A stretch of 64,000 nt of DNA, taken from NCBI GenBank assembly GCA_004376265.1, contig SOKL01000197.1, positions 1,678 to 65,677 of the forward strand. Reading direction: 5' to 3'. This stretch comes from Candidatus Thorarchaeota archaeon (GTDB taxonomy: Archaea > Asgardarchaeota > Thorarchaeia > Thorarchaeales > Thorarchaeaceae). Both the position numbers and the translations under genes were made by a program. The notes below the pieces were generated by a model. It was not told where the DNA came from and made no database searches. It worked only from the letters and a program-made list of their open reading frames with translations. This document shows positions 1-64,000 of the stretch, in pieces (positions within the stretch are counted from its first letter, which is position 1; each line of letters opens with the position of its first letter).

Positions 1-412
1 CAAAAACCATGATTGCAAAAGGAGTTTGAGCAGCTAGTGCGAGGATTGTAATCTGGCTTTTATCACCCAACTCTGACAGTAGTACAAGTGAAAACATTCC
101 AAACATAGTGCCGGGATTGTCACAAGTATCTGGAATATCTGAGTTGGATGTTGCTAGTGTATAGATCCCTAGAACAATGAATAGAATACCCGAAACGTAA
201 GTTATGATTTCAATAGGAAGAGTGGCAGAGAGAATATATCCAATTATAACAGCAATAACGGAAGAAGTTGCAAGAGCGACCATTGTGGCAAGGAGTACTA
301 GCCAAGGACGTCTATATTGAGCGCTAAGACAAATCGTCGTTAGCATCGTTTTGTCACCAAGCTCCATCAGTAGGACCAATCCTGCTGATGAAATCAAGGT
401 CTGAATAGGCAT
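1..412 (-). CDS. UPF0016 (GDT1/TMEM165/MneA-like) cation transporter, 5' part; gene continues past the left edge
   Basis: Own reverse-strand translation from ATG at 412-410; it is absent from the ORF track because there is no stop in the window. It reads MPIQTLISSAGLVLLMELGDKTMLTTICL...FSLVLLSELGDKSQITILALAA. Two E-x-G-D-K-[TS] signatures lie inside hydrophobic helices, with no in-frame stop down to position 1. Confidence 0.7.
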   Translation of the reverse strand, partial: MPIQTLISSAGLVLLMELGDKTMLTTICLSAQYRRPWLVLLATMVALATSSVIAVIIGYILSATLPIEIITYVSGILFIVLGIYTLATSNSDIPDTCDNPGTMFGMFSLVLLSELGDKSQITILALAAQTPFAIMVF

Positions 413-469
413 GGTAATCGAATTCTTGTTGAATCTGTTTTAGAAGTTGTGATTTGTGCTAAAGAAAAA

Positions 470-591
470 TGGTGCGGGAGGTGGGGTTCGAACCCACGAA
501 CTCCTACGAGAGCGGATATCTTATCTGCATGACCCCATGTCTTAATGCGATCTTAAGTCCACCGCCTTTGACCTGGCTTGGCTACTCCCGC
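470..591 (-). tRNA. tRNA-Leu (anticodon UAA) with about 34-nt intron at canonical 37/38 position, CCA encoded
   Basis: Reverse strand reads GCGGGAG-TA-GCC..GGC-G-GTGGA-CTTAAG[intron]A-TCCGC, then a long variable arm, then GTGGG-TTCGAAC-CCCAC-CTCCCGC-A-CCA. It has a 7-bp acceptor stem and a type-II variable arm. Track ORFs 469..657 and 593..784 overlap it and are spurious. Confidence 0.85.
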
Positions 592-697
592 TTTACCCGG
601 TTAGGCCGTAGTCATTCCACTCTTTTTTTAGGAACTCACCGCATTTTTCCTTTCTAGCTAACTGACTCTTCAACTCTTTGGTATTGAGATGAAAAGT

Positions 698-806
698 GGT
701 GGGCCGCGCCGGATTTGAACCAGCGACCTTCGATGTCAATGAGCACAAAGCTCGATTGGATTCTCGGTGTAAGCGAGACATCATAGCCGGGCTAGACTAG
801 CGGCCC
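698..806 (-). tRNA. tRNA-Val (anticodon UAC) with about 32-nt intron after the anticodon stem (position 43-45, non-canonical), CCA encoded
   Basis: Reverse strand reads GGGCCGC-TA-GTC..GAT-G-TCTCG-CTTACAC-CGAGA-[ATCCAATCGAGCTTTGTGCTCATTGACATCG]-AAGGTC-GCTGG-TTCAAAT-CCGGC-GCGGCCC-A-CCA. The anticodon arm is intact, and the insertion lies between the anticodon stem and the variable loop. Confidence 0.8.
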
Positions 807-843
807 TAAACATGTGGCCTTGGCTATTCCAATAAAAAGTTAC

Positions 844-1524
844 TTACGTGCGAAGTGCAACAATATGAACTTCCTGACGTGCTTTATCAAAGCACATCTC
901 TTGTATTTTTTCATAACCCATCTGAGAGATTGTTTTCTTGAGAGTTTCTAATGTGTTAGTGTCATCATGATTGGATTTGAAAGCTGCTATCATCCACCCT
1001 TCTTTTTTGAGAAGAATTGTAAATCTCTCAATGAGTTTCAATGTACCCTCTGGTTCTGTTGTGACATCTACAAGTAAAACGTCGAGATTTCCTGGATTGG
1101 TTATGATAGTTGGATCCATCTCAAAAGCATCAGTGAAGATCACTGAAATCAGAGGGTATTCTTCCACCAATGTGTGTAGATTCTTAGTGAATCTCTTTGA
1201 AACCTCTATTCCAACAGCTTTTGCTCCTTTCTTTGCTAGGTAAGCTAGAAAACCTCCTGCAGAGCTTCCGATATCAAGAGCTAAACATGGAGAATCAACT
1301 AATCTGCCACCGAGTTTTTCATCAATTTCTTTCAGTTTCTTGAAACCAAGTGGGAAATCAGCATCTTGGCTCATGAGTTCGATTGCATCTTTCTCAGAAA
1401 CTTGCTTTGATGGCTTGCATTTCTTTCCATTTACAATGACTAAACCATCTTTGATGGCTCGTTTCGCAGCTTGGCGAGAAGAGAATTGCCCTGTTTCTAC
1501 AAGCCAGACATCAAGCCTTGGCAT
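844..1524 (-). CDS. S4-domain / FtsJ-fold RNA 2'-O-methyltransferase (TlyA family)
   Basis: N-terminal S4-like segment RLDVWLVETGQFSSRQAAKRAIKDGLVIVNGK, followed by SAM motif I LDIGSSAGGF. Confidence 0.75.
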   Translation of the reverse strand: MPRLDVWLVETGQFSSRQAAKRAIKDGLVIVNGKKCKPSKQVSEKDAIELMSQDADFPLGFKKLKEIDEKLGGRLVDSPCLALDIGSSAGGFLAYLAKKGAKAVGIEVSKRFTKNLHTLVEEYPLISVIFTDAFEMDPTIITNPGNLDVLLVDVTTEPEGTLKLIERFTILLKKEGWMIAAFKSNHDDTNTLETLKKTISQMGYEKIQEMCFDKARQEVHIVALRT

Positions 1525-2278
1525 TTTGCATCGCCTTAAGTTCCTTTGGGATGAATAAATGCATTGGGACTCCCCTCAATCGAGGACCTATCGCAGCAAG
1601 CATCCCAGAAGCACGTGTACTTCTTTTGCATCTCAATGAAAACTCGAACTTTCCCAATTGTTCAATTTCATAGATATCTTCTCTATGACCAGATTTCTTC
1701 AATGAACTTTCAATTTGCCTATAATTGGCGCCAAATACTAGAAGTCTTTCGTGATCATCTTGCAACCACTCTTTCAGACGCGAAATTAATTTCTGGTCAA
1801 ATTCAGCTTCTACACGATTATTGTACAAGTCGATACTTGTCAATTTCACCTCAATAGGGAGGTAATCTACAAGAACGAATGCTTCAGTAATCGTCTTCAA
1901 GGGACCGAGTAGATTGAGCTGTTCACGCATTTTATGCAGTGGAACTAAAGCGTCCATTCGTGGAGAATCTGTGACTCCAATGTCAACATACAATCCGTAT
2001 CCAACTTTGCCGACATCCAAGAAACGACCAGGATATTCAACATTACGACTTAGATTATCTGAGAGTAAGGATTTTCCATATTCTTTGGCAAGAGCATTAG
2101 CAATAAACTCCGCATCTTCGCCCTCAATATTTGCTACAATTCGTTCTTTTTTGTCGGTGCCTATGTTAATCAAGCTTGCATCGAGTTCTGCAATCATTGT
2201 GGAGATTTCTGATCTGATAGTTTCTAGGAGTCTTCCTCGATAAGCTCCATACGCTTTTGAGAGTACTACAATCTTCAA
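1511..2278 (-). CDS. conserved archaeal protein of unknown function (possible OB/S1-like nucleic-acid binding core)
   Basis: 255-aa ORF overlapping the downstream TlyA-like gene by 14 nt (operon). The central segment GRFLDVGKVGYGLYVDIGV..DALVPLH looks OB/S1-like. Family not recognised with certainty. Confidence 0.5.
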   Translation of the reverse strand: MKIVVLSKAYGAYRGRLLETIRSEISTMIAELDASLINIGTDKKERIVANIEGEDAEFIANALAKEYGKSLLSDNLSRNVEYPGRFLDVGKVGYGLYVDIGVTDSPRMDALVPLHKMREQLNLLGPLKTITEAFVLVDYLPIEVKLTSIDLYNNRVEAEFDQKLISRLKEWLQDDHERLLVFGANYRQIESSLKKSGHREDIYEIEQLGKFEFSLRCKRSTRASGMLAAIGPRLRGVPMHLFIPKELKAMQNAKA

Positions 2279-2351
2279 CTGGGAACCTCTGACGTGAGTC
2301 CACTATATATGCTAAGTACCTTTTGTAGTAGGAATTGAAGTAAAAGGTGAA

Positions 2352-2873
2352 TTATGATGACGCTTCTAAATCGGCTTTGAGCTCTTCTACACGCTTTCTC
2401 AAGAATGAGATTGCCCCTTCGTTGTCAATAAATTCGAGTTGACCATTGCATGTTGGACATCGGAAAGAAAGATTCATTGCCTCTTCAAATGGCACAGGTG
2501 AAGAATCACGGTTCACACAGGTATAGAGATCATTGTTGCTTTCGTGCTCTAGCCTCTGCTCAAGCAGATTGAGAACCATTCGTTTCTTTCTATTGACCAA
2601 AGCTTGTGCTTTCTTTGGGTCAATTTTCCAGTAGTAAAGGAACCACCCTGTGTTGGTATCACGGATTCTTCTATATGATGCGAGATGATTGTCATGAAGT
2701 TTGTACAGGATTCTTCGTACTATATTCAGCTTCAAATCTGTTTTAGTTGCAATTTCTTCGTCAGTGGTTTCTTCTGCATTGACCAAAACGGTCGACACAT
2801 CAACCCCTTCTTTCCCTGCTATTTCTTCTACAACTAATCGGAAGAGGTCATGATTGAAGTTAGTATGTACCAT
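2352..2873 (-). CDS. tfe: transcription factor E (TFE, TFIIE-alpha homologue)
   Basis: Winged-helix part DEEIATKTDLKLNIVRRILYKLHDNHLASYRR..GWFLYYW plus Zn-ribbon C-x..FRCPTCNG. I prefer the ATG at 2873 (GGTGAT about 8 nt upstream) over the TTG at 2897 used by the track. Confidence 0.85.
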   Translation of the reverse strand: MVHTNFNHDLFRLVVEEIAGKEGVDVSTVLVNAEETTDEEIATKTDLKLNIVRRILYKLHDNHLASYRRIRDTNTGWFLYYWKIDPKKAQALVNRKKRMVLNLLEQRLEHESNNDLYTCVNRDSSPVPFEEAMNLSFRCPTCNGQLEFIDNEGAISFLRKRVEELKADLEASS

Positions 2874-3040
2874 TGACGTAATCACCCAAGTGTGCAAGTA
2901 TGTAACAGATAGCTAGTCGACTGAATTCTACAATAGTGAAAACATCCAAAGTTGGAAATTTACACCTGTAATATTATACCACTAAATAGTATATAAGAGC
3001 TGTTCTTAGACTGAATGAGTTCAATTAACAGAATCGACCA

Positions 3041-3628
3041 TTAATTTTCTTTAGCATCTTCTTGGCGCGCTTTTTGAGATATTTTTCTCTTCACAATTAC
3101 TCTATCGCCAAGAGTAGGTCCAGCTTCAGAACCACCTTTACTTACCTTGATTGGAGCAGTTCCCACTGCTTCCAGAAGAGATATCTCCAGTTCTCTCTCG
3201 AGACCTCTGATTGTCTTACCTATTGGTTTTAGTCGACCTGATTCAATAGACTGTAAAGTGGAGATTCGTTCGCCTATTTTCTGAGCAAGCTCTTCTTGAG
3301 AGAAATTCTTTTTCTGTCTTGCAGTTCGAATGGCTTTTGCATAGTCCTCAATCAAATCCATATCATCAAGCAGAATACCACCAGATCTAGGTTTAGTTTT
3401 TGGTTTTAGCGTAGACGGTTTTCTGGGTCTAGATGGTGTTGGTTTTTCTGGACCACCAATCCAAGAAGGGCGAGTTCTCGGTGCTGATGATGAACGTGGG
3501 CCGGAGGATACAGATTGATTTCCAAACTTTGTGGCGCATTGAGGGCAAACTAGCATTGACGCACCCTCGATAACCATGCTTCGGCCACGACCTTTCATGC
3601 TTCTACCGCATAGCTCACAACTTGCCAC
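3041..3628 (-). CDS. mbf1: archaeal MBF1-type regulator (N-terminal Zn ribbon + C-terminal HTH)
   Basis: CELCG...CPQC ribbon and HTH segment KKNFSQEELAQKIGERISTLQSIESGRLKP. An unusually long Pro/Ser/Lys-rich linker joins them. Confidence 0.8.
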   Translation of the reverse strand: MASCELCGRSMKGRGRSMVIEGASMLVCPQCATKFGNQSVSSGPRSSSAPRTRPSWIGGPEKPTPSRPRKPSTLKPKTKPRSGGILLDDMDLIEDYAKAIRTARQKKNFSQEELAQKIGERISTLQSIESGRLKPIGKTIRGLERELEISLLEAVGTAPIKVSKGGSEAGPTLGDRVIVKRKISQKARQEDAKEN

Positions 3629-3803
3629 TGTCGATTCCCTCTTTTTGTCAATGATTCTTTGTGTGTTGATAAAGATTACCGACTGGACATTTTGACAGTA
3701 TGCGAAAATATGGGTGTAATATCCCGGTTTTATCTGATAGTGTCACTCCGACAAAGCAATCCTTAAAACATCTGCAGTTGATAAAATCCTGAGGTGCCAT
3801 CTA

Positions 3804-5006
3804 ATGCCAGGAACTGTAGACGCCAAAGATGATTCTAATGCCGAGGATTCAGCATACTCGCAAAGCTACACTAGGCACCTAGAGCGCAGACTTCGAGCAC
3901 TCGAAACTGAGAAACAGATTCTACAAGCGGAACGTAGTCGACTTGAGAAAGAAACTCAGACTCTGAGAACTGAACTCGAAAAATTAAGACAGTCTCCATT
4001 AATCACTGCTACAATAACTGAGATGCTCGAAGATGGTCGAGCCATTGTAAAGAGCTCTACAGGACCTAATTTTGTAGTTCATGTAGCATCATCAATCCCT
4101 AGTGATAGACTACAGCCTGGTGTAATAGTAGCGCTCAATCAGAGATCTTTTGCAATCACTCAAGAACTTCCACCATCTCGAGACCCCATAATACGAGCAA
4201 TGGAAATTGAAGAAGCTCCGAGTATTTCTTACCTACAAATTGGAGGACTTCATGATCAACTGAGAGAGATTAGAGAAACTGTTGAAGATCCCCTTTTACA
4301 CCCTGAGTTGTTTGAGAAAGTTGGTATTGAACCACCAAAGGGAGTACTTCTTACGGGATTACCAGGTACTGGAAAGACTCTCTGTGCTCGAGCAGTTGCC
4401 CATGAAACAAATGCCACCTTCATTCGAGTGATTGGCTCAGAACTTGTTCAAAAATTCATAGGAGAAGGTGCACGACTTGTTCGTGAAATCTTCATGTTGG
4501 CTAAAGAGAAAGCTCCTGCAATCATCTTTATTGATGAGCTTGATGCAGTTGGGTCTCATAGGTTGGATATTGCTACTTCAGGCGATAGAGAGGTGCAACG
4601 GACACTGATGCAACTTTTGAGTGAGCTAGATGGTTTTGAAGTCCGCGGCCAAGTTGCTGTGTTGGGTGCTACAAATCGTCCAGATATTCTAGATCCAGCA
4701 TTACTTAGACCTGGAAGATTTGACAGAATTATCGAATTCCCGCTACCTGATGATGAGAGTAGAGTAGAGATATTCAAAATACACACGCGTAACATGAATA
4801 TAGAAACTTCAATTGAATATGACAAACTTCTCGCAGCTACTCAAGGTCGAACTGGTGCAGATATCAAGACCATTTGTACTGAAGCAGGTATGTTTGCGAT
4901 TCGTGACAAGAGAACTTGTGTCACCCAAAAAGACTTTAGAAAGGCAATAACCAAAGTACAGGATCGAGGTTTTGGTGATCGAGCGCCCAGTAATATGTAC
5001 TCTTAG
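3804..5006 (+). CDS. pan: proteasome-activating nucleotidase (AAA+)
   Basis: N-terminal coiled coil (LERRLRALETEKQILQAERSRLEKE), OB segment, Walker A GLPGTGKT, Walker B IIFIDELD and second region of homology. The C-terminal ...SNMYS fits a HbYX-like tail. Confidence 0.9.
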   Translation: MPGTVDAKDDSNAEDSAYSQSYTRHLERRLRALETEKQILQAERSRLEKETQTLRTELEKLRQSPLITATITEMLEDGRAIVKSSTGPNFVVHVASSIPSDRLQPGVIVALNQRSFAITQELPPSRDPIIRAMEIEEAPSISYLQIGGLHDQLREIRETVEDPLLHPELFEKVGIEPPKGVLLTGLPGTGKTLCARAVAHETNATFIRVIGSELVQKFIGEGARLVREIFMLAKEKAPAIIFIDELDAVGSHRLDIATSGDREVQRTLMQLLSELDGFEVRGQVAVLGATNRPDILDPALLRPGRFDRIIEFPLPDDESRVEIFKIHTRNMNIETSIEYDKLLAATQGRTGADIKTICTEAGMFAIRDKRTCVTQKDFRKAITKVQDRGFGDRAPSNMYS

Positions 5007-5032
5007 ACTCGTTTAGAGATTTGTGAACGTAG

Positions 5033-5854
5033 ATGAAGTATAGAAACTTCCTCAAATCAAGATTAAGTGATGATATTCCGGATAATCTTCTGCTTCCTTC
5101 AGGTTTTCATCTTGTAGGACATGTTGCCCTAGTACATCTGGATTTTGAATTGATGAAGTATGCTCATAGAATCGGGAATACAACTTTAGAATATGACTCA
5201 CGTGTCAAATCAGTGGTTGTGAAAACAGGACCAACAAAGGGAAGAACGAGACAACCATCTTATTCCTTAGTGGCTGGTGATAGTAATACAGTTACTACAC
5301 ATATAGAAAGTGGAGTGAAATTCAAACTTGATCCACTTCGTCTTACTTTCTCAGGAGGAAATAAAGGAGAACGTATTCGTGTATCCCACCTTACTAAACA
5401 TGGAGAGAATGTTGTGGATATGTTCTCGTGTGTTGGACAATTTACCCTTCATATTGCTAAAGCAGCAAATGTGGAAGTCACTGCAATAGAGATTAACCCA
5501 GAAGCTTTTGAGTTTCTAGTTGAGAATATCAATCTGAATGAATTGAATGATAGAGTGACTGCAGTGTTAGGAGATTGTCGCAAGGTTCATCCTAGAGGAG
5601 TGGCAAACCGTGTTATTATGGGATATCTGCACGACACGATTTCGTATCTTCCAACGGCGATTGAAACTCTGGTTGATGAAGGCGGTGTGATTCATATGCA
5701 TTTGTCCATTCCTGAATCAGAAGTAAAACGTATCATTAAGAGAATCAATCAAATATGTCGAGGTTATGGATTTCAGTCTACAACAGAGGTGTTTAATGTT
5801 AAGAAATATTCACCAGGTATTGAGCACTTTGTGTTTGATATTCTCGTGAAATGA
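5033..5854 (+). CDS. Met-10+ class-I methyltransferase fold tRNA modification enzyme (Trm5 / Taw2-TYW2 family)
   Basis: Motifs LVGHVALVHL, VVDMFSCVGQFTLHIAK, AIEINPEAF and NRVIMGYL. The 273-aa length fits the short Taw2/Trm5a-type members. Confidence 0.7.
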   Translation: MKYRNFLKSRLSDDIPDNLLLPSGFHLVGHVALVHLDFELMKYAHRIGNTTLEYDSRVKSVVVKTGPTKGRTRQPSYSLVAGDSNTVTTHIESGVKFKLDPLRLTFSGGNKGERIRVSHLTKHGENVVDMFSCVGQFTLHIAKAANVEVTAIEINPEAFEFLVENINLNELNDRVTAVLGDCRKVHPRGVANRVIMGYLHDTISYLPTAIETLVDEGGVIHMHLSIPESEVKRIIKRINQICRGYGFQSTTEVFNVKKYSPGIEHFVFDILVK

Positions 5855-5932
5855 AACAAAGCGTAATCGTTTTATCCAATAGAAAGAGGTTTTGAAGTAT
5901 AACTACAAGTAATCAGTCAGAGAAGTGATCGT

Positions 5933-6328
5933 ATGGGTTTCAGAGGAATGTCACCAAAGCAAATGGCAAGAATGATGAAGAAAATGGGTATTGAGCAAAA
6001 AGAGATTGAGGGTGTTCGAGAGGTGGTTATCCGTTTTGATGATAAAGAATGGGTCATCTTGAATGCTCAAGTTACAATGGTCAAGCAAGCAGGTAGTGAA
6101 TCATTTCAAATATCTGGAACCAAGAGCGAACGAGATTTGACTGGAAGTACACCTGTAAAGACTGAAACACCAGCTTCTGAGGTTGAAGTCAAGAAATCGA
6201 TCGAGATTCCAATGGAAGATGCTGCCTTGGTTGCTAGCCAGACTGGAGTAGATATTGGCGTAGCAAAACAAGCGCTTGAAGAAACTGGGGGCGATTTGGC
6301 GGCAGCTATTCTCAAACTCAGACGATAA
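5933..6328 (+). CDS. nac: nascent polypeptide-associated complex protein (NAC domain + UBA)
   Basis: MSPKQMARMMKKMGI..EGVREVVIRF..VKQAG..FQISG NAC fold, with C-terminal UBA-like DIGVAKQALEETGGDLAAAILKL. Confidence 0.85.
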   Translation: MGFRGMSPKQMARMMKKMGIEQKEIEGVREVVIRFDDKEWVILNAQVTMVKQAGSESFQISGTKSERDLTGSTPVKTETPASEVEVKKSIEIPMEDAALVASQTGVDIGVAKQALEETGGDLAAAILKLRR

Positions 6329-6331
6329 GAG

Positions 6332-6355
6332 AAGGTATTACAGATAATACACCTT
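6332..6355. terminator. AT-rich hairpin in convergent gap nac/atpD (AAGGTATTA-CAGA-TAATAcACCTT)
   Basis: Inverted repeat read directly. It shares the GTATTA/TAATAC arms with the hairpins at 8796 and 15595. Confidence 0.35.
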
Positions 6356-7001
6356 ATTGTTTCTCTTCTTGAGTGATCCAGTCACGTACCATCTTCAGTC
6401 GTACGAAGTCTTCTCGGTCCCGTTCTTCAAGGGCAAGCTTAACAAAACGAGCTGTCGCATCAAGACGGGGGATGACTATTGTTTCAAGTGCAGAAACACG
6501 ACGCTTGGTTTTTTCAATTTCTAGAGCAAGACGTTTTACTGTTGATTCAATCTCTGCCAAACGTACTATTGCGTTCAGAGCTTCTTTGAATTTTTCTCCC
6601 ATAACATCAAACTTAGCGCTTGAGTCTGCAAGGGAGTATGGAAGTTCAGGAGATTGTTGTTCAACTGAGAGAATCGGAACTCTCACACCCATCATAGATC
6701 TTGTGGATATACTCAAATTCGCCACAAATTTACTGGCATATGCAAATTCTACGACTCTTGCAGGACCCATAACCATCTTAGCTTTAGTGAGTGCTGAGAA
6801 GGCCTCTGACAATGCGGAGTCGACTTTCTCTCGAGCTTCCTTGATTTCAGCTATAGCATTGAAAAATTCCATTATGAGAGAATCGCGTTTTTCCCGAAGC
6901 AGATTATGTCCTCGCTCAGCTAGCCGCATTCGATTCTTCAATGCGAGGAGTTCCATGCGGGTTGTTTTAGTCCCAGGCAAGATTTTACTCATGGTAATCA
7001 C
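6354..7001 (-). CDS. atpD: A/V-type ATP synthase subunit D
   Basis: TRMELLALKNRMRLAERGHNLLREKRDSLIMEF... is the typical subunit D coiled coil. No other atp genes are adjacent. Confidence 0.85.
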   Translation of the reverse strand: MITMSKILPGTKTTRMELLALKNRMRLAERGHNLLREKRDSLIMEFFNAIAEIKEAREKVDSALSEAFSALTKAKMVMGPARVVEFAYASKFVANLSISTRSMMGVRVPILSVEQQSPELPYSLADSSAKFDVMGEKFKEALNAIVRLAEIESTVKRLALEIEKTKRRVSALETIVIPRLDATARFVKLALEERDREDFVRLKMVRDWITQEEKQ

Positions 7002-7057
7002 TTCGCTCCATCACAACAGGTCGATGTTATACCTGTTCTAAACTCTTGTGTTTGGCA

Positions 7058-7402
7058 TCAATAAAATGTGAAGGCTAGTGCACTGATGATTATTCCGATA
7101 GTGCAGATGATTAGCCAGTCACGAAGATACTTCCCCGTCAGTTTTGGTCTATCGTTGATTTGACCTGTTGTTATGAAAGTAATAATGAATATGAAAAGAA
7201 ACGCAAATGGTAATGAAATAGTTGTGTTGGATAACTGAACATTTGTTATCATGATGATTCCTACAAGGCCACCAAAAATCAGAAGAGAGAGGATCATTAG
7301 TGAGTTCATGATGTGCTTGATTCGTTCAATATCCATTTCATGTGTCTCCAATAAATTGTCATGTTTGATAGGTCGAGCTTCCAGCCAGTCCATTGTCTTC
7401 AA
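7058..7402 (-). CDS. small membrane protein, unknown function
   Basis: 114 aa with three hydrophobic helices (LMILSLLIFGGLVGIIMI, LPFAFLFIFIITFITT, WLIICTIGIIISALAFTF). Confidence 0.5.
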   Translation of the reverse strand: MKTMDWLEARPIKHDNLLETHEMDIERIKHIMNSLMILSLLIFGGLVGIIMITNVQLSNTTISLPFAFLFIFIITFITTGQINDRPKLTGKYLRDWLIICTIGIIISALAFTFY

Positions 7403-7465
7403 AAAGGTTGTGTCTAAATGTTTTTTTTACCACACACTTTATATCCATAATCAGTTACACAGGAT

Positions 7466-7474
7466 TGTATTACA
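7466..7474. promoter_or_regulatory. TGTAWTACA palindrome (copy in divergent promoter gap)
   Basis: TGTATTACA read directly, 39-47 nt upstream of the 7513 start and 64-72 nt upstream of the 7402 start. Confidence 0.4.
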
Positions 7475-7512
7475 AACAGTACTTGTGATACCAACCTCCA
7501 GAGGTCCTCAAA

Positions 7513-8487
7513 ATGACGATTGCAATCCATGAGAGTGCTCTGATTCGTCACTTCAACACACGTAAGGAAGTTCTCAAGACTTGGGAAGAAAGGATTGGTG
7601 CTAGGTTCTCTCCTTTTCGTGGTTTCAAGATGCCAGATAGTCGTCTATACATAGAAGATAGTGACTTCCTTGATTCCATTGTTGACCTAATCATCACAAA
7701 TGAACGACATGTCTTCATCCGAGGTCCGGTGGGGTCCGGAAAGAGCACGTTAATGCTTTTAGCATTACGGGATTTGCCTACGCTAGCGGATCGCAGTGGT
7801 AACAAATTTGTCACTGGCTACGTAGGAATGACAGGTCTTTATGAGAAGCAAATGGCTTCGGCTATTGCTGACTCTCTCAGGATAAAATACAAGAGATCAT
7901 GGGAGTCAAGTCAGATTATCGATGCAGTTGCTAAGGAAAGTCTTCGAAGATATGTGGAAGAAAAGAGTCGGACTGCACTGTTCATTGAGGATGTTGCAGA
8001 TAATCAAGAGGCCGCCTTTCATAAACTAAGATTCCTTGCTGATTTGCCTACCGAGGAGATGATGGATGCATATACAGAAGCTCTTGATGAGCCTATTTTC
8101 ACTCTAGTGATGTCAGGGACCACGATGTATTGGAATGCAATGCTTTCATTCTTACCACAGATAGCTGATCGTACAGAGCCGCTTGATGTTCCACCGCTAA
8201 GCAATGCAAAAGCTAGAGAGTTCATAGGTCGTCGGATTGCATATGCACAAAACAAAATTGACGTCTTTGATCCAGAGAACTACAGTATCTACCCATTTTC
8301 GGATAGTGCTGTGGATGTCATTAATATTGCAACAAAAGGAAACCCTCGAGACATTCGAATGTTAGCACGTGGATGTCAACAAGTAGCAGCGGAGAATCTT
8401 AGGAATTCCGGAAATCCAGATGTGACTAAGGATATCGCTAAACTTGTTTCTGAAGCATACGCAACTTTACTCAGGGAGGTCCACTGA
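7513..8487 (+). CDS. AAA+ ATPase of the ORC/ExeA/TniB-like kind, unknown function
   Basis: Walker A GPVGSGKST, atypical Walker B ALFIEDV, and sensor-2-like GNPRDIRML. Confidence 0.6.
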   Translation: MTIAIHESALIRHFNTRKEVLKTWEERIGARFSPFRGFKMPDSRLYIEDSDFLDSIVDLIITNERHVFIRGPVGSGKSTLMLLALRDLPTLADRSGNKFVTGYVGMTGLYEKQMASAIADSLRIKYKRSWESSQIIDAVAKESLRRYVEEKSRTALFIEDVADNQEAAFHKLRFLADLPTEEMMDAYTEALDEPIFTLVMSGTTMYWNAMLSFLPQIADRTEPLDVPPLSNAKAREFIGRRIAYAQNKIDVFDPENYSIYPFSDSAVDVINIATKGNPRDIRMLARGCQQVAAENLRNSGNPDVTKDIAKLVSEAYATLLREVH

Positions 8488-8488
8488 A

Positions 8489-8785
8489 ATGAGTCTACTT
8501 GGAAAATATAGAAAAGAAGCAGAAAAAGACGATGAAGAAAAGCCACGATCTGTAATTAGAGAAACTGAATCTGTTTCAAAACAGAGTGAACTCTTACCTT
8601 CTGTTCCTAACAAGGAACGTAAGAGCCCTATCGTTTCCTTCTCTATTCCGACTGATCTCAGAGCCAGCCTAAGAGCGATTCGAAAGACAAAGGCGATTAA
8701 TCTGAGTATGTGGGTAGAGAAACAACTTCGTGAGGCAGTCGCGCAAGAGTTCCCACAGATAGCCGAAGAATTTTTAGAAAGCTGA
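8489..8785 (+). CDS. small acidic/basic protein with C-terminal ribbon-helix-helix-like DNA-binding segment
   Basis: The ATG at 8489 lies 1 nt after the upstream stop, with GGGAGGT 9 nt upstream. The C-terminus PIVSFSIPTDLRASLRAIRKTKAINLSMWVEKQLREAV has a beta-strand/helix/helix pattern of the CopG/Arc type. Confidence 0.55.
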   Translation: MSLLGKYRKEAEKDDEEKPRSVIRETESVSKQSELLPSVPNKERKSPIVSFSIPTDLRASLRAIRKTKAINLSMWVEKQLREAVAQEFPQIAEEFLES

Positions 8786-8795
8786 GTATATTTGG

Positions 8796-8812
8796 TGTAA
8801 TACCAGTATTAG
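8796..8812. terminator. dyad TGTAATAC-CA-GTATTAG in convergent gap
   Basis: Arms TAATAC (8798-8803) and GTATTA (8806-8811). Nearly identical to the dyad at 15595-15610. Confidence 0.3.
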
Positions 8813-8825
8813 AAACAAGATTGTT

Positions 8826-10214
8826 CTAACGAGCGCGAAATTCTGCATAATCTGTTATTCGGGATATGCAGATAGCTGCTATTGCAGGGTCATCATAGCA
8901 AGGTATCTTATTCATTTCCAGCAGCTCCTTCCCGGGCTTCCCAACATCTCCTGCAAGCCAAACTCCCACCACTGGTTTTTTCGTTGAAGCTGTTTGTACT
9001 CCCTCGAGTGTACCAGTTGCATGTTCAGTCCTCTTCATTCCTGCAAAGGTTGGAACACCACATATGACTAAAAGAATGTCGACATTTCTATCATTTAGCA
9101 GCAGTTCAGTAGCTATACTATACTCTCTCTTACCGCCGCTTGCTACAACATCAATTGGATTATTCACAGAAGCCATCGGTGGAAGAACTTGACGAAGTTC
9201 TTCTTGAGTATCCTTTTCCAGATTAGTAATTTCCAGGTTCAATTTTGATGCTGCATCCGTCGCCAAGACACCTGCGCCACCTGTATTGCTAATAATACCA
9301 ACACGACGACCTTTGGGTAAAGGTTGATAATCAAAGATCTTACAAATTTCAACTAACGAGTCAAGAGTAGGAGCTGTGACACAACCAGCTTGACGTATCA
9401 TTCCATCGAATATTTTCGCAGAGCCAGCAAGTGATCCTGTGTGTGATTTCGTGGCGCGACTCCCAACCTCACTTTGACCCCCCTTTAATACCACAACCGG
9501 TTTCTCTTTTGCTGCTGCGCGTAATGACTCGAATAGCTCTCGACCTTTTTCAACACCTTCAATATATGCAGCAATAACGGTGGATTTTGGGTCCTCCCGA
9601 AAGTAATTGATAATCTCAACAAAACCTACGTCAGCAGAATTACCAATACTTGCAAACTTACTCATCCCAATTCTTTTGGATCTGGTGGTGTAAATAATCA
9701 TCCCACCAAGAGCTCCGCTTTGAGATACAAATGCTATATTTCCTCGCTTGGGCATCATAGTGAATGTCCCATTGAAGAGTAGACTGTTTGATACTCCCAC
9801 ACAATTTGGACCAATAATGCGAACTTCAGAATCCTTAGCGGCCTGAACAAGAATCTTTTCGAGCTTGGCACCCTCAGCTCCGGTTTCACTGAAACCTCCT
9901 GAGACTATTATTGCGTTCTTAGCACCTGCATTTCTAATCTCAGGCATCAGTGCAGGGCAATATTTTGCGGCTACTGAAACTATTACAAGATCAACAGGTT
10001 CTGGTAAATCTCCTAAACTCTTGTATGCAGTTACGCCCAAGACGCGGTCTCGACTATGAGTTATTGGGTAGACTTCTATCTCTGATGCTAACAAATTCAT
10101 CATGATTGAATTGCCTAGTTTCCGATGATCTGCAGATGCTCCCACAAGAGCAACTCGTGAGGGATTGAAAAAAGAATCCATACTCTTGACCAATTCAGTA
10201 TCAGAACCTGACAT
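8826..10214 (-). CDS. acetyl-CoA synthetase (ADP-forming) alpha subunit / CoA-binding succinyl-CoA-synthetase-like
   Basis: FFNPSRVALVGAS..KLGN CoA-binding N-terminus; 462 aa with a SHTGSLAG phospho-His loop. Confidence 0.8.
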   Translation of the reverse strand: MSGSDTELVKSMDSFFNPSRVALVGASADHRKLGNSIMMNLLASEIEVYPITHSRDRVLGVTAYKSLGDLPEPVDLVIVSVAAKYCPALMPEIRNAGAKNAIIVSGGFSETGAEGAKLEKILVQAAKDSEVRIIGPNCVGVSNSLLFNGTFTMMPKRGNIAFVSQSGALGGMIIYTTRSKRIGMSKFASIGNSADVGFVEIINYFREDPKSTVIAAYIEGVEKGRELFESLRAAAKEKPVVVLKGGQSEVGSRATKSHTGSLAGSAKIFDGMIRQAGCVTAPTLDSLVEICKIFDYQPLPKGRRVGIISNTGGAGVLATDAASKLNLEITNLEKDTQEELRQVLPPMASVNNPIDVVASGGKREYSIATELLLNDRNVDILLVICGVPTFAGMKRTEHATGTLEGVQTASTKKPVVGVWLAGDVGKPGKELLEMNKIPCYDDPAIAAICISRITDYAEFRAR

Positions 10215-10274
10215 AAGCTCACGCCATAAACGAAGTCGATTTATGTCTGTCGAGTTGGGGAAATAATAATTGTA

Positions 10275-11525
10275 TTACTGGTAGTACAAGTTTCGTCCTT
10301 TACGAAGATGTCTTTGGAGTTTGACTAACTTTCCTCGATTGGTACATTCTCCGTCAAGGCGACTACTAATCACATAATCAGCCTCGGGACATCTTTTGTA
10401 AAGAGTTTCAATAGACTGTGCAGTGGTTTCTTTGATCTCACGATTCTTACTGCTGCATAGTTTGTCGACTAAAATGGCTGCAGCAGATTCATGATAAAAA
10501 TTGCCAATAGCTAAGATTGCCAGTGTTGCAATTCGGGGATTTTTCATATGGGATGTCTTCTCTAAGACGATTACTGAATCAAGAGCTCGCACTGCAATAT
10601 GTGCATTTATACATTGTAGAATCTTCTTGAAATCAACAGTTGTTGTAGAATTTTTGTATTGCGATGATGCTTCATCAAGAAGTGTGTTGAGAGTGGGTAA
10701 TGAATGTCTACTTGCCAAAAGACTAAGTCCGTTTATGTCCTGATGAATTATCTGAGTGAGTAGCTTTCTGTATTCCATATTAGATGGGCGGGAGTGTGTG
10801 TCTTCATCATTTGAAGATGCAGTCGTATCATTTGTAGCATTAATTGGTTCTTGGATTACTGATAATACACGATCAAGAGTACCAGAATCGATTAGAGTAT
10901 CTTTGATTCCGAGCTTTGCCAGAGCGAGACGACCATATTCACAATGCCATAGATTGTTGATATTAGCTGTATCTCCATCTTGTTCTATTGAAATACCTTG
11001 AATTGTTCTGCTCCTAGAGTGTTGAAGCAAATTCACAGTTTCTTGAGAGATTGAAATATTCTCAGAAAAATCAAAGAATAGTGTGTCGCCTCTTTTTATT
11101 TGATCAACTGCTAGATTCTCAAGCTTACGAACAAGCACACGTGAGGCATCAATCATTGAACGCTCAGAATCAAGCTCCTCGAGTAGGGTTGTTGTATCTA
11201 CAGGGACAGGTTCTAAGCCAGTACATGATAGAAGACCAAACACAACTTCTCTGTACTTCAACTCTTCCAGATTTGTTTCATTCTTCCCGATGGTCATTGG
11301 TGAGGAGTATTTCTGATTACGAGCTTTTAGTAGATACTCGAGAGCTGTGGACCATCCATCATCCTGTTCTATCTGTGCAATGATATCCACCAGGTCTCTA
11401 TCTCGATGGTCTCCAATGATATTTGAAATGATACGGATGCGTTCACGTTCATCAGATTCCTTGACTCGTTCTTTGACTGCTTTGAGGATTCTATCGCGCT
11501 GATTTTCTTTTGTCAAGGGCATCAC
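10275..11525 (-). CDS. hypothetical protein, C-terminal HEAT/armadillo-like repeats
   Basis: 416-aa ORF. The C-terminal ATLAILAIGNFYHESAAAILVDKLCSSKNREIKETTAQSIETL looks HEAT-like; no catalytic motifs recognised. Confidence 0.45.
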   Translation of the reverse strand: MMPLTKENQRDRILKAVKERVKESDERERIRIISNIIGDHRDRDLVDIIAQIEQDDGWSTALEYLLKARNQKYSSPMTIGKNETNLEELKYREVVFGLLSCTGLEPVPVDTTTLLEELDSERSMIDASRVLVRKLENLAVDQIKRGDTLFFDFSENISISQETVNLLQHSRSRTIQGISIEQDGDTANINNLWHCEYGRLALAKLGIKDTLIDSGTLDRVLSVIQEPINATNDTTASSNDEDTHSRPSNMEYRKLLTQIIHQDINGLSLLASRHSLPTLNTLLDEASSQYKNSTTTVDFKKILQCINAHIAVRALDSVIVLEKTSHMKNPRIATLAILAIGNFYHESAAAILVDKLCSSKNREIKETTAQSIETLYKRCPEADYVISSRLDGECTNRGKLVKLQRHLRKGRNLYYQ

Positions 11526-11603
11526 AACTTCATGGGGGTTGTTCGTACAATGAATCTAAGATTGTGATTAAGGTTTGTTCAGATTATATGTTACTGTATT
11601 TCT

Positions 11604-11612
11604 TGTAATACA
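11604..11612. promoter_or_regulatory. TGTAWTACA palindrome inside 18-nt box TGTATTTCTTGTAATACA
   Basis: Read directly. The 18-nt box 11595-11612 matches 13136-13153 at 17/18 positions, and lies 70-87 nt upstream of the 11525 start. Confidence 0.45.
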
Positions 11613-11648
11613 TGTATCAAATTACCATCAAATTTGGTCAAAAAAGGT

Positions 11649-11664
11649 GTTCTAAGATTAGAAC
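11649..11664. promoter_or_regulatory. dyad GTTCTAA-GA-TTAGAAC
   Basis: 7-bp perfect arms read directly. It lies about 30-45 nt upstream of the candidate ncRNA 5' stem. The half-site TAGAAC/GTTCTA is shared with the GGAACACGTGTTCTA palindromes. Confidence 0.3.
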
Positions 11665-11692
11665 TATGTACCATTGTTACTATGAATAATAT

Positions 11693-11872
11693 GAGTGTGT
11701 CGTGCAATGACAAGTAGGCCGACGTCGATGAGGCACACCTCTCCGACGTATCAGGCGTTCGTCATTGTCATCTCTATCTCCTCAAACAAACCTCCAGGAT
11801 GCTAATGGTTGCCTGAGTGATGGAGAAGGCTGTACTCGCATACGTTGGTATACTTCGTAGTGCGACACGCTC
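11693..11872 (+). ncRNA. candidate structured RNA of unknown class (about 180 nt)
   Basis: GC-rich island in a 391-bp gap with no ORF of 60 aa or more. Three helices can be read:
- A terminal 10-bp helix, GAGTGTGTCG (11693-11702) with CGACACGCTC (11863-11872), including one G-U that is only valid on the plus strand.
- An inner helix, ATGACAA (11707-11713) with TTGTCAT (11765-11771).
- A hairpin at 11722-11749: 6 bp, a 2x2 internal loop, 4 bp and a CACA loop.
TTTATTTTT follows at 11879-11887. Strand not certain. Confidence 0.35.
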
Positions 11873-11916
11873 TAGCCGTTTATTTTTCTACTACTGTCTA
11901 TGTTACGCTTGAGTAA

Positions 11917-12456
11917 TCATTCTGACTTCCTTCTGGAGATATCTGATTTGAGTGCAAGTGATGCAGAGAGTTCATCAAGTGCTGACATGATTGTCCGTTC
12001 TGTAACCCTGACACTCTCCAATTCTTCAGCTGATAGTTCAATCTTACCGGCAAGAATATCACGAATCCTTCGATAATCCCCAATCCGTGCTGCGACTTCT
12101 TCGAATGGGCGAAATATAGTATTCTCGAAAAGACCCAAGTATGCTAAAAGTAGCATTGTATAGAAACAGCGTGAGAGGTTTCTTCGTGCCTGTTTCAGTG
12201 TTCTGTTGAATGCCCCTCTGGAAACGCCACGTGATTTGGTTCCTTGCTTAGATCGATACGATGCCTTGTTTTCATATGTGATATGAGATCCATAGTTATC
12301 CTCTACTACTAAATCAATGAGGAGTGTTTCTATCTGAGCCTCACTTAATACTGACCCTTCCTGTAGTTTCTTCAGGATTGGTTCCCTTAGCACTTGTTTC
12401 GCACCAGATGCCAATTGCTTCATGGTTTCCTTTTCTTTACTTTGTTCAGATTTCAA
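11917..12456 (-). CDS. hypothetical protein, possible HTH DNA-binding protein
   Basis: 179-aa ORF. The segment SRGVSRGAFNRTLKQARRNLSR resembles a sigma-r4/LuxR-like HTH recognition helix. Weak. Confidence 0.4.
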   Translation of the reverse strand: MKSEQSKEKETMKQLASGAKQVLREPILKKLQEGSVLSEAQIETLLIDLVVEDNYGSHITYENKASYRSKQGTKSRGVSRGAFNRTLKQARRNLSRCFYTMLLLAYLGLFENTIFRPFEEVAARIGDYRRIRDILAGKIELSAEELESVRVTERTIMSALDELSASLALKSDISRRKSE

Positions 12457-12641
12457 ATTAGGTTACTCTCCGTTTATGCGATATTCAATATTATACTTCT
12501 AAGTGCTCCAGAGTCAATAGAAAGGGTTTTACCAAGGTCTTCTCACACAGGTTATTAGTCCTAATGGGTGGATACAGTTTTGTATACAAAGAATAGTGTA
12601 CTGTGCTTAAGTAGGTTTCAGTTCGGTCTTATTGTGAAATT

Positions 12642-12650
12642 TGTAATACA
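12642..12650. promoter_or_regulatory. TGTAWTACA palindrome
   Basis: TGTAATACA read directly. A related spacer-less palindrome TTTGTATACAAA lies at 12579-12590 in the same gap. Confidence 0.35.
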
Positions 12651-12662
12651 CTAGACTATTGA

Positions 12663-13073
12663 TTATCTGTTTGAGAGAGTCCATTCAGAATCGGGTGTCA
12701 TGACAACGAACCCTAGAATTAGATTTCCTCTAATCTCATCAAATTTATAGACTCCAAAAACATTTCTTCCTGATCCATCATCCCACTCAACTCGACCGCG
12801 TAAAAGATAATGTTGGAACACAACACGACTCTGTTTTCTAACAGAAGCGAAAAGATTCTTGTATTTCCTACGTTGAGAAGGTCGGATACTCCATCTAGAA
12901 AGAATGAATCTATTTGTGAGACTGTTACTTGAAATCAAGACTGATTTTCTACCTCTATTATTGACTGCTTCTTTGAGAGCGTTTCTAAGACAATCAGGTA
13001 TTGATGCTAATATTGATGGAGTTGCCTCGGGCTCACGAACAATTGATCGGGTACGTACACTACGGCTTGTCAA
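12663..13073 (-). CDS. hypothetical protein
   Basis: 136-aa ORF, basic, with no recognisable motif. Confidence 0.4.
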   Translation of the reverse strand: MTSRSVRTRSIVREPEATPSILASIPDCLRNALKEAVNNRGRKSVLISSNSLTNRFILSRWSIRPSQRRKYKNLFASVRKQSRVVFQHYLLRGRVEWDDGSGRNVFGVYKFDEIRGNLILGFVVMTPDSEWTLSNR

Positions 13074-13144
13074 ATCAGTTCAACTCTTCTCTCCTACTTG
13101 AACCTTAAGAGGTCCTATGGAGATTTGATTAGTAATGTATTTCC

Positions 13145-13153
13145 TGTAATACA
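13145..13153. promoter_or_regulatory. TGTAWTACA palindrome inside 18-nt box TGTATTTCCTGTAATACA
   Basis: Read directly in the divergent gap 13074-13220. A further GTATTAC lies at 13172-13178. Confidence 0.45.
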
Positions 13154-13220
13154 ATTAATAATCGGGAGTTTGTATTACTTCACTGGATTAATATCTTGAA
13201 TAATTACGAGAGCATCAAAG

Positions 13221-15593
13221 GTGTCTAGGCCTGTGAAAAGAAGAGCTGTAATTCATGTGATTGGTATTGTCCAAGGAGTTGGATTCAGACCTTTCATTTA
13301 TCGAGTTGCACAATCACTATCCCTTACAGGATTTGTGTTGAATCTTGGTAACGCAGGAGTAAAGGTGGTTACAGAAGGTGAAGACGACAAAATTCGGACG
13401 TTGATCAAGTGGATTGAGAGTAAACCACCATCCATATCCCAAGTAGATACAATTGACGTTGTTTGGGAAGATACAAGTAATTCCTTTACGTCATTTGATA
13501 TACTTAAATCAACAACAGTCAGGACTGGAGAATTCACACCTGTATTACCTCCTGACATTGCGATGTGTAATGATTGTGTTGGAGATCTAACTAATTCTGA
13601 TTCACGATGGTATCTCTATCCATTTACATCCTGTACAGCATGTGGACCTAGATTCTCAACCATCACGGACCTTCCATATGACCGTCCAAATACCACAATG
13701 ATTGAGTTTCCACTATGTGATACTTGTAATACAGGTTATACATCGCCTCTCGATCGAAGGTATCATGCTCAAACAACAGCCTGTGAAGCATGTGGACCAA
13801 TCTATAGACTTGTTGATTCTTCTGGAATGAAAATTGAATGCAGTGATTCAGTACTTCAAGTATCACGTTTTATTCAGAAAGGAAACATTGTTGCAATCCA
13901 AGGAATTGCAGGAACTCATATTGTAACCAAGACTACCGATACTAAACCACTAGAACTACTCCGTAAAAGAAAGAGAAGATTTCAACGACCTTTTGCTATA
14001 ATGGTCAAAGACCTCTCTATTCTCAGACAGATTGTTCATATCACTTCTAAAGAAGAAGTCTTGCTTACATCTTGGCGAAGGCCCGTCGTGCTACTTCAGA
14101 AGAAAGATTTGTTCAATTCCAATGTATCATCAATTATACCTAATGATGTCATAGAGTTGATTGCTCCTGAGCTAGATACCATAGGAGTTATGCTTCCTTA
14201 TGCTCCGGTTCATCATCTTCTGTTTCGATACACAACAGAACCAGCCTTGGTGATGACCAGTGCTAATCCTATAGGAGTTCCAATGTATATCGAACCTGAA
14301 GAAATAGTATCTGAGCTTCAAGATATTGTGGATTATTCTCTTGTTCATGATCGTAGGGTGTTCCAGAGAGCTGACGATTCGGTCATCAAAGTCTTGCCTG
14401 ATAGTAATCCAGTATTCATTAGACGAGCCCGAGGATATGTACCCGAACCCCTTCAATTTGAGGGTCCTTGGAAACTAATCAAGGCTATTGCTGTAGGTCC
14501 CGAAGAAAAAGCCACAGCCTCCATATTGAAATCTGAACGTATTTACCCAACTCAACATATCGGGAATATCAGTCGAGTAGAGAGCCTGGATTTCCTTTCT
14601 CATGCAATGAATCACATGCTCCACCTTCTTGATATCAGCAAACTAGATGGAGTAGCTTGCGATTTCCATCCGGAGTTCCTGACTACTGAACTGGCAGAGA
14701 AATTAGCCAATGAACAAGATGTCCCTCTCTTTCGTGTACAACACCATCACGCACACCTTGCATCATTGATAGTGGACCAATCTTTGGACTACGATACGAG
14801 TATTGTTTGTATTACAGCAGATGGATTTGGGTTTGGGATAGATGGACATGCATGGGGTGGAGAGATACTGTTTGGAGATTTGAGAGAGTTCAAACGAGTG
14901 GGAGGAATTATGAGTGTAAATTATCCCGGAGGTGACCTCTCCGCGATATACGCCTCGAGAACAACTCTTGGGATATTGAATGGTCATTTGAATAGAGATC
15001 AGCTTCTCCAAGTGGTAAATGCAGCTCCAATTGGTCTTGATACAATTATGACTTCAAATACTTTGGATATCTTAATAGATACGCTTGATCGGGAAATAAA
15101 CACAATGAACAGCACAAGCGCAGGACGCTTTCTTGATTCTGTGGCCATGGTTCTTGGAGTGTGCTCTGAGAATTCCTATAATGGTGAATGTCCAATGAAA
15201 TTAGAAGCAGTGGCGAAAGAAACAGATTTGCGAGTCGACCCGAAATTTGTGAATACAGAGAATGGTTTGAATCTTGACATATCTGATGCCATGTTACAGT
15301 TCTTAGAGTTACAAAAGAAAGGTATCAGTAAACACGAGATTGCATATGCCGCACAGTGGTACCTTGGCAATTCATTGGCCGACATTGCCTGCAGAGTAGC
15401 GATAGAGAAAGGAGTTGAGTATGTGGGATTCTCTGGTGGAGTTGCGCTGAATCGAATCATTACGAAAGCAGTATTGGATCGTATTAATCAATACAATCTC
15501 AATCCATTAATTCATCTCAATGTCCCTCCAGGTGATGGAGGTATTTCGATTGGACAAGTAGCAGTTGCTGGAGCCAGGTTGGTTGATTCATAG
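13221..15593 (+). CDS. hypF: [NiFe]-hydrogenase maturation carbamoyltransferase HypF
   Basis: GTG start. Acylphosphatase-like N-terminus (VIGIVQGVGFRPFIY), two CxxC-x18-CxxC Zn-finger pairs, a YrdC-like domain and a Kae1-like C-terminus. 790 aa. Confidence 0.9.
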   Translation: MSRPVKRRAVIHVIGIVQGVGFRPFIYRVAQSLSLTGFVLNLGNAGVKVVTEGEDDKIRTLIKWIESKPPSISQVDTIDVVWEDTSNSFTSFDILKSTTVRTGEFTPVLPPDIAMCNDCVGDLTNSDSRWYLYPFTSCTACGPRFSTITDLPYDRPNTTMIEFPLCDTCNTGYTSPLDRRYHAQTTACEACGPIYRLVDSSGMKIECSDSVLQVSRFIQKGNIVAIQGIAGTHIVTKTTDTKPLELLRKRKRRFQRPFAIMVKDLSILRQIVHITSKEEVLLTSWRRPVVLLQKKDLFNSNVSSIIPNDVIELIAPELDTIGVMLPYAPVHHLLFRYTTEPALVMTSANPIGVPMYIEPEEIVSELQDIVDYSLVHDRRVFQRADDSVIKVLPDSNPVFIRRARGYVPEPLQFEGPWKLIKAIAVGPEEKATASILKSERIYPTQHIGNISRVESLDFLSHAMNHMLHLLDISKLDGVACDFHPEFLTTELAEKLANEQDVPLFRVQHHHAHLASLIVDQSLDYDTSIVCITADGFGFGIDGHAWGGEILFGDLREFKRVGGIMSVNYPGGDLSAIYASRTTLGILNGHLNRDQLLQVVNAAPIGLDTIMTSNTLDILIDTLDREINTMNSTSAGRFLDSVAMVLGVCSENSYNGECPMKLEAVAKETDLRVDPKFVNTENGLNLDISDAMLQFLELQKKGISKHEIAYAAQWYLGNSLADIACRVAIEKGVEYVGFSGGVALNRIITKAVLDRINQYNLNPLIHLNVPPGDGGISIGQVAVAGARLVDS

Positions 15594-15594
15594 T

Positions 15595-15610
15595 TGTAAT
15601 ACTGGTATTA
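15595..15610. terminator. dyad TGTAATAC-TG-GTATTA in convergent gap hypF/iorB
   Basis: Arms TAATAC (15597-15602) and GTATTA (15605-15610). Confidence 0.3.
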
Positions 15611-15616
15611 ACTTGA

Positions 15617-16231
15617 TTACTTGTGTGCTTTTGCCAGTTCAAGTCCTAGTTTTGTAGCTCCAACGTTGACTTTCTCGAATTTCTTTGGAAAAGCATCTTT
15701 TACAACATCCATTACAGTATCTTCAGTCACAGGAATAAGACCGGTACCAATGATTGCTCCTAACATGACCATATTGAGAGACCGGGTGCTACCTGCTTTC
15801 ACAGCCAAGTCTAAGGCATCGAACTCTATGATCTTGTCTGTGAATTTGTTCATGCTTTTGATGATTTCATCATGGGTAGGATATTCTGCATTCCCCATTG
15901 AAACTGCAACGGGGTATTGAACATGAGAGTTCATCAAAACACAACCACCCTGTTTCACAAGGTGAATCTCTCTTAGAGTTTCTACAGGTTCGAAGCCCAC
16001 AAGAAGATGAGCAGAGCCAGGGTCTATAATTGGTCCTCTGGCATTGTCACCAATTCGAACAGTGCAGACAACATGTCCTCCTCGCTGAGCCATTCCATGA
16101 ATTTCACCTACGCGAACGTTGAAACCGCAATGAAGAACTGTCTTTGCTAGAATCTCAGCCAAGGTTAGAACTCCTTGTCCTCCCACTCCTGTGATAGCAA
16201 TATTTACTGTATTACTATTGTTACTCGTCAT
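15617..16231 (-). CDS. iorB: indolepyruvate:ferredoxin oxidoreductase beta subunit
   Basis: NIAITGVGGQGVLT N-terminus. I prefer the ATG at 16231, which has AGGAGGA about 9 nt upstream inside the iorA 3' end. The longer track ORF would overlap iorA. Confidence 0.85.
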   Translation of the reverse strand: MTSNNSNTVNIAITGVGGQGVLTLAEILAKTVLHCGFNVRVGEIHGMAQRGGHVVCTVRIGDNARGPIIDPGSAHLLVGFEPVETLREIHLVKQGGCVLMNSHVQYPVAVSMGNAEYPTHDEIIKSMNKFTDKIIEFDALDLAVKAGSTRSLNMVMLGAIIGTGLIPVTEDTVMDVVKDAFPKKFEKVNVGATKLGLELAKAHK

Positions 16232-16232
16232 T

Positions 16233-18125
16233 CTATGCATCCTCCTGCTTAATCGCACCCTGAGGACAAACAGATGTACAGATACCACATAGGTTGCATT
16301 GGGTTTCATCAATCACAGCCTGTTCGGTTTCTGGATCCATATACATCGCAGGACAAGAGAGTCTGTTAAGACAACGTTTGCATGCATTGCAAATTTCAGA
16401 ATCCACATAGTATTTGGGTAGTGATTCTCCTGTACGGCGACGGTCAGCTGCTTCGAGAAGAGCACAAGGTTCTCTTGAAACTAACACAGCAGGACTATGA
16501 TTCTCTCGAGTCCACTTGACCATCTCACGAACTTCGGCAACCAAGCTCGCCAGAGATTCAAACGGTTCTACTGTCTTGGTATATTTCACACCTAATCCCT
16601 TACAGACCTCTTCAATATCAAGAGGTGGGACCTCCTTTTGCATACCTGTGACTCCAGTACCAGGATGGGGTTGATGCCCAGTCATTGCGGTTGTTCTATT
16701 ATCAAGGATTACGAGACTGATTCGATGTTGGTTATAGACTGCATTAGCAATACCGGGTAGACCTGATGCGAAGAAAGTACTGTCACCTATGGAAGCTACT
16801 ACATCTTGGTCTGTGACTTCCGACAATCCGCATGCTGTCGTAATTGATGATCCCATATCGAACAGAATATCTGCTGTTTCCAATGGTGGAGCAATACTCA
16901 AGGTGTAACAACCAATATCGGTAGGATAGATTGCCTTTCCTCTTGTTGCTACTTTGATTGCATAGTAAGTTGCTCTATGCGGACAACCGGCACAAAGAAG
17001 CGGGGGTCTCGGAGGTAATTCAGGCAAATCATTGATTTTCTGATCCATCTCTTCCCAGTTAATAGGTGTATTACATGTAGTAATCTTACTTAATGCTTCC
17101 ATTACAATCCTTGGACTATACTCATACGTACGTGAGAAAATTCCTTGGTCCTTTCCAAGAATGTCAACTGTAATCTTACTGAGATGAGCTAATCTTCTTG
17201 CATGAGTTTCAAGAAATGGCTCAAGTTCTTCAACAATCATAACTTGCTGATGACGAGCTAGAAATTCGGTGACCATTTTTTCAGGAATTGGATGTGTGAT
17301 TCCAAGCTTCAATACTTCTGCTTTGATTCCCATTGTCAATAGTGCTTCTACAACATGGTTGTATGCCACACCACTTGTGATTATTCCAAGATCTCCCTCG
17401 CCCTCAGTAAAGTTCAATGGACTTTTCTCAGATAGTTCACGTGCGATATCTATCTGTCCAAGAAGCCATGGATGCCGCTTGCGTGCCACAGATGGAATGG
17501 GTACAAAACGAAATGGTTCCTTTTCGAACTCGACCTTGTCAGGACGTGATAAAATCTTTCCAAATGTTACTGGAGCTCGTGTGTGATTCACTCGTGTTGT
17601 TGTACGGAAAAGAACTGGAAGTTCTAATTCTTCTGAGAATTTGAAAGCTTCGAGAAGCATTGACTTTGCTTCTATAGGATCAGCGGGTTCTATCATTGGC
17701 ACATTTCCCATTAATGCATAGTATCTACTATCGTTCTCATTTTGTGAACTCCACATACTTGGGTCATCAGCTACTACAATCACCATTCCTCCACGGACAC
17801 CAACATATGCCAATGAAAAGAATGGGTCTGCAGCGACATTGAGACCTGGACCTTTACAGACCATCATGGATCTCACACCTGCAACAGCAGCTGCGCCGGC
17901 AACCTCTAGAGCAACCTTCTCATTCGTACTGAATTCAAAGTAGAAATTTGGAATATGCGGGGCCATTAATGTCAAATTGTTCCCAATTTCACTATTTGGT
18001 GTACCAGGATAAAGAGCAACAAGTCGAACGCCTGCTTCTAGTACACCTCGCGCAATTGCTTCATTAGCAAGAAGAAGAATCTCCTTTCCTGGTTTATCCT
18101 CAAGAAGTTCCTTTGGCTTCACCAA
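16233..18125 (-). CDS. iorA: indolepyruvate:ferredoxin oxidoreductase alpha subunit (TPP + 2x[4Fe-4S])
   Basis: TTG start. The N-terminus GNEAIARGVLEAGV..YPGTP, a TPP motif GDSTFFASG and C-terminal CxxCxxCxxxCP clusters are present. 630 aa. Confidence 0.9.
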   Translation of the reverse strand: MVKPKELLEDKPGKEILLLANEAIARGVLEAGVRLVALYPGTPNSEIGNNLTLMAPHIPNFYFEFSTNEKVALEVAGAAAVAGVRSMMVCKGPGLNVAADPFFSLAYVGVRGGMVIVVADDPSMWSSQNENDSRYYALMGNVPMIEPADPIEAKSMLLEAFKFSEELELPVLFRTTTRVNHTRAPVTFGKILSRPDKVEFEKEPFRFVPIPSVARKRHPWLLGQIDIARELSEKSPLNFTEGEGDLGIITSGVAYNHVVEALLTMGIKAEVLKLGITHPIPEKMVTEFLARHQQVMIVEELEPFLETHARRLAHLSKITVDILGKDQGIFSRTYEYSPRIVMEALSKITTCNTPINWEEMDQKINDLPELPPRPPLLCAGCPHRATYYAIKVATRGKAIYPTDIGCYTLSIAPPLETADILFDMGSSITTACGLSEVTDQDVVASIGDSTFFASGLPGIANAVYNQHRISLVILDNRTTAMTGHQPHPGTGVTGMQKEVPPLDIEEVCKGLGVKYTKTVEPFESLASLVAEVREMVKWTRENHSPAVLVSREPCALLEAADRRRTGESLPKYYVDSEICNACKRCLNRLSCPAMYMDPETEQAVIDETQCNLCGICTSVCPQGAIKQEDA

Positions 18126-18212
18126 TCACCGATCCTCCATGTTTGGATGTTTCGAGTGAGATTATGAGTAGTGTATCAGTCTTACGGTATTGAATGCGAC
18201 CCTATAATACTT

Positions 18213-18226
18213 GGAACACGTGTTCT
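18213..18226. promoter_or_regulatory. palindrome GGAACACGTGTTCT (copy 1)
   Basis: 12-bp perfect core GAACACGTGTTC, 88-101 nt upstream of the iorA start, followed towards iorA by TATTATAG. Confidence 0.6.
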
Positions 18227-18246
18227 AGTTAGTATTGCGCAGATAA

Positions 18247-18270
18247 GACCCCTTGACTTCCAGTAGAAAG
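18247..18270 (-). promoter_or_regulatory. ORB-like origin recognition box (left, G-run pointing left)
   Basis: Minus strand reads CTTTCTACTGGAAGTCAAGGGGTC: dyad TTTCTA-C-TGGAAG followed by a G-run. Confidence 0.5.
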
Positions 18271-18392
18271 ATCAAAATGAAGTGGCCATCAGCGAGCGTG
18301 TGTATATGCATTATAAAATGGAGATAAGTGACAGCTGTATAAATGATTATAAATACTTTTTGGTATTTAACCGGTTAGACATTTTTTAAATA
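18271..18392. other. candidate duplex-unwinding element between inverted ORB-like boxes
   Basis: 122 bp. Positions 18301-18392 are very AT-rich (tgtatatgcattataaaatgg...ataaatactttttggtatttaa...attttttaaata). Confidence 0.4.
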
Positions 18393-18416
18393 GTTTCTAG
18401 TGGAAGCAAGGGGGTT
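18393..18416 (+). promoter_or_regulatory. ORB-like origin recognition box (right, G-run pointing right)
   Basis: Plus strand reads GTTTCTAGTGGAAGCAAGGGGGTT, inverted relative to 18247-18270. Confidence 0.5.
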
Positions 18417-18427
18417 CAATTGGATTT

Positions 18428-18441
18428 GGAACACGTGTTCT
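18428..18441. promoter_or_regulatory. palindrome GGAACACGTGTTCT (copy 2)
   Basis: Part of the 20-nt ATTTGGAACACGTGTTCTAT, which is repeated exactly 62-63 bp downstream. Confidence 0.6.
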
Positions 18442-18468
18442 ATACTTCTTAGGATCCATTTCGCAACT

Positions 18469-18477
18469 TGTATTACA
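18469..18477. promoter_or_regulatory. TGTAWTACA palindrome
   Basis: TGTATTACA between palindrome copies 2 and 3. Confidence 0.35.
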
Positions 18478-18490
18478 AATAATAACATTT

Positions 18491-18504
18491 GGAACACGTG
18501 TTCT
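18491..18504. promoter_or_regulatory. palindrome GGAACACGTGTTCT (copy 3)
   Basis: Identical 20-nt context to copy 2. It overlaps the stop codon of ORF 18503..18949. Confidence 0.6.
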
Positions 18505-18949
18505 ATCGAATTTCCTGTACAACCTCATAGATCTTGAATTTTAGAATGTCTGCATACATATGAAAAAGTGCGTCGAACTCAAAACGATATTCAAAAGGAA
18601 CCAGTATAGCTGAATCAGCAACAGCCTCTGTACCGGGACATTCATCCATTAGACCTGGTTTTCGTTTCTGTTTGATTCCAGATTTTGTCTTCCAGGAATA
18701 TACATACCCATAGAGTTCCTTTGTAAAAGCAACTCGTCTTGCATTACTTTGTCTTGCATGTCGACAATCATAGAGATACAGATACGAAGTCAATTGAAAC
18801 AACCAAATTAAAGAACACGTGTTCTGATTTTGAGTGCTAGTAATACACCACCAAATACTTGGCCTGCACGGAAAAGTTAAAGGATAAGCAGCTTGGCCCT
18901 TGACATTGTCAACAAAATCTATCAGAAACTTGACTAGGGGGACAATCAA
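18503..18949 (-). CDS. doubtful ORF; only the C-terminal ~90 codons look protein-like
   Basis: The C-terminal part RVAFTKELYGYVYSWKTKSGIKQKRKPGLMDE..FEYRFEFDALFHMYADILKFKIYEVV is plausible. The N-terminal part is W/C/Y-rich and contains palindrome copy 4. No in-frame ATG follows that site, only TTG. Confidence 0.3.
   Translation of the reverse strand: MIVPLVKFLIDFVDNVKGQAAYPLTFPCRPSIWWCITSTQNQNTCSLIWLFQLTSYLYLYDCRHARQSNARRVAFTKELYGYVYSWKTKSGIKQKRKPGLMDECPGTEAVADSAILVPFEYRFEFDALFHMYADILKFKIYEVVQEIR
18812..18825. promoter_or_regulatory. palindrome AGAACACGTGTTCT (copy 4, perfect 14-mer)
   Basis: Read directly, 124-137 nt upstream of the LKR gene start at 18949. Confidence 0.55.
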
Positions 18950-20250
18950 TGAACCGGATTGGACTTAAGAAAGAAGAGAAAGCGTTTGAAACGCGGGTTC
19001 CAGTGGTGCCCGATCATGTCAAATTTCTACATGATAAACATGGCATTGAATTTCTACTTGAACCAAGCACTCAACGTGCTTTCACAGAAGACGAGTACCT
19101 CAATGCAAATGCTAGAATTTTGTCACTAAAGGGTAGTAATACATCAGTGGTTTTGGGAATCAAGGAGATGCCCATTGATTTCTTTGAAGAGAATATAGTT
19201 TACATATTCTTCAGTCACACTATCAAAGGACAGGATTACAATATGCCCATGCTCAAGCGAATAATGGACGTAGGAGCCACACTGATTGATTACGAACGTG
19301 TAATTGATGATAAGGGTCGAAGATTGATCTTTTTCGGAAACTGGGCTGGAATGGCTGGTATTTCGGATACATTTCGTATGCTCGGTGATCGTTTAGAATC
19401 ACAGGGTGTAAAACCCAATCCATTTGCTGATATGAAACCGACCTTTGAACTAGGAGGACTTTCAGAACTGAAGGAGGAATTCGCTGCTCTTGGTAGGCGT
19501 ATCAAAGAACAAGGACTTCCCGAAGAGCTCAAACCATTTGTTATCGGTTTTGCTGGTTATGGTAATGTATCAAAAGGTGCTCAAGAGATATTCGACATAC
19601 TTTCACATGAGGTCATTAATCCAGAAGAACTGGAACATATTCCTCCCAAATCAGACTTACTCTACAAATGTGTCTTCAAGGAAGAACATATGGTTGAACC
19701 CCGAAGCTCTTCTGAACAGTTCGACCTTCAAGACTACTACAAGAATGGAGCAGCAAAATACGTTGGTGTATTTCACAAACACGTTCCCTATCTTACCGTA
19801 TTAATGAATTGCATCTACTGGACAGAAAAGTATCCTAGATTGGTAACCAAGGAATTCATCAAGAATCATTGGAAACAAGAATCTCGAAGGCTCCAGATTG
19901 TGGGGGACATCTCTTGCGATGTTGAAGGTGCTATAGAATTCACCTTGGATTGTACAAAAGCAAACAAACCTGCATTCACATACATAATTAATGAGGATCG
20001 AGCCGAGATAGGTGTCGTAGGTGAAGGTCCAGTCGTGATGGCAGTTGACAATCTTCCAAGTGAGCTTCCACGCGAATCATCCACATCTTTCAGTGAAACA
20101 CTTCTTGACTTTATTCCTGCCTTAGCAAATGCAGATTTCACTGTTCAATTCTCCGAGCTTGAACTACCACGGGAGCTCAAAGATGCTGTAATTGTATATC
20201 AAGGTAAACTAACAGAAAACTATCAATATCTCAGTCAATATATTCCATAG
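18949..20250 (+). CDS. lysine-ketoglutarate reductase-type saccharopine dehydrogenase (L-lysine-forming; LKR domain homologue of eukaryotic AASS)
   Basis: Blocks that I recognise from the AASS LKR half: FFSHTIKGQDYNMPML, GNVSKGAQ, IYWTEKYPRLVT, GDISCDVEGAIEF, DNLPSELP and AVIVYQGKLTENYQYL. Confidence 0.8.
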   Translation: MNRIGLKKEEKAFETRVPVVPDHVKFLHDKHGIEFLLEPSTQRAFTEDEYLNANARILSLKGSNTSVVLGIKEMPIDFFEENIVYIFFSHTIKGQDYNMPMLKRIMDVGATLIDYERVIDDKGRRLIFFGNWAGMAGISDTFRMLGDRLESQGVKPNPFADMKPTFELGGLSELKEEFAALGRRIKEQGLPEELKPFVIGFAGYGNVSKGAQEIFDILSHEVINPEELEHIPPKSDLLYKCVFKEEHMVEPRSSSEQFDLQDYYKNGAAKYVGVFHKHVPYLTVLMNCIYWTEKYPRLVTKEFIKNHWKQESRRLQIVGDISCDVEGAIEFTLDCTKANKPAFTYIINEDRAEIGVVGEGPVVMAVDNLPSELPRESSTSFSETLLDFIPALANADFTVQFSELELPRELKDAVIVYQGKLTENYQYLSQYIP

Positions 20251-20261
20251 GAGGACAACGA

Positions 20262-21578
20262 ATGAAGAAAATACTATGTCTGGGTGCAGGTTTAGTAGCC
20301 CGCCCGTACATCCAATATCTATCAGACAATGATTTCCATGTCATTGTTGCTAGCCGTACAAAAAGTAAAGCTGATCGTCTAATTGAGGGATGCAATAATA
20401 CCGAAGCAGTGGCTTTCAATATTGCAGAAGATGATGAACTTCTTGAGGAGCTTACCAAAAAAGCTGACCTCGTTTGCTCTTTACTACCTTACACATATCA
20501 TGTGAAGGCAGCTAAAGTTGCTATAAAACACAAGACACACTTCTGCACTACATCATACATTTCAGATGAAATGAAGGCACTCGAAAGCGAAGCAAAGAAT
20601 GCTGGTATATTGCTCTTGAATGAATGCGGAGTTGACCCTGGAATCGATCATATGAGTGCAATGAAGATTATCGATGAAGTTCATAATAATAAAGGAAAGA
20701 TTGAAAGCTTCACCTCTTTTACGGGAGGTCTTCCGGCTCCTGATTCAAATAACAATCCTTACGGTTACAAATTGTCTTGGAGCCCACGGGGAGTGCTTCT
20801 TGCTGGCCGCAATGATGCACAATTCCTTCGTGATGGAAAAGAAGTCAAAATCCTTGGTTCTGATCTCTTTAGTAATTATGAACTCATGGAAATCCCTGGA
20901 ATGGGTACATTTGAAGGATATCCGAATCGTGATAGTCTCTCCTACATTAACATTTACGAAATATCAGAAACAAAGACAATGCTTCGTGGGACTTTCAGAA
21001 ATATAGGTTGGTGTGGCACATTAGACAAAATTGCAGACTTGGGTCTTCTAGATATAGAAGAACGATCTCTTGAGGAAATGACATATGCCGACCTCATGCG
21101 AGAACTAACATCAAGCAGTGATTCAGATGTAAAGACTGCAGTTGCGAAGGCTTGTGATATTGAATCTAATGATTCGATTATCGAACGTTTGGATTGGTTA
21201 GGCTTGTTTGAAGAAAAGCAGATTCCTTCAGGCACCAAAACAATCTTAGATGCCCTCTGTAATCTCTTTGAAGAAAAGATGCAGTATGCACCTGGAGAGC
21301 GCGATATGATTGTCATGCATCACGAATTCTTAGTACAATATCCAGACAAGAAACAGAAGATCACCTCTACTCTCATCGACTACGGTATTAAGAATGGAAA
21401 CAGTTCCATGTCAAGGACCGTGGCTCTTCCAGTTGCGATAGCCAGTAAGCTGATTCTAAATGGTGAGATTACCTTGACGGGAGTTCACAGACCCATAATA
21501 CCAGAGATCTATGAACTAATTCTCCAGGAACTGGAAACACTCGATATTAAGATGGACGAAAAAACATTTGATTTGTGA
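20262..21578 (+). CDS. saccharopine dehydrogenase (L-glutamate-forming; SDH domain homologue of AASS)
   Basis: Rossmann motif KILCLGAGLVARP, plus GVDPGIDHMSAMKIID, GGLPAP..NNPYGYKLSWSPRGVL, EGYPNRDS and GERDMIVM. Confidence 0.85.
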   Translation: MKKILCLGAGLVARPYIQYLSDNDFHVIVASRTKSKADRLIEGCNNTEAVAFNIAEDDELLEELTKKADLVCSLLPYTYHVKAAKVAIKHKTHFCTTSYISDEMKALESEAKNAGILLLNECGVDPGIDHMSAMKIIDEVHNNKGKIESFTSFTGGLPAPDSNNNPYGYKLSWSPRGVLLAGRNDAQFLRDGKEVKILGSDLFSNYELMEIPGMGTFEGYPNRDSLSYINIYEISETKTMLRGTFRNIGWCGTLDKIADLGLLDIEERSLEEMTYADLMRELTSSSDSDVKTAVAKACDIESNDSIIERLDWLGLFEEKQIPSGTKTILDALCNLFEEKMQYAPGERDMIVMHHEFLVQYPDKKQKITSTLIDYGIKNGNSSMSRTVALPVAIASKLILNGEITLTGVHRPIIPEIYELILQELETLDIKMDEKTFDL

Positions 21579-21622
21579 TATCAAAACGATGGGGTCTGAA
21601 CATGGGTTCCAATGATCCGAGT

Positions 21623-22249
21623 TCATTCCCCTACTCGCATCTGTATAGCAGCTAATAGTCCCTCGGCTCTCTCTGTTTCTTTCTGGACTTCTACAATTTC
21701 AGTCCTAAGTCGGTATGTATAACCAGAACGATTTCCATATCGTTCTAAATGACCTTTACCATTATTCCACATCCTAGCAAGGTATGTTGATGTAGTGCTC
21801 TTTGGTAGCTTTTCAGTGAATGAATCTTGATATATCTCAGTCACATCTAGTGAGGAGAACTTCCCATGTTTGAAGGATGCATAGATTATCACTTGCATCT
21901 TGTCGTAGTTACTCATTGACTCAAATCGAGTGTCTTCTATTCCAACTTCTGTAATCTCTTCGCTGACTGGTTCAAAGATATATCCAGTACTTGTTTCTAG
22001 GAAGACCTTGAACTTAACAAACATTTCTTCAATACTGCCACCTTTGACCTGAAAACTGGATTCTTCTCCCATCGTTTCATCTGATACAAGGATCTTGAAA
22101 TCAAATGGAGATTCAGTCAAAGCTAGTATTTTGCTGAACCTGTTAAGAGCCTCATCTGGTTTGACATACTTGCACTGAAAGATCTCGCGTAAGCCAGGAG
22201 CTGAGCTATAAGTGAATTCGTAGATATAATTAGTCCTGTCTTCTGTCAA
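21623..22249 (-). CDS. hypothetical protein with C-terminal winged-helix-like segment
   Basis: 208 aa. The C-terminus DVTEIYQDSFTEKLPKSTTSTYLARMWNNGKGHLERYGNRSGYTYRL fits helix-turn-helix plus wing. Confidence 0.45.
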   Translation of the reverse strand: MTEDRTNYIYEFTYSSAPGLREIFQCKYVKPDEALNRFSKILALTESPFDFKILVSDETMGEESSFQVKGGSIEEMFVKFKVFLETSTGYIFEPVSEEITEVGIEDTRFESMSNYDKMQVIIYASFKHGKFSSLDVTEIYQDSFTEKLPKSTTSTYLARMWNNGKGHLERYGNRSGYTYRLRTEIVEVQKETERAEGLLAAIQMRVGE

Positions 22250-22545
22250 ACCTTGTATCTCCTATACTTCTTTCTATTCACAATCAACTATATTCATTTC
22301 GCAAATAAGTGTGAGTATGTGAATTATCTATACCGAGATAAGAGCTACATAATGCGTCTGTACACATATGGGACTCGTCCACCCCGTATTTACTGTGCTG
22401 ACGTCTTGTTCAGTCTATTTGACCATAAAAAAGCATTATGAGCCCTTTTTTCGTCAATTTAACTGGATTCTCCATTCGTTTTCTTATTCACTAATCTATG
22501 GTCCTTGTGAATGAGCAAGTAAGCATTTCATATCTCTTCTTACCC

Positions 22546-22569
22546 GTTTCCAGTGGAAACGAAGGGGTG
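22546..22569 (+). promoter_or_regulatory. ORB-like box GTTTCCAGTGGAAACGAAGGGGTG
   Basis: Perfect dyad CGTTTCC-AGT-GGAAACG followed by GGGG. It matches 19 of 24 positions of the box at 18393-18416 and is closest to the textbook ORB layout. Confidence 0.5.
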
Positions 22570-22735
22570 TGCTTATTCACAGGCACCATAGCACATATCG
22601 TGCCTCCATTCCAGTTCTAAGGCGATAAGATGTTCCGTTTGTTACAGAGTGTTCACAATATTGGCGCCATTCACACAGATGTAGTGTGAATTAATGTAAA
22701 CATGAACAATATGTGAAATCAAAACACGTGTGTGA

Positions 22736-23785
22736 CTACTCCGTAGGGATTAGATAATCAGTGGAACGTTCACCTAGAACAAGCTGCATATACTGATCAT
22801 CATCTCTGTGGTCTGTGACCAATTCAAATCTTCCAAATGCTTCAAACTGAACGCCTGTTGAAACTTGTTCTGTGAATCTACCTCGATAGCTGATAAGCTT
22901 CTCAAGATTTGGTATACTAGTACATTCCACTTGGTATTCACAAGGTGTGAATATAGAATCATTACTGCCTAGCACTTTCCCAGATATTTTTTGATAACCT
23001 CTCATCTGATATGATAAATCACCATAAACATAATCGAGATCAGACTGAGTCTTTACTAACCTAATAAAGAAATGATAATCCCCTATCAAGCCCTGTAACA
23101 TCTTGTTTCTCTCTATTTCTATGAGAAGAGGATGCAAATCAGTATGTGCTTCCCATCTAAACAAAACATGATTCTCGAGTAGTTGCCCTGAATATCTCCT
23201 TACTTCAGGAATATTATCAATCTTCGTACAAATACCAGAGTAAAATTTTCGACACGCAGTTGATCCATAGATTACTAAGTCAATATCTGATTCCTTACCA
23301 GCTACACCTACAAGCTGAGAACCTGTAATTCCAATATTACTCCATTCAATCTCAGTTACTTCTACTAATTTTCTCGCGAGTACAACAGATTCCCTTTCTA
23401 GATGTGTGACCTCATCTGCTTCCCGCATTTGAGCTAAACGATCTACAGGGTCAAGAATTGATTCAATCTTCTCCTCTGAAACTGATTGCACAATCCTTCC
23501 ATGCGGTTCACTGTTCCATAAATACTCAGGGTATTTCTCTCTGAGGTATTTTTCACGCTCATCAAGATCGTACACTTTTTTGAATCCAGTACTCGATGAT
23601 TCTGATGGGACATAACGAAGGTATGCTATAATCCGATTTTCTGGGTGAACTACACCTTTTACCTCAAAGACAAGATTGTCAGAGGTTATGACAAAATATC
23701 CTTCTATAGGACTTTCAAGCACTGTAATCATAGCGGCCAATGTATAGCATGGTATTAAAGCCGCTTGTCTAATTATCCAAATCAT
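22736..23785 (-). CDS. predicted nucleotidyltransferase (Pol-beta-like NTase fold) with C-terminal OB-like domain
   Basis: Motif GITGSQLVGVAGKESDIDLVIYG (G-S...D-x-D). The start may be the ATG at 23731, since 23785 overlaps the divergent start at 23784. Confidence 0.5.
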   Translation of the reverse strand: MIWIIRQAALIPCYTLAAMITVLESPIEGYFVITSDNLVFEVKGVVHPENRIIAYLRYVPSESSSTGFKKVYDLDEREKYLREKYPEYLWNSEPHGRIVQSVSEEKIESILDPVDRLAQMREADEVTHLERESVVLARKLVEVTEIEWSNIGITGSQLVGVAGKESDIDLVIYGSTACRKFYSGICTKIDNIPEVRRYSGQLLENHVLFRWEAHTDLHPLLIEIERNKMLQGLIGDYHFFIRLVKTQSDLDYVYGDLSYQMRGYQKISGKVLGSNDSIFTPCEYQVECTSIPNLEKLISYRGRFTEQVSTGVQFEAFGRFELVTDHRDDDQYMQLVLGERSTDYLIPTE

Positions 23786-24992
23786 GACAGATAGACTTGA
23801 TATAAAACAAGACTTCGGTATCTATGATCAGAACCAAGATTTAGTCTACTTAGATTCTGCAAGTACTTCTCTTGTACCAAAATCTGCAGTAGCTGCCACA
23901 AGTAGCTTCCTGAACTCTGTCGTAGCATCAGCACGTCGTGGAGCACACAAGTTTGCAATTAGAGGTGGTGCTATTATCGAAGATGTCCGAGGTTCGTTGG
24001 CACGTTTTCTTGATACTGATAAGTCGCAGATATCGTTCCAAAAATCCATTCCTAGTTCTATTGGATCATTGATTTATGGGTATGACTGGAAAGCGTCTAA
24101 TAAGAACAAAATTGTAGTCGCGCAGAGTGAAGAAAATTCCATTTTCGTTACATTACTACGAGCTGCTGAAGTACTTGGTTTGACTGTTGAAATCGTACCC
24201 ATTGATAGTGAAGGGGTCTTATCTCTCGAAAAACTTGATGACCTGATAGATGATGATACCGGTTTTGTAGCAGTTGGTCATGTGATACCAGGATTTGGAT
24301 TATATAATCCGATAGAGGAAGTGACGAAAATTGTTCGGAAAACAGATGCTCTTCTACTTACGGATGCAACTCGATCTGCTGGATTTGATAAATCTATCAC
24401 ATCATTAGGTTCTGATATTCTGGTTTTATCTGCTAATGTGGGTCTGATGGGTCCTCCAGGATTAACCCTTCAATGGATAGACAAATCAGTAGGTGAATCA
24501 CATCGCCCTGGAATATTAGGGGGTTCCGCAGTTTCCGATGTCCAAATTGGATCATTCAAACCAGCTTCACAACCAGACAAATTCGAATCAGGTTACTTGA
24601 ACGTACCTGCAATCGCCGGACTGGGTGCTTCCTTAGAGTATCTCGTCGATCTATATTCACAAGGATTTACTACACACATAGAATCACTATCAAAGTATAT
24701 GTACAAACGACTGGTTGAACTGCCCAATATTGTCATTTATGGTAGACCTGATGAAAACACAACGATATTTGGTTTCAATCTCAATCCTGAAATTGTTAAT
24801 TGTCATGATATCGCCTTGTTTCTTGATGAATCAAATGTGGCTGTCAGAAGTGGTCTCATCTGTGCCCACCCTCTAGTTCAAGCCGTATCAGCTGAGGGTA
24901 TCATCCAAGCATCAATTCATGCATACAACTCACTTACAGATATTGATCATCTGATGGATACACTTGTAATAATATCTAATCAATTACTATAA
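23784..24992 (+). CDS. class-V aminotransferase-fold / cysteine desulfurase-like protein, apparently lacking the PLP lysine
   Basis: YLDSASTSL N-terminus, TDATRSAG Asp block and Cys loop VRSGLICAHP are conserved. Where SufS/IscS have S-x-H-K, this protein reads LSANVGLMGPPG. Confidence 0.6.
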   Translation: MTDRLDIKQDFGIYDQNQDLVYLDSASTSLVPKSAVAATSSFLNSVVASARRGAHKFAIRGGAIIEDVRGSLARFLDTDKSQISFQKSIPSSIGSLIYGYDWKASNKNKIVVAQSEENSIFVTLLRAAEVLGLTVEIVPIDSEGVLSLEKLDDLIDDDTGFVAVGHVIPGFGLYNPIEEVTKIVRKTDALLLTDATRSAGFDKSITSLGSDILVLSANVGLMGPPGLTLQWIDKSVGESHRPGILGGSAVSDVQIGSFKPASQPDKFESGYLNVPAIAGLGASLEYLVDLYSQGFTTHIESLSKYMYKRLVELPNIVIYGRPDENTTIFGFNLNPEIVNCHDIALFLDESNVAVRSGLICAHPLVQAVSAEGIIQASIHAYNSLTDIDHLMDTLVIISNQLL

Positions 24993-25283
24993 TGAGAAAA
25001 CTGGTGGATAGAACAAAAAGTACTGTACGATAACTGCAAGAAGGATTCCACTCAAAACTAATCCCTTTCCTTTCGCAGCATTTACTCCAGTAAACCAGAG
25101 AATTGCACCCACAAGAACAACTACGAAAGCAGAAATATTCCCAATGAAAATCAGAAAATCCCAAATCTCCATGAAATATCCTGCTATCAGATTAACGAAA
25201 TCAGTCAAAGGGCTCAGAAGCGAATGTGACCACATTGGTTTCACACAGTAATTTAGCATGCCGTGTGAATTTAAAGACCTCAA
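24987..25283 (-). CDS. small membrane protein (two hydrophobic helices joined by a short basic loop)
   Basis: ...NISAFVVVLVGAILWFTGVNAAKGKGLVLSGILLAVIVQYFLF. Start uncertain: TTG at 25283 overlapping the glmS stop, or ATG at 25259, 25235 or 25172. Confidence 0.45.
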   Translation of the reverse strand: MRSLNSHGMLNYCVKPMWSHSLLSPLTDFVNLIAGYFMEIWDFLIFIGNISAFVVVLVGAILWFTGVNAAKGKGLVLSGILLAVIVQYFLFYPPVFSL

Positions 25284-27103
25284 AGAACGGTTACAGATTT
25301 TGCAAGGTTGCGAGGTTTGTCAGGGTCATAACCCTTTCTTAATGCCATATAATAACTGAACAACTGCAAGGGAACTACATATGGCATTATTGAAAACTCA
25401 GGTTCCACATCACTAGGGATTGTGAATGTATGGTCGGCTATACTTGACATATCATTATCATTCTTCTGAATCACTGATATGATAGTCGCTCCTCTTGCTT
25501 TCATTTCCATGATATTTCCAATTATTCTTTTTCTAGTATCATCATTTGGAGCGACGAATATGACCGGATATCCATCCTGAACAAGTGCTATAGGTCCATG
25601 TTTCGACTCTCCAGCAGAATACGCCTCAGCATGATTGTATGCAATCTCTTTGAGCTTGAGCGCACCTTCCTCAGCGGTGGCCATCGAAATTCCTCGACCC
25701 AAGAAGAGAAGACTTGGCTTGTCGTAGAAGAGAGAAGCCAGTCTCCTTGCCTTTTCTTCATTCCGTGAAATCACATTCGAAACCAATTCAGGCATTTTCT
25801 GCAAAGATTCAAGTTTTCCTTGAATGGTTGCAGTATCCTTGAATCCTGTCAATTCACTCAATGCCAAGGCAATCAAAGCTAGTGAAGTTAGCTGGACCAT
25901 GAAGGTCTTTGTTGCGGCGACTCCAATCTCAGGTCCTGCTTGGGTAATCACAGTGTGATCTGCTAACCGAGTGATTGAGCTTCCTACAACATTCGTAATT
26001 GCTACAATTTTTGTACTAAATTCTTTAGCAAATTTGACTGCACTTATTGTATCTGTTGTTTCGCCAGATTGCGTAATAGCAATTATACAATCCTTGTCTG
26101 ACAAAGCGTCATAAACAGTGTCTGAGAAATCACTTGCCAACTCAAAGGATGGGAGTATACCAGCAAGTGATGCAAACATATGTCGTCCAGCTATTGCAGC
26201 ATGACCAGAAGTGCCCATTGCTATTATGTACACTCTCTCAGATGATTTGATTATCTCGGCGGCTTCTTTGATAGTTTCTGGACGAAGTCTGAGTGTGTTT
26301 CGAATTGCTTCAGGTTGTTCATGAATCTCTTTCAACATGAAATGCGGATACCCACTCTTTTGTGCCTGATCTGCAGTCCAACTTATCTTGATAGTATCAC
26401 GTTCTACTGATGATCCATCAGAGAGTTTCTCTATTCTTATTTCGTCTGTAGTCAGACTTGCTATCTCACCATCTAAAAGTAGAATCATGTCATTAGTCAT
26501 AGGAAGAAAAGCAGGAATATCCGAAGACACATATGAAACCCCAGATTTTGTACCAATGACAAGAGGGTTGCCATCGCGTGTACATACTATCTTTCCATTA
26601 TCTTTTGTCGACATTGCTACAATTGCATAGGTTCCTTCTATTCTCTTAGAAACTTCCTTCAGTGCTTCAGCTAGACTAAGTCCTTCTTTCATATAATCCT
26701 CAAGCATATGTGGAATTACCTCAGTATCGGTTTCGGAGTTTAATTTGTGACCTTTCTTACTAAGCTCTAATCGGAGTTCCATAAAATTGTCTATGACACC
26801 ATTATGAACAACAGCAATCTCGTTATGACAATCAAAGTGCGGATGAGAGTTCAACATAGAAGGAGGTCCATGTGTAGCCCATCGTGTGTGACCAATACCC
26901 ATAGATCCAGGCATCTCATCAAGATTTAGTCTTCTGTGCACTTCATCAATTTTTCCTTGATCTTTTTTAACATACAACTTGTTATCCGATATTGTTGTCA
27001 CTCCAACCGAGTCGTAGCCCCGGTATTCAAGGCGTTTCAGTGCTTGATGCAGGAAGGGTGCTACAACACCTCGTTTCTGAACAACACCAATTATTCCACA
27101 CAT
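25280..27103 (-). CDS. glmS: glutamine--fructose-6-phosphate aminotransferase
   Basis: The start is set at the ATG giving MCGIIG (catalytic Cys2). Two SIS domains are present and the C-terminus is ...KPRNLAKSVTV. Confidence 0.9.
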   Translation of the reverse strand: MCGIIGVVQKRGVVAPFLHQALKRLEYRGYDSVGVTTISDNKLYVKKDQGKIDEVHRRLNLDEMPGSMGIGHTRWATHGPPSMLNSHPHFDCHNEIAVVHNGVIDNFMELRLELSKKGHKLNSETDTEVIPHMLEDYMKEGLSLAEALKEVSKRIEGTYAIVAMSTKDNGKIVCTRDGNPLVIGTKSGVSYVSSDIPAFLPMTNDMILLLDGEIASLTTDEIRIEKLSDGSSVERDTIKISWTADQAQKSGYPHFMLKEIHEQPEAIRNTLRLRPETIKEAAEIIKSSERVYIIAMGTSGHAAIAGRHMFASLAGILPSFELASDFSDTVYDALSDKDCIIAITQSGETTDTISAVKFAKEFSTKIVAITNVVGSSITRLADHTVITQAGPEIGVAATKTFMVQLTSLALIALALSELTGFKDTATIQGKLESLQKMPELVSNVISRNEEKARRLASLFYDKPSLLFLGRGISMATAEEGALKLKEIAYNHAEAYSAGESKHGPIALVQDGYPVIFVAPNDDTRKRIIGNIMEMKARGATIISVIQKNDNDMSSIADHTFTIPSDVEPEFSIMPYVVPLQLFSYYMALRKGYDPDKPRNLAKSVTVL

Positions 27104-27172
27104 TTCCATACACCTCAAGAGCTATAGAAGTCCCTAGTAAAATTGCACAAAAAGGGTTTGTATCAGTGAAAA

Positions 27173-27484
27173 TTAACCGGTTAGTTCGATTTCTATGTAC
27201 ACAGAATCAGGAATTCGAACTCGCATTATCTGTCGAATTGCTCTTTCATCAGCATCGATATCAATCAGACGTTTATGAACTCTCATCTCCCACTTGTCCC
27301 AAGACTCAGAACCTTGTCCACAAGGTGTCTTTCGTGTAGGAACAACCATTTTACGAGTGGGAAGGGGAATTGGACCTGCCATTCGGACACCTGTCTTACG
27401 AGTAATCCTCTTAATTTGATTACATACACCGTCTAAGTGTTCGGTGCTTGTGCTTGATAGTCTAATTCTCGCTCTTTGAGTCAT
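27173..27484 (-). CDS. rps10: 30S ribosomal protein S10 (uS10)
   Basis: [15 protein letters not shown]...[14 protein letters not shown]-like [27 protein letters not shown] at 27484 with GAGGAA upstream. Not preceded by tuf. Confidence 0.9.
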
Positions 27485-27619
27485 CTGGAAGTTCCTCACG
27501 GTAAAGGTGTCCGATGCTTTTCAAATATAAAGTGGATAAAAAGCTTGTCTTGTGGAGGACATAGTGGTGCTTTCCAGAAAAGCAATGTCCATAAGTAAGA
27601 CTCACGATTGGGTTTTTGA

Positions 27620-28423
27620 GTGATGGAAGTGGAGCGCACTATTATTGTGAAACTTGGTGGTTCCGTGATTACTCACAAAGGATCATCACCACCTACGACT
27701 AACGATGAGAATCTTTCTCGGATTGCTAAGGAACTAAAGTCATACAAAGGGGGACTTGTTGTGGTTCTAGGAGGAGGAGCTCATGGACACCAATCAGCCC
27801 ATTCACACGGTTTTGGAAATCCCAACACTCCAAAAGAGCAGCTATTGATGGGAATCCCACATATCCGTCATAATATGTCAATCTTAGCACTCAAGGTCGA
27901 ATCAGAGTTAAATAATGAAGGAATCCCCACAATTGTGATTCCACCTTTTACTATTGTAACACTCCGAAACAAATCGATTCAAGACTTTTCAATAACAACA
28001 ATGAAGAAAGCACTAGAGAATGGGTGCGCTGTGGTGATCCATGGGGATGTATGTTTCGATGAAGAAAGAGGTGCATCAATTCTAAGTGGTGACACAATAG
28101 CAGTATTTCTGGCCAGACAGCTCGATGTAAAATCAATATACATAGGCACTGATGTTGATGGGGTTTTAGATGACAATCCAAAACTGAATCCGTCTGCAAA
28201 ACACATTCCCGTAATAGACCATAACAACAAGGAAGATGTCCTCACCAAGACTGGTCCTTCTATGAACACCGACGTCACAGGTGGTATGTCTAAGAAGGTC
28301 AATGAGCTCCTTGAACTTGCGAAACAGGACCTTGATATCATTATCTTCAATTTGACTGTTCCAGGTCGTCTGACTTCATTATTATTGGGGGAGTCTACCA
28401 TTTGTACAAGAATTATGCCTTAG
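27620..28423 (+). CDS. isopentenyl phosphate kinase (amino-acid-kinase fold)
   Basis: IIVKLGGSVITHK and VVLGGGAHGH motifs. GTG at 27620 or ATG at 27623. Confidence 0.7.
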   Translation: MMEVERTIIVKLGGSVITHKGSSPPTTNDENLSRIAKELKSYKGGLVVVLGGGAHGHQSAHSHGFGNPNTPKEQLLMGIPHIRHNMSILALKVESELNNEGIPTIVIPPFTIVTLRNKSIQDFSITTMKKALENGCAVVIHGDVCFDEERGASILSGDTIAVFLARQLDVKSIYIGTDVDGVLDDNPKLNPSAKHIPVIDHNNKEDVLTKTGPSMNTDVTGGMSKKVNELLELAKQDLDIIIFNLTVPGRLTSLLLGESTICTRIMP

Positions 28424-28424
28424 T

Positions 28425-31400
28425 CTAGGTTATCAAAGCAGAAACCTCGTCATCCATTGTTCTAACAATCAAGTTGCTTGGAGTAATGACACTTTCTTCA
28501 AGATACTCGGATGCTGTCAAAACACAGACAACCTTGGTTGATTTACATATCCTACAAGCCACATCACTATGAAGATGAAGTAGAGTATTTAGCTGCTGCT
28601 GATTTGGGAATATTACGTAGGACGCCCCACTGACACAGAGGTCATAATAACCATGACTTCGGTATATTTTTTTATTATGTTTCTTGAGCGCTATTTCTAT
28701 TACACTCACAGCATTCTCCTTCAGACTTTGTAAGACTGAAGAATTGACTAACCAGAGACCATCATCAAGTTCTACAAACTGTGAAGCTCTCTCAATCCGG
28801 AGAGCAATCAAAACCTCATCAGCCAACAGCTCAGTTAGCGCTCGTTTGCCCTCTTCAATATTCAAGGAGGCCGCTCTGCCTTTGCGAGACTGCAACGCGG
28901 TGGTTTCAATAAATTCTAACAAATCTTCCCATTTGACTTGTCCATTGGAGATATCAACCAAATCCTGAATCAGACCAAACCACAGTCTAATCTGAATAGC
29001 ACGATTTGTAGCTGAACCAACTTCATGCATTGCTCCAATTAGGTCTACTTGCTCTGGAAACTCAGAGTTTTCAGTTAATTGAGTTTGAACTTTAGAATCA
29101 GCTACACTACTCAGACTTTCAATAACAGAATCAAGAGACTTTGGAAATGCAGAAACGACACAGACATCATTAAACTCTTCAGAGGAATCCATCAACTCTC
29201 TTAATTTTGCTGCAGCGATACTTCCTCTGACAACTACAAATAATTCTCTGACACCATTTTGTAATCTGTTCATCTGATCCCTTATCTTATCTAAAATTGA
29301 CCCCATTGACGATGCTCGTAGATGTTCGGGTATGATTACTATCGCCTTGTCTTCTAAGACAATATCTGGAAACTCAGGAACATCCGATGATGAAACAACA
29401 CATTCCATTGCTAGCTTGTCATATATGTACTCAATAATAACACATCTGACTGCATCTAATGCTTTTCCTGGAAGAGTGAATACAAATCCTCCAGGAACAA
29501 GTGCCAAAGCTTCTCTATCTACGGAACCTAATGAAACGAGATTTCGAATCACCTCTGATATATCATCATCCACATTTCTGGGATCCAATGTTGATAGAAG
29601 ATTTCGAATCTCTTCCTCTGTCGACCACCTTTCTGCGGCCAAAAAAGCTACTACATGACTTCCCAATCTATCTATCCTGTTGAACACAAGTGTTTGAGCC
29701 TCAGGTGTTTGGATTGGTTCAGAATCCTCTGACTCGATGTTATCTGTAAGAATAGTATCTGGCTTATCCTCATTCGAAATAGAATCATCAATTTGAGGTA
29801 CTGGTACACGAACTGGCTGTGATTCAACATCAATGGAGTCTAGAAACGGTTTTGTAGCAATCTCAAAGGTTTCAGTATGTGGAATGCTCATCAATGCTCT
29901 ACCACGTTTCAGAACCCGTAGATAGCGTTCCTGTTCTTCATTTAATGATAGAAACCTTCCACCAATCTGGCTGTCATAAGGTAATCGGAATACAACTTTT
30001 GTAGAAGTGTTTGCTAAGATATTTGAGGAAATATTAGGGCGTGTTGATACTACAATGACACCCTGCCCAGTTGCTCGCTGCAACATTACCATGGATTCAC
30101 CAGTTGTTACATCTGCAGCTGAATGCCTTGTGTAACTTTCAGGTACAAGATTACTTGCTTCTTCTAGAACTACTACATGATGCAGACCTTCTGATATTCC
30201 TCGTTTCATAGAACTATCAAAGATGCGTTTAGCCACAAGATTGTAAAATAATCGGGCTGCATCCATCCCTCCAGTTCTTGCAATATAACTCAAATCAAGG
30301 ATAACACGTCTATCAAGAAGAGCCGAAATCCCGATAGCCTTTGGACCTCCTTTTAGTATGGACCCCAGAGGTTCCCGAGTCAAGATTTCAAGACGATTAA
30401 GAAGTGCATCTCGAGTCATATTTCCAATTCGGTCTTTATTCGCAAGATCTGAAATAGCATCAGTTAGGGCCTGCACAGAGTTATTATCCAATGACTCAAC
30501 AACTTGTATCACAGATTCCCTGAGCAGCTTTTCCATTGCTGGAGAAAGTTCTGAGGAATCACCTCGTTCATTCAGGAGTTCTCTCAAAATAATAAAGGTA
30601 GAATGAGCACAGTTTTTATCACCCTTCATTTCAGGATCAATGAGATTAATAGTAAATGAAGTGTCAGCACCCGGTTTGAGAACCAACACGTCGGAATCAT
30701 CATTCCTGACAAGTCCAAGATACTCTGAACCTTTTATATCAAATATCCACCAAGGAACACTTGTATTCTCACTTAATTGAGCCATGAGGTGCTTAACGAG
30801 TGTAGTTTTACCTGTCCCAGTGGCTCCTAAGACTGCAACATGTTCTCTCAACCAATCGACTTTCAAACCAACGCTGGACAATCGACGACCACCAAAGACT
30901 GTTTCCGCGATAACTAAATCATTATCCGTTAACTCCTTAGTAGGCACGGGAAACACCGGAGCTTTTGTTGGAGTGATAATTGGAAGCTGTTGAATTGGAG
31001 TATTGACAAAAGATGTTAGTTTAGTAATATGCATACTTTGGTGTTGCAAGTGCCTTCTAGTAAGCAATCTATATGCTGTGCGTTTCACAATCTTCTTGGT
31101 ATTCAATTTGATGAAATCACTTCCACCCCAAATGGAATATACGAGCCCAATAATTCCATCCAAATCATCCCCAATTCTTTCATCAGAGAGAGATTTAATC
31201 ATAAAATACACGGTGGTGTCAAACCAACCTATTGAATCTTGAATCTCTTCATATCGAGTAAGAAGTTTCTTCTTAGCTGCATAATCTTGCAGTGACTCCT
31301 CTTTTCTTCTCTCTTTTGCCTGAATGTTCTTCCATTGACCTTCAAGTGTCCGTTTTTCTTTACCAGGTTTTGCTGTTGAAAAAACACAAGTCATACTTGT

Positions 31401-32258
31401 ATTGTATCTTTGTCTAAGTGCTGTAGAGATAAAAGTTCCAACTTGAGATGCGTCTAGCGATGGAGATGTTCGGGGTGTTCCTTGCAACACAATCAATGCA
31501 GAAGACCCAATGTTCCTCGTAGGGCTCAGTTTACCAATATCGATTATTCCATTGATATGACTAAGAGCCACCTCCTGCAAGTTTTCATCATCGAGCAGAT
31601 TGAGTTCTACATTGTTCAAGGATGCAAGTAGAATTGCTTCAGTTCTAGTTGCTTCTCTTCTGAGAATCTCTTGGATTTGTCCAACATCTTGTCCCGTCGT
31701 AGTAATGAAGATACGGAGATAAGGTTCCCCTTCAGATACACCTGCTTCAAAAGCCATACTTACTGATTTAGTCATTCCTGCACGCATTGCTAGTAGCATA
31801 CTTTCGTTATACTTTGGTTTACCATCCTCATCAAGATATACAGATCCTGATACAGAAACGATGTCTAAACAACAGGTCCCAATCACATAATCATCCAACT
31901 GAACCAATAACACATTATTCTCTACAGAAACAACAGGTTTTTGGAACTGTATTTTCTGAATCGATAGTAGAGAACCTGCAAGGATGGGTATTACACAAAT
32001 TATCACTTCGATGAACATCTTCTGAGGTATCTGAGGTTGTGTGGTTAATCCAACTAGAGGTAGCAGATATACGAATAGTAAATAGATTCCAGCAATAATG
32101 ATTCCACTCATCCAACTCGTCCTTATCCAGAACCAAGTGTTACTTTGTTGTGAATAAGAAACTGGTTTTGTTTCATCTGCACACGGCAAGCTGAATGATT
32201 CCTCCTTGTCTGAGAGTAAGTGCCTCTGGAACCAAACCATGGTACTAGAGCTAAGCAT
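28425..32258 (-). CDS. giant membrane-anchored FtsK/HerA/VirD4-superfamily ATPase with ~480-aa uncharacterised C-terminal extension
   Basis: Two N-terminal TM helices (WMSGIIIAGIYLLFVYLLPLVGL, FIEVIICVIPILAGSLLSI). Walker A VAVLGATGTGKTTLV followed by IFDIKGSEY, Walker B HHVVVLEEASNL, and GVIVVSTRPNISSNILANTSTKVVFRL. The C-terminal part has winged-helix-like segments. Confidence 0.65.
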   Translation of the reverse strand: MLSSSTMVWFQRHLLSDKEESFSLPCADETKPVSYSQQSNTWFWIRTSWMSGIIIAGIYLLFVYLLPLVGLTTQPQIPQKMFIEVIICVIPILAGSLLSIQKIQFQKPVVSVENNVLLVQLDDYVIGTCCLDIVSVSGSVYLDEDGKPKYNESMLLAMRAGMTKSVSMAFEAGVSEGEPYLRIFITTTGQDVGQIQEILRREATRTEAILLASLNNVELNLLDDENLQEVALSHINGIIDIGKLSPTRNIGSSALIVLQGTPRTSPSLDASQVGTFISTALRQRYNTSMTCVFSTAKPGKEKRTLEGQWKNIQAKERRKEESLQDYAAKKKLLTRYEEIQDSIGWFDTTVYFMIKSLSDERIGDDLDGIIGLVYSIWGGSDFIKLNTKKIVKRTAYRLLTRRHLQHQSMHITKLTSFVNTPIQQLPIITPTKAPVFPVPTKELTDNDLVIAETVFGGRRLSSVGLKVDWLREHVAVLGATGTGKTTLVKHLMAQLSENTSVPWWIFDIKGSEYLGLVRNDDSDVLVLKPGADTSFTINLIDPEMKGDKNCAHSTFIILRELLNERGDSSELSPAMEKLLRESVIQVVESLDNNSVQALTDAISDLANKDRIGNMTRDALLNRLEILTREPLGSILKGGPKAIGISALLDRRVILDLSYIARTGGMDAARLFYNLVAKRIFDSSMKRGISEGLHHVVVLEEASNLVPESYTRHSAADVTTGESMVMLQRATGQGVIVVSTRPNISSNILANTSTKVVFRLPYDSQIGGRFLSLNEEQERYLRVLKRGRALMSIPHTETFEIATKPFLDSIDVESQPVRVPVPQIDDSISNEDKPDTILTDNIESEDSEPIQTPEAQTLVFNRIDRLGSHVVAFLAAERWSTEEEIRNLLSTLDPRNVDDDISEVIRNLVSLGSVDREALALVPGGFVFTLPGKALDAVRCVIIEYIYDKLAMECVVSSSDVPEFPDIVLEDKAIVIIPEHLRASSMGSILDKIRDQMNRLQNGVRELFVVVRGSIAAAKLRELMDSSEEFNDVCVVSAFPKSLDSVIESLSSVADSKVQTQLTENSEFPEQVDLIGAMHEVGSATNRAIQIRLWFGLIQDLVDISNGQVKWEDLLEFIETTALQSRKGRAASLNIEEGKRALTELLADEVLIALRIERASQFVELDDGLWLVNSSVLQSLKENAVSVIEIALKKHNKKIYRSHGYYDLCVSGASYVIFPNQQQLNTLLHLHSDVACRICKSTKVVCVLTASEYLEESVITPSNLIVRTMDDEVSALIT

Positions 32259-32352
32259 ATGAACACCCCCAAATTACACAATAGAAATCTGTACATTGTA
32301 GGAGAATAAAAACCCAAAATCAGACTGATTAGCTGAGTTTATCCCTAGGGGG

Positions 32353-34323
32353 GTGTCCGGTATCAAGAAGTCTTACTGGTTTCCAGCTATACTTGCGATT
32401 TTCATCTCATTTTCCTTAGTCACATTCAGTTCGGATAACGTGACAGCTGAAGATGAAATTCAGGTAATCCGTGGTAGCACAATATCAATAACAATAACAA
32501 TACTTCAGAACGGTAGCTATGGAACTCCTGTCCAAAATCAGCCAATCTATTACTTTGATCAGACAGCTAATCTACTACTTGGTTTTGCTGTATCTAATCA
32601 GGATGGCATTTGCTCACTTGATTGGAAAATACCATTAAGCCAAACCCTTGGACTAGTTACCATTAATGCAACATTCTATGGTAACGAATCTCTTTCATTA
32701 TCACCCTCATATCAACGTGTATCCCTTTTGGTGCTTTCACAAACTAGTATAGAAGTTGACCAGATGCCTGGAATACTTGCTCCAGGAGACTTGTTATCTT
32801 TCAATGCCCATTTAGTGGATGATTCAAATATTTCAATCCGAAATGCTACACTTACAGTTTTCAAGGACTCAATACCCCTTACAACCGTAATTACAAATAC
32901 CTCAGGTTATGCACTTTTTGAGATTGAATGTAATAACACATGGATTTCACTTGGTGGAAACAATATTCGTATCTTATACAACCAAAATCTATTCAATTTT
33001 CTAAATGGTACTGAGTTTACATTCAATGTAGAAATAGCGCAAATTTCCACATTTCTAAATTTTGACTCACCATATCCGAACGAGATAGAGCTCAGTGCTG
33101 TTGTCGACTTGTACATGACATTATCCGAAGGAAATACTACTCTTCCCGGTGAAATCCTCGAAGTTACACTTGATGAATATCATCTAAGTTTCATTATCTC
33201 AAATAGTTCAGGAAAAGCTAATTTCTACACGACTATTGATGAGAGATTTTCACTGGGTACACATTCTTTGAAGATACACTATAACGGTACAGATCGATAC
33301 TTTGAATCCACACTAGAGGCAATTGTTACTATAACCAGTCCAGTAACAATAACAGTAGAGGTCCCCGAATTTGCTGAAATTGGTTCGAACTTACCTGTTC
33401 AGATTACAATAACTGATCTATTGAATAGATATATTCCAAACTCCACTTTTTCGCTATATGATATGACCTCTGATCAGAATTTTTCGGGCTTCATTGAGGA
33501 TACAATTATTGATTTTCAATATAGTCTTCAAGGACCCGCAGGAACGCATACTCTCGCCATTGAAATCCGTGAGAACCTATTCATCTCCGAAAACAGATTT
33601 ACCATGAACTTTACTGCTTGGTCCCGTCCTGAAATCATACTTATTAATACTGGAGTAAATCATTATGCTTCCCCAAACCAAGAACTCACTTTTGAGGTCA
33701 GGATGATAGATTGGATTGGAAACTGTTCATTAAGAGATCTCCAGCTACTTATCGATAACGAAAGCTATACTTCAGGTACCACAGATGATAAAGGACTCGC
33801 AATCTTCTTTTTTTCATCACCTGTAAATGAAGCACTATACAACATATCAATAATCTATAATGGAAACAGTAGTAAATACGAACTTGCGACTAAGCATGAT
33901 TACAATCTTTTTGTCACTACATTTATGCCAATAATAATCGAACTGGATTCGTATGAAATAGTTGCACCACTACATGAACTAGCAGTGCAGCTTACGGTGA
34001 GAGGTCTAAATGGTTCGCGACTAAATGGAGTAATTGTGAACTTAGAATGGCTTTCTTTTGATTCAACCACCGAGAGTTCCAAAGGAGGGCTCATTCTCCT
34101 TCATCTCACAATTCCAACTGTAGGTGGCAATTACACACTATACTTTGAGTCAGAACCAACACGTTTCATAGATTCTTCAAGTGGTTCAATATTGATAGAA
34201 ATAACATCGAATGATATTATGTCAATAGAAGGTGTTGGTATCACAGGTATGATTTTCGCTTTAGTAGCATCAATTGGAATTGTATCAATTCCAATAATCA
34301 GGCGTCGAAATCTGTTAGGGTGA
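32353..34323 (+). CDS. surface-exposed beta-rich repeat protein, N-terminal signal/anchor and C-terminal TM anchor, many N-x-S/T sequons
   Basis: GTG start. Signal-like WFPAILAIFISFSLVTFSS. Repeated Ig-like-looking segments and more than 15 N-x-S/T sequons. The C-terminal helix GITGMIFALVASIGIVSIPII is followed by RRRN. Confidence 0.6.
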   Translation: MSGIKKSYWFPAILAIFISFSLVTFSSDNVTAEDEIQVIRGSTISITITILQNGSYGTPVQNQPIYYFDQTANLLLGFAVSNQDGICSLDWKIPLSQTLGLVTINATFYGNESLSLSPSYQRVSLLVLSQTSIEVDQMPGILAPGDLLSFNAHLVDDSNISIRNATLTVFKDSIPLTTVITNTSGYALFEIECNNTWISLGGNNIRILYNQNLFNFLNGTEFTFNVEIAQISTFLNFDSPYPNEIELSAVVDLYMTLSEGNTTLPGEILEVTLDEYHLSFIISNSSGKANFYTTIDERFSLGTHSLKIHYNGTDRYFESTLEAIVTITSPVTITVEVPEFAEIGSNLPVQITITDLLNRYIPNSTFSLYDMTSDQNFSGFIEDTIIDFQYSLQGPAGTHTLAIEIRENLFISENRFTMNFTAWSRPEIILINTGVNHYASPNQELTFEVRMIDWIGNCSLRDLQLLIDNESYTSGTTDDKGLAIFFFSSPVNEALYNISIIYNGNSSKYELATKHDYNLFVTTFMPIIIELDSYEIVAPLHELAVQLTVRGLNGSRLNGVIVNLEWLSFDSTTESSKGGLILLHLTIPTVGGNYTLYFESEPTRFIDSSSGSILIEITSNDIMSIEGVGITGMIFALVASIGIVSIPIIRRRNLLG

Positions 34324-34330
34324 AAAGAAG

Positions 34331-34439
34331 TGGTGCTCCGGCCGGGATTCGAACCCGGGTCGAGGGGTCGAGAACCCCCCATGCTGGGCCGGACTACATT
34401 CGGTACTGCTGTAGGATTTCTACAACGTTCTACCGGAGC
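34331..34439 (-). tRNA. tRNA-Glu (anticodon CUC) with about 31-nt intron near position 9/10 (non-canonical), CCA encoded
   Basis: Reverse strand reads GCTCCGG-TA-[GAACGTTGTAGAAATCCTACAGCAGTACCGA]-ATGT-AGTCCGGCCCA-GCAT-G-GGGGG-TTCTCGA-CCCCT-CGAC-CCGGG-TTCGAAT-CCCGG-CCGGAGC-A-CCA. Confidence 0.75.
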
Positions 34440-34525
34440 CTGGAATGGTATGCCAGTCCGGAGCGCGAGAGCTCTGTCCAGAGCTTCACAAATAAGCCTT
34501 TCCCCAATAAGAGAATCAGTTTCTA

Positions 34526-34735
34526 TTATGGTGTACCAAATAACTGAGTTATGCCATTCCAACTATCCTGTAATAGCTGAAGTAATCCTTCTATGACATC
34601 TTGTGCCCACCCTGTGGCTTGGAGAATGACTGCAATTACAATAGAAACTGTTACTACAGCAAGACCAAGGAGAAGACTTTCTTCTACTAATGGTCCACCT
34701 TTTTCATTTCGAATCAAACCTGCATCCTCTGTCAT
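34526..34735 (-). CDS. small single-TM protein with Flp/type-IV-pilin-like N-terminus
   Basis: MTEDAGLIRNEKG-GPLVEESLLLGLAVVTVSIVIAVIL. A charged leader ends in G. A Glu at +5 and a hydrophobic helix follow, as in the G/xxxxE(Y/E) motif of Flp prepilins. It lies 48 nt downstream of the secretion ATPase. Confidence 0.5.
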   Translation of the reverse strand: MTEDAGLIRNEKGGPLVEESLLLGLAVVTVSIVIAVILQATGWAQDVIEGLLQLLQDSWNGITQLFGTP

Positions 34736-34783
34736 AGAGTTCTGTTTGCTTTCAACCTTTTAAAGCCCCCAAACGAATCAGGT

Positions 34784-36481
34784 TCATTGAGATTCATTTC
34801 CGATTACATCTAGTGGATGACCATTCGACCACAATCGTGCACTTAGTATATCTAAGTCTGATCGATATTGCTCGTTAGTCATCATATCCATTATATTTCT
34901 GAGAGCTGGTTCATGACTCTCAATCCCATAATCCCTTGCATATATCAAAAATGCTCCATCATGAGCCCAATCGCGTTGTCCCTCTTTGAAATCATAAACA
35001 ACATTCAGTCCCGAGAATTGTAAAAGACCGTCCACTTTTTTCCTCCTAGTTTCAACTATTTCTTTTACCCTACGTTTAGACTCTCCTGGTTTTGGTCTTT
35101 CAAGAGTAACTATCAAGTCCATCATTGCGAGATTAGAATCTTGGATTCCATGACTAAGTTTCCATCTAGAAATAAGACTGGATGATGAGTCACTGTGGCA
35201 AGTCTGTAGAGAACGGAGACCAGCTGCAATCGCTTGAAAAAGAGCATTACTATGTTCAGCTGTTTGTATCTCTCCAAGAATGAGATAATCTGGTGATCTA
35301 TGTAGACTCTTGATGATTTCACTACTTTTATCCGATTTTCCCAACTGCTCATCCACAGGGTCTACTCTAAACCGAACTTGATGATGGTTCTTTTGATTTC
35401 TACTTTCCACAGCATCTTCAATGTAGATCTTCCTCCACCAGCGAGGTGTTGTCATATCCAGTGCATTCAGAAGCGTGGTCTTTCCAGTGCCTGGTCCTCC
35501 CGTTATGGTAATATTGAACCGACATGTAACTGATAGAAGTAGGATTGCAGCCACCTCGGGAGTGATTGTGTTATTATCAATTAAATCAGTAATTGAAAAC
35601 GGGCGGTTACGTGCACGCCGAATCTCAAGATGTAGCCCATCTGGACTGAGTGGAGGGATGCTAACGGAGAAACGTAGAGATGCTCCGAGAACCTGTAAAT
35701 CCATCTTCAACGAAGGATTGCTTCTATCTAAGTGAAGATTGCTCTCTGCACGGATTAATGTGATAATCTTGGGCACATCACTCTCAATAAAAGTGAAATT
35801 AGTGTCACATCTACCTAATTTCTGATGGTCAAAATATACATTAGCACCGGGATAATCAAGGTATAATTCCTCCACTAAATCATCTAGTAAGATCGGTATG
35901 AGAGATCCAAAAACACTTCTGCGTTGGGCAATGATTTCGGAAAGAGTAGTCCTTGTGGTTTGGTTTATTTCAGGAATGAGTTTCAGAATGTGTTTAGAAA
36001 TAATGTCAGTAATCATCTCAAGTCGCTGAGTTATTCCCTTTCTTACTGAAAACATACCACTACTATTCTCGAATTGTGTTGTAGTATCACTCAACTCTTC
36101 GACCAAAGAATACTCCAGGGAAGTCCTCACAATGGGAATGGAATGATGCTGTATCTGGTTCCTTGATTTCTTAAACAGAGTCAGATAAGGTCCGACTTTG
36201 TAAATCTCAAGAATATCGCCCAAATCTCTGAACAGTGGACAATTTATCCCTATGAACACAGTTTCCCATCCGTCAACATACCATGGAGGGTATGTTTGCT
36301 GCAATTCCTTATGCTCATTGAAATGAAGCAAACCTCGTTCTGCTTCAATCAATACTGTTCGAATGTTCTCCGTTGAAGAATTCTCACTCTGTCCTAATTT
36401 GCGACAACCAACATCCATCCTTTCAGGACAAGCTTCACATCTTCCAACAGAACATCGAATTAAACGAGTTTCTGAATCCAT
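34784..36481 (-). CDS. type II/IV secretion-system ATPase (FlaI/TadA/VirB11-PilB superfamily)
   Basis: Walker A ITITGGPGTGKTTLLNAL, then KIYIEDAVE and SPDYLILGEIQTAEHSNALFQAIAAGLRSLQTCH. A Cys-rich N-terminus (CSVGRCEACP) is also present. Confidence 0.8.
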   Translation of the reverse strand: MDSETRLIRCSVGRCEACPERMDVGCRKLGQSENSSTENIRTVLIEAERGLLHFNEHKELQQTYPPWYVDGWETVFIGINCPLFRDLGDILEIYKVGPYLTLFKKSRNQIQHHSIPIVRTSLEYSLVEELSDTTTQFENSSGMFSVRKGITQRLEMITDIISKHILKLIPEINQTTRTTLSEIIAQRRSVFGSLIPILLDDLVEELYLDYPGANVYFDHQKLGRCDTNFTFIESDVPKIITLIRAESNLHLDRSNPSLKMDLQVLGASLRFSVSIPPLSPDGLHLEIRRARNRPFSITDLIDNNTITPEVAAILLLSVTCRFNITITGGPGTGKTTLLNALDMTTPRWWRKIYIEDAVESRNQKNHHQVRFRVDPVDEQLGKSDKSSEIIKSLHRSPDYLILGEIQTAEHSNALFQAIAAGLRSLQTCHSDSSSSLISRWKLSHGIQDSNLAMMDLIVTLERPKPGESKRRVKEIVETRRKKVDGLLQFSGLNVVYDFKEGQRDWAHDGAFLIYARDYGIESHEPALRNIMDMMTNEQYRSDLDILSARLWSNGHPLDVIGNESQ

Positions 36482-36555
36482 TTAGTCAATCACCTTAGTT
36501 GGATTTCTAACTATCATTCAGAGGGTTCAAAGATAATCTCATAGTAAAAAGAGAT

Positions 36556-37599
36556 TCATTGCACACTCTCTTGAGATAGCTCGATTATCTTCTTCATCAT
36601 ACCAAAGTGGTCGCGGATACTATACTCTGCAACCTTTGTTGCATTCGATGCGAGTTTTTGAGTAAGAACTGCACGTTTTTCGTGGTGAATTGCTATTATC
36701 CGATCACTGGCATAAGCTACTGAAACTGTGAATATGAAGGGATTTCGACCTCCTCGCTTAGAGGCAGGTATCATATCAAGAACCTCCAATACCTTGTTTC
36801 TAAGAGCATTCTCGTATTCTTTAACTTCCCATCCTCTTGAATGAACCTTGCTGACTACCTTTGGATTATTCATTAGCATAGAGATTACCCTTGGGACATA
36901 ATCATCTGGCTTCCGAATTTGAGGTGAATATCCAGTCAATGATTTTAGCCTGAGTGCTTCTCTCACGATGGCCCTTACATTGACACGGTGTCCGATTTTC
37001 TCAAACACATTTGCTATCTCATCAAGGGTTATTGGAGCTTCATCTTTGAACTCCCTGACAGCCATCAAAAGACAGACTGCAATCAACAATATGTTGTTAC
37101 TTACTCTCTGAGGAGATTCTGACACCACCTTCTTGTAGAGATATGCTGTACGATCTCGAACTTGATCATTAAGCATAAGAAGTTTGGATACATGATTTAG
37201 AGTCCTGAGAGCTCTATACTTAGCCTCATTCTTTCCGATTCTAATTCTGGTACTATAGATTGTTTTCAGCCGTTTGAATTTCTTCTGCATTCTTCCGGAT
37301 AATGCATGTCCTTGAGAATCTTGAAAGTATTTATCCTTGTGAAATCCAATGTAACTACCAAGTCCATCTACGATATGCATCCGATTTCCTAGTGACACAT
37401 AGACACTTGCTCCAGGAGAGTTCGCATGTGGTCGATGCCCCATTTGGTAAGTTGGCAAAACAAATTCTCTTGAGAGTACCAAACCACATTCCGCACATAC
37501 AATGTGTCCTTGACTTGTGACCAAGAAACCACTGCAATCTGGACATAATTTCGAATTTGATGAACGAGATTCACATGATCCATTAGTCAAAAGCCACAC
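36556..37599 (-). CDS. tfb: transcription initiation factor IIB (TFB)
   Basis: GTG start. Zn ribbon CPDCSG..VCAECG followed by two cyclin-like repeats. 347 aa. Confidence 0.8.
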   Translation of the reverse strand: MWLLTNGSCESRSSNSKLCPDCSGFLVTSQGHIVCAECGLVLSREFVLPTYQMGHRPHANSPGASVYVSLGNRMHIVDGLGSYIGFHKDKYFQDSQGHALSGRMQKKFKRLKTIYSTRIRIGKNEAKYRALRTLNHVSKLLMLNDQVRDRTAYLYKKVVSESPQRVSNNILLIAVCLLMAVREFKDEAPITLDEIANVFEKIGHRVNVRAIVREALRLKSLTGYSPQIRKPDDYVPRVISMLMNNPKVVSKVHSRGWEVKEYENALRNKVLEVLDMIPASKRGGRNPFIFTVSVAYASDRIIAIHHEKRAVLTQKLASNATKVAEYSIRDHFGMMKKIIELSQESVQ

Positions 37600-37752
37600 C
37601 CATTAAACAGATGTGCAATCACTCCTAACTGAGTTTCAGATACCTAGTATCCACTCACAGGGAATACTAATTCGTCAGAATGAATTCCTGCCAAGATTGA
37701 ACAGACTTTATTGGCTTGGTCAGAAAGAGAGATTGCCGAAAGTAATCTCAAC

Positions 37753-38118
37753 TCACATGATCGCCAAGAAAAACTTGTCAGAGCTGAAAGTATTACTTTG
37801 GCTTGGAGTGGCTTTTGCGACAGAAAGAACTAATCTTAGCCCGCCTACAGAACCAATAATATCCAGATTATCATTTACTATTTTTTTGAAAACATTACCC
37901 TCAACGTAGAGCTTGGCCTGATCTCCCTTTGTAATAGGTTTGGAATCAATCAAGATACTAATCGAATCATTTGGGCTTAACATGTCACAAAGCGCATCTG
38001 GTAATTCTAATGAGAGTGTAGCACCATCACTTTTTGAAGACACATTCAACAACTTTAGCCTTTGAGTTTCAGTTTCCTTAATAGAGTCAATGACAGCATC
38101 CTTGAGTCGAATTACCAA
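37753..38118 (-). CDS. probable RNA polymerase subunit Rpo8 (RpoG, Rpb8 homologue)
   Basis: The C-terminal pattern LYVEGNVFKKI...IIGSVGGLRLVLSV...DKFFLAI parallels the YVMxGKVY...SFGGLLMxL signature of Rpb8/Sulfolobus Rpo8. Located directly upstream of tfb. Confidence 0.5.
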   Translation of the reverse strand: MVIRLKDAVIDSIKETETQRLKLLNVSSKSDGATLSLELPDALCDMLSPNDSISILIDSKPITKGDQAKLYVEGNVFKKIVNDNLDIIGSVGGLRLVLSVAKATPSQSNTFSSDKFFLAIM

Positions 38119-38217
38119 TTGAAATCACACTCCATTTAGTTAGAGTCTTTGACTGATGGCAAGCCGGGGTGAATTAAACCTACCGTTGAAACCAGGTGCT
38201 GTTTTTTAGGAAGGGTA

Positions 38218-39903
38218 ATGACAGGTTTCTGGTGTAGATCAGTGAAACGAAGGATACGAGCACTAATCCCAATATCGTTATTGCTCATTACATGTTTAGC
38301 AGTGCCTGTTTCTGCATTCTACTTTGATTTTCAGTATTTTGAAACTGACAAATTAGTATACGAAGTTGGCGAAACAATAAACATGGTTGCCAAATTAATT
38401 GCAGACTTTAGCAATCAGGGATGGAGTTACATTTCATTTGCTGTGGTGACAGACTTAGGTCCAGCGTTCGCAGATGAATATTTCATACCTCCCTCACCTG
38501 ACGTTCGCTACTTGAACTCATCATACACAATTCTACCTGAACACACATCCCCTAATGCCACTGGAGTCCAAGCGTTTGTTCTTTTCAATATCGAGATATT
38601 CAATACTGTTTCACAGGGAGCAGGGGACAATATCGAAATCACCATAGTCAGAGGACATCTTGATGTGATTCCACAAACACCTCTAATAGTTCAGTCTGAG
38701 ATTGACATGACGCTTTCGTTCAAGGTCGAAAGCATACATAACAGCAGCGTGGTTTACGCTGACGAAATATTGTCTTTACAAGTGGAGGATTTGAATTCTC
38801 AGACAGTTCTTGATACAAATTTGTTAACAACTACTGAAGGATTAATTTCCTTAAATTGGAATGATTCTCTAGGTCCGCCAGGATCATACAATCTAACACT
38901 GGTAAGTAACGGAAATGATGATTTTCTACCCTTTTCGGAATCATTTCAAGTAACTGTACTCCCTGCTTTGTCCAATTTATCCATTGTTTCTGCACCAATA
39001 TTCATCCATTGTCAATCACCCGATGGGAGTCATATTGAACAAGCTGATATTATTGTTGAACATATTGATCTCAATCTCAATTCTATCAATGATAGTACAA
39101 TTATTTGGGAAACAAGTTTTGGAAATGGTTCGATGACAAATCAAGGTAACGGACAATATTCTACAACTATTCCTTTTGAGACTAGTCCAGGAACCCATTT
39201 GGTTAATATCACTGCATCAAATCCTCAATTTCAGATAATTAGGGAAACAACCGTTATCAATGTTCTTCCTAATTCCTTACAATTCTCTCCGTTGCAACCT
39301 TCTTGGAATGTCACAAGAGGTCAAAATGTTACTATTGAGTTTCTAATTGAATTCGAACTCGATTGGAATCAAACGGTACAAGTTCAGTTCATTGATGGAG
39401 ATAATGAGTTCTCACTAGAATCAGAGATTTATCATGGAATATCAAGTAATCTTGTAATTTCAACATCATCTAATTATTCCATTGGCCCTCATACTGTGAA
39501 TGTTTCAACTAATAGTGAATATTATTCATTCCAAAATATATCTCAGTTTATTTTAGACGTTATAGGAATAATGAATCTAAATATATCAATCAACTCAGCA
39601 TTCTATAGAGAATCACTAAACTTCACCCTCACACTCCTCGATGATAACACTGAAACGATTGATTTTATTGACATTTTCGTATTTTACGACAATGAGGTCA
39701 TACCTTTCACAGTCATCAATTACGTCAATTCAAATATTGTACATTCTATTTCACTACCTCTGTGGCTTTCTCATGGTCTTCACAATATCTCATTTCGAGT
39801 GGAAAGTGACTACTTTCATAATATCTACCAAACATTGGTTGTCCAAGTCTGGATGAAAACAGATATTTCAATCGTGATTGTGATGAGTAACGGGGGAGAT
39901 TAA
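38218..39903 (+). CDS. secreted/surface beta-rich protein with many N-x-S/T sequons
   Basis: Signal-like IRALIPISLLLITCLAVPVSA. Composition and sequon density resemble 32353..34323. Confidence 0.55.
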   Translation: MTGFWCRSVKRRIRALIPISLLLITCLAVPVSAFYFDFQYFETDKLVYEVGETINMVAKLIADFSNQGWSYISFAVVTDLGPAFADEYFIPPSPDVRYLNSSYTILPEHTSPNATGVQAFVLFNIEIFNTVSQGAGDNIEITIVRGHLDVIPQTPLIVQSEIDMTLSFKVESIHNSSVVYADEILSLQVEDLNSQTVLDTNLLTTTEGLISLNWNDSLGPPGSYNLTLVSNGNDDFLPFSESFQVTVLPALSNLSIVSAPIFIHCQSPDGSHIEQADIIVEHIDLNLNSINDSTIIWETSFGNGSMTNQGNGQYSTTIPFETSPGTHLVNITASNPQFQIIRETTVINVLPNSLQFSPLQPSWNVTRGQNVTIEFLIEFELDWNQTVQVQFIDGDNEFSLESEIYHGISSNLVISTSSNYSIGPHTVNVSTNSEYYSFQNISQFILDVIGIMNLNISINSAFYRESLNFTLTLLDDNTETIDFIDIFVFYDNEVIPFTVINYVNSNIVHSISLPLWLSHGLHNISFRVESDYFHNIYQTLVVQVWMKTDISIVIVMSNGGD

Positions 39904-41021
39904 GATGTGGTCATAGCCTGAAGAAGCTCATCAGGTTCAATCATGAGCCCTCCTCCAATTTTTCGTAGTGGTATAATCTCAACTGACCCTTTTACAGCTC
40001 GTTCAACTTCTCTTGATAATTGTCCAAGGTTCAGTTCGGGAACCAGAATCTGATTAACAGTTTCAGCGAACTTTCTAACTGCTTCTTCAGGAAACGGCCA
40101 AAGTGTTCTCAACCTCATAGATCTTAGTCTTGACCCCGAACTGGTTGCTATAAGCTCTTCAACTGATCTAGATGTTGAACCGAATGATACAATTCCCCAC
40201 TCAGCTGTATCATGTCCTGAAAAGAGATAGTCCTCGATATATTCCTGTGCATCACAAATCTTCTTAGATAATCTTCTGATAAGCAAATCATGAACTTTTG
40301 GGTCTGCAGTTTTTCGAAAACCTTGATTGTTATGAGTGGACCCCGTCACAAGTAGATCATGACCATCTCCGAATCTAGGCATCAATGCATGACCCTCATC
40401 GTCAACATCTCCATACGGTTGATTTCCTGTGATAGTAAATTGCCTTTTCACAGTGACATCATTAGAACGGTCAACTACAACTTTCTCACGTGAATGTGCG
40501 ACAATTTCATCAGAGAGAAGAATCACTGGATGTCTAAGATTCTCGGAGAGTGCAAAGGCTTTGATTGTCAACTCGTATGTTTCCTGTGCAGAATTCGGTG
40601 CGAGAACCACACTTTCATAATCACCATGTGATCCCCATCGTGCTTGCATGAAATCACCCTGAGCCGCTTTGGTTGCTTGTCCAGTACTAGGACCAGCCCG
40701 TTGGACATTTACAATAACACAAGGAGTTTCTGTCATTACTGCATACCCAAGATTTTCCTGCATGAGACTAAAACCGGGGCCTGAGGTTGCTGTCATAGAC
40801 AGTTTTCCTCCCCAAGAGCTACCGATAACAGCAGAAACTGCAGCAATCTCATCCTCCATCTGAAGGAATACTCCATCAACTTTAGGGAGTTCATGCGACA
40901 TAATTTCTGCTATTTCAGAAGCTGGAGTGATTGGATAACCTGCAAAAAATCTACATCCTGTGGCAATAGCGGCTTCAGCACATGCCTGATTTCCTTGCCA
41001 AAATTCGATAGACATCGTCAT
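39900..41021 (-). CDS. 2-oxoacid:ferredoxin oxidoreductase alpha subunit (KorA/PorA-like), no partner subunit adjacent
   Basis: GNQACAEAAIATGCRFFAGYPITPASEI, TATSGPGFSLMQE and VQRAGPSTG. Confidence 0.8.
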   Translation of the reverse strand: MTMSIEFWQGNQACAEAAIATGCRFFAGYPITPASEIAEIMSHELPKVDGVFLQMEDEIAAVSAVIGSSWGGKLSMTATSGPGFSLMQENLGYAVMTETPCVIVNVQRAGPSTGQATKAAQGDFMQARWGSHGDYESVVLAPNSAQETYELTIKAFALSENLRHPVILLSDEIVAHSREKVVVDRSNDVTVKRQFTITGNQPYGDVDDEGHALMPRFGDGHDLLVTGSTHNNQGFRKTADPKVHDLLIRRLSKKICDAQEYIEDYLFSGHDTAEWGIVSFGSTSRSVEELIATSSGSRLRSMRLRTLWPFPEEAVRKFAETVNQILVPELNLGQLSREVERAVKGSVEIIPLRKIGGGLMIEPDELLQAMTTS

Positions 41022-41156
41022 GATTCAGGTCTCCGGACTGGCGTTGGCAACTCTGTTCAAGATAAGTATACTCTTTTGACAGTGTCTTGTAAACATCATA
41101 ATTGTTATCCATATGCCGATAGTCTTTTATCAAATATAACTCGGATGGGTTGCGCA

Positions 41157-41233
41157 GCGACCGTGGTCTAGTCTGGTTAGGACTGAAGCTTCCCAAGCTT
41201 CCAAGCCGGGTTCAAATCCCGGTGGTCGCACCA
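41157..41233 (+). tRNA. tRNA-Gly (anticodon CCC), no intron, CCA encoded
   Basis: GCGACCG-TG-GTC..GAC-T-GAAGC-TTCCCAA-GCTTC-CAAG-CCGGG-TTCAAAT-CCCGG-TGGTCGC-A-CCA. Confidence 0.9.
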
Positions 41234-41444
41234 ATACTTTTCGTTAGATTTAAGGGAAGATAGACAATTATAATATTGGCGAGTGATGATTGCTATGACC
41301 CCAATGAGTCAGAAATGACGATGATATGGATCTTGAGTTAGGAGCTCGCCATTACTTTCGGCAACCTCCCCTTTGATTATCCATTTAAGCGTACACTCCG
41401 AAAATCCTTTTAAGGTGCATAAACAGAGCTGTTTCTCGACTGTC

Positions 41445-42662
41445 ATGCCTCACGACTATGTTGAAGATGAACTCAGTAGACGTAGCGTATTCAAATCAGA
41501 ACAGTTCTTATCTATCGACTATGTACCAGAGAGTCTTCCTCACAGACAAAATGAAATCAGGGCTCTTGTTCAGAGCTTTAAGACTTTAATCAGCTCCCCA
41601 GGTCAAACAAGCCACAAATTCATCATTGAAGGTCCTGTGGGAACTGGAAAGACTGCGGTTGTAAAACGCTTCTCTGAACAGATGATTCAAGCTGCAAAGA
41701 GGCGTAATATCAGGCTTCACAGTATTCACATTAACTGTCGTGTTAACAAGACAGCATACCTTGTATTCCTTCGAGCGTTAAGAGAATTCGTACCAAAATT
41801 TCCCAGACGTGGACATTCCCCTGATGAGCTTCTTCAAATGCTAGTTGAAGTCCTCGATGAAGAGGATCGATACCTCTTGTTGATTCTTGACGAACTTGAT
41901 TATTTCATCAAACAAAGAGGCGCTGACATACTCTATGACCTAACTAGGATAATGGATGATAGGTTGAATGCAACACAGCGTCTCTCAATCATCGGAATAG
42001 GTCGTGAAATTCCCCTTGATGAAAAAATTCTTGATGCTAGCACACTCAGTACACTCCAACGTAATGTTCTACGATTTTCAAGGTACAATCATGATGCACT
42101 TTCAGACATTCTACGAGACCGTGTAGATATGGCCTTTGAGAAAAAGACTGTTATGGATGAAACAATCCAAGTTATCTGTGATATTGCATCTGGGCATGGT
42201 GATGCACGCTATGCAATTGAGCTCCTATGGCGTGCTGGAAAAAGTGCTGATAGTGACCAAGCAAATGTTGTAATACCCGATTATGCACGTCGTGCTAAAG
42301 CTGACACTCATCCTGAGCTTAGAAAGGAGATTTTTGCATCACTGCCTATGCAACATCAACTTTTGTTGTTGGCAGTAGCAAGGCAACTTAGGGATATTCG
42401 TAGTGCGTATGTCACAATGGGCGAAGTTGAAGAAATGTATCGCTTAATATGTGAAGAATATTATGAAGAACCACGAGCACATACCCAGATTTGGGAATGG
42501 GTCCAAGATCTTCATTCTCATGGGATAATAGATGCAAAGAAATCAAGCACAGGTCAGAGAGGTCAGACTACTCTAATCGGGTTCTCTGATGTTCCAGCTG
42601 AGATGTTAGAACAGTTCCTCTCAGGGTTACTCGATACCTCCAAGGAGGTTGTGAGAAAATAG
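41445..42662 (+). CDS. orc1: Orc1/Cdc6 replication initiator
   Basis: The start is set at MPHDYVEDEL... YVPESLPHRQNEI, Walker A GPVGTGKT, Walker B LLILDELD and the sensor GDARYAIELL are present, with a C-terminal winged helix. Confidence 0.9.
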   Translation: MPHDYVEDELSRRSVFKSEQFLSIDYVPESLPHRQNEIRALVQSFKTLISSPGQTSHKFIIEGPVGTGKTAVVKRFSEQMIQAAKRRNIRLHSIHINCRVNKTAYLVFLRALREFVPKFPRRGHSPDELLQMLVEVLDEEDRYLLLILDELDYFIKQRGADILYDLTRIMDDRLNATQRLSIIGIGREIPLDEKILDASTLSTLQRNVLRFSRYNHDALSDILRDRVDMAFEKKTVMDETIQVICDIASGHGDARYAIELLWRAGKSADSDQANVVIPDYARRAKADTHPELRKEIFASLPMQHQLLLLAVARQLRDIRSAYVTMGEVEEMYRLICEEYYEEPRAHTQIWEWVQDLHSHGIIDAKKSSTGQRGQTTLIGFSDVPAEMLEQFLSGLLDTSKEVVRK

Positions 42663-42956
42663 ATGGACGATGAAAGCTCATCTAAAGTTGCCATTGAGGA
42701 TATATTCTCATCAAGAGGCAGAATCAAGATACTCAAGACACTAGCTGGAGCTGATCATAGTGAGCTACCTATCTCTGAGCTCTGTAGAAAAGTGAACCTC
42801 AACCACAGTTCAACAAAATCACATCTTAAAGTGTTGATCAGATCTGGCCTAATTGAAGAGAAGACATATGGATCAAGAATCAAAATCTACCGATACAAGA
42901 TCGAAGACCTAAGAGCACGGTCTCTCCGGAGTCTGTTCAATTTATGGGACTCATAA
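42663..42956 (+). CDS. ArsR-like winged-helix protein, translationally abutting orc1
   Basis: The ATG immediately follows the orc1 TAG. GRIKILKTLAGADHSELPISELCRKVNLNHSSTKSHLKVLIRSGLIEEK. Confidence 0.65.
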   Translation: MDDESSSKVAIEDIFSSRGRIKILKTLAGADHSELPISELCRKVNLNHSSTKSHLKVLIRSGLIEEKTYGSRIKIYRYKIEDLRARSLRSLFNLWDS

Positions 42957-42971
42957 TGGGGGTTTCGTGAT

Positions 42972-43835
42972 ATGACGGACTATTTAGCGCGTCTGTTCTA
43001 TCTTGGCGACCTATATTATGGTTCACAATACCAACTTGGTTTCGATACTGTTCAAGGAAAACTAATTGATGCTTTAAACAGTTGGACCGGTGAAACACAT
43101 TCACCCCAAACAGTTCAACTTTCAGGAAGAACCGACCGAGGCGTTCACAGCATTGGACAACTAGTAATGCTGACTACGAGTAAACCAATTGACGTTGATA
43201 AGATAAACAAACACCTTCCAGAAGATATTCAATTGTGGGCGTCTGTAAAAGCTCCCGTTGACTTCAAACCCCGATACAGTGTATTGATGCGCCATTATAG
43301 ATACTATCTAACTGAATTTTGGAATGATGTTGATTCTACGCTGGTCAAGAAAGCTATTAACATTCTGATTGGTTCTAATGATTTCAGTCACTTATCAAAA
43401 CCAGACGCAGGGCGTAACACTCTAACCACGATTCTAAATATATCCCTCCAAGATGCTCATGAAGTATTCTTTCTAGATTTCTTCGGAACTCGTTTTCTTT
43501 GGAAATTAGTAAGGAAGATTGTTACTCTACTTACTGATGTAGGAAGAGGAAAAATCGGACTTGATGTAATCAATGACATACTTTCTGGACGCATTAGAAT
43601 TCCCAATGGAATCCGACCAGCTCCCCCAGAGAACCTAATTCTGATTGAAACTGCAATTCCGTTCAAACTAAAGATCAGTAAATACGCCATTCGGAGGATT
43701 ATGGCTCATCTACACGAAAGATTCGAGTACCATAAGCATTCAACAAAGACCCTAAGAAATGTCATCGATTTCTTTTCCGAACCAAGGCTGACTTTTCGAC
43801 CCTCAACCAAGCGGCGAAATTCTTCAGAACCTTAG
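42972..43835 (+). CDS. truA: tRNA pseudouridine synthase A (TruA/Pus1 family)
   Basis: YLGDLYYGSQYQ and the catalytic GRTDRGVHSIGQ. Confidence 0.85.
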   Translation: MTDYLARLFYLGDLYYGSQYQLGFDTVQGKLIDALNSWTGETHSPQTVQLSGRTDRGVHSIGQLVMLTTSKPIDVDKINKHLPEDIQLWASVKAPVDFKPRYSVLMRHYRYYLTEFWNDVDSTLVKKAINILIGSNDFSHLSKPDAGRNTLTTILNISLQDAHEVFFLDFFGTRFLWKLVRKIVTLLTDVGRGKIGLDVINDILSGRIRIPNGIRPAPPENLILIETAIPFKLKISKYAIRRIMAHLHERFEYHKHSTKTLRNVIDFFSEPRLTFRPSTKRRNSSEP

Positions 43836-44976
43836 GATTAATCTCGATAATCTTTTGAATGGTGTCTAGATGGGTCTGTTGAACACGTCTTTTTGATACT
43901 CCTGTAAGAGAAGCAAGAGAAGATCGGACTTTAGATTGTTTGTCCCGCTTTCTGTTACCCTGCCAAACAAGTAAGGGCCATGTCGGCTGAGAATATACAA
44001 CTCTTCGAAAAGGGGTTTTAGTCCTGCTCATTGCTACTCCTGTTGCAAAGAAATCATAGACATAAGCAAGAAGTTTCCAATTCTGGTTTCTCATGATTCT
44101 ACCTAGCGATACATCAGCAAGAGAAAGTCCTTCAAATCCATCGTTCAGCTCTTTTGGGGTTAGAAGATGAAGATGAAGATTTTCTTCAAGCCATAAGATC
44201 AGCGAGTCGTGGGGAAGTTCTGATTCAGATAGTATTCTCCTTGCCATCTTAGAATCATTTGTAGCAAATAGATGCCTCAAAGTTTCTTCTGTCCCTCTTC
44301 GAATATCTCTAGATGTTGTAATAGTTTGCGATGATGAACCACCTCGTACCTGTGACTCCAAGTCCGAAACTGCTGCTCTAAGGTCTCCTTCTGCATTCTC
44401 GATAATCTCTTCAAGAATATCTTCAGACACATTTTCTTGGTTCTCTGATAGAATATACCTCAATACAGTTGTCATATCATCGCTTTCAATTAATCCAAAA
44501 TTGAAGACTTGGCACACCTTCAATAAGTCTTTGAGTCGGGGACTATTAGGATCATTTGCGGTCATTACAATTGGATGTACGGCATCTCTGATTACTTTCA
44601 GGATTGCACCTACTCCCCCTCTGTCACTAGTACCTGAAAGACCATCAACCTCATCTAGGAGTATGATCCTATCTCGTCCATCTAGAGTCATTTGGGACGC
44701 AGCTCGCCACACTAAAGTTTCGATACTATCCTTATTCCTCTTATCGCTGGAATTAAACTCAACTAATTCCATATCCAAATCATTTGAGATTGCGCCTACT
44801 GATGCAGTTTTTCCTGTTCCAGGAGGACCAATTAGAAGGGCTGCGCTCTTACTTGGTTTTCCTAACATCCATGAATCAATCCAAGCCTTTAATGCCTTGA
44901 TTGTTTCGGGATTTCCTACTAGCTCACTGAGACTTTTAGGACGATGCTTCTCAGACCAAGGTAGATTATCATTCAA
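43762..44976 (-). CDS. rfcL: replication factor C large subunit
   Basis: LPWSEKHRPKSL and GPPGTGKTA. The start is taken as TTG 44976 (alternatively GTG 44985), overlapping the rfcS stop. The longer track ORF is an artefact. Confidence 0.8.
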   Translation of the reverse strand: MNDNLPWSEKHRPKSLSELVGNPETIKALKAWIDSWMLGKPSKSAALLIGPPGTGKTASVGAISNDLDMELVEFNSSDKRNKDSIETLVWRAASQMTLDGRDRIILLDEVDGLSGTSDRGGVGAILKVIRDAVHPIVMTANDPNSPRLKDLLKVCQVFNFGLIESDDMTTVLRYILSENQENVSEDILEEIIENAEGDLRAAVSDLESQVRGGSSSQTITTSRDIRRGTEETLRHLFATNDSKMARRILSESELPHDSLILWLEENLHLHLLTPKELNDGFEGLSLADVSLGRIMRNQNWKLLAYVYDFFATGVAMSRTKTPFRRVVYSQPTWPLLVWQGNRKRDKQSKVRSSLASLTGVSKRRVQQTHLDTIQKIIEINPKVLKNFAAWLRVEKSALVRKRNR

Positions 44977-45997
44977 CAGAATCACTACCAGTTCCAATAC
45001 GTGCCAGAAGTGATGCCAACTGAATTTCTCCATTTGCACCCTCACCCACACGAAACTCAATCTCTGCTGTATGTTCCAAAATGACCATCCTTTTGTGAGG
45101 TTCAAGACCGAGACTATCAACTTCACGATGCATCTGTTTCACTAGGTCAATAGGTGAAACACCTTGCCGGTAAATAAGATCTCTAAGACTATCGAGAGAA
45201 TCGACATATCGACCCTTATGTGCATCAATCAGCATCTGTCGTACACTCTCAGGATTTGCTCTCCCTGAAATTGAATACACAACTTCATCTGTCACTTTTT
45301 CCCCTGTAGATGATGCAGCCTGAAGGAGGTTTAGTGCCGCTCTCATATCACCTTCCGTAAGATATAGAATAGCCTCGATACCTGTTGGTGCAAGATCAAC
45401 ATTCTCTTTCTTTGCAACAAACTTGAGCCTACCTGAAATATCATCTTCACTTAGTTTTGAGAAACGGAAAATAGCACATCTTGATTGAATTGGAGGAATA
45501 ATCCTACTCGAATAGTTACAGATTAACACCATTCTACATGAGGCTGCGTACGATTCCATGGTTCGTCGAAGAGCATGCTGTGCGTCCGATGTAAGATGAT
45601 CGGCTTCATCAAGAACTAGTATCTTGAACGGTGCGTTTCCTGAAGGCATTGTTCGTGCAAAATTCTTAATTTGATTTCTCACAACGTCTATTCCTCTTTC
45701 GTCACTGGCGTTAAGTTCCATGAAGTTTCGTTCAAAGGAATCACCAAAGAAGTCTCTCGCCATTGCCATTGCCGCTGTAGTTTTACTAGTCCCTGGTGGT
45801 CCTGTAAAAAGACAGTGTGGCACCACCTTATTCTCAACGAATTTCTTCAAGCTGTCAATCACTGATTCTTGACCAATGATTCCACTCAATGAAGGTGGTC
45901 GGTATTTTTCAGTCCATAAATCCAGATCCATTGAAGTTCCTTCCATATCTTGTAGATGTTTCAGTTTTACAGCCAGAATCTGCTTCGACTCTTTCAT
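44969..45997 (-). CDS. rfcS: replication factor C small subunit
   Basis: LWTEKYRPPSL, GPPGTSKTT, LDEADHLT and the SRC motif QSRCAIFRF. No intein. Confidence 0.9.
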   Translation of the reverse strand: MKESKQILAVKLKHLQDMEGTSMDLDLWTEKYRPPSLSGIIGQESVIDSLKKFVENKVVPHCLFTGPPGTSKTTAAMAMARDFFGDSFERNFMELNASDERGIDVVRNQIKNFARTMPSGNAPFKILVLDEADHLTSDAQHALRRTMESYAASCRMVLICNYSSRIIPPIQSRCAIFRFSKLSEDDISGRLKFVAKKENVDLAPTGIEAILYLTEGDMRAALNLLQAASSTGEKVTDEVVYSISGRANPESVRQMLIDAHKGRYVDSLDSLRDLIYRQGVSPIDLVKQMHREVDSLGLEPHKRMVILEHTAEIEFRVGEGANGEIQLASLLARIGTGSDSVE

Positions 45998-46106
45998 GAC
46001 ACCTTAAAAGATTCTCTGACCAATCCGATATAATCTAAATGCTGATTTAATCACTATGTTTCGTTATCAAAGAGCAAGGGCTTTATCTCCGATAACATAG
46101 AATAAA

Positions 46107-46676
46107 GTGTGGGAAGTCATGAAGCTGTGCAGTGAAGCAAAAGATGTGATGAAGCAATTTGATATGCTATTTCTCAATGAGATTCGGGAATGTATTTTCC
46201 AGAAATCTCTCCCTGAGATAAATGTGAATGGGAAGAAATTAGGTCCCTTCAATAAAGATGACAGAGCAAATCTGCCTAATTGGGTGATTGAGCGACTTCT
46301 AAATCGCGGAATAGTTGATCTTTCTCCAGAAGATGCGTATGACTCTGTACGACGTCTTCAGAACCTATATCGTGAAGAAGAGAAACAACCACACAAATTG
46401 CAGACGTTTCAACCATTTCTTTACACAGCTTTTGGGAGGAAGTTAATTCGTCTACAAAGTGATAAGACATCTATAGACCCACGAAAATATGAAGAAATCG
46501 AGAAACTACAGCGCATGGTTCCATTTCTGGTCGAAACCAGATTATCGAAGATTCTCCGTGTTGCGAAATCAGGGGGGTATCAAGAAAAACGAAAACTGAT
46601 GGCTTATGAAGAGCGTTGGCTGTGTGAGGAACTAATCGATCTCTTGTCTGGATGGCGCCAAAACATCTTGAAATAG
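46107..46676 (+). CDS. GINS complex subunit (Gins23-like position upstream of mcm)
   Basis: About 185 aa and helical. LPNWVIERLLNRGIVDL and RLSKILRVAK resemble Psf/Sld5 A-domain blocks. Its position next to mcm matches Sulfolobus. Confidence 0.55.
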   Translation: MWEVMKLCSEAKDVMKQFDMLFLNEIRECIFQKSLPEINVNGKKLGPFNKDDRANLPNWVIERLLNRGIVDLSPEDAYDSVRRLQNLYREEEKQPHKLQTFQPFLYTAFGRKLIRLQSDKTSIDPRKYEEIEKLQRMVPFLVETRLSKILRVAKSGGYQEKRKLMAYEERWLCEELIDLLSGWRQNILK

Positions 46677-46738
46677 GCTGTGAGTATTAGTGTCCTTAAA
46701 TACAAATCCCGAAGAACTAAAAATCGAATACAGAAAGA

Positions 46739-48826
46739 ATGTCATCGAGGTTGAGAAAGATGTCTGGTTATGATGAACAGGAAAGGTTTGAAGAGTTTCT
46801 AAGAACCTACAAAGACGAACATGGAATCTCTACCTATTGGACTCGAGTTCAACAGATGTCTATTAATGATGAAATTTCAATAACTGTAGATTTTCAGGAT
46901 CTATCAAGCTTCGATAATGTGTTCATAGCCCTCGCAGCTGAAGACCCAAAAAGATTCCTCGAAATGGTCAACGGGGCTTTGCTTTCTGTGCTAAGAGTCG
47001 AAGATCCCGATTATATCAATAGTCTTGCTGATATTAGTGTCATAAAAACCCGTTTCACTGGGTATCCAGATCACGTCCCGCTTCGTACAATTCGTTCGCG
47101 TCATATTGGAAAGTTGATTCACATCAGCGGAATTATGATGCGTGCCAGTGAAGTCAAACCTCTACTAGTAAAAGCTATTTTTCTGTGTCGAATTTGTCAT
47201 GCAGAAATCCCTCAAGATCAAGATGAAGGAAAGTATACTGAACCTGCGCTATGTCCGGTTTGCACAAAAAAGACTCCGATACGACTAATCCCTCAGAAAT
47301 CACAATTCAAGGACTGGCAGAAGGTCAGAATACAAGAATCACCAGAAGAACTACCTCCTGGGCAGATGCCCCGATCAGTCGATGTCATTTTAGAAGGTGA
47401 TATCGTTGACATATCCAGACCTGGAGATTTGGTTAAAGTCACTGGAGTATTACAGACATCTCCTGATTTCTCAAGAAGAGGTGGTAGGTTAGCCACATTC
47501 AACATATTCATCGAGGCAAACGGTGTTGAGATATCTGATAAAGAGCATGAACAGATTCAGATATCAGAAGAAGATGTGAAACGTATCGAAGAATTGTCTC
47601 AACATCCACAAGTTTACGAAAGAATTCATGCATCTATCGCACCCTCAATCCAAGGACATGAAGATATCAAAGAATCTATTGCCCTTCTAATCTTTGGTGG
47701 AGTACCAAAGTTACTATCTGATGGAACTCGTTTAAGGGGTAAATCAAACATATTGATGATTGGAGATCCTGGAACTGGTAAGAGCCAGATACTCAAGTTC
47801 GTATCCGTACTTGCCACTCGAGGACTGTATACATCAGGAAAAGGAACAACCGCTGCTGGACTTACTGCAGCAGTTGTTCATGACACAGATTCTAGCGCAA
47901 TGACCCTTGAGGCTGGAGCTTTAGTCTTAGCAGATCAAGGAATAGCTTGTATTGACGAGTTTGATAAGATGGACCCCAATGACCGGACTGCTATACATGA
48001 AGCAATGGAACAACACACAGTCAGTATTGCAAAAGCAGGTATTGTAGCTACACTCAATGCAAGAACCTCAATTCTCGCAGCTGCAAATCCAACCTTGGGT
48101 CGTTATGAAGATTCGCTTACTCTTCAAGAAAACATAAGACTGCCATTTACAATCTTATCACGATTTGACCTGATTTGGATCATGGTCGATACTGTGAATG
48201 TTGAACAAGACCGTGAACTAGCAAAATTTATTCTAGACATGCACCAGATGAAGAAACCTCCGGATCAAAGTGGCATATCACCTATCTCCCCCGACTTTCT
48301 GAAGAAATACATTGGATATGCAAATCTTAACGTATCTCCCCAACTTACTCCGGAAGCAGCAGAGGTCATTGAGAATTTCTATGTCGACCTAAGAAAAAGC
48401 GCTGAGGGCGGAGGAGCAATTCCTATCACTGCTCGGCAACTTGAATCACTTGTTAGACTTGCGGAGGCAAGAGCCAGAATGGCACTTCGATCTAAAGTCA
48501 ACAAAGAAGATGCCCGAGCGGCAGTTCGCTTGATGGAAGAATCATTGCGGATGGTAGCAATGGATAGAATAACTGGTAGAATTGACATCGATCGTCAAGT
48601 GTCCAAAATGAGCGCTGAACAGAGAAGCTCGTCTGATATCATCATCAAAGCACTACGAGATATGGAGGCGGAGGGAACTTCAACAGCGAACATAGATGCT
48701 TTGATACAGAGAACTGTTTCAATGGGTCTATCACGTGAAAGAGCTGAAAAGGTCATTGAGAAACTACTCAACGACGGGATACTATATAGTCCACGAGAGG
48801 GTAAAATCAGACACTCCCAGAGCTAA
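46739..48826 (+). CDS. mcm: MCM replicative helicase
   Basis: Zn motif CRICH..CPVC, Walker A GDPGTGKS, Walker B IDEFDKM, arginine finger SRFDL and a C-terminal winged helix. 695 aa, no intein. Confidence 0.95.
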   Translation: MSSRLRKMSGYDEQERFEEFLRTYKDEHGISTYWTRVQQMSINDEISITVDFQDLSSFDNVFIALAAEDPKRFLEMVNGALLSVLRVEDPDYINSLADISVIKTRFTGYPDHVPLRTIRSRHIGKLIHISGIMMRASEVKPLLVKAIFLCRICHAEIPQDQDEGKYTEPALCPVCTKKTPIRLIPQKSQFKDWQKVRIQESPEELPPGQMPRSVDVILEGDIVDISRPGDLVKVTGVLQTSPDFSRRGGRLATFNIFIEANGVEISDKEHEQIQISEEDVKRIEELSQHPQVYERIHASIAPSIQGHEDIKESIALLIFGGVPKLLSDGTRLRGKSNILMIGDPGTGKSQILKFVSVLATRGLYTSGKGTTAAGLTAAVVHDTDSSAMTLEAGALVLADQGIACIDEFDKMDPNDRTAIHEAMEQHTVSIAKAGIVATLNARTSILAAANPTLGRYEDSLTLQENIRLPFTILSRFDLIWIMVDTVNVEQDRELAKFILDMHQMKKPPDQSGISPISPDFLKKYIGYANLNVSPQLTPEAAEVIENFYVDLRKSAEGGGAIPITARQLESLVRLAEARARMALRSKVNKEDARAAVRLMEESLRMVAMDRITGRIDIDRQVSKMSAEQRSSSDIIIKALRDMEAEGTSTANIDALIQRTVSMGLSRERAEKVIEKLLNDGILYSPREGKIRHSQS

Positions 48827-48849
48827 ACACGACACTAGTAATAATCTCG

Positions 48850-51102
48850 GTGGAGATGGGTAAAATTCGATTGGAAGAGTTGCAAATCAATAAGAAAATA
48901 ATCGCACATCTTCAGACACATGGGATTTCAGAGCTCTTTGAACCACAGGAGATGGCGTTTAAAACGGGGGTTCTCAGCGGAAAAAACCTTGTATTAGCAA
49001 TCCCCACAAGCTCTGGAAAAACGTTAGTCGCAGAAATCTGCATGCTCAAAGCTATTCTTGATGGACGCGGAAAGGCACTATATCTTGTGCCATTAAAATC
49101 ACTTGCACGTGAAAAGTATACTGAATTCAAAAAGTACGAGGAACTAGGAATAACCACCGCTATGTCTGTAGGGGATTACGATTCACCTGGAAGAAACCTG
49201 AAAGATGCTGACATTGTTGTAGTGACAACCGAGCGAGCCGATTCTCTAGTCCGCCATAAGACTGAGTGGATTAACAATGTAGGGATTGTTGTTGCTGATG
49301 AGGTTCATCTCATCAATGACATAAAACGAGGACCGACCCTTGAGATGGTGTTAGCTAAACTAATGCAAATCGTCGAAAATATACAAATTATTGCTCTGAG
49401 TGCTACAATCTCGAATGCAGATCAAATTGCTGAATGGCTCAAAGCTGAAATGGTGAAAAGTACTTGGAGACCGGTACCCCTGAGTGAAGGAGTCTATCTA
49501 GATGGTAAAATCGATTTCTTCCAAAATGGAAGAATTAAATCTAGAGATATCAAAAGAGAACGAAAGATGGAATTAGCCGATATTACCTGTGATACCCTTG
49601 ACGATCATGGACAGGTTCTCATTTTCGTATCCAGCCGTCGTTCAACCGTTGCAGTAGCGAAGAAACTTGCATCATCTTTGCGTCGCTACATCACAGAAGA
49701 TGCAATACATCTCTTAGCAAAAGGAGCTAAGAAAATCGCTTCATCTCCATCAGCACCTGAAGCCTCCAAAACTTTAGCTCGATTAGTGGCCAATGGTGCA
49801 GCATTCCATCATGCAGGTCTTGATAACAAAGAACGTGCGCTTGTGGAGGATTATTTCAAAGCCAACTTATTGAAGGTAATTGTTGCAACACCAACCCTTG
49901 CTGCAGGGGTGAACTTACCAGCAAGACGGGTCATCATTCGGGATTATCGTCGATTCGACCAAGATCAGGGTAGTTACGCCATACCGGTTTTGGAATACAA
50001 ACAAATGGCAGGTCGTGCTGGACGACCCAAATACGATGACTATGGAGAAGCAGTACTTTTTGCACGAACTGAACCTGAACATGATTTTCTAATTGACAAT
50101 TATACATTATCTGAACCCGAGGAAATCACCTCTAAACTTGCATCGCCACGTGCGGTTAGGTCTCATCTACTAGCCTCAATTGCTTCGGAGATGACGCAAA
50201 ATCGTGAGGAAATAGACTCGCTGATCGCTGGTACATTCTTCTCGCATCAAAATGGGCAACTGGAAATGGATCATCATATCTCAAGCGCCTTAGGGTTCCT
50301 TGAGAGTGGTGGTCTCATTAAAACCTCATCGTCGAATATGTTTTCAGCTACACCTCTAGGCAAGAGAGCATCCCGACTCTATATTGATCCCTACACTGCA
50401 ATTCTTCTTCGAGATGTATTAACAGAAACAAACAAACACAGTACGTTAGGTTTCTTGCATCTCATTTGCTATACGCCTGATCAACCAGTTACATATGTGA
50501 CCCAAGCGGAAACTGAGGAATACTCTACTCTACTTCATAATCAACTCAACGAGCTCATGGTTGAACCACCGGTGGAAGAAGAAGGACCTCGTGCATATTC
50601 AGACTTTTTGGCACAGCTCAAGACAGCATCCATTCTTCATGACTGGATTTCCGAAAAGACTGATAATAACATAACAGAGCAATATAACGTCGGAATGGGC
50701 GATGTACACAGATTTGTACGATCTGCAGAATGGCTGACATACGCCGCATCGGAGATTGCACGAATAGTTGACGCCCCCACTCATATTGCACCACTCCACA
50801 ATTTAAAATCCAGGCTTCGTTATGGAGTGCGAACCAATATCCTTGAACTTGTGAGTCTTAGAGGCGTTGGTCGCATTAGAGGTCGAATGCTTCACAATCA
50901 CGGTTTTACAAACCTTGCCGACTTGTATAAGGTTCCCATAGACGAATTGGCGAGAATACCTACTATAGGCTCTTCGATTGCAGAATCCATCAAGAAACAG
51001 TTGGGCATCGATGTAAAAACTAGAACTCGAATAGAGGAAGAACATCAAATAGAAGATGATGCTGATTCTGTACAGACATTGTTAGAAGATTTTGGAAACT
51101 AA
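48850..51102 (+). CDS. hel308: Ski2-like DNA helicase Hel308/Hjm
   Basis: PTSSGKT, DEVH, SAT and HHAGL motifs, followed by winged-helix, ratchet and HhH domains. GTG 48850 or ATG 48856. Confidence 0.9.
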   Translation: MEMGKIRLEELQINKKIIAHLQTHGISELFEPQEMAFKTGVLSGKNLVLAIPTSSGKTLVAEICMLKAILDGRGKALYLVPLKSLAREKYTEFKKYEELGITTAMSVGDYDSPGRNLKDADIVVVTTERADSLVRHKTEWINNVGIVVADEVHLINDIKRGPTLEMVLAKLMQIVENIQIIALSATISNADQIAEWLKAEMVKSTWRPVPLSEGVYLDGKIDFFQNGRIKSRDIKRERKMELADITCDTLDDHGQVLIFVSSRRSTVAVAKKLASSLRRYITEDAIHLLAKGAKKIASSPSAPEASKTLARLVANGAAFHHAGLDNKERALVEDYFKANLLKVIVATPTLAAGVNLPARRVIIRDYRRFDQDQGSYAIPVLEYKQMAGRAGRPKYDDYGEAVLFARTEPEHDFLIDNYTLSEPEEITSKLASPRAVRSHLLASIASEMTQNREEIDSLIAGTFFSHQNGQLEMDHHISSALGFLESGGLIKTSSSNMFSATPLGKRASRLYIDPYTAILLRDVLTETNKHSTLGFLHLICYTPDQPVTYVTQAETEEYSTLLHNQLNELMVEPPVEEEGPRAYSDFLAQLKTASILHDWISEKTDNNITEQYNVGMGDVHRFVRSAEWLTYAASEIARIVDAPTHIAPLHNLKSRLRYGVRTNILELVSLRGVGRIRGRMLHNHGFTNLADLYKVPIDELARIPTIGSSIAESIKKQLGIDVKTRTRIEEEHQIEDDADSVQTLLEDFGN

Positions 51103-51107
51103 CGATG

Positions 51108-52154
51108 TTAAAATAAAGGAGAATCTTGAACAACTCTCTCAATCAGTTCTTCTGTGTATTGTGTGCATGTTTCGCTCTCAGTGTGGCTATCATCAAACAC
51201 TGAAACTTCTAATCCTGACAATTCTTGAAGGAGGTTCAGAGAGCACATACCCATCACTTCAAGATTATACCCACCTTCCAAAAAACAGGTTATTTTTCCA
51301 TCTGTGTACGATTTAGCCAGTTGGTTCAATCGTGAGTTCATCATCGCAAAACCTGAGGTTGTGAGACCAAGTGAAGTCAACGGGTCTTTGAAATGTCCAT
51401 CATATCCTACTGAAACAAGTATGAATTCGGGTTTATATGACTCAAAGAGGGGATCCAGCACACCGTCAAATACGAGTTCATAGGAAACATCCCCTGCACC
51501 CGGGTACATTGCAAGATTGACAGTATACCCCTTTCCAACACCTTCGCCGATTTCATCTGGAAATCCTGAACCTGGGAAGAGTGATCTTCCATCTTGATGT
51601 AGTCCCATATATAGTACATTGTTAGATGAATAGAATGTACTCTGTGTACCATTTCCATGATGTGCATCATAATCAACTATCATGATCCGTTGCATATTAT
51701 ACTCGTTCAATAGATGTTCTGCAGCTACTGCTATATTGTTGATAAAACAAAATCCAAAGGCTCGTTTGTATTCAGCGTGATGTCCCGGAGGTCTACATAA
51801 TACAAATGCATTGTTCGAATCGCTATGCATAATTCTATCTACAGCCTCAATTCCACCTCCTGCAGCTAGAAGTGCTGCATCATAGGTGTGTGCATTGACT
51901 GCTGTATCCATTGTATAGAAGCCACCCCCTTTCTCTGATTTCTCTCTTATGCCTTCCAAGTAAGTCTCATCATGAATTGGATATATCTTATCCAACGAAG
52001 CTTTCTGGGGTGTTAGGAGATTCACCTGTAGACTTTCTAAAAGACCTGCGGTTGTAAAGGACTTCATAGCACTTCTCAACCGGTCTGGATTTTCCGGATG
52101 TCCTGGAGACATTACATGTTCAACAAATTCATCATGATATACCAAATCGGTCAT
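51108..52154 (-). CDS. histone deacetylase-family amidohydrolase (AcuC/acetylpolyamine deacetylase-like)
   Basis: RPPGHHA, DYDAHHGNGTQ and GGY motifs. Confidence 0.8.
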   Translation of the reverse strand: MTDLVYHDEFVEHVMSPGHPENPDRLRSAMKSFTTAGLLESLQVNLLTPQKASLDKIYPIHDETYLEGIREKSEKGGGFYTMDTAVNAHTYDAALLAAGGGIEAVDRIMHSDSNNAFVLCRPPGHHAEYKRAFGFCFINNIAVAAEHLLNEYNMQRIMIVDYDAHHGNGTQSTFYSSNNVLYMGLHQDGRSLFPGSGFPDEIGEGVGKGYTVNLAMYPGAGDVSYELVFDGVLDPLFESYKPEFILVSVGYDGHFKDPLTSLGLTTSGFAMMNSRLNQLAKSYTDGKITCFLEGGYNLEVMGMCSLNLLQELSGLEVSVFDDSHTESETCTQYTEELIERVVQDSPLF

Positions 52155-52222
52155 TGACTATCTATTGCGAGGAAGATACTGATAAGTTTAAAGTCGTACT
52201 CAATTAATCCTCAGACGTAATT

Positions 52223-52236
52223 GGAACACGCGTTCT
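52223..52236. promoter_or_regulatory. palindrome variant GGAACACGCGTTCT (copy 5)
   Basis: Flanks TTGGAACACGcGTTCTAA match copies 1-3 with one substitution. It lies 69-82 nt upstream of the deacetylase start at 52154. Confidence 0.5.
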
Positions 52237-52283
52237 AAGAGTGGCAATGTTTATCTTTAGTTTGAGTTACGGCAATTAATCAC

Positions 52284-52392
52284 GGGTCGGTAGTCTAGCT
52301 TGGTATGATTCTTGCTTGGGGCGACTGAGGAAGTCAAACCTCAAGTCACAGAATGCAAGAGACCGGGAGTTCAAGTCTCCCCCGGCCCACCA
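52284..52392 (+). tRNA. tRNA-Pro (anticodon GGG) with 32-nt intron at canonical 37/38, CCA encoded
   Basis: GGGTCGG-TA-GTC..GAT-T-CTTGC-TTGGGG[intron]T-GCAAG-AGACC-GGGAG-TTCAAGT-CTCCC-CCGGCCC-A-CCA. Confidence 0.85.
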
Positions 52393-52396
52393 TCAC

Positions 52397-52966
52397 TTAT
52401 TGAATATTCCACAATATGTCATAAACTGGTCCAGTGGGCATCAAGGTGCTTTTCATCATGTTGAAACCTGAAATGGTCATAGAACCTATTGTTTCGTTGG
52501 CAATCTCTTCAAGATTATCAACAATCTTTCCAGAATCTTTGACATGTCGTACTCGCGCTATTGTTGCATGAGGAGTATATTTTCTTCTCTCAGGCAGATA
52601 ACCAATGTCATTCAGCAACGAATCAATTTCAAGCTTCAAATCTTGAACTTGTTGTCCATTATTGGTCACGCCAATCCAAACAACTCTCGGTCTTCGATTG
52701 TTAGGGAAAGCTCCCACTCCAGCAATTACTATTTCAAAAGGTTCAATCTCAATCTTTTCGAGTTGATCCCTGATTTGATTGATTCTTGTGATTGGAGTAT
52801 CACCGAAGAATCGTAATGTGAAATGAATGTTATTAATCTCCACAAGTTTCATTTTAGCAGCTTGTGGGTCTAGCCTTTGCTGGACTTGTGACACGCGGGA
52901 CAATAACGCTTGATCATCGATATCGATGCTTAGAAAAGCTCTGACAAGGTTATTCACACTTACCAT
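52397..52966 (-). CDS. thpR: RNA 2',3'-cyclic phosphodiesterase (2H family, LigT/ThpR)
   Basis: Two H-x-T/S-x motifs: HFTLRF and HATIAR. Confidence 0.85.
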   Translation of the reverse strand: MVSVNNLVRAFLSIDIDDQALLSRVSQVQQRLDPQAAKMKLVEINNIHFTLRFFGDTPITRINQIRDQLEKIEIEPFEIVIAGVGAFPNNRRPRVVWIGVTNNGQQVQDLKLEIDSLLNDIGYLPERRKYTPHATIARVRHVKDSGKIVDNLEEIANETIGSMTISGFNMMKSTLMPTGPVYDILWNIQ

Positions 52967-53056
52967 CTCAACAAGTTACAATACATATACATCAATATTA
53001 TCATAACGATTAATGGTTCTAAGGGAATTCTTAAAGGACAATCACAAAACGAAGTC

Positions 53057-54205
53057 GTGGTGACAATCAATAAGTTGACGAAGCGTAAGAAATCTAGCGT
53101 AGATATTCCATCACACACTCGAGAAACCACCAAGAAGAAATCATTGAAACGTGGAATTGAGGTTCCAGAGGCTAATCTTATCGTATTGAAGGCTATCGGA
53201 TTTCCTTTCAGACTGAGAGGAGACCCCAAACCTACAGGTCTTGAAATTGATAATGAAAAAATATTCTCAGATTACGCACGTGAGCAATGGATGGGAAGTT
53301 CAGTTCATTTAGGTGCGTTTCTGTTTGATCGATATATTATGCCGGATTATGCATTTGAAATAGTGGAAGTACATCCTGAACACTCTGTGATTACAGAGAA
53401 TACGCAGATTCAGCTTAGCTCTATCTCTGATTCTGAAACCGTTTCTCCACAACGTTTGATTACGCTTGAAGATGTGATCGGACACGAACCCATGAAACAA
53501 AAGTGTAGATTGATACTGGAATATCTCCGCCATCCTGCTCAGTTTGGAGAATGGGCTCCACGAGCAATACTTTTCCACGGTCCACCGGGGACAGGCAAAA
53601 CACTAACTGCAAGAGCTGTGGCTAGTGAGGCTGATGCAAGAATCTTTCTTGCAAGAGCATCAGATCTTATTGGTGTTCATGTAGGTGATGGAGGGAGGCG
53701 AATTACATCCCTGTTTGATGATGCTCGAAAGCATGCACCAAGCATAATCTTCATTGATGAGCTGGATGCAATCGGTCTTGCCCGTTCTTATCAATCAATA
53801 CGTGGTGACGTTTCAGAAGTTGTGACCGCATTGCTAGGAGAGTTAGACCAGACCACTGAGGAATCTGGAGTCGTAGTTATTGCTGCAACTAATGCACTCC
53901 CCTTGATAGATCCAGCAATTCAGACCCGTTTCGATACTGTATTTGAGTTCTCGTTACCAACACCAAAAGAACGGCTAGAAATCTTGAAACTATACACCAA
54001 ACGTTTACCTCTTAAACTAGAAGCTGACCTACAAGATATTGTTGATAGAACCGAAGGCTTATCTGGTCGAGATCTCCGAGACCGGATTCTGAAAGAATCT
54101 TTGCATCTAGCGATATCCGAAGGTTCTTCGTCAATATCAAAGGATATTGTTCGTCGTGTATTGAACACGATCAAAACCAAGGACACACCTGATTATACAG
54201 TCTAA
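53057..54205 (+). CDS. single-module AAA ATPase with CDC48-N-like domain
   Basis: GTG start. Walker A GPPGTGKT, Walker B IIFIDELD and second region of homology. The N-terminal beta-barrel-like segment is FEIVEVHPEHSVITENTQIQL. Confidence 0.7.
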   Translation: MVTINKLTKRKKSSVDIPSHTRETTKKKSLKRGIEVPEANLIVLKAIGFPFRLRGDPKPTGLEIDNEKIFSDYAREQWMGSSVHLGAFLFDRYIMPDYAFEIVEVHPEHSVITENTQIQLSSISDSETVSPQRLITLEDVIGHEPMKQKCRLILEYLRHPAQFGEWAPRAILFHGPPGTGKTLTARAVASEADARIFLARASDLIGVHVGDGGRRITSLFDDARKHAPSIIFIDELDAIGLARSYQSIRGDVSEVVTALLGELDQTTEESGVVVIAATNALPLIDPAIQTRFDTVFEFSLPTPKERLEILKLYTKRLPLKLEADLQDIVDRTEGLSGRDLRDRILKESLHLAISEGSSSISKDIVRRVLNTIKTKDTPDYTV

Positions 54206-54221
54206 TCAGAGATGAAAATAA

Positions 54222-54779
54222 ATGAAGTTAATAATCGTGACTGGAATGCCGGGTGCAGGAAAAAGTGGATTTGCTTCAGCATTTCATAATGCTGGAATTC
54301 CGATAATTGTAATGGGTGATGTGATTCGAGAAGAAACAAAAAAACGAGGTCTTGATCCAAACCCAGAGAACACTAAGAATGTTATGCTGGAATTGAGAGA
54401 GAAAGATGGTCCTGGAGCTGTTGCATCATTCTGTGTAGACGAATTGAAGGGATTAACAACAGACGCAGTAGTTATCGATGGGTGCAAGAGCATAGCGGAA
54501 ATTGATGTCTTTGATGACTATGCTGATGAAGTTGTCATTGTCTGTGTTCACACATCCCCAAGAGAAAGATACACCCGTCTTAGAGAACGCAATCGTGATG
54601 ACGCGCCGCCGAGTTGGGAAATGTTTAGAGAGCGTGATATTCGAGAGATATCTGTAGGTGTAGGGGGCGTGATAGCACTAAGTGACATAATGGTCATCAA
54701 TAATGGCACACTCAAAGAATTCCAACATCAATCAGCGGAGCTCGTCAAGAGGATGGTCCAAGATGGATATTCTCATTAG
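54222..54779 (+). CDS. P-loop nucleotide-kinase-like protein (UPF0200 type)
   Basis: MKLIIVTGMPGAGKS P-loop, 185 aa. It is coupled to the downstream UPF0201-like gene. Confidence 0.6.
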   Translation: MKLIIVTGMPGAGKSGFASAFHNAGIPIIVMGDVIREETKKRGLDPNPENTKNVMLELREKDGPGAVASFCVDELKGLTTDAVVIDGCKSIAEIDVFDDYADEVVIVCVHTSPRERYTRLRERNRDDAPPSWEMFRERDIREISVGVGGVIALSDIMVINNGTLKEFQHQSAELVKRMVQDGYSH

Positions 54780-55185
54780 ATGTACAGTAAATCCAACGGA
54801 AGATGCTCTCAAAGTAAAGAGAGCTCTTGAAAATATCATCGGACTCCAAACATTCACTTCCGAGAATCACGGTGAGATAACAGAACTCGTTCTCACTGAT
54901 TCGAAGCAAGAATCACTGAATCTTGTGCGTCAAACGATTCACGAATTAAGAATTATCAATGCAGCTCGTAAGCGATTGTTGTCGAATTGGAACAATACAT
55001 CGACACAGATTCACTTTGACAAACAAGCCGCATTAGTTGGAAAATTAAGAATTATTGATGATAGTACCGATTTACCACCTTTAGGAACCATCGAGATTGG
55101 TCTTATTTTCGAGGAAGAATCACAATTTGAGGAATTCCTTCACTGGTTCACACCTCCAACCAAAAAAGGCCGGATTATCAATTAG
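54763..55185 (+). CDS. UPF0201-like small RNA-binding-fold protein
   Basis: Start at MDILIRCTVNPTEDALKVKRALENI, overlapping the upstream gene by 17 nt. The N-terminal V-x-P-T-E-D block is typical of this archaeal family. Confidence 0.5.
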   Translation: MDILIRCTVNPTEDALKVKRALENIIGLQTFTSENHGEITELVLTDSKQESLNLVRQTIHELRIINAARKRLLSNWNNTSTQIHFDKQAALVGKLRIIDDSTDLPPLGTIEIGLIFEEESQFEEFLHWFTPPTKKGRIIN

Positions 55186-56204
55186 AACCCCACAGTCAGT
55201 ATTTCTCTGACAAGTCCGGTGTGCACTTTGATACGAAGCATTTGACCAACTACAAGACCACTGTTTCTCACCAGATTCTGAATGTTCATCTTGCTACTTC
55301 CACAAATACACAGGCTTTCATTACGCCTACGGAGAATTGAATCAATATTTCCCAAAAGGCTCTCAACAAGGTGAACAGCATGGGCACCTCTTGTTGAACT
55401 AGCTCTTCCATATGGTGGATCAGTTACAATACAATCACACTCCCGGATTGGAATATTCCGAACATCTCCCTGAATGAAAGTATGATTGTTTCCAATTTCG
55501 GCTAGGTTTTCTACGCCTCCACTGAGTAAACGCCAATTCAAATCAATACCTACAGTCTTAGCACCTAACAATGAAGCCTCGCACAGAATCCCTCCCCCCC
55601 CACAGAACGGGTCGAGTATTATCTCGCCAGGCATAACACCAGCAAGATTACACATCACTCTGGCGAGAGTAGCGTTCATCATACTAGGGTGAAAGAATGG
55701 TTTTCGACCTGGATTACGATTCCGAAGACGAGGACGAAGCTGTGATGCATATGATTTACATACCAAGACCGAGTCTGGAAATAGAAAAACAAGAATTCGT
55801 GATTGAGGATTATCAAGAGACACACCAGCATGTGTGACTTTTTTGATGTGGGCACCCAATCTTGACTCGATTTCTTGTCTATCTCTGAACTTATTCTTCT
55901 TAGATACTGATATTGTTCTCACAGAGTATGTTTCGGTGGATCTAATTGAGTTTTTCAAAACATTTTCAGACAGGGTAGTTTCCAAAGCACCTTGGTCTGA
56001 CGTTTCAGTATAGACAATTCCGGCCTCTTTAACCAATGCAGCCCTCTCAAGCAAAAATGGGACTGGATTAGATGGACTATCAATCAATCCGATACGATCT
56101 CTCCATGATATTTCATCTAATTTCAATAAACGAACTAATGCATTGACCTCTGCTTGAGCCACATCAATATGCTCGCCAGATATGTAGACAAAATACTTGG
56201 TCAA
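55182..56204 (-). CDS. THUMP-domain tRNA (guanine-N2)-methyltransferase (Trm11/TrmG10 type)
   Basis: ILDPFCGGGGIL SAM motif and the catalytic DPPYG. Confidence 0.75.
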   Translation of the reverse strand: MTKYFVYISGEHIDVAQAEVNALVRLLKLDEISWRDRIGLIDSPSNPVPFLLERAALVKEAGIVYTETSDQGALETTLSENVLKNSIRSTETYSVRTISVSKKNKFRDRQEIESRLGAHIKKVTHAGVSLDNPQSRILVFLFPDSVLVCKSYASQLRPRLRNRNPGRKPFFHPSMMNATLARVMCNLAGVMPGEIILDPFCGGGGILCEASLLGAKTVGIDLNWRLLSGGVENLAEIGNNHTFIQGDVRNIPIRECDCIVTDPPYGRASSTRGAHAVHLVESLLGNIDSILRRRNESLCICGSSKMNIQNLVRNSGLVVGQMLRIKVHTGLVREILTVGF

Positions 56205-56214
56205 TCAACCATCC

Positions 56215-56979
56215 CTACTCGTATAGATTATCGCCGCCTGAAAAGACACGTTGCATTTCTCCGTATAACACGTCTATTCCAGTCATCTCCTTGGCTGAAA
56301 CTGGCACATTGCCAGTAGCTGTATCAAGAGTTCTCAGCATCTCAAGAATTGACCTTGCATACTCTCGACGCAATCCTTCTTCAGATGCATCAAGAGCTTC
56401 TTCTAGCGTATATATCTCGGCACCCCACTCAACGATCTCTTCCAACTCGATTTCAGTCAAAATATCTGGTTTACTTAAGACGTTCAATTGCGGAAGTCCA
56501 AACCGAATGCTGATTGAAATTCCAAGAAGAGTTGATGAGAGATACCCCGTCGGGGTCCGAGCAATATTCGAGTCAAGTAGGTACAGAGATAGTGCTGGAT
56601 CATCCCCCTTGAGACTAGAAACCATCAATGGTCCAGAGTTACGGTACGCAAAGAGCTCCATCTGCCCCGGACAATCCACAAGAACATAGTCTCGTTCTGT
56701 ATCGATAATCTCATCTCGTAAATCACTGGCATGACTAATTGCCATATCTAATGACGCAACGAGAGCACCATTAGGACCCAAACCAAAAGAGCTCATCACT
56801 TCTCCATAGTTGACATACTCCCTAATATCAACATCACTTGTATACGGAGGTGAATCTACACCTGGATCAAGATTGACTACTGTTACGCTTAGATCCGATC
56901 CCACAAACCATTTTTCTAATGAAGACGTAAGTAAGGATTTACCTGATCCTGCAGTACCGACAATAAATATGAAAAACAT
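56215..56979 (-). CDS. GPN-loop GTPase
   Basis: Start at MFFIFIVGTAGSGKS. VNLDPG, the signature GPNGAL, and PGQMELF. Confidence 0.85.
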   Translation of the reverse strand: MFFIFIVGTAGSGKSLLTSSLEKWFVGSDLSVTVVNLDPGVDSPPYTSDVDIREYVNYGEVMSSFGLGPNGALVASLDMAISHASDLRDEIIDTERDYVLVDCPGQMELFAYRNSGPLMVSSLKGDDPALSLYLLDSNIARTPTGYLSSTLLGISISIRFGLPQLNVLSKPDILTEIELEEIVEWGAEIYTLEEALDASEEGLRREYARSILEMLRTLDTATGNVPVSAKEMTGIDVLYGEMQRVFSGGDNLYE

Positions 56980-57081
56980 CTGAAGTCCCAATTCGGAGTA
57001 TCAGAACTCCCTCTTTGAGTTCTTCGGTATTGCACAAATTTTCTAAACGCCTACCACAATATCAGTCGGCAGTCAACGAAT

Positions 57082-57879
57082 TTGAAATCGGCGTATGCGC
57101 AACTCTTATCAGCGATTCAGGAAGGCAGACCAAATATGGACAATAGTGAGGCACTCCGGAGGCTTGCAGAGGCAATGGCTGGCGAGATATGTCTCACAGA
57201 ACATGATCCTGGATTAATCATGCGTCGTTGGCGTGAACGATTTCATATCTCTCAGAAAAACCTTGCAAAGCACCTTAGTGTATCCCCGTCAGTCATTAGT
57301 GATTATGAAAGTGGTAGAAGGAAGTCCCCCCGTGTTGAAACTATCAAACGTTTTGTTGAAGGATTGATAGAGATGGATGCTGCAGATGGAGGAAGAGTAT
57401 CTATGGCACTTGAAAAGCTGATTACCCCAGAAATTGCCTCAGATGCAATTCTTGATAGTCGCGAGTTTGGAGTTCCTATTCCCTCTCGGCTGCTTGTGGA
57501 TCATCTTGACTGCAAAGTACTTACGCATCGAAACTTACTCGATAGAGACATCTATGGTTATACTGCACTTGATAGCATAAAAGCAATCGTGAGTCTCACT
57601 CCTCAACAACTGCTTCGGCTATATGGTGGAACAACGCAACGTGGCGCGATCCTCACTAATGTGTCCACAGGTAAATCCCCGATGGTTGCAATAAAAGCTA
57701 GTCAGATTGGCACTTCTGTAGCAATAAAACCAGCAGTAGTCATATTACAAGGAGTAAAAGAGATAGATTCTATTGCGGTACGCATTGCAGACAGCATTCA
57801 CATTCCTCTATGTGTGTCAGAGATTGAATCTGCCGAAGAGTTGATTCGTGAATTACGATTGTTTGACCCTCAGATGTAA
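57082..57879 (+). CDS. XRE-type HTH protein with archaeal C-terminal domain (predicted transcriptional regulator)
   Basis: ISQKNLAKHLSVSPSVISDYESGRRKSP. The start may be the ATG at 57136. Confidence 0.6.
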   Translation: MKSAYAQLLSAIQEGRPNMDNSEALRRLAEAMAGEICLTEHDPGLIMRRWRERFHISQKNLAKHLSVSPSVISDYESGRRKSPRVETIKRFVEGLIEMDAADGGRVSMALEKLITPEIASDAILDSREFGVPIPSRLLVDHLDCKVLTHRNLLDRDIYGYTALDSIKAIVSLTPQQLLRLYGGTTQRGAILTNVSTGKSPMVAIKASQIGTSVAIKPAVVILQGVKEIDSIAVRIADSIHIPLCVSEIESAEELIRELRLFDPQM

Positions 57880-57904
57880 TAAATGTTCAAAATGGTGAAG
57901 CTCA

Positions 57905-59200
57905 ATGGAATTCTCTATGGAAATCAATGACCCCATTCATGGCTTTATTGGTCTAACTGATATTGAGGCCAAAATAATCAACTCACTACCCTATCAGAGA
58001 CTACGAAGAATCAAACAACTTTCAGGTGGACATTTCGTTTATCCAACAGCGGAACACACTCGATTCGGGCATTGTATAGGTGTGATGTACCTTGCGGGGT
58101 TAAGTGGTAAGAGACTTCTAAATCGAATGGGTCTAGGAGACAAAAAACTACAGGAAATACGAATAGCTGGTTTGCTTCATGATATTGGACACGGACCATT
58201 CAGCCATGTCTTTGAAGAAGTACTGATAGAGAAACGGGGAATGAACCACGAGGATGTGACAGAGTGGATAATTCTCAAGAGTGAACTTGGAGAGATGTTA
58301 GAGTCAGAAGGAATCTCAAAGAAGCGTATTGGCGATCTTGTTCGTGGACGTCAAAAGACTAAGAAGGATTCAATTATCGCTGGGATAGTTGCTGGTCAGA
58401 TAGACTCTGATAAAATGGATTATTTGATTCGAGACTCGTTCTATTGTGGAGTCAATTATGGATTGGTTGATATTCATCGTCTAATTGATAGCATTGAAAT
58501 CTCGAAAGATTATCAGATGCAATTTGACATCGCTGCAAGAGGAGCTTTAGAATCGTTTCTTGTAGCTAGATACGAGATGTTCCTCAATGTCTACTATCAC
58601 AAGACTGTACGAAGCGTCGAGGTGATGTTAATCAAGCTAATTAATGCAGCAGATAACACACTACAATTGACCAGTTTTTCAACACCTGAAGAATTCATTG
58701 AATTAGATGATATGTCACTGATATCCAGAATACGGAGCATTGATCCATCTGAGTCTGAAGATGCTAAAGAGGCTGCAAGAATGGTCAATCTTCTAGATTC
58801 GCGTGTCTTGTATAAATCCGCTTTTGAAAAAGTACTTCACACTCAGGATAGATTCGTTTCCAAGATTCTCACTAAGAGCAAGGTTCGTGAAAGCATTCAG
58901 GAAGAGATTGCCTCCATTGCAGGTGTTGAAAAGGACGAAGTTATTGTTGATGTACCTACATTGCCATCGGTTCCATACAATCCCCACCAGCTTGACCCAA
59001 TGGAGATAAATATCTTTGAAATCATTGATGGTAAGAGAATTCCTCACAATCTCTCAGAGTATTCAAATATTGCAGAAATGATGAAAGTATATCTAGACGT
59101 GATTCGAGTCTATACTTTCGAGAAGAACCGCGTAAAAGTTGGTAAAGCGGCACGTGCAGTCTTTCAGGAAGTACCCGATGCAGCCCTGATTCACATGTAG
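57905..59200 (+). CDS. HD-domain dNTP triphosphohydrolase-like protein (SAMHD1/dGTPase-like)
   Basis: HTRFGHCIGV, LLHDIGHGPFSH and DSDKMDYLIRDSFYCG. Confidence 0.75.
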   Translation: MEFSMEINDPIHGFIGLTDIEAKIINSLPYQRLRRIKQLSGGHFVYPTAEHTRFGHCIGVMYLAGLSGKRLLNRMGLGDKKLQEIRIAGLLHDIGHGPFSHVFEEVLIEKRGMNHEDVTEWIILKSELGEMLESEGISKKRIGDLVRGRQKTKKDSIIAGIVAGQIDSDKMDYLIRDSFYCGVNYGLVDIHRLIDSIEISKDYQMQFDIAARGALESFLVARYEMFLNVYYHKTVRSVEVMLIKLINAADNTLQLTSFSTPEEFIELDDMSLISRIRSIDPSESEDAKEAARMVNLLDSRVLYKSAFEKVLHTQDRFVSKILTKSKVRESIQEEIASIAGVEKDEVIVDVPTLPSVPYNPHQLDPMEINIFEIIDGKRIPHNLSEYSNIAEMMKVYLDVIRVYTFEKNRVKVGKAARAVFQEVPDAALIHM

Positions 59201-59286
59201 AACGGCATCTCAAATTCTGTGTGGTGATTATATAGTCACGAGATGGATTCTATTTTGAACCCAACAATCTGTCCGGGGCTGAGGAC

Positions 59287-60234
59287 TTGAGTGACGAAAT
59301 TACTGAAACCCTACAGAACATTAAAGCCATTACAGGCGTTGAAAACGTTGTTTTAATTCAAAAGGATGGGCTTCCTGTTGCAAGTGCAGGAGTATGGTTC
59401 AGTAAGGACGAAGTCTTTGCGGTGGCGTCTTCGACTTGTGCCATCTTTGGTGTTGCCAAGCTTATTCATGGGGATTTCAAGTATCTTCTAATGGAATCTG
59501 ATACTTCTAAGGTCTTCCTTGCATCCCTACCAAATGACCCTAACTATTTCCTAACGGTAACCACTGCACCGAGAGTGAACCTTGCCGCATTATTCATTGA
59601 AATGAAAGATAGTCTATCTCGACTTTCTTTCTTATTAAGGCAGCAAGGAGATGGAAGGTTTCCACCTCTTCGATCATATAGCCTTGACGAAACCAAGCAA
59701 GTTCTCCAAGGTTTTGCAGTAGCGGAAGGGCGTGATACAACTTATGGTGTATCACGTTCAATGATTTCCCTAGACCGTTCACAAGCACTGAGTCTTAGAG
59801 CACTACTTCGTCAAGTTTATGACTGTATTCCAAATATTGGATCAGTATTTTTGTCACTTAGTGGAGGTGTCCGAGTCTCGTTGGAAGGATTTACCAACGA
59901 TAGACTCGCTGCAATGTCCTTTGCACTCCACGATGCCTCAGAACGAGTGGTCCGAACGTTGAGGAATAGACCCCTTCAGACGGTCTTATGTGAAACAGAA
60001 GATACGCGCCATTTTATCTATGCAGTTCCAAATGGTGTATTTAGTCTGTGGGTGAATAGAAAAGGTCAGAAGCTTGGTCTCATGAGACTACTTCTGAAGC
60101 ACTATATCGAAGAGATAAGAAGAGTTCTAGCGTCAGCAGCCGCAGTAAAGCCTGCTGTCCCAGATGAATTGAAAGAACTGCTATTGTCCGGGAGTTCCGA
60201 TGGCGGTTTGATGCTAACGAGGAGAGAACCATGA
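59287..60234 (+). CDS. tandem Roadblock/LC7 (MglB-like) domain protein
   Basis: TTG start. The first domain is ITGVENVVLIQKDGLPVASAG...AVASSTCAIFG. The second is IGSVFLSLSGGVRVSLEGFTNDRLAAMSFALHDASER. Confidence 0.65.
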   Translation: MSDEITETLQNIKAITGVENVVLIQKDGLPVASAGVWFSKDEVFAVASSTCAIFGVAKLIHGDFKYLLMESDTSKVFLASLPNDPNYFLTVTTAPRVNLAALFIEMKDSLSRLSFLLRQQGDGRFPPLRSYSLDETKQVLQGFAVAEGRDTTYGVSRSMISLDRSQALSLRALLRQVYDCIPNIGSVFLSLSGGVRVSLEGFTNDRLAAMSFALHDASERVVRTLRNRPLQTVLCETEDTRHFIYAVPNGVFSLWVNRKGQKLGLMRLLLKHYIEEIRRVLASAAAVKPAVPDELKELLLSGSSDGGLMLTRREP

Positions 60235-61151
60235 CATATTCAATCATGCGACTGATAGAGTTAATGGGTGATCAGTTTCCAATCCTATTAAACTCAATCT
60301 TGGAACGAATGCCAGTAATTGTGGCTGGTGGGGACATTGAACTTGTAGATGACATTACTGAAAGTCTTTCTACACTAAGTCCACATCGCCACAAATTGGT
60401 ATTCTGGCGAGACTTCACCTCTGAATCTGAGATACTCTCAGTCTGGGAAGAAGAGAAACATAACTACGAGGTGAGAAGAACCGTCGTTTGTGGACTTTCG
60501 GGAAATCTCAGACTTGCAATGGATAGGATTACACACTTTGCAGGGTGGATATTAACAGTACCAATTGGATTTACGGTTCTTGGAGTTCAAGTGACTGAGA
60601 ACACACTACAAGATGTTACAGCACACATCCTCAAGAAATCAGAGAACTGCGGAATCCTAAGGGTGAGTTCACCGTCATCAATAACGTTCTCACTTGTAAG
60701 ACATTCAAACAATAGTCTCGAGGTTGAGAAGAAGATTGTAAACAAGATATTAATCCGCAAGAAGCAGTCATTGGAGAGAATAAGACGTCTCCTTACAAAA
60801 TCACTTCGAGGGCTTAATGTTTCAGATCATGTCCTGACTGCAGTTCTCAATTTGGATGATGAATCTGATAAGATTACACAGGATGTTTTCGAGGAAGAGA
60901 TTAACAATTATGTTCATGCTGCACGTAGAGCAGTAACTCTATTGTCAAGAATTCGATTGGTCCGAGAACTTGGTGCATCAACGACACTTACGGAGAGGAA
61001 CCTCTATGAAACCATTGGTTGGGATGGTGGGGATTTACCAGCCCTCATTCAATTCATCAGATCAGAGTGGCATGAAGATTTCTCTGACTGTGTTAAGAGC
61101 GGCGCTTTGTCTGGTCTTGGAGCTTGGGTAGATAGTATGTGGGGAACGTAG
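60231..61151 (+). CDS. hypothetical protein, middle gene of Roadblock-GTPase operon
   Basis: ATGA start/stop overlap with the upstream gene. 306 aa with no P-loop. PVIVAGGDIELVDD looks like a degenerate nucleotide-binding strand-loop. Confidence 0.5.
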   Translation: MTYSIMRLIELMGDQFPILLNSILERMPVIVAGGDIELVDDITESLSTLSPHRHKLVFWRDFTSESEILSVWEEEKHNYEVRRTVVCGLSGNLRLAMDRITHFAGWILTVPIGFTVLGVQVTENTLQDVTAHILKKSENCGILRVSSPSSITFSLVRHSNNSLEVEKKIVNKILIRKKQSLERIRRLLTKSLRGLNVSDHVLTAVLNLDDESDKITQDVFEEEINNYVHAARRAVTLLSRIRLVRELGASTTLTERNLYETIGWDGGDLPALIQFIRSEWHEDFSDCVKSGALSGLGAWVDSMWGT

Positions 61152-61167
61152 GAACGGAGGACAGAAC

Positions 61168-61749
61168 ATGATTATTGACTATGGAAATCGTACAGTAGGA
61201 TTGAAAATCGTCTTCTTTGGACCAGCGATGAGTGGAAAAACGACATCAATACGCTGGTTATTTTCAACACTCGACTATGCTGAAAAACTAACATCCATAG
61301 AAAATACAGTGGGACGTACAATGTTCTGTGATTTTGGTACGATTCCATTCTCTCTGAGTAACAGATGGACGATAAATGCTCATGTCTGGTCTGCTACGGG
61401 GCAAGATTTCTACAGATCTACAAGAGAAGTTGTGCTAGTTGGGGCTGATGGTGTGATTTTTGTTGCAGACTCTCAAGAACATCTCCAAGATGAGAATCTA
61501 GCAAGCTGGAATGAGCTAATGTCTATGATCGAAGGGGAGGAACGACCGCTCCCGCTTATTGTATGTCTCAATAAGCAAGATTTACCTGAGGCCTTACGGG
61601 AGGACCAACTTCGAACACATCTGAAGATTCCATCTTCAGTACCTGTGTTTATGAGTATTGCGCGAGAAGGACATAATATCGTGGAAGCATTTCAATATCT
61701 CTTTCAAAATGCAATGCGTGCGAGTGTTCTTGCTCAACCTATCTCATGA
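61168..61749 (+). CDS. small Ras-superfamily GTPase (MglA/Arf-like)
   Basis: G1 GPAMSGKT, G2 Thr in VGRTMF, G3 WSATGQ and G4 NKQD. GGAGG lies 7 nt upstream of the ATG. Confidence 0.75.
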   Translation: MIIDYGNRTVGLKIVFFGPAMSGKTTSIRWLFSTLDYAEKLTSIENTVGRTMFCDFGTIPFSLSNRWTINAHVWSATGQDFYRSTREVVLVGADGVIFVADSQEHLQDENLASWNELMSMIEGEERPLPLIVCLNKQDLPEALREDQLRTHLKIPSSVPVFMSIAREGHNIVEAFQYLFQNAMRASVLAQPIS

Positions 61750-61873
61750 GCGCGAAATCAATCGAATCGAACCGATATCGAACAAACCATTTATACCCCC
61801 AATCGTGACAACAGCCGCAGTTCTGGACTGAACAACAATCATTGATGTAAAATAATATCCGAGGCTGCAGTTC

Positions 61874-63553
61874 TTGAATTCAAGTCAAAAGAAACCTAAT
61901 TTTGTATTCATCACAGGTGGTGTACTCTCAGGAATAGGCAAAGGAGTAACTACAGCTTCTATCGCTAAATTATTCCAGTTTCGAGGATATAGCATTCGGA
62001 TAATCAAGATTGATCCGTATTTGAATATTGATCCCGGTACACTGAATCCAATTGAACACGGAGAGGTCTTTGTGACAGACCAGACTTGGACATTCAAACC
62101 CGTTTCCGAATTTGAGTTCGAAATCTCAGAAATTGACCTAGATTTTGGTACCTATGAACGATTCACAGGAATGGAAGTTCATCCTTCGCAAAATATTACA
62201 TCTGGTCAAATCTACATATCCGTCATCCTTGAAGAACGGAAGGGCGGTTTCTTAGGTCGGACTGTACAAATCATTCCTCACGTTACTGAAAGAATCAAAC
62301 AACGAATCTGGGAAGTCGTTGAGAAAGAACCAGTACCTGATATTCTATTGGTCGAAATCGGAGGTACTGTTGGTGATATTGAAGCTAGTCCATTTCTTGA
62401 AGCAGTAAGACAGCTTGTCAGTGAACAGGGTCATAACAACACTGCTGTAGTTCATGTCACACTTGTACCTTACATAAAATCAGTTGGAGAGTTCAAGACC
62501 AAACCAACACAACACAGTGTTAGAACGCTTCAAAGTCTAGGTCTCCAACCCGACATCATGATATGTAGAGCAGAGAAACGTCTTCCAAATCCTGCTAAGG
62601 AGAAGATAGCTCTATTTTGTAATGTTCCTAAAGAGAGAGTAATTTCCAATCCAGATATTCCTGTAATTTATCAACTCCCACTGTCTTTCGAGGAAGAAGG
62701 TCTTGGAACTATACTTGTAGATCATTTTGGATTAGAGCAGAGAGAGTCAAAGACTGAAACTTGGACTAAAATGGTTAAGTCCTTTGAAAATGTATCAGAA
62801 ACCGTAGTGATTGCTATGCCTGGTAAGTACACTACACTTGGTGATTCATACAAGAGTATCAACCAGGCTCTATCGCACGCCGCAGCATCTGTTGGTTGTC
62901 AAATTGAGATAAAGTGGATTGAAACAGAGGAGAGAAGTACTGAGGAATGTCTTATTGAGGACTTATCGAATGTGGATGGGGTTCTTCTTACTCCGGGTTT
63001 TGGAGAACGTGGTGTCGAAGGGATGATATGTGCTGCTAATGTCACATTAGATTCCAAGATTCCCCTTCTAGGAATTTGTTATGGTGCACAACTATCTGTA
63101 GTAGCATTTGCTCGGAAAGTAATGGGTTGGAAAGGAGCACATACTACCGAGGTAGATATTGATAGTCTTTATCCAGTCGTTGATTTGTTGGATGAACAGA
63201 AAATCATTGATGACAAGGGTGGAACTATGCGTCTTGGAGGTCATGATGTTGTTATCATGAAAGGCACGCGATTACATGAGCTTTACAAAACCGAAACAGT
63301 TCACGAGAGATTTCGCCACAGATTCCACCTAATCGACCGATACCTAAACAAGATGAACGAAAAGGGTTTGAAGGTTTCCGCTCATGACTCAACTGGACAT
63401 ATAATCAATGCAATCGAACATGTCGATCATCCTTTCTGGATTGGAGTTCAATATCATCCAGAGTTCAAATCACGACCAGGTAAACCACATCCCCTTTATT
63501 TGGGCCTAATAAGGGCCGCAATTGAATATAAGAAGGTGAGAGGGAAAAACTAG
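61874..63553 (+). CDS. pyrG: CTP synthase
   Basis: TTG start. FVFITGGVLSGIGKG, a glutaminase domain with GICYGAQ, and HPEF. Confidence 0.9.
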   Translation: MNSSQKKPNFVFITGGVLSGIGKGVTTASIAKLFQFRGYSIRIIKIDPYLNIDPGTLNPIEHGEVFVTDQTWTFKPVSEFEFEISEIDLDFGTYERFTGMEVHPSQNITSGQIYISVILEERKGGFLGRTVQIIPHVTERIKQRIWEVVEKEPVPDILLVEIGGTVGDIEASPFLEAVRQLVSEQGHNNTAVVHVTLVPYIKSVGEFKTKPTQHSVRTLQSLGLQPDIMICRAEKRLPNPAKEKIALFCNVPKERVISNPDIPVIYQLPLSFEEEGLGTILVDHFGLEQRESKTETWTKMVKSFENVSETVVIAMPGKYTTLGDSYKSINQALSHAAASVGCQIEIKWIETEERSTEECLIEDLSNVDGVLLTPGFGERGVEGMICAANVTLDSKIPLLGICYGAQLSVVAFARKVMGWKGAHTTEVDIDSLYPVVDLLDEQKIIDDKGGTMRLGGHDVVIMKGTRLHELYKTETVHERFRHRFHLIDRYLNKMNEKGLKVSAHDSTGHIINAIEHVDHPFWIGVQYHPEFKSRPGKPHPLYLGLIRAAIEYKKVRGKN

Positions 63554-63573
63554 TGGAGCGCACTCTTGATAAG

Positions 63574-64000
63574 ATGTTGTCAAAACTAGTTGAGGAAATC
63601 GAGCATATCGAAGTCACAAAAACGCGTTTTGGAGAGGTGCTTCGAAATGTAAAGAAAAGGATAGACTTGAGTAAATTTCCCGCTGTTGCATCTAACATTA
63701 TTGATATGCAATTAACGACGAAGATTAAACCGACCACCTTGTCTGGCCTTAGAATAGTTGGGGTTGATGGAGGTCTTGTACGAAAACGTTTCAGGTCCAT
63801 GGATTTGATTCTGACAAAAAGTATTGCAGTAATATTCCATTTTGGTCCGGAAGAAGGACCAACAGTCGATTTCTTTCCAGAAGCTTTTCCAGAACTTAAA
63901 ATCAGACCATTGATGCTAACTTTGTCAAGTGTAGAAATAGACCAGCTAGCGTCTCTTGAGCGAATTGCCGCAGAACTGCGAGTGACTTTATCAGTCCTTG
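63574..64000 (+). CDS. partial ORF running off the right edge, possibly a NurA-like nuclease
   Basis: Own translation: MLSKLVEEIEHIEV...LRIVGVDGGLVRKRFRSMDLILTKSIAVIF... The hydrophobic-VDG(G/S) strand resembles NurA motif I. No stop before 64000, and GTG 63553 is an alternative start. Confidence 0.35.
   Translation, partial: MLSKLVEEIEHIEVTKTRFGEVLRNVKKRIDLSKFPAVASNIIDMQLTTKIKPTTLSGLRIVGVDGGLVRKRFRSMDLILTKSIAVIFHFGPEEGPTVDFFPEAFPELKIRPLMLTLSSVEIDQLASLERIAAELRVTLSVL

Follow-up and report, generated by a model that had tools for sequence, protein, structure and literature searches.

Archaeal chromosomal origins related to the locus described here have been studied in several groups. In Sulfolobus and Saccharolobus, oriC1 includes an ORB3-DUE-ORB2 unit whose origin recognition boxes (ORBs) are bound by Orc1-1, while an internal motif, ucm, is bound by the protein UBP (PMC12141716). 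In S. islandicus this unit is 130 bp long with its C-run/G-run on the outer sides, and both ORBs, which read TCTCCAATGGAACCGAAGGGGTGTC, have been proven genetically to be essential (Dhanaraju et al. 2025, PMC12141716; the G-string polarity used in our comparison was taken from the linker-scan primers). In Haloarcula hispanica oriC1, a G-rich inverted-repeat enhancer located next to the ORBs modulates origin efficiency (PMC3936714). Pyrococcus has a second conserved ORB cluster, in dp1, a few kb from the main pair and bound by Cdc6/Orc1 in vivo (PMC1904270). Finally, an ORB(-)/DUE/ORB(+) arrangement without a neighbouring initiator gene has been described as the oriC of Hyperthermus butylicus (Ori-Finder-Arch preprint, 10.64898/2026.08.15.744077).

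In the literature that we searched, the placing of Asgard origins relied solely on genome-wide GC skew or on bulk automatic prediction, and no description at the level of ORBs was found. No known group is more closely related to eukaryotes than the Asgard archaea. Here we establish the sequence architecture of a short non-coding locus in a Thorarchaeota (hereafter Thor) contig, its conservation, the class of the corresponding initiator and a switch in strand composition at its position. The window, that is the whole stretch of DNA analysed, is 64,000 nucleotides long. A sequence-only reading had proposed a candidate replication origin at this position. The proposal is supported by our analysis, which found every sequence-level property expected of an archaeal ORB(-)/DUE/ORB(+) origin, and we consider it highly likely that this is a chromosomal origin of replication, of the classic archaeal oriC1 type and conserved throughout the Thorarchaeota. 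The features are listed in Table 1.

Table 1. Features of the putative origin, its surroundings and the replication gene cluster (positions within the window).
Feature	Position	Strand	Description
PAL1	18213-18226		GGAACACGTGTTCT, core GAACACGTGTTC; outer side of ORB-L, just upstream of the iorA promoter region
ORB-L	18247-18270	-	Box CTTTCTACTGGAAGTCAAGGGGTC; dyad TTTCTACTGGAAG then G-string GGGG pointing left (outward)
Core	18271-18392		Putative duplex unwinding element; 122 bp, right 90 bp 76.7% AT
Core motif AAAATGGAGATAAG	18315-18328		Conserved, fixed position
Core motif TTATAAATACTTTTT	18347-18361		BRE/TATA-like; conserved, fixed position
ORB-R	18393-18416	+	Box GTTTCTAGTGGAAGCAAGGGGGTT; dyad TTTCTAGTGGAAG then G-string GGGGG pointing right (outward)
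PAL2	18428-18441		GGAACACGTGTTCT; begins 14 bp past the ORB-R G-string
AT-rich motif GTATTACAAATAATAAC	18470-18486		Precedes PAL3
PAL3	18491-18504		GGAACACGTGTTCT; overlaps the stop codon of the p96 gene
p96	18503-18793	-	Thorarchaeota-specific 96-aa basic protein, pI 8.9; flanked by palindromes
PAL4	18812-18825		AGAACACGTGTTCT; 12-nt core 18813-18824
p208	21623-22249	-	Thor-specific, strongly conserved 208-aa protein adjoining module B; 59-95% identity
Module B	22250-22735		Distal, highly conserved non-coding block; contains ORB3
22-nt inverted repeat	22496-22517 and 22570-22591		Encloses ORB3
ORB3	22546-22569	+	Canonical ORB GTTTCCAGTGGAAACGAAGGGGTG, 4.1 kb from the ORB pair
Orc1/Cdc6	41445-42662	+	Orc1-1 class, presumed ORB binder; 23 kb from the putative origin, head of the replication gene cluster
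RFC-L	43762-45126		Replication gene cluster
RFC-S	44969-45997		Replication gene cluster
GINS	46107-46676		Replication gene cluster
MCM	46739-48826		Replication gene cluster
Hel308-like helicase	48850-51102		Replication gene cluster

Each box of the central pair is made up of a dyad (TTCCAnTGGAAA) and, after it, an asymmetric G-string, and matches the ORBs of P. furiosus and S. islandicus. For ORB-L, 41 copies give the consensus ttTCcAgTGGAAAtnAAGGGGTg; 117 Thor sites taken together give ttTCcAnTGGAAAcnaaGGGGTg. The box sequences and coordinates given in the sequence-only reading were all found where it had placed them, as was the inverted arrangement of the two boxes, with outward-pointing G-runs enclosing 122 bp. 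Its comparison with known archaeal origins also stood: both the sequence and the outward polarity of the G-strings match S. islandicus oriC1. The boxes are not dispersed repeats, with only three matches to the ORB pattern in the 64-kb window (0.02 expected). The AT-richness claimed for the right-hand part of the core is borne out, since positions 18303-18392 exceed the 59.1% AT of the window by a wide enough margin that only 30 of 63,909 90-bp windows (the top 0.05%) match them. The inverted ORB pair lies around this putative AT-rich unwinding element with its G-strings distal. The 823-bp gap described between iorA and LKR does contain the ORB pair; it is not empty, however, as it also includes the gene for p96.

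The likeness to Sulfolobus oriC1 is extensive: the ORB sequence is nearly identical, the boxes are inverted with G-strings outside, and the AT-rich unit between them is about 120–130 bp long in both. Both also have a short conserved motif within the DUE, a third ORB outside the pair and an initiator of the Orc1-1 class. There are just two ORBs at the Thor site itself, which falls short of the structure-only rule of Ori-Finder-Arch (at least three ORBs per intergenic region).

The ORB(-)/core/ORB(+) unit was found in all 40 Thorarchaeota loci covering the site, and dyad-to-dyad spacing is 117–126 bp across about 40 Thorarchaeota species. The flanking LKR protein is merely 60–81% identical across these loci, yet the ORB pair is kept in every one. 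No ORB pair occurs in 39 control loci from outside the group, which yielded one stray single ORB-like match. Five lineages (L018, L021, L023, L034 and L035) carry the unit in reverse orientation with respect to its flanks. In L076 it has been relocated along with iorA and p96, all as one block, and LKR is separated from it. Because of these flips and this relocation, the unit is not a promoter dedicated to any single adjacent gene.

The core contains two motifs which lie at fixed offsets across the Thor loci. Neither ucm (ATTATACAAAAG) nor the form (A)TTATACAAA(A/C)G has a match in the Thor origin region; the core has its own motifs, one of which shares just the hexamer TTATAC with the Sulfolobus motif. 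WhiP-type inverted repeats (TACTACTACTAC) are absent from the putative origin and occur at chance level elsewhere in the window. Both absences, like the small number of ORBs at the site, count against an origin. A motif common to the core and module B, GAGATAAG, was considered and set aside, as it is not enriched in the window. The strong block conservation of the core and a short open frame of 23 codons starting at a conserved ATGGAG (ATG at 18318) would be in keeping with a small structured RNA or a micro-peptide, the inverted boxes then forming a flanking stem. We regard this as scarcely credible: Rfam, applied to 18–23 kb, gives no match at gathering scores or even at E ≤1, RNAalifold recovers pairing between the ORBs alone with a covariation term of -0.21, and the conservation takes the form of short blocks and variable spacers without codon periodicity. 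The TATA-like core motif counts against an origin, since it could belong to a promoter.

The palindromes were described as an additional symmetric class of sites, and this description is upheld by their conservation: at least two copies are present in 39 of 41 loci. A palindrome does lie on the outer side of each box (PAL1 and PAL2), PAL3 is likewise confirmed, and there is a fourth copy, PAL4, in addition. The 12-mer GAACACGTGTTC occurs exactly four times in the window, all within 612 bp, against an expectation of about 0.004 for a 12-mer in 64 kb. In 38 of 41 loci, a palindrome with at most one mismatch is located within 150 bp of the left ORB on its outer side, the exact distance varying from 32 to 99 bp. 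On the other side, the distance from ORB-R is 33–34 bp in 25 of the 41. PAL3 is found in closer relatives only, and in L076 PAL4 stays with p96, not with LKR. A literature search with the 12-mer returned three unrelated papers only (on Src kinase, the S. aureus SOS response and paxillin turnover), none of them archaeal or concerned with replication origins. Palindrome pairs were not found in viral contigs. In metagenomes they occur at 44 loci, 11 of which are Thor origin loci; the remainder, uninformative here, are tandem satellites of no relation to them, which repeat every 33, 42 or 52 bp and come from organisms with another GC content.

The positions of PAL1 and PAL4 are those expected for operators of iorA and p96, an observation that counts against an origin. 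The core of PAL4 precedes the p96 start codon by 19 bp and the LKR ATG by about 125 bp, and PAL1 abuts an AT-rich element upstream of iorA. Together with the BRE/TATA-like motif, this raises the question of whether the locus is a complex divergent promoter in which the palindromes are operators for iorAB, p96 and LKR-SDH, genes of amino-acid catabolism, and an Orc1-type transcription regulator comparable to Sulfolobus Orc1-2 occupies the ORB-like boxes; Orc1 paralogues can indeed regulate transcription (PMC12490963). Such a promoter appears very unlikely. The unit is flipped in five lineages with the flanking genes unchanged and parted from LKR in L076, PAL2 and PAL3 come after p96, a location that calls for no promoter, and PAL2 keeps its fixed distance of 33–34 bp from ORB-R. 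Moreover, the boxes carry the G-string of Orc1-1-type sites, the sole Orc1 of the window is of this class, and transcriptional control leaves the strand-skew switch described below unexplained.

No equivalent of the bracketing palindromes has been described for Sulfolobus. H. hispanica oriC1 is similar in having inverted ORBs around an AT-rich region, apparently with outward G-strings (as judged from mutation sequences and text), and an extra class of symmetric repeats beside each ORB. These repeats, however, are G-rich, lie inside the ORB pair and are halves of one inverted repeat, whereas each Thor palindrome is itself a 12–18-bp palindrome located outside the pair, in three to four copies which also flank a small gene. 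Dimeric factors acting on origin-proximal palindromes are known from bacterial parS/ParB (TGTTNCACGTGAAACA) and from the EBV oriP DS/EBNA1 system. Both parS and the oriP DS sites are 16–18-bp palindromes with a CACGTG-type centre, present as a few clustered copies at or near the origin, and the DNA-binding domains of EBNA1 and papillomavirus E2 are small alpha/beta folds which dimerise on such sites. The Thor half-site differs from parS, and neither a ParB nor an EBNA1 homologue was found, the Pfam annotations of the window genes including no ParB domain.

The product of the small gene flanked by the palindromes, p96, is a candidate palindrome-binding factor. It was recovered in 39 loci by tblastn with 45–84% identity, invariably accompanies the ORB pair and moved with it in L076. 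Its 180 homologues are all unnamed or hypothetical, every one with a named source comes from Thorarchaeota MAGs, and just 15 clusters match among 1.84 billion representatives. No match was obtained in Pfam, NCBIfam or PHROGs, nor in the PDB by sequence or profile search; a comparison with BFVD gave nothing meaningful, and Sulfolobus UBP is absent from the top matches. The AF2 model of p96 (pLDDT 92.5) has as its best fold match in the PDB (Foldseek) the Cas2 protein 5h1o, a weak resemblance (E 0.05, TM about 0.5). Membership of the Cas2 family was considered and rejected: there is no Pfam or NCBIfam match, neither a cas gene nor an array was seen nearby, and the likeness in fold is weak.

As the sequence-only reading had stated, the window contains a single Orc1/Cdc6 gene. 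Searched against the PDB, its product is most similar to 1FNN (2e-55), Sso Orc1-1 (1e-45) and Ape ORC1 (2e-34), with Orc1-3 at 6e-19, and it scores above the NCBIfam cut-off for the ORC1 type, so that an Orc1-1-class initiator accompanies the ORBs in this genome. A second candidate, a 324-aa ATPase (7513-8487), is a generic P-loop protein. In contrast to the Sulfolobus origin, which adjoins orc1, the Thor origin is not linked to its initiator gene, as had been noted: they are 23 kb apart and 40 of 41 related loci are without an Orc1 gene within 10 kb. Adjacency is typical, not obligatory, and H. butylicus provides a precedent for its absence, albeit in another phylum and with no palindrome class reported.

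This distance and the presence of merely two ORBs are also what might be expected if these were genuine Orc1 sites in a locus that is not an active origin, such as a dormant or relic origin, an initiator-titration site or a regulatory site. ORB clusters outside origins occur downstream of Haloarcula oriC2 (PMC3936714) and in Pyrococcus dp1 (PMC1904270), and dormant origins are known in haloarchaea (PMC4595724). We nevertheless judge an inactive locus of this kind to be unlikely, in view of the full ORB(-)/AT-rich/ORB(+) geometry, whose spacing is held within ±4 bp throughout the class, and of a skew switch at this position, which 27 of 28 species retain and which in L076 goes with the ORB pair.

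A strand-skew inflection, looked for near 18.3 kb, is present at the locus. Over 81 kb and 67 genes, the orientation-corrected GC3 skew changes sign with a best fit at 10.9–19.6 kb, a fit unmatched by any of 1000 gene permutations (p<0.001); a model with two switches fitted no better than one with a single switch. Of 28 species, 27 share the sign of the GC3 skew. In L076, the ORB pair has the block LKR-SDH-p208-p349-AT5 on its other side, and each of these five genes shows inverted skew, with values that are extreme or near-extreme among 34–40 species. It follows from this inversion that the skew depends on which side of the ORB pair a gene lies, not on which gene it is. The conservation of the switch and its behaviour in L076 indicate that forks diverge or converge here over evolutionary time. 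The orientation of the genes around it, which does not run along with divergent forks, counts against an origin.

The polarity of the skew is opposite to the bacterial rule, the leading strand of an origin at this position being C-rich at third positions. Since GC skew passes here from positive to negative, as at bacterial termini, and cumulative GC skew, like GC3 skew, peaks locally, a replication terminus or zone of fork convergence comparable to a dif region has to be considered; polarity by itself would fit convergence equally well. It is not decisive, because a local maximum of third-position cumulative skew, of the same polarity, has been reported at an archaeal origin, Haloferax volcanii Ori3. 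Canonical inverted ORBs with an AT-rich core mark origins, not termini, inspection of the core by eye revealed no convincing dif-like 11-6-11 inverted repeat, and a replication gene cluster lies nearby. A terminus thus seems highly improbable.

The third ORB of the window differs from its Sulfolobus counterpart in lying 4.1 kb from the pair, within a conserved box array of its own. This array, module B, carries at least eight ATTCACA/TGTGAAT boxes and an invariant GGCGCCATTCACA, and ORB3 occupies an equal relative position in 35 loci. The dp1 cluster of Pyrococcus is a precedent for such a distal ORB; the Pyrococcus clusters, however, flank cdc6 and consist of ORBs and mini-ORBs only, whereas module B has a single ORB among ATTCACA boxes. 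The adjoining gene product, p208, whose C-terminal half is basic and gives a weak hint of a winged helix, is a possible candidate for binding these boxes. Its AF2 model is poor (pLDDT 54) and unsuitable for structure search.

We infer Orc1 binding, MCM loading and firing at this locus, as well as all function of the palindromes, along the following lines. One monomer of the Orc1-1-class initiator would bind each ORB, contacting the dyad through its winged helix and the G-string through its AAA+ domain, and the two monomers would face opposite ways because the ORBs are inverted. In its ATP-bound form, Orc1 would recruit MCM onto the AT-rich core of about 122 bp, which would then melt and allow two forks to depart in opposite directions. 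The core motifs AAAATGGAGATAAG and TATWTATACTTTT are probably bound by an accessory factor analogous to, and not the same as, the ucm/UBP system of Sulfolobus. The palindromes bracketing the ORBs could be sites for a dimeric protein, for which p96 is the first candidate; modulation or insulation of the origin may be its role, along with autoregulation of p96. More speculatively, Thor origins might possess a second, lineage-specific layer of specification, in which a dimeric palindrome factor (possibly p96) licenses, insulates or tethers the origin, much as EBNA1 does at oriP or ParB at parS, and the ORB3/ATTCACA module with p208 forms a second initiator-like or regulatory complex; we consider this possible, though rather doubtful.

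This short non-coding stretch is very probably a site at which copying of the chromosome starts in a Thor (Asgard) archaeon. It provides a precisely mapped putative origin, with two predicted Orc1 sites, their spacing and internal motifs, conserved in all sampled Thorarchaeota loci, and might be of use as a marker when Thorarchaeota assemblies are oriented or checked and when growth rates are estimated from coverage. Because a defined DNA and the genes for Orc1 and MCM lie on one contig, origin recognition and MCM loading in an Asgard archaeon become directly testable in vitro. Comparison of the predicted sites shows a core of Orc1 and ORBs that is essentially unchanged between Sulfolobus and the Thorarchaeota, surrounded in the latter by new conserved elements of putative accessory function: palindromes, core motifs and a distal box array. 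The two orphan protein families which accompany these elements, p96 and p208, may reflect lineage-specific control of origin firing. If a second layer of specification does exist, the archaeal lineage nearest to eukaryotes would have a composite origin, in which the universal Orc1/ORB core is combined with accessory site-specific factors.

Three lines of evidence support the interpretation of the region between iorA and LKR as a replication origin: the architecture of the sequence, its deep conservation and a strand-asymmetry switch tied to position. On these grounds it is very likely to be an oriC1-type origin conserved across Thorarchaeota. The sequences quoted in the sequence-only reading all occur in the window where that reading had placed them. 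The origin recognition box (ORB) pattern TTTCTASTGGAAGNNAAGGGG, with up to 3 mismatches, has three matches in 64 kb against 0.02 expected: two are the boxes already proposed (ORB-L and ORB-R), and the remaining one, ORB3, has the canonical sequence GTTTCCAGTGGAAACGAAGGGGTG. AT content is 69.7% in the 122-bp core between the paired boxes and 76.7% in its right-hand 90 bp, compared to 59.1% for the window, and just 0.05% of the 90-bp windows are as AT-rich as this right-hand stretch. Two points of the earlier description required correction: the supposed 823-bp gap holds a real 96-aa gene (p96), with protein-level conservation in 39 related loci, and there are four palindromes (PAL1-PAL4), not three.

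Features of the probable origin locus, the distal module and the replication gene cluster
Feature	Position	Strand	Remark
tRNA genes (two)	473-591; 700-806	minus	
iorB and iorA	iorA start 18125	minus	
Motif GTATCAGTCTTACGGTA	18172-18188		
PAL1	18213-18226		core at 18214
ORB-L	18247-18270	minus	
ORB-R	18393-18416	plus	
PAL2	18428-18441		core at 18429
GTAWTACAAnTAATAC	18470-18486; ~18838-18846		AT-rich
PAL3	18491-18504		core at 18492
p96	18503-18793	minus	
PAL4	18812-18825		core at 18813
AlaDh/PNT-type LKR	18949-20250	plus	
Saccharopine dehydrogenase (SDH)	20262-21578	plus	
p208	21623-22249	minus	adjoins module B; no family above threshold
Module B	22250-22735		non-coding
ORB3	22546-22569		
p349	22736-23785	minus	flanks module B; no family above threshold
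Class-V aminotransferase (AT5)			among genes surrounding the origin locus
tRNA-Gly	41157-41233		just upstream of orc1
Compact replication cluster	41373-51102		Orc1/Cdc6 at head, pseudouridine synthase, RFC-L, RFC-S, GINS (Sld5-like), MCM, Hel308-like helicase
Orc1/Cdc6	41445-42662		
Histone-deacetylase-family gene	51108-52154	minus	
Palindrome-like site GAACACGCGTTC	52224-52235		one mismatch
LigT-like gene	52397-52966	minus	

The flanking genes have their close relatives exclusively in Thorarchaeota MAGs (Asgard archaea). The two tRNA genes, each longer than 100 nt, were detected by Rfam only, ARAGORN having missed both; they presumably contain introns, which points to an archaeon. Every Thorarchaeota locus carries, 50-65 bp ahead of the iorA start, the motif GTATCAGTCTTACGGTA (consensus TATCA..TTGTGGTA), which hardly varies and probably marks where iorA transcription begins, its 5' leader or a site for a regulator.

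LKR-centred loci from Thorarchaeota (41 loci, with LKR proteins 60-81% identical to that of the window) were scanned alongside 39 non-Thorarchaeota control loci. The inverted ORB pair is present in all 40 Thorarchaeota loci covering the upstream region, the window included, with a dyad-to-dyad distance of 117-126 bp; the controls yielded no pair and one stray single match. Alignments of the Thorarchaeota loci also revealed core motifs at fixed offsets, AATGGAGAT at ~+47 and TATWTATAYTT at ~+78. The ORB-core-ORB unit is flipped relative to the flanking genes in five lineages (loci L018, L021, L023, L034 and L035), and in another related locus, L076, the entire block iorA-PAL-ORB pair-PAL-p96-PAL has been relocated away from LKR. 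These rearrangements point to a self-contained module, functional in either orientation, and the unit does not behave as a promoter of one particular neighbour. RNAalifold gave just trivial ORB-ORB pairing for the unit, with no covariation, and an Rfam search of the locus gave no match. L076 (JAGSHN010000004.1, 1-21296) carries the iorA-origin-p96 block across from the LKR-AT5 block, with Orc1 ~15 kb off, while L023 (7966-9563) has a ~1.4-kb insertion between origin and p96.

The arrangement closely resembles that of proven origins. Firing of S. islandicus oriC1 depends on a 130-bp ORB3-DUE-ORB2 unit, in which each ORB is individually essential and mutations in the DUE are tolerated except in ucm, an internal motif bound by UBP (PMC12141716). 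The top strand derived from the linker-scan primers of that study (GACACCCCTTCGGTTCCATTGGAGA ... DUE ... TCTCCAAATGAAAATACTGGGGT) places the C-run and G-run on the outer sides, the same polarity as at the Thorarchaeota locus, and the Thorarchaeota ORB consensus (117 sites), ttTCcAnTGGAAAcnaaGGGGTg, is almost identical to the Sulfolobus box TCCAATGGAACCGAAGGGGTG. Haloarcula oriC1 apparently has the same outward G-strings, judging from the mutation sequences quoted in PMC3936714, where G-strings are described as recognised by the Orc1 AAA+ domain. ORB(-)/DUE/ORB(+) is now taken as the minimal archaeal origin pattern (10.64898/2026.08.15.744077).

Because gene orientation is the dominant influence on GC skew in archaea (PMC12999951), the regression of third-codon GC skew combined orientation with a positional switch and used 67 genes in 81 kb (the window and its flanks). 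The best-fitting switch lies at 10.9-19.6 kb and cuts residual variance by 34-37%. None of 1000 gene permutations equalled the observed fit, which deteriorates steeply beyond 19.6 kb on the right-hand side, and a two-switch model fitted no better than one switch. When fixed at the ORB pair, the switch has the same sign in 27 of 28 species (mean -0.10); pooled ortholog means place it between iorA and LKR. In L076, the LKR-SDH-p208-p349-AT5 block is situated on the opposite side of the ORB pair. Among 34-40 species, its three plus-strand genes rank first in coding-strand GC3 skew (positive, versus negative elsewhere) and its two minus-strand genes rank within the bottom three, whereas iorA and iorB, unchanged relative to the ORB pair, fall within the normal range. 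Skew therefore depends on which side of the ORB pair a gene occupies, not on the gene itself. The leading strand is C-rich at third positions, the reverse of the bacterial rule; at H. volcanii Ori3, a local maximum of third-position skew has been reported at the origin. Taken alone, the switch shows only that forks either diverge or converge at the locus; the ORBs argue for divergence over convergence. As the switch point, the skew analysis favours the ORB pair over ORB3.

The sole Orc1/Cdc6 of the window is of the Orc1-1 class: it exceeds the NCBIfam ORC1-type cut-off and matches 1FNN (2e-55), Sso Orc1-1 (1e-45) and Ape ORC1 (2e-34) in the PDB, versus 6e-19 for Orc1-3. No ORB was found beside this gene, and 40 of the 41 related loci have no Orc1 less than 10 kb from the origin. 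The earlier suggestion of an origin without initiator linkage is thus borne out at the scale of gene adjacency: the origin is not adjacent to the initiator gene, yet belongs to the same chromosomal neighbourhood. Hyperthermus butylicus is cited as an earlier case in which no initiator gene adjoins the origin (10.64898/2026.08.15.744077).

The palindrome core GAACACGTGTTC (extended sequence TTRGAACACGTGTTCYAA) occurs exactly four times in the window, all at the locus. At least two copies are present in 39/41 loci, and 38/41 have a copy on the outer side of each ORB; the distance from ORB-R is 33-34 bp in 25/41, so that the palindrome starts ~14 bp past the G-string. Exact copies elsewhere are rare, although some relatives have a few additional sites, and no description of the 12-mer was found in the searchable literature. 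In metagenomes, 11 of 44 closely spaced pairs come from Thorarchaeota origin loci and the others from unrelated satellites. The palindromes are inferred to bind a putative dimeric factor that would act next to Orc1, with p96 as first candidate. They might instead be ordinary operators for iorA and p96, which suits PAL1 and PAL4 but neither PAL2 nor PAL3. The PAL4 core precedes the p96 start codon by 19 bp, and in L076 PAL4 keeps company with p96, not LKR. p96 is basic (pI 8.9), with a conserved lysine-rich beta-hairpin and a predicted ferredoxin-like fold (pLDDT 92.5) weakly resembling Cas2. Its homologues are annotated as hypothetical protein in many Thorarchaeota MAGs, and the family comprises just 15 clusters among 1.84 billion representatives.

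Several further observations concern the palindromes. The window's only one-mismatch site outside the origin, GAACACGCGTTC, lies between the histone-deacetylase-family and LigT-like genes. The satellite contigs with GAACACGTGTTC (L095/L109/L121, L098/L099/L104/L110, L108 and L118) carry long tandem arrays with periods of 33, 42 and 51-52 bp, from unrelated organisms (GC 36-58%) with no apparent Thorarchaeota link. GTAWTACAAnTAATAC recurs beside palindromes at variable distance in many species, near PAL1/PAL2 in relatives; it looks like a BRE/TATA-type promoter element, although the one preceding PAL3 would read antisense to p96. Four related loci (L003, L007, L009, L012) have extra mini-ORBs without G-string (GTTCCAGTGGAAA) just right of PAL2; one is joined to the PAL2 right half (GAACACGTGTTCCAGTGGAAA), which shows that a palindrome may overlap an Orc1 site.

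Module B is conserved even above the origin itself (~34 Thorarchaeota species). It contains ORB3, placed between the two copies of an inverted repeat of 22 nt, along with at least eight ATTCACA/TGTGAAT boxes (9 of the window's 32 ATTCACA copies crowd into 680 bp), the nearly invariant CAAATAAGTGTGAGTATGTGAATTA and the invariant GGCGCCATTCACA. Such short conserved blocks with variable spacers give it the look of a dense protein-binding array. p208 is Thorarchaeota-specific (59-95% identity across the class) and in closer relatives exceeds the surrounding metabolic genes in conservation (up to 95% identity); its N-terminal half is acidic and its C-terminal half basic with a faint winged-helix signal. 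For p349, a weak match to a nucleotidyltransferase motif falls below the cut-off (Pfam NTP_transf_2, E 0.0017). By analogy with the second ORB cluster of Pyrococcus (PMC1904270) and the ORB-rich region of Haloarcula oriC2 (PMC3936714), module B may serve in regulation or titration; alternatively, it could belong to an origin region of larger extent.

In the searchable literature, no Asgard origin was found to have been described at the level of its ORBs. The Orc1/ORB core of the Thorarchaeota origin is classical; what is new is that no initiator gene adjoins it, that palindromes bracket it, and that it has its own core motifs, a distal ORB/box module and two orphan proteins.

Follow-up and report, generated by a model that had tools for sequence, protein, structure and literature searches.

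Conserved palindromes beside a predicted Thorarchaeota replication origin look like an accessory origin-control element

The window analysed here, a 64-kb stretch of Thorarchaeota DNA, carries a 12-bp palindrome, GAACACGTGTTC, together with the genes and origin features collected in Table 1. An earlier note on this DNA had reported four exact copies of the palindrome, and all four were recovered at the same positions, as were the identical 20-nt context of two of them (ATTTGGAACACGTGTTCTAT at 18424-18443 and 18487-18506, around PAL2 and PAL3) and the one-mismatch copy upstream of the deacetylase gene, whose context is TTGGAACACGCGTTCTAA (52221-52238). The 14-mer GGAACACGTGTTCT, which the same note gave for five copies, is exact in three; copy 4 has AGAACACGTGTTCT instead, and the mismatch in copy 5 is central. 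Recurrence beyond chance was borne out: the window has five matches at up to one mismatch, whereas 100 dinucleotide-preserving shuffles averaged 0.19 and never gave more than three. Across Thorarchaeota the full motif is TTRGAACAYRTGTTCYAA.

PAL1 has ORB1 22 bp to its right and the iorA start codon 94 bp downstream, and on the iorA side it directly adjoins a TATA-like AGTATTATAGG. PAL3 forms part of the inverted repeat I1, with a TGTATTACA motif 23 nt outside it (18469-18477), and the mirror motif AGTAATACA lies beside PAL4 (18839-18847), which is followed 125 bp downstream by the LKR start codon. Three further candidate sites were examined and set aside: a two-mismatch degenerate site at 21598 was not seen in other loci, the degenerate site AAACACGTGTGT at 22724 was not conserved in other species, and a similar 12-mer inside orc1 in three species (L095-L097) is explained by coding conservation of the residues RTLVQ.

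Table 1. Palindromes, predicted origin elements and associated genes in the 64-kb window
Feature	Position	Strand	Remarks
PAL1	18214..18225	strandless	palindrome GAACACGTGTTC; extended form TTGGAACACGTGTTCTAG
ORB1	18248..18270	-	minus strand reads CTTTCTACTGGAAGTCAAGGGGT; compare published ORB consensus
DUE	18271..18393	strandless	predicted AT-rich unwinding region between the inverted ORBs
ORB2	18394..18415	+	TTTCTAGTGGAAGCAAGGGGGT, inverted relative to ORB1
PAL2	18429..18440	strandless	exact GAACACGTGTTC, 13 bp from the G-string end of ORB2, on its outer side
PAL3	18492..18503	strandless	exact GAACACGTGTTC, at the 3' end of the 96-aa gene; 1-base overlap with its stop codon
96-aa orphan gene	18503..18793	-	real protein-coding gene, transcribed towards the origin
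PAL4	18813..18824	strandless	exact GAACACGTGTTC, 19-22 bp upstream of the 96-aa gene start codon
Winged-helix protein	21623..22249	-	208 aa; leading candidate binder of the palindrome
ORB3	22546..22568	+	GTTTCCAGTGGAAACGAAGGGGT, near-perfect consensus ORB; intergenic, upstream of the winged-helix gene
orc1/cdc6 initiator gene	41446..42662	+	true start ATG 41446
HDAC-family gene	51108-52154	-	PAL5 lies between this gene and the tRNA
PAL5	52224..52235	strandless	one-mismatch copy GAACACGCGTTC, between the HDAC-family gene and the divergent tRNA
Intron-containing tRNA	52284-52389	+	divergent from the HDAC-family gene

PAL1 and PAL2 bracket a predicted replication origin of the canonical archaeal ORB-DUE-ORB type. 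Archaeal ORBs are asymmetric elements of about 22 bp with a dyad and a G-string and the consensus CTTCCAGTGGAAACGAAAGGGGT (PMC4153887; ORB consensus also PMC1868953). The palindrome itself was rejected as an ORB, since GAACACGTGTTC does not match this consensus, while ORB1, ORB2 and ORB3 do. Only two of the 22 columns of ORB2 varied among 11 species. The DUE has an A+T content of 69% (80% at its maximum), where the window as a whole has 59%, and encloses a conserved motif, AAAATGGAGAT, at 18315-18325. Nine GTGAA/TTCAC repeats surround ORB3 (22250-22735), and almost every Thorarchaeota locus has this box conserved, some 3.6 kb downstream of where LKR starts. In the window genome the orc1/cdc6 gene lies 23 kb from the ORB cluster and comes first in a run of replisome genes (RFC, GINS, MCM, Hel308) that extends to 51102. 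GC skew over the 64 kb was uninformative on the position of the origin, and Rfam, searched with the whole window and permissively with 18126-18948, matched no RNA family at the origin.

Conservation of the palindromes was assessed in Thorarchaeota loci (n = 41) and in non-Thorarchaeota control loci (n = 39) fetched by one and the same query. At up to one mismatch there were 131 matches in the 751 kb of the former and none in the 613 kb of the latter, so that the recurrence exceeds chance across species as well. The earlier note had looked to orthologous intergenic regions for conservation of the site, and in about 40 Thorarchaeota species the palindrome was indeed kept at the same three to four positions while the flanks drifted: among 11 species, variation touched 14-19 of the 24 columns in the flanks but 0-2 of the 12 in the core. 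PAL1 was invariant in those 11 species and had a mean identity of 0.99 over 35 Thorarchaeota species; no other block of the intergenic region was as conserved. Of 26 Thorarchaeota species, 24 had a gap of 12-13 bp between ORB2 and PAL2. In about 1 Mb of Thorarchaeota sequence only three site loci lay away from the origin, at the HDAC-family gene, at the isopentenyl phosphate kinase (IPK) gene and within a gene. From this pattern we infer that purifying selection acts strongly on these sites, which form a family of the protein-binding (operator) type, and to that extent the operator family proposed in the earlier note stands.

PAL3 and PAL4 enclose the 96-aa gene, which the earlier note had listed as a doubtful ORF at 18503-18949; the gene proved real, though shorter. 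Its variable columns by codon position numbered 33, 27 and 89 of 96, and its start codon alternates between TTG, GTG and ATG among species. A tblastn search found the protein in 38 Thorarchaeota loci; its 180 homologs are without exception annotated as 'hypothetical', and neither Pfam nor NCBIfam returned anything for it or for any of the 47 family members. Two long 'relatives' (P0133, P0135) from an exhaustive profile search were repeat-driven artefacts. The protein is basic (pI 8.9, with 11 K+R against 2 D+E in the N-terminal half), and so is its family, with a pI of 8.7-9.8, a charge of +9 in the N-terminal half, an invariant NARR..FTK helix and a basic hairpin. AlphaFold2 predicted a ferredoxin-like fold (pLDDT 91), for which Foldseek against PDB and viral structures returned weak, generic ferredoxin-like matches only, the best being Cas2 (TM 0.46-0.50), CutA and PII; therefore no function was assigned to the protein from its fold. 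As PAL4 keeps a fixed distance of 19-22 bp from the start of this gene and precedes the conserved promoter-like block of LKR by about 50 bp, we assign it to the 96-aa gene.

A second protein linked to the origin is the 208-aa winged-helix protein, which is 83-95% identical across Thorarchaeota and has origin-adjacent homologs in each of the five Asgard lineages covered. The Penicillinase_R family (PF03965) was hit in representatives of three of the five lineages at E-values of 2.5e-4 to 1e-2, below threshold (best score 21.8 bits, Pfam gathering cut-off 22.6), and the only hit of the window protein was a weak one to CopY_TcrY (E 0.14). When the family profile was searched against PDB, BlaI and MecI came top at E 0.02 (range 0.02-0.5), aligned over the recognition helix. 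This suggests a remote relative of BlaI, MecI and CopY, which we regard as the likeliest binder of the palindrome. Against this stand the sub-threshold scores just given, a poor AlphaFold2 model (pLDDT 53) and an upstream region of its own in which no conserved palindrome was found. The earlier statement that no regulator gene is attached to the sites was wrong, as these two conserved candidate genes travel with them; the same note had named both as its nearest DNA-binding candidates, and both are conserved parts of the module.

In L074 the palindromes, the 96-aa gene, the ORB-DUE-ORB and iorA stay together, in the order PAL-96-aa gene-PAL-ORB-DUE-ORB-PAL-iorA, and have moved as one unit away from LKR, while LKR/SDH lies 6 kb off with no site upstream. 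In four non-Thorarchaeota Asgard lineages, including Jordarchaeales, the 96-aa gene sits beside orc1/cdc6 and the gene for the PolD small subunit (PolD-DP1), and copies of GAACAYRTGTTC abut the ORB boxes. Where sites lie by ORB boxes in Jordarchaeales and in two more Asgard lineages, the neighbouring genes are unrelated ones. Sites away from the origin were followed as well. A metagenome scan with the HDAC protein returned nine loci, on which the conservation of PAL5 is based; a site occupied the PAL5 position in all eight Thorarchaeota HDAC loci recovered, and it was a perfect palindrome in a strain with a 99% identical HDAC. One subclade has a conserved site at IPK, just downstream of a TATA-like GGATAAAAAGG, while the IPK ortholog of the window keeps the promoter block and has no site. 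The conserved HDAC and subclade IPK sites thus indicate a factor that is not exclusive to the origin.

The closest comparable system was the ucm of Sulfolobus, a conserved non-ORB motif that sits within the DUE, halfway between the ORBs, and to which UBP binds as a monomer; UBP is a small, lineage-restricted protein distinct from Orc1, ucm also occurs at hundreds of other genomic sites, in keeping with a nucleoid protein, and the question of analogous factors in other archaeal lineages has been raised explicitly (PMC12141716). The palindromes resemble ucm as a short, conserved non-ORB motif present at an ORB-DUE-ORB origin and at other genomic sites, but they are perfect palindromes and all lie outside the ORB pair. 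Profile searches of both linked proteins against PDB sequences gave no hit to UBP (9EFD-9EFF) at E<=10, and the 50 best Foldseek matches of the 96-aa protein did not include it either. The operator of the BlaI/MecI/CopY family is TACANNTGTA, of the form TACA-N2-TGTA, refined to the 16-base RNYKACANNTGTMRNY (PMC7253601). Here the likeness lies in the alignment of the winged-helix protein to the recognition helix and wing and in the ACA-N2-TGT dyad of the palindrome; only this core fits RNYKACANNTGTMRNY, however, the outer positions differing (TRGAACAYRTGTTCYA). The origin-linked protein also has an extra N-terminal domain and another domain order, neither a Cys-rich metal site nor a BlaR/MecR partner was seen for it, and its context is a replication origin rather than a resistance or copper operon.

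The 12-mer also fits GAAC-N4-GTTC, the LexA (Cheo) box of Firmicutes; the genome here is archaeal, however, positions 5-8 and the TTR flanks are conserved too, the neighbouring genes are not SOS genes, and no LexA/S24 peptidase was found among nearly all ORFs of at least 120 aa in the window. Among the literature hits for the exact 12-mers, those with a binding-site context were papers on Firmicute SOS/LexA and SPbeta phage, the others being unrelated, and a literature search found no description of Asgard origin cis-elements. CtrA at Caulobacter Cori, and IHF and Fis at E. coli oriC, are regulators that bind an origin as well as a regulon. IHF and Fis are discussed in PMC12141716. The likeness to these would be one of arrangement, several sites at the origin with others at unlinked promoters; the proteins, the domain of life and the initiator are unrelated.

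Several other explanations were weighed. The 96-aa protein might itself bind the palindrome as a dimer, repress its own promoter and act at the origin as a small nucleoid-type or origin protein with sequence specificity, much as UBP does at ucm. Besides its basic character and the bracketing of its gene by two sites, with PAL4 at its close spacing throughout Thorarchaeota and a site 13 bp from the start in L081, its family is Asgard-only and always origin-adjacent, and a small basic beta-hairpin protein on an origin motif provides a precedent (PMC12141716). Even so we consider this alternative unlikely, for there is no sequence-specific DNA binder among the weak matches to its fold, similarity to UBP was not detectable, and in L086 and L089 the gene occurs without an upstream palindrome. 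It is quite improbable that the palindrome is an ordinary operator of a metabolic regulon (iorAB, LKR/SDH, HDAC and, in some clades, IPK), its proximity to the origin being a by-product of conserved gene order. That sites lie in the promoter regions of iorA, the 96-aa gene, HDAC and the subclade IPK, that the HDAC site is retained in every locus recovered, and that iorA stands beside a site in Thorarchaeota, L074 and the L082 lineage would all suit such a regulon, of which the amino-acid/acyl-group catabolic version in the earlier note is one form. That version found no support: LKR/SDH has lost its site in L074, and PAL4 is assigned to the 96-aa gene. Nor does a metabolic regulon agree with the sites that abut ORBs among unrelated neighbours in Jordarchaeales and the L089 lineage, with the fixed gap between ORB2 and PAL2, with three to four sites per origin region, superfluous for one promoter, or with the siteless IPK promoter of the window.

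Bacterial parS also resembles origin-clustered, multi-copy palindromes, although the half-site of the palindrome differs from that of parS. Several palindromes of 16-18 bp with a CACGTG centre, clustered at an origin, could accordingly be read as a centromere-like element for chromosome segregation, but this is very improbable, as a Pfam scan of nearly all window ORFs of at least 120 aa gave no ParA, ParB or SegAB-type gene and a conserved site lies at the HDAC promoter 34 kb away. Scarcely credible is a mobile (MITE-like) repeat or an RNA-level hairpin or terminator. Copies 2 and 3 do share 20 nt, and a 36-nt imperfect inverted repeat has PAL3 and PAL4 at its inner ends; yet in about 40 species the copies keep their orthologous positions without conservation of the flanks, dispersed copies were not seen, Rfam gave no match, and the core stays a palindrome in DNA even where the transcribed orientation differs. 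Orthologous conservation thus effectively refutes this explanation, and with it the longer mobile repeat with conserved flanks that the earlier note had considered, the flanks varying among 11 species.

Starting from what was observed, namely the conserved sites, their placement with respect to the ORBs and the 96-aa gene, and the genes linked to them, we infer that TTRGAACAYRTGTTCYAA is, on balance, probably the operator of a two-fold-symmetric factor belonging to an origin module conserved in Asgard archaea, with the winged-helix protein as its most likely binder. Counting against an origin module are the distance to orc1, the uninformative GC skew and the HDAC and IPK sites away from the origin. 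Copies stand on both outer sides of the inverted ORBs that flank the DUE, one held at 12-13 bp from ORB2, with two more bracketing the 96-aa gene. A dimer of the winged-helix protein may recognise the ACA-N2-TGT dyad core, as in BlaI/MecI/CopY operators. Bound at PAL4 it would cover the core promoter or start site of the 96-aa gene, at PAL1 it would occupy the iorA promoter, and at PAL2 it would lie beside ORB-bound Orc1. Such a factor could influence transcription at or into the origin, the use of the origin by Orc1 and MCM, or both, and might also act at a few other promoters, notably through the conserved site before the HDAC-family deacetylase gene. More tentatively, and as a possibility that we would not favour as it stands, a BlaI/MecI-like winged-helix dimer and the 96-aa protein could form an Asgard-specific module that, acting by way of the palindrome, clamps both sides of the Orc1-bound ORB-DUE-ORB and couples initiation to transcription of the flanking genes and to the conserved HDAC gene.

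The palindrome thus looks like an apparently undescribed accessory origin-control element rather than a switch for amino-acid-breakdown genes, because it is conserved and brackets both a classical origin and a small orphan gene across Asgard archaea; the accessory origin-binding factor offered as the other reading in the earlier note fits this context of sites flanking a canonical ORB-DUE-ORB. For annotation, the 96-aa gene is real and the lysine-catabolism regulon is dropped. Asgard archaea are mostly uncultured and their origins have not been dissected, and here a precisely predicted ORB-DUE-ORB comes with a conserved extra element at fixed spacing from an ORB and with two linked proteins, conserved and as yet uncharacterised. 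Sulfolobus UBP is the only comparable case found so far, and if the factor modulates Orc1 or MCM, it would be an accessory factor of archaeal origins from the lineage that stands nearest to eukaryotes.

The palindrome GAACACGTGTTC (12 bp), which an earlier note had described as a repeated element, was confirmed as four exact copies (PAL1-PAL4, at 18214, 18429, 18492 and 18813) and one with a single mismatch (PAL5, reading GAACACGCGTTC), far above shuffled sequence, where the mean at the same stringency was 0.19 and 0 of 100 shuffles reached five. The 14-mer of that note's title was exact in only three copies, and PAL2 and PAL3 had a 20-nt context in common. The window is archaeal and from Thorarchaeota (Asgard), the best relatives of its LKR-like gene being Thorarchaeota MAGs (60-81% amino-acid identity). 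A single LKR-gene query was used to fetch all of 41 Thorarchaeota and 39 control (Thermoplasmata, bacterial) loci; the former had 3-4 palindrome copies upstream of LKR, in matching relative positions, and copies with at most one mismatch numbered 131 in 751 kb of Thorarchaeota DNA against 0 in 613 kb of control loci. While 14-19 of 24 flanking columns varied in an 11-species alignment, only 0-2 of the 12 core columns did so; PAL1 (identity 0.99) and PAL2 (0.97) were the top conserved blocks of the 900-bp region across 35 species, and a position matrix extended the palindrome to 18 bp (TTRGAACAYRTGTTCYAA). As judged from sequence, the palindrome is the phylogenetic footprint of a predicted two-fold-symmetric protein-binding site. 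A mobile repeat (MITE) was rejected, the positions being orthologous across species and the flanks variable, and the palindromes failed the tests that define parS-type sites, no ParA, ParB or SegAB-type gene being found among the window's annotated ORFs.

Features of the window that bear on the palindromes
Feature	Position	Strand	Remarks
HypF	13221-15593		
iorB + iorA	15617-18125	-	
ORB1	18248-18270	-	origin recognition box, reads CTTTCTACTGGAAGTCAAGGGGT
ORB2	18394-18415	+	reads TTTCTAGTGGAAGCAAGGGGGT; inverted relative to ORB1
Small gene (96 aa)	18503-18793	-	between PAL3 and PAL4; real protein-coding gene
LKR-like gene	18949-20250		AlaDh/PNT-type
Saccharopine dehydrogenase	20262-21578		
Winged-helix protein (208 aa)	21623-22249	-	no Pfam hit
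ORB3	22546-22568		GTTTCCAGTGGAAACGAAGGGGT, near-perfect ORB
Nucleotidyltransferase-like protein (349 aa)	22736-23785	-	weak signature, no family assignment; conserved in Thorarchaeota
orc1/cdc6	ATG 41446		true start (MPHDYVEDEL...) by cross-species conservation; mechanical ORF 41373-42662 starts at TTG 41373
Replisome cluster			orc1/cdc6, RFC large and small subunits, GINS, MCM, Hel308; then HDAC-family gene
PAL5	52224		between HDAC-family gene and divergent intron-containing tRNA (48 bits to tRNA model)

Between PAL1 and PAL2 lies what is, by its sequence, a canonical archaeal origin, ORB-DUE-ORB, its unwinding region (DUE) spanning 123 bp at 69% A+T with a peak of 80%; the archaeal ORB consensus has been given as CTTCCAGTGGAAACGAAAGGGGT (PMC4153887) and as GTTCCAGTGGAAAC-AAA----GGGGG (PMC1868953). 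The G-string of ORB2 was followed 12-13 bp further out by PAL2 in 24 of 26 species, the PAL1-ORB1 spacing being less constant, and the origin region was the sole palindrome cluster in ~1 Mb of Thorarchaeota DNA. ORB3 was kept in nearly all Thorarchaeota loci, ~3.6 kb downstream of the LKR start. At the centre of the DUE, the motif AAAATGGAGAT (18315-18325; identity 0.90 across 35 Thorarchaeota species) recalls Sulfolobus ucm in its position. The intergenic stretch 22250-22735, which surrounds ORB3 and lies upstream of the gene for the winged-helix protein, held 9 GTGAA/TTCAC repeats, mostly TGTGAAT/ATTCACA, against ~1.4 expected from the window-wide density; these could be a second set of candidate binding sites, or iterons, for another factor, and repeat clusters also stood beside an ORB in two other Asgard loci (GTGAAT in L082, 4992-5500; GTTAAC in L086, 5446-6000). 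TGTAWTACA was found 23 nt outside PAL3 (18469-18477) and mirrored 23 nt outside PAL4 (18839-18847), and together with these palindromes it makes up an imperfect inverted repeat of 36 nt that flanks the small gene. An 11-bp insertion (one helical turn) set the motif apart from PAL3 in three species; it may serve as a promoter element or as one more candidate binding site.

The earlier note had also proposed a catabolic regulon, which the comparison with rearranged loci did not support. In a divergent Thorarchaeota locus (L074), the unit PAL-small gene-PAL-ORB-DUE-ORB-PAL-iorA was intact and LKR/SDH lay 6 kb from it with no palindrome upstream. Divergent members of the 96-aa family occurred in other Asgard MAGs (one cluster labelled Jordarchaeales, another Promethearchaeota), and in every non-Thorarchaeota Asgard case the gene adjoined orc1/cdc6 and the gene for the small subunit of PolD, the setting that is classical for oriC in archaea. 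These lineages had ORB-DUE-ORB with copies of GAACAYRTGTTC abutting the ORBs: TTAGAACATATGTTCTAA on both sides in L082, two tandem copies adjoining one ORB, plus an exact GAACACGTGTTC at a greater distance, in L086 (Jordarchaeales), two copies around an ORB-like box in L089 and one copy, on the small-gene promoter, in L081. The half-site AGAACA was invariant, variation being limited to the central two base pairs. Together with the L074 unit, these copies point to a stable association of the palindrome with an ORB origin and its linked genes, and not with amino-acid catabolism. No ORB box was found upstream of orc1 in the present genome, the ORB cluster being 23 kb off; orc1 adjoins it in other Asgard lineages.

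Away from the origin, metagenomes yielded 8 Thorarchaeota HDAC loci, and all 8 had a site at the PAL5-equivalent position; in a strain with a 99%-identical HDAC this site was a perfect palindrome. A clade-specific copy lay in the interval that separates the S10 ribosomal protein gene from that of isopentenyl phosphate kinase (L020:18673, L027:18673, L026:14662, L059:14710, L038:8828), ~20 bp downstream of a conserved TATA-like GGATAAAAAGG promoter block; in the window, the ortholog (27520-27620) had retained this block and had no palindrome. In two related species the coding sequence of the 349-aa gene contained a perfect palindrome. From these three sets of sites, the putative factor would not be origin-exclusive.

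Several further elements were seen in the window. Intron-containing tRNA genes at 52284-52389 (+), 473-591 (-) and 700-806 (-) matched the Rfam tRNA model and were missed by ARAGORN, the first being detected only by local permissive search. A conserved 73-nt non-coding element between tRNA-Gly and orc1 (41278-41350), near-identical in five Thorarchaeota loci, had a terminal stem GGCGAGC/GCTCGCC, two GATGA boxes and an RNA fold z of -2.4, gave no Rfam match at gathering threshold and may be a C/D-box-like small RNA. A Roadblock/LC7-domain protein (59287-60234) lay close to an Arf/Ras-like small GTPase (61168-61749), both within 59287-61749, a typical Asgard 'eukaryotic signature' pairing. A 324-aa P-loop ATPase (7513-8487, +) gave weak AAA_22/AAA_16/NB-ARC matches and a very weak orc1/cdc6-family match (E 0.013); similar ATPase genes occur near the origin in L081.

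Variable columns of the small gene numbered 33, 27 and 89 of 96 at codon positions 1, 2 and 3, a periodicity not seen in a non-coding control interval; its start codon differed among species (TTG/GTG/ATG), with PAL4 19-22 bp upstream, and tblastn found its product in 38 Thorarchaeota loci. All 180 homologs were 'hypothetical' and had no Pfam match, and when 1.84 billion representatives were searched exhaustively with a profile, only 15 clusters came up. The protein (pI 8.9) has a strongly basic N-terminal half, and its AlphaFold2 model (pLDDT 91) has a ferredoxin-like fold that includes a basic beta-hairpin and a helix carrying the invariant NARR..FTK; Cas2 (5h1o, TM 0.46-0.50), CutA and PII (E ~0.04) were weak structural neighbours, and a viral structure library gave no match. 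We consider it an unlikely binder of the palindrome, and lean somewhat towards the winged-helix protein, leaving the rest of our expectation to a factor that is neither. Origin-adjacent homologs of the winged-helix protein were found in all five Asgard lineages examined, and within Thorarchaeota it is 83-95% identical, against 60-81% for LKR. Its C-terminal domain gave consistent sub-threshold matches to the BlaI/MecI/CopY family (PF03965 in three lineages' homologs, E 2.5e-4, 4.5e-3 and 1.1e-2; CopY_TcrY for the window protein, E 0.14), and the family profile, run against all PDB sequences, ranked BlaI (1SD4, 1XSD) and MecI (1OKR, 1SAX, 1SD6) first, the alignment covering the recognition helix and wing. 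Dimers of this family bind TACA-N2-TGTA dyads, refined to RNYKACANNTGTMRNY (PMC7253601); the palindrome has a like ACA-N2-TGT core, while the outer positions differ. Such sub-threshold similarity and core likeness are a lead to a candidate binder, not proof; the structure model was poor, and a cross-species search upstream of the winged-helix gene found no conserved palindrome there.

A dimeric factor would occupy the palindromes. PAL4 covers the small gene's core promoter or start site, where binding would repress; PAL1 adjoins, towards iorA, a TATA-like element. PAL2 and PAL3 stand between the small-gene 3' end and ORB2. Transcription of the small gene runs towards the origin in Thorarchaeota and in the L081, L082 and L086 lineages (not in L089). 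A factor bound at PAL2/PAL3 could block transcription from entering the origin, or alternatively could modulate Orc1/MCM at ORB2 via the fixed 12-13 bp spacing.

By analogy, the closest functional counterpart would be ucm/UBP of Sulfolobus origins, in which a small protein specific to that lineage binds a non-ORB motif at the origin and has further genomic sites (PMC12141716). In contrast to the Asgard palindrome, which is two-fold symmetric and outside the ORB pair, ucm lies inside the DUE and UBP binds as a monomer (PMC12141716), and no similarity was detected between UBP and the palindrome-linked proteins. GAAC-N4-GTTC, the box pattern of Firmicute LexA, is matched by the palindrome as well; no LexA gene was found in the window. 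Our literature search yielded no account of cis-elements at Asgard origins, nor of the motif in archaea. Context favoured both the operator-family and the origin accessory factor readings of the earlier note, and the palindromes are best described as candidate accessory protein-binding elements at replication origins, conserved across Asgard classes, in a module that adds two uncharacterised linked proteins, the 96-aa and the winged-helix protein.

Follow-up and report, generated by a model that had tools for sequence, protein, structure and literature searches.

A giant VirB4/CedD-like ATPase beside a reduced Flp-type pilus module in Thorarchaeota: possible parts of a chromosomal DNA-exchange apparatus

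Do a giant membrane-anchored ATPase, a sequon-rich surface protein, a secretion ATPase and a pilin-like protein, encoded side by side on a Thorarchaeota contig, belong to one DNA-transfer machine? An earlier note on this DNA had seen a likeness to conjugation or Ced/Ted-type DNA-transfer machinery. All ORFs, motifs and transmembrane (TM) helices that it listed were recovered at their positions in the window, which is the whole 64-kb stretch analysed (Table 1). Exactly 94 bp separate the giant gene from the 656-aa gene, and the tRNA-Glu, the 69-aa Flp-like protein (p69), the FlaI/TadA-type ATPase and the second sequon-rich protein were confirmed. Full-length orthologues of all listed genes occur in dozens of genomes, so that the gene set is more than chance. 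Also conserved in the neighbourhood, beyond the earlier list, are genes for a TFIIB (TFB) paralogue, a 121-aa protein (p121) and a two-TM protein.

Table 1. Features of the locus, with positions in the window.
Feature	Position	Strand	Basis
Two-TM hairpin protein, ~80 aa	24987..25283	-	HMM, E 2.6e-16
Giant VirB4/CedD-like ATPase, membrane-anchored, 1277 aa	28425..32258	-	ORF and translation
C-terminal extension of giant ATPase, aa 856-1277 (~420 aa)	28428..29693	-	AlphaFold2 model and Foldseek
HerA-clade (FtsK-HerA superfamily) P-loop ATPase domain, aa 461-800	29859..30878	-	Pfam, NCBIfam
VirB4-type N-terminal domain, aa 106-460	30879..31943	-	AlphaFold2 model and Foldseek
N-terminal anchor, two hydrophobic helices, ~aa 45-105	31944..32126	-	Kyte-Doolittle scan
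94-bp divergent intergenic (promoter) region, giant ATPase gene / surface-protein gene	32259..32352	.	Sequence reading
Ig-like (Big/MG-type) surface glycoprotein, 656 aa	32353..34323	+	ORF, Pfam, hydropathy, sequon count
tRNA-Glu(CUC), between two blocks	34331..34406	-	ARAGORN; partial Rfam match
Flp-like prepilin candidate p69, 69 aa	34526..34735	-	Motif, TM, conservation
T2SSE/TadA/FlaI-type secretion ATPase, 565 aa	34784..36481	-	Pfam, NCBIfam, PDB search
Divergent TFIIB/TFB paralogue, 347 aa, Zn ribbon and cyclin fold	36556..37599	-	Pfam, NCBIfam
p121, soluble protein, 121 aa, first gene of minus-strand run p121-TFB-T2SSE-p69	37753..38118	-	ORF, conservation
Secreted 561-aa protein, 18 sequons	38218..39903	+	ORF, hydropathy, sequon count

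Full-length orthologues of the 1277-aa protein (39–99% identity) were found in 78 Thorarchaeota loci, and its gene is a single-copy core gene across the class. Relatives at about 30% identity are present in Hel-, Njord-, Baldr-, Ran- and Heimdallarchaeota and align over the N-domain and the ATPase domain only. The viral contigs and archaeal plasmids searched contained no relatives, plasmid matches being restricted to the ATPase domain of generic bacterial DUF87 proteins. The motifs LGATGTGKTT, FDIKGSEY, VVLEEASN and VSTRPN are all present in the translation. Walker A (G478-T486), the Walker B-like VVLEE (696-700) and R740 are invariant in the orthologues, the Walker motifs having been compared in 33 orthologues and in 13 diverse ones.

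In the anchor region W49, Y59, Y64, P67 and E84 are conserved among the orthologues, and its place in the protein may correspond to that of VirB3 in VirB3-VirB4 fusions. The following domain, of about 300 aa and formerly described as unknown, was found to have a VirB4-like fold. When its AlphaFold2 model (pLDDT 79, pTM 0.77) was compared with the PDB by Foldseek, the top 14 matches were all TrwK/VirB4 of the R388 T4SS (E 1e-8 to 1e-7, TMq 0.48–0.56); the first match after these was unrelated (E 4e-4, TM 0.26). The ATPase domain was matched by Pfam DUF87/HerA (aa 462-629, E 5e-13), and the best curated model was NCBIfam CedD (E 2e-11, aa 445-796), far under its cut-off, as were HerA_Thermprot (1.5e-9), HerA_antiphage (6.7e-8) and VirB4_CagE (2e-5). 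A sequence search of the PDB returned HerA/DUF87 chains only. The VirD4-type coupling protein proposed earlier was not borne out, the VirD4 resemblance being limited to the P-loop (Pfam TrwB_AAD_bind, aa 461-524 only). The giant protein is VirB4/CedD-like, and neither VirD4-like nor a HerA-NurA repair helicase. Judged by the modelled fold of the N-domain and by the closest curated family, it groups structurally with T4SS/Ced-type motors; its weak membership at the sequence level (CedD, 43 bits against a cut-off of 600; VirB4, 23 against 643) counts against this placement. CedD, which is needed for DNA import (PMC11868833), is built alike, with TM, NTD and HerA-clade ATPase.

The C-terminal extension is detectable by sequence mainly within the ~1250-aa Thorarchaeota family. 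Its model (AlphaFold2, pLDDT 70) consists of a winged helix and an alpha/beta domain, a linker, and again a winged helix and an alpha/beta domain, in agreement with the winged-helix-like segments read from the sequence before. Foldseek matched the winged helices to RTP and ORC/Cdc6, and also returned nuclease-fold domains of XPF/Hef/FANCM-FAAP24 (E 2e-4; 1j22, rmsd 4.7 over 135 columns). The second alpha/beta domain has conserved cysteines (Cys1208/1235/1238/1245). A nuclease catalytic triad is not conserved across the orthologues, and therefore the nuclease fold is probably inactive. No description of the full architecture was found in the literature searched, as the earlier note had expected.

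The 656-aa surface protein carries an N-terminal signal sequence and a C-terminal TM anchor, as determined by hydropathy, and 21 N-x-S/T sequons (more than 15 had been claimed). Wherever a Thorarchaeota locus has sufficient flanking sequence, the gene for this protein adjoins the giant gene (82 of 88 loci compared). Nearly all Thorarchaeota loci retain the divergent pairing, and so does the distant L093, in which a homologue (E 2e-16) is paired with an ATPase of 27% identity. The homologue in L096 shows strong Big_3_5/Big_1 matches and is followed by a weak T2SSF-like protein. The tRNA-Glu has kept its place beside the surface-protein gene where the locus is rearranged (L045, L072, L076) and is missing from several other loci; neither an integrase nor an att-like repeat was found at the tRNA.

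The hairpin protein (TM1, loop xVNxxKGKG, TM2) probably starts near position 25235. The HMM for it was derived from the small genes that immediately precede the ATPase gene in L007, L094-L100 and L089 (Ranarchaeia) and recovers orthologues in nearly all Thorarchaeota loci. In two other lineages the gene is the immediate upstream neighbour of the ATPase gene; in Thorarchaeota the two are 0.7–3.5 kb apart. Pfam TrbC matched weakly (3 of 16 members, best E 0.005) and an hhalign comparison with VirB2 was negative. With its VirB2/TrbC-like topology the protein is a candidate partner of the VirB4-like ATPase.

On the other side of the tRNA gene, the 565-aa ATPase was matched by Pfam T2SSE (E 1.4e-19) and by the TadA-type (8.6e-28), FlaI (8e-22) and VirB11 (3.9e-16) models of NCBIfam, with archaeal GspE (2oap, E 2e-24) and CpaF (E 8e-20) as the nearest solved structures. 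By these sequence comparisons it is much nearer to TadA/CpaF/FlaI/GspE than to VirB11, to which it had also been likened. Its N-terminal Cys4 motif (C10, C15, C18, C26) is conserved in the relatives, together with the Walker, Asp and His boxes, and all of them carry PF27713 (precomputed). p69 consists of a variable leader, G or A at −1, the invariant stretch G+1 P L V E+5 E, one TM helix preceded by the EKG-GPLVEE motif, and a C-terminal amphipathic helix. More than 60 Thorarchaeota species show almost no variation in it from G14 onward, and a homologue is present in the Helarchaeota contig L091. Pfam Flp1_like matched this Helarchaeota member alone (E 0.047), and hhalign placed the cleavage motif in register with that of Caulobacter PilA (E 0.003, probability 10%). 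Motifs, topology and sub-threshold matches of this kind weakly suggest both the Flp-likeness of p69 and the VirB2-likeness of the hairpin protein. The TFB paralogue, 74 bp upstream of the T2SSE gene, was matched by Pfam TFIIB (E 1.2e-5) and Zn_Ribbon_TF, and by NCBIfam TFIIB at 62.6 bits against a cut-off of 384. Family searches gave no match for p121, which was found in 72 of 88 loci and lies between the T2SSE and surface-protein genes in L008 and L078.

A hydropathy scan of the ORFs of at least 120 aa revealed no polytopic membrane protein in the whole window, and thus no TadB/C/FlaJ-type platform and no prepilin peptidase, which extends to the entire 64 kb an absence first noted for 24–40 kb. 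A VirB6/CedA/TedA-like channel was not found in the window either. Among the 78 Thorarchaeota loci, no channel, T2SSF/TadC/FlaJ platform or prepilin peptidase occurs consistently within ±10 kb; no platform or peptidase is among the genes annotated in the syntenic loci inspected, and a standard TadBC/FlaJ stands beside the secretion ATPase in no Thorarchaeota locus, the complete chromosome L034 included. With platform and peptidase absent, the locus is not a standard archaeal type IV pilus locus, as had been concluded before. The flanks of the window are housekeeping genes, its composition is unremarkable and it contains no integrase: the cluster is core chromosomal, and neither a conjugative or mobile element nor a defence island. 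Of the conjugation/Ced-type machinery first suggested, the T4SS/Ced-type motor is upheld by fold and family, and the conjugative element is contradicted by the housekeeping flanks.

With somewhat less than even confidence, we favour a chromosomal T4SS/Ced-like DNA translocase accompanied by a reduced Flp-pilus module, that is, two membrane machines of the FtsK-HerA superfamily in a conserved chromosomal Asgard neighbourhood. In the first, the 1277-aa protein would be held in the membrane by its two N-terminal helices, its HerA-clade ATPase presumably forming a hexameric ring, and the two C-terminal units of winged helix and nuclease fold would bind DNA and feed the motor. It would work with the divergently encoded, glycosylated Ig-like surface adhesin and probably also with the hairpin protein. 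In the second, a reduced Tad/Flp-type pilus module, the Cys4 TadA/FlaI-type ATPase would pull the p69 prepilin, predicted to be cleaved after G/A at −1 with Glu left at +5, from the membrane into a short fibre; this module would be transcribed with, and presumably controlled by, the dedicated TFB paralogue. Together they may represent a domesticated DNA-exchange apparatus, in which pilus and adhesins would bring about cell contact and the VirB4-like motor would move DNA across the membrane; we infer both the movement and its direction. Such an apparatus would parallel Ups, Ced and TFB3 of Sulfolobales, TFB3 being an activator of ups and ced according to two reports (PMC6101594; PMC9905601), and TFIIB homologues have been found in archaeal T4P-like operons (PMC4858521).

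The DNA-exchange reading is preferred because the N-domain is VirB4-like, the best curated family is CedD, the tail is of a nucleic-acid type, its winged helix coming after the motor as in the sequence-directed DNA pumps FtsK, SpoIIIE and Streptomyces TraB, and the motifs are intact; because the cluster is neither a mobile element nor a defence island; because the surface-protein gene adjoins the giant gene through all rearrangements and is paired with it again in L093; because the two-TM gene adjoins the ATPase gene elsewhere and L091 gathers both modules; and because of the leader/mature pattern of p69, the TadA/CpaF/FlaI-like T2SSE and the TFB precedents. Against it stand the missing channel and platform, an ATPase that often occurs alone, unspecific synteny, the lack of a shared promoter motif, a possibly ancestral gene order, weak assignments of the small proteins and the probably inactive nuclease fold.

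The genes are co-localised in relatives, and this may have come about through lineage synteny alone, with two unrelated modules side by side and no joint DNA-transfer apparatus, an alternative that we consider rather unlikely. T2SSE, p69 and TFB would then constitute an independent system, either a reduced pilus or pilus-like one or the non-pilus 'ATPase + TFIIB' of Makarova et al., for which the stand-alone pair in Thermoproteales subclade 4D is a precedent (PMC4858521), and the VirB4-like ATPase, adhesin and two-TM protein would do another membrane job. In Thorarchaeota, synteny is kept as well by the housekeeping flanks (AA kinase, S10, GlmS, POR) as by the candidate partners, which makes adjacency there weak evidence. 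The inversions in L045 and L076 have their breakpoint between p69 and the surface-protein gene, p69 is parted from the T2SSE gene in L072, and the two divergent promoter regions compared have no conserved k-mer in common. In Baldr- and Ranarchaeia and in three unassigned lineages (L090, L093 and L094-L100), the 10 kb around the ATPase gene on either side contain no T2SSE, TFB or p69 gene. The unrelated modules are contradicted by L008 and L078, where T2SSE, surface protein and giant gene stay together though the flanks are rearranged, by the linkage of the surface-protein family to the VirB4-like gene (window, L093) as well as to a T2SSF-like gene (L096), and by L091. This Helarchaeota contig holds a TFB paralogue, ATPase, p69 homologue, surface protein and T2SSE within 14 kb in another order; its T2SSE ATPase shows 42% identity and its surface protein is anchored and sequon-rich. 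There the TFB orthologue (42% identity) precedes the VirB4-like gene by 75 bp, and has thus changed its neighbour from the T2SSE gene of the Thorarchaeota window. The likeness between Helarchaeota and Thorarchaeota also takes in unrelated blocks (Robl/Arf, HTH) and may therefore be due in part to an ancestral gene order, and the weakened link between the VirB4-like ATPase and the T2SSE module rests on Thorarchaeota and a single Helarchaeota contig.

It is improbable that the giant protein acts as a chromosome pump like FtsK/SpoIIIE, in segregation or division and not in intercellular transfer, its C-terminal winged helices reading the chromosome of the cell itself. The giant ATPase does share the FtsK layout, from TM anchor through motor and linker to C-terminal winged helix; its gene is core and single-copy across the whole class, and five lineages repeatedly have replication genes near it (Cdc6 in the window, L008 and L089; GINS in L008 and L092; PCNA and primase in L092; OapC in L094). 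Such neighbours are expected anyway, since information-processing genes cluster in archaeal genomes. Moreover, the N-domain is of the VirB4 type known from envelope-spanning secretion machines, the constant partners are extracellular or membrane proteins (the adhesin-like glycoprotein and the hairpin protein), and Pfam FtsK_SpoIIIE gave no match on the 1277-aa protein.

More doubtful still is that the VirB4-like ATPase energises protein assembly or secretion and not DNA transfer, either polymerising the two-TM protein into a conjugative-type pilus or displaying the Ig-like glycoprotein, with winged helices for regulation or protein binding. Pilus biogenesis in bacterial T4SS is driven by VirB4, and membrane or surface partners and nuclease-fold domains without a conserved triad would fit this role. 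However, two winged helices together with XPF/Hef-like folds typically bind nucleic acids, DNA import is the role of CedD, the nearest curated family, and the VirB2-like assignment of the hairpin is sub-threshold only. An ordinary HerA-type repair helicase or HerA-based anti-phage defence ATPase, to which the DUF87/HerA and NCBIfam HerA matches and PADLOC (several HerA models and mad8 at E 4e-16, each aligned with the ATPase domain alone) might point, is very improbable and largely refuted, as the HerA-type matches are far under family cut-offs and confined to the P-loop/ATPase domain, a TM anchor and a VirB4-type N-domain are present, no locus table lists NurA, Mre11, Rad50, SIR2 or another effector as neighbour, and the gene is core with synteny kept in 78 loci, unlike patchy defence islands.

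The gene for the secreted 561-aa protein is divergent to the p121-TFB-T2SSE-p69 run across a 99-bp gap; its product shows a weak PKD match and is conserved in 70 of 88 loci.

All genes that the earlier note had placed in this region were recovered at the same positions from the ORF list, the translations and a tRNA scan. The 1277-aa ORF (the giant ATPase) contained the P-loop motifs reported for it, and its two N-terminal transmembrane (TM) helices correspond to hydrophobic stretches at about aa 45-105. A gap of exactly 94 bp separates it from the divergent gene of a 656-aa Ig-like surface protein, which starts like a signal sequence, is anchored at its C-terminus and carries 21 N-x-S/T sequons. 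A tRNA-Glu(CUC) gene follows, then the genes of a 69-aa protein (p69, with EKG-GPLVEE and a TM helix) and of a 565-aa T2SSE-family ATPase, to which archaeal GspE, CpaF and FlaI come closest among solved structures. The second sequon-rich secreted protein has 561 aa and 18 sequons. Three conserved genes of the neighbourhood were missing from the earlier note, encoding a divergent paralogue of transcription factor TFIIB (TFB), a 121-aa protein (p121) and a small two-TM hairpin protein.

Features of the Thorarchaeota window and of homologous loci (L numbers) in other genomes and contigs
Feature	Sequence	Positions	Strand	Remarks
Rfam tRNA match	window	473-591	-	
Rfam tRNA match	window	700-806	-	
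Two-TM hairpin protein	window	24987-25283	-	~80 aa, just downstream of GlmS, unannotated
Giant ATPase	window	28425-32258	-	1277 aa
Ig-like surface protein	window	32353-34323	+	656 aa
p69	window	34526-34735	-	69 aa
T2SSE ATPase	window	34784-36481	-	565 aa
TFB paralogue	window	36556-37599	-	
p121	window	37753-38118	-	121 aa
Secreted protein	window	38218-39903	+	561 aa
Cdc6/Orc1, then small HTH gene	window	41373-42956	+	
Roadblock/LC7-like, 306-aa and Arf-like operon	window	59287-61737	+	
Polytopic protein	L030, L031, L034, L036	~3207-4248	-	309-333 aa
IS605-family OrfB/TnpB gene	L001, L002	8536-9808		Cas12f-like
Winged-helix-repeat protein	L007	4903-5913	-	336 aa
RNA polymerase A'' gene with intein	L089	19123-21561		Ranarchaeia contig
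Surface-protein homologue, then 8-TM protein	L096	96-3583		also in L100
TM-bearing DUF87 ATPase, first	L104	4623-7106		metagenome contig
TM-bearing DUF87 ATPase, second	L104	10001-11959		metagenome contig

The N-domain of the giant protein was modelled with AlphaFold2 (aa 105-460, pLDDT 79). The best 14 Foldseek matches of the model in the PDB were all TrwK/VirB4 of the R388 type IV secretion system (T4SS), with E values of 1e-8 to 1e-7 and TMq of 0.48-0.56, the next fold following at E 4e-4 and TM 0.26. A VirB4-type N-terminal fold is thus predicted for this domain. The ATPase domain belongs by sequence to the HerA clade, with a Pfam DUF87/HerA match at aa 462-629. The best curated model was that of CedD (NF053655, E 2e-11, aa 445-796), followed by HerA and then weakly by VirB4 and CedB. 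All scores lie far below the cut-offs, with 43.3 bits against the equivalog cut-off of 600 for CedD, 36.9 against 800 bits for HerA_Thermprot, 23 against 643 bits for VirB4 (TIGR00929, E 2e-5, aa 473-608 only) and 17 bits for CedB. A sequence search of the PDB returned HerA/DUF87 chains only and no VirB4 chain. Walker A and the Walker B-like VVLEE are invariant among the aligned orthologues. The earlier assignment as a VirD4-type coupling protein, a kind with a nucleotide-binding and an all-alpha domain, had to be abandoned, since the P-loop alone matches (TrwB_AAD_bind, aa 461-524, 20.9 bits) and the N-domain is VirB4-like. Judged by sequence, the giant protein falls outside the VirB4, CedD, HerA and VirD4 families; it is probably a VirB4/CedD-like membrane translocase, a narrower claim than the DNA-exchange model discussed below and a stronger one.

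The C-terminal model (aa 800-1277, pLDDT 70) consists of a disordered linker followed by two units of a winged helix and an alpha/beta domain, and an internal duplication of these units was not significant by hhalign. The best fold matches are the nuclease-fold domains of XPF, Hef and FANCM-FAAP24 and the winged helices of RTP, ORC and Cdc6. Cysteines 1208, 1235, 1238 and 1245 are conserved. The nuclease catalytic triad is not, and the modelled nuclease-fold domains are for that reason more likely binders than enzymes. In the searchable literature no description was found of a VirB4-like motor fused to winged-helix and nuclease-fold domains, nor any paper on the present Asgard locus.

With one genome scanned for each GTDB species, 78 loci with a full-length giant protein (39-78% identity) were obtained, labelled mostly Thorarchaeota, the others 'uncultured archaeon', 'archaeon', 'Promethearchaeota' and, once, 'Hermodarchaeota'. 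The usual order, found in nearly all 78 loci, is POR, 561-aa secreted protein, p121, TFB paralogue, T2SSE, p69, (tRNA-Glu), surface protein on the opposite strand, giant ATPase, AA kinase, S10, GlmS, 80-aa hairpin protein and aminotransferase. Within Thorarchaeota the synteny of the candidate partner genes is matched by that of the housekeeping flanks, so that adjacency there says little by itself. The best database matches mark the window as part of a Thorarchaeota (Asgard) chromosome, and a Thorarchaeota MAG encodes a protein with 100% identity to the T2SSE protein. Intron-sized inserts in tRNAs and the presence of TFIIB and Cdc6 genes are in keeping with an archaeal source. An exhaustive HMMER search confined the full-length architecture to a few 50%-identity clusters, and all those traced to a genome or contig showed Thorarchaeota-type synteny. 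The same search gave many proteins of 800-1440 aa that match the N-domain and ATPase only, at about 30% identity, from Hel-, Njord-, Baldr-, Ran- and Heimdallarchaeota; a homology search with a 19-sequence profile gave only five proteins. All inspected distant relatives have TM helices at the N-terminus and a variable, winged-helix-like tail, and their surroundings are housekeeping genes, often near replication genes (Cdc6, GINS, PCNA/primase, OapC). A mobile element, provirus or plasmid was rejected as the setting of the locus, with no integrase and an ordinary composition. Two scans of viral contigs gave no relatives, and among plasmids PLSDB gave none from archaea and only generic bacterial DUF87 ATPase-domain matches.

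The surface-protein gene adjoins the giant gene through every Thorarchaeota rearrangement; in L093, a distant locus, a homologue of it and the ATPase gene likewise form a divergent pair. The hairpin gene lies immediately upstream of the ATPase in L007, in L094-L100 and in the Ranarchaeia locus L089. An HMM built from these small upstream genes detected the orthologue in the window (E 2.6e-16, ~3 kb from the giant gene) and orthologues in almost all Thorarchaeota loci at 0.7-3.5 kb. The hairpin topology recalls VirB2, and the order of small two-TM protein, TM segment and ATPase in other Asgard lineages would mirror virB2-virB3-virB4. Homology to TrbC/VirB2 is sub-threshold: Pfam TrbC matched three of 16 members (best E 0.005), and hhalign against an approximate sequence of A. 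tumefaciens VirB2 was negative. As for a VirB6-type channel, the window holds no ORF with at least three TM segments besides the ATPase itself, and none is consistently present around the giant gene in the 78 Thorarchaeota loci.

On the other side of the tRNA gene, a compact run on one strand is made up of the genes of p121, the TFB paralogue, T2SSE and p69. It is divergent from the gene of the 561-aa secreted protein, and its TFB gene lies 74 bp upstream of T2SSE. In the T2SSE ATPase (Pfam T2SSE, E 1.4e-19; nearest PDB structures 2oap, CpaF and FlaI) the Walker A/B, Asp and His boxes of the hexameric TadA/PilB/FlaI family are conserved, as is an N-terminal C-x4-C-x2-C-x7-C (C10, C15, C18, C26). 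The leader of p69 varies in length and sequence, and the protein is near-invariant from G14 onwards in more than 60 species. Position -1 is G/A and position +5 Glu, and of the two helices one is hydrophobic, the other short and amphipathic. p69 thus has the motif pattern of Flp/type IV prepilins and is a candidate prepilin. None of the Pfam pilin families reached threshold; Flp1_like matched the Helarchaeota homologue only (E 0.047), and hhalign against Caulobacter PilA (approximate sequence) aligned only the cleavage motif, in register and with weak significance.

Compared with Tad/Flp (type IVc) and archaeal type IV pili, the ATPase is TadA/CpaF/FlaI/GspE-like, but it carries the Cys4 N-terminus and has a TFB paralogue in its operon. 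As the earlier note had remarked for the stretch between 24 and 40 kb, a platform protein (TadB/C, FlaJ or PilC) and a prepilin peptidase are absent: a hydropathy scan detected zero polytopic membrane proteins in the whole 64-kb window, and the Thorarchaeota loci lack these genes as well. In four loci (L030, L031, L034, L036) a protein with 8-11 TM segments is encoded between p121 and the TFB paralogue. It was rejected as the missing platform, given the lack of any Pfam match, a GT-C-type look and its restriction to four loci, and could act in surface-protein glycosylation or be an unrelated insertion. The surface-protein homologue of L096 shows strong Big_3_5/Big_1 matches. The gene immediately after it encodes an 8-TM protein of 492 aa that matches T2SSF (platform) weakly, so a platform-like gene exists in this lineage; from the VirB4-like gene the two are 6-8 kb away, on its upstream side.

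An operon of a secretion ATPase with a small Cys-rich domain at its N-terminus (arCOG05558) and a TFIIB homologue (arCOG05559) was described by Makarova et al. in 2016 for the T4P-like subclade 4D of Thermoproteales, called enigmatic, together with a membrane protein of 4-5 TM helices and without the classical pilin set (PMC4858521). The present run resembles it in this trio, as compared by family description; its membrane protein, however, is the Flp-like p69 with one TM helix, and secreted proteins are encoded next door. The pairing of a secretion ATPase with a TFB paralogue, here and in Thermoproteales, is an unexplained tie of a membrane ATPase to basal transcription. A literature search for PF27713/UCP018868 returned nothing.

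Evidence on a link between this run and the giant ATPase points both ways. In favour is the Helarchaeota locus L091 (527-kb contig), in which five gene families occur within 14 kb in a different order. There the VirB4-like gene is preceded, at 75 bp, by the TFB paralogue (42% identity), and a p69 homologue, an anchored sequon-rich protein and the T2SSE ATPase (42% identity) are encoded as well. In L008 and L078, moreover, the genes of T2SSE, the surface protein and the giant ATPase remain neighbours despite rearranged flanks. Other loci speak against a link: the inversions of L045 and L076 have a breakpoint between the surface-protein and p69 genes, and p69 is parted from T2SSE in L072. In Baldr- and Ranarchaeia and in L090, L093 and L094-L100, the surroundings of the ATPase out to 10 kb contain none of T2SSE, TFB and p69, and no conserved 7- or 8-mer is common to the two divergent promoter regions (76 and 68 loci). 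Unrelated blocks (Robl/Arf GTPase, HTH) are also common to the Thorarchaeota and Helarchaeota regions. That two unrelated modules merely stand side by side appears somewhat unlikely, and even then the locus would hold three uncharacterised, highly conserved Asgard families (the giant ATPase, the 69-aa Flp-like protein and the 80-aa hairpin). A model of DNA exchange in which both modules act together is put forward tentatively, with confidence a little short of even.

One of the closest parallels is Ced of the crenarchaeal Sulfolobales, a system for DNA import that is induced by DNA damage and includes CedA/CedA1. CedB and CedD have HerA-clade ATPase domains and N-domains resembling that of VirB4, CedD also a TM segment (PMC11868833), and the same build of TM segment, N-domain and HerA/VirB4-like ATPase is present in the giant protein. 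Like the giant gene, Ced is chromosomal and not plasmid-borne. Its N-domains, however, correspond to only part of the VirB4 N-terminal domain, which the giant protein spans as a whole, and the 420-aa tail of winged-helix and nuclease-fold domains is found in the giant protein alone. The gene of CedA (6-7 TM) is not near the giant ATPase, and no CedA-like gene occurs within the 64-kb window. Ced acts with the type IV pilus Ups, and the TFB paralogue TFB3 activates both ups and ced (PMC6101594, PMC9905601). The TFB paralogue of the present locus differs from TFB3 in being full-length (Zn ribbon and cyclin) and encoded inside the cluster.

Genes, folds, motifs, conservation and neighbourhoods were established directly for the locus, and from these every functional step of the DNA-exchange model is inferred. 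The giant protein would form a membrane-anchored hexameric motor of the VirB4/CedD type, with the adhesin as its extracytoplasmic and the hairpin as its membrane partner. The winged-helix and nuclease-fold tail would bind DNA and pass it to the ring. The TadA-like ATPase would assemble processed p69 into a contact fibre, and the TFB paralogue may govern expression, much as ups and ced are under TFB3 in Sulfolobales. The locus would then work like Ced/Ted plus Ups/Tad, with no VirB6/CedA channel, type IV pilus platform or peptidase nearby.

In FtsK, SpoIIIE and Streptomyces TraB, a C-terminal winged helix reads specific DNA motifs and delivers DNA to the ring, and the tail of the giant protein might do likewise. 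These dsDNA pumps also resemble it in their membrane anchor, FtsK-HerA-superfamily motor and linker, so that an FtsK-like chromosome pump was considered. The giant protein differs from FtsK in its HerA/VirB4-like clade and its extra VirB4-type N-domain, and Pfam FtsK_SpoIIIE gave no match to it; a chromosome pump is improbable.

With VirB4/TrwK of bacterial T4SS and TedB of the Thermoproteales Ted system, the giant protein shares the ATPase superfamily, and with TrwK/VirB4 specifically the N-domain fold. Equivalents of VirB6, VirB8 and VirB10, a relaxase and VirD4 are absent here, and the giant gene differs from VirB4 in lying off mobile elements and in its C-terminal extension of DNA-binding type. 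A motor for protein or pilus assembly is judged quite improbable. A repair or defence HerA shares the ATPase domain, to which the PADLOC matches were limited, but is scarcely credible: a grouping with HerA-NurA repair helicases, which are soluble proteins of HAS-barrel and RecA-like build, was rejected on the TM anchor, the VirB4-like N-domain and the lack of NurA, Mre11 or Rad50 in any locus table, and a defence role on the lack of an effector partner and the gene's place in the core genome.

If extended to its full length, the DNA-exchange model would describe an Asgard-wide, domesticated chromosomal T4SS descendant for mating-type DNA exchange. It would combine a VirB3-like anchor, VirB4-like motor and sequence-reading DNA-binding domains, fused in one chain, with a VirB2-topology hairpin, an Flp pilus that has no platform and an Ig-like adhesin, all controlled by a TFB paralogue of their own. 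This whole reading is unlikely; if true, the prokaryotes most closely related to eukaryotes would possess a mating-type apparatus. To our knowledge, Ced/Ted-type DNA exchange is so far known from Thermoproteota only. The core VirB4/CedD-like motor of Thorarchaeota and its Asgard relatives would by itself bring domesticated T4SS-type machinery to the archaea nearest eukaryotes, and it offers a testable candidate for DNA exchange or handling in slow-growing, syntrophic Asgard archaea that depend on cell contact.

Several further observations were made at these loci. In five Asgard lineages, genes of replication (Cdc6, GINS, RFC, PCNA/primase, OapC) are found repeatedly in the vicinity of the VirB4-like gene. 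The cdc6 gene of the window lies ~9 kb from the giant ATPase, and no convincing ORB-like origin repeats were found beside it. In the L007/L094-L100 lineage, a 336-aa protein of several winged-helix (MarR/HTH_45-like) repeats is always encoded convergently with the 1080-aa VirB4-like gene and is followed by an OapC-like origin-associated protein. Another operon of the window encodes a 315-aa Roadblock/LC7-like protein, a protein of 306 aa and a small Arf-like GTPase. In L008 and Helarchaeota L091 these three recur at just 3-5 kb from the VirB4-like gene, and L093 has an Arf-like GTPase in the vicinity of that gene too. The paralogous pair of DUF87 ATPases in L104, 3 kb apart, recalls the CedB/CedD pair. 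In one Thorarchaeota lineage the OrfB/TnpB gene is inserted between the surface-protein and giant genes, and the Ranarchaeia contig has an intein within its RNA polymerase A'' gene. Finally, the two Rfam tRNA matches of the window (107-119 nt), uncalled by ARAGORN, are probably intron-containing archaeal tRNA genes.
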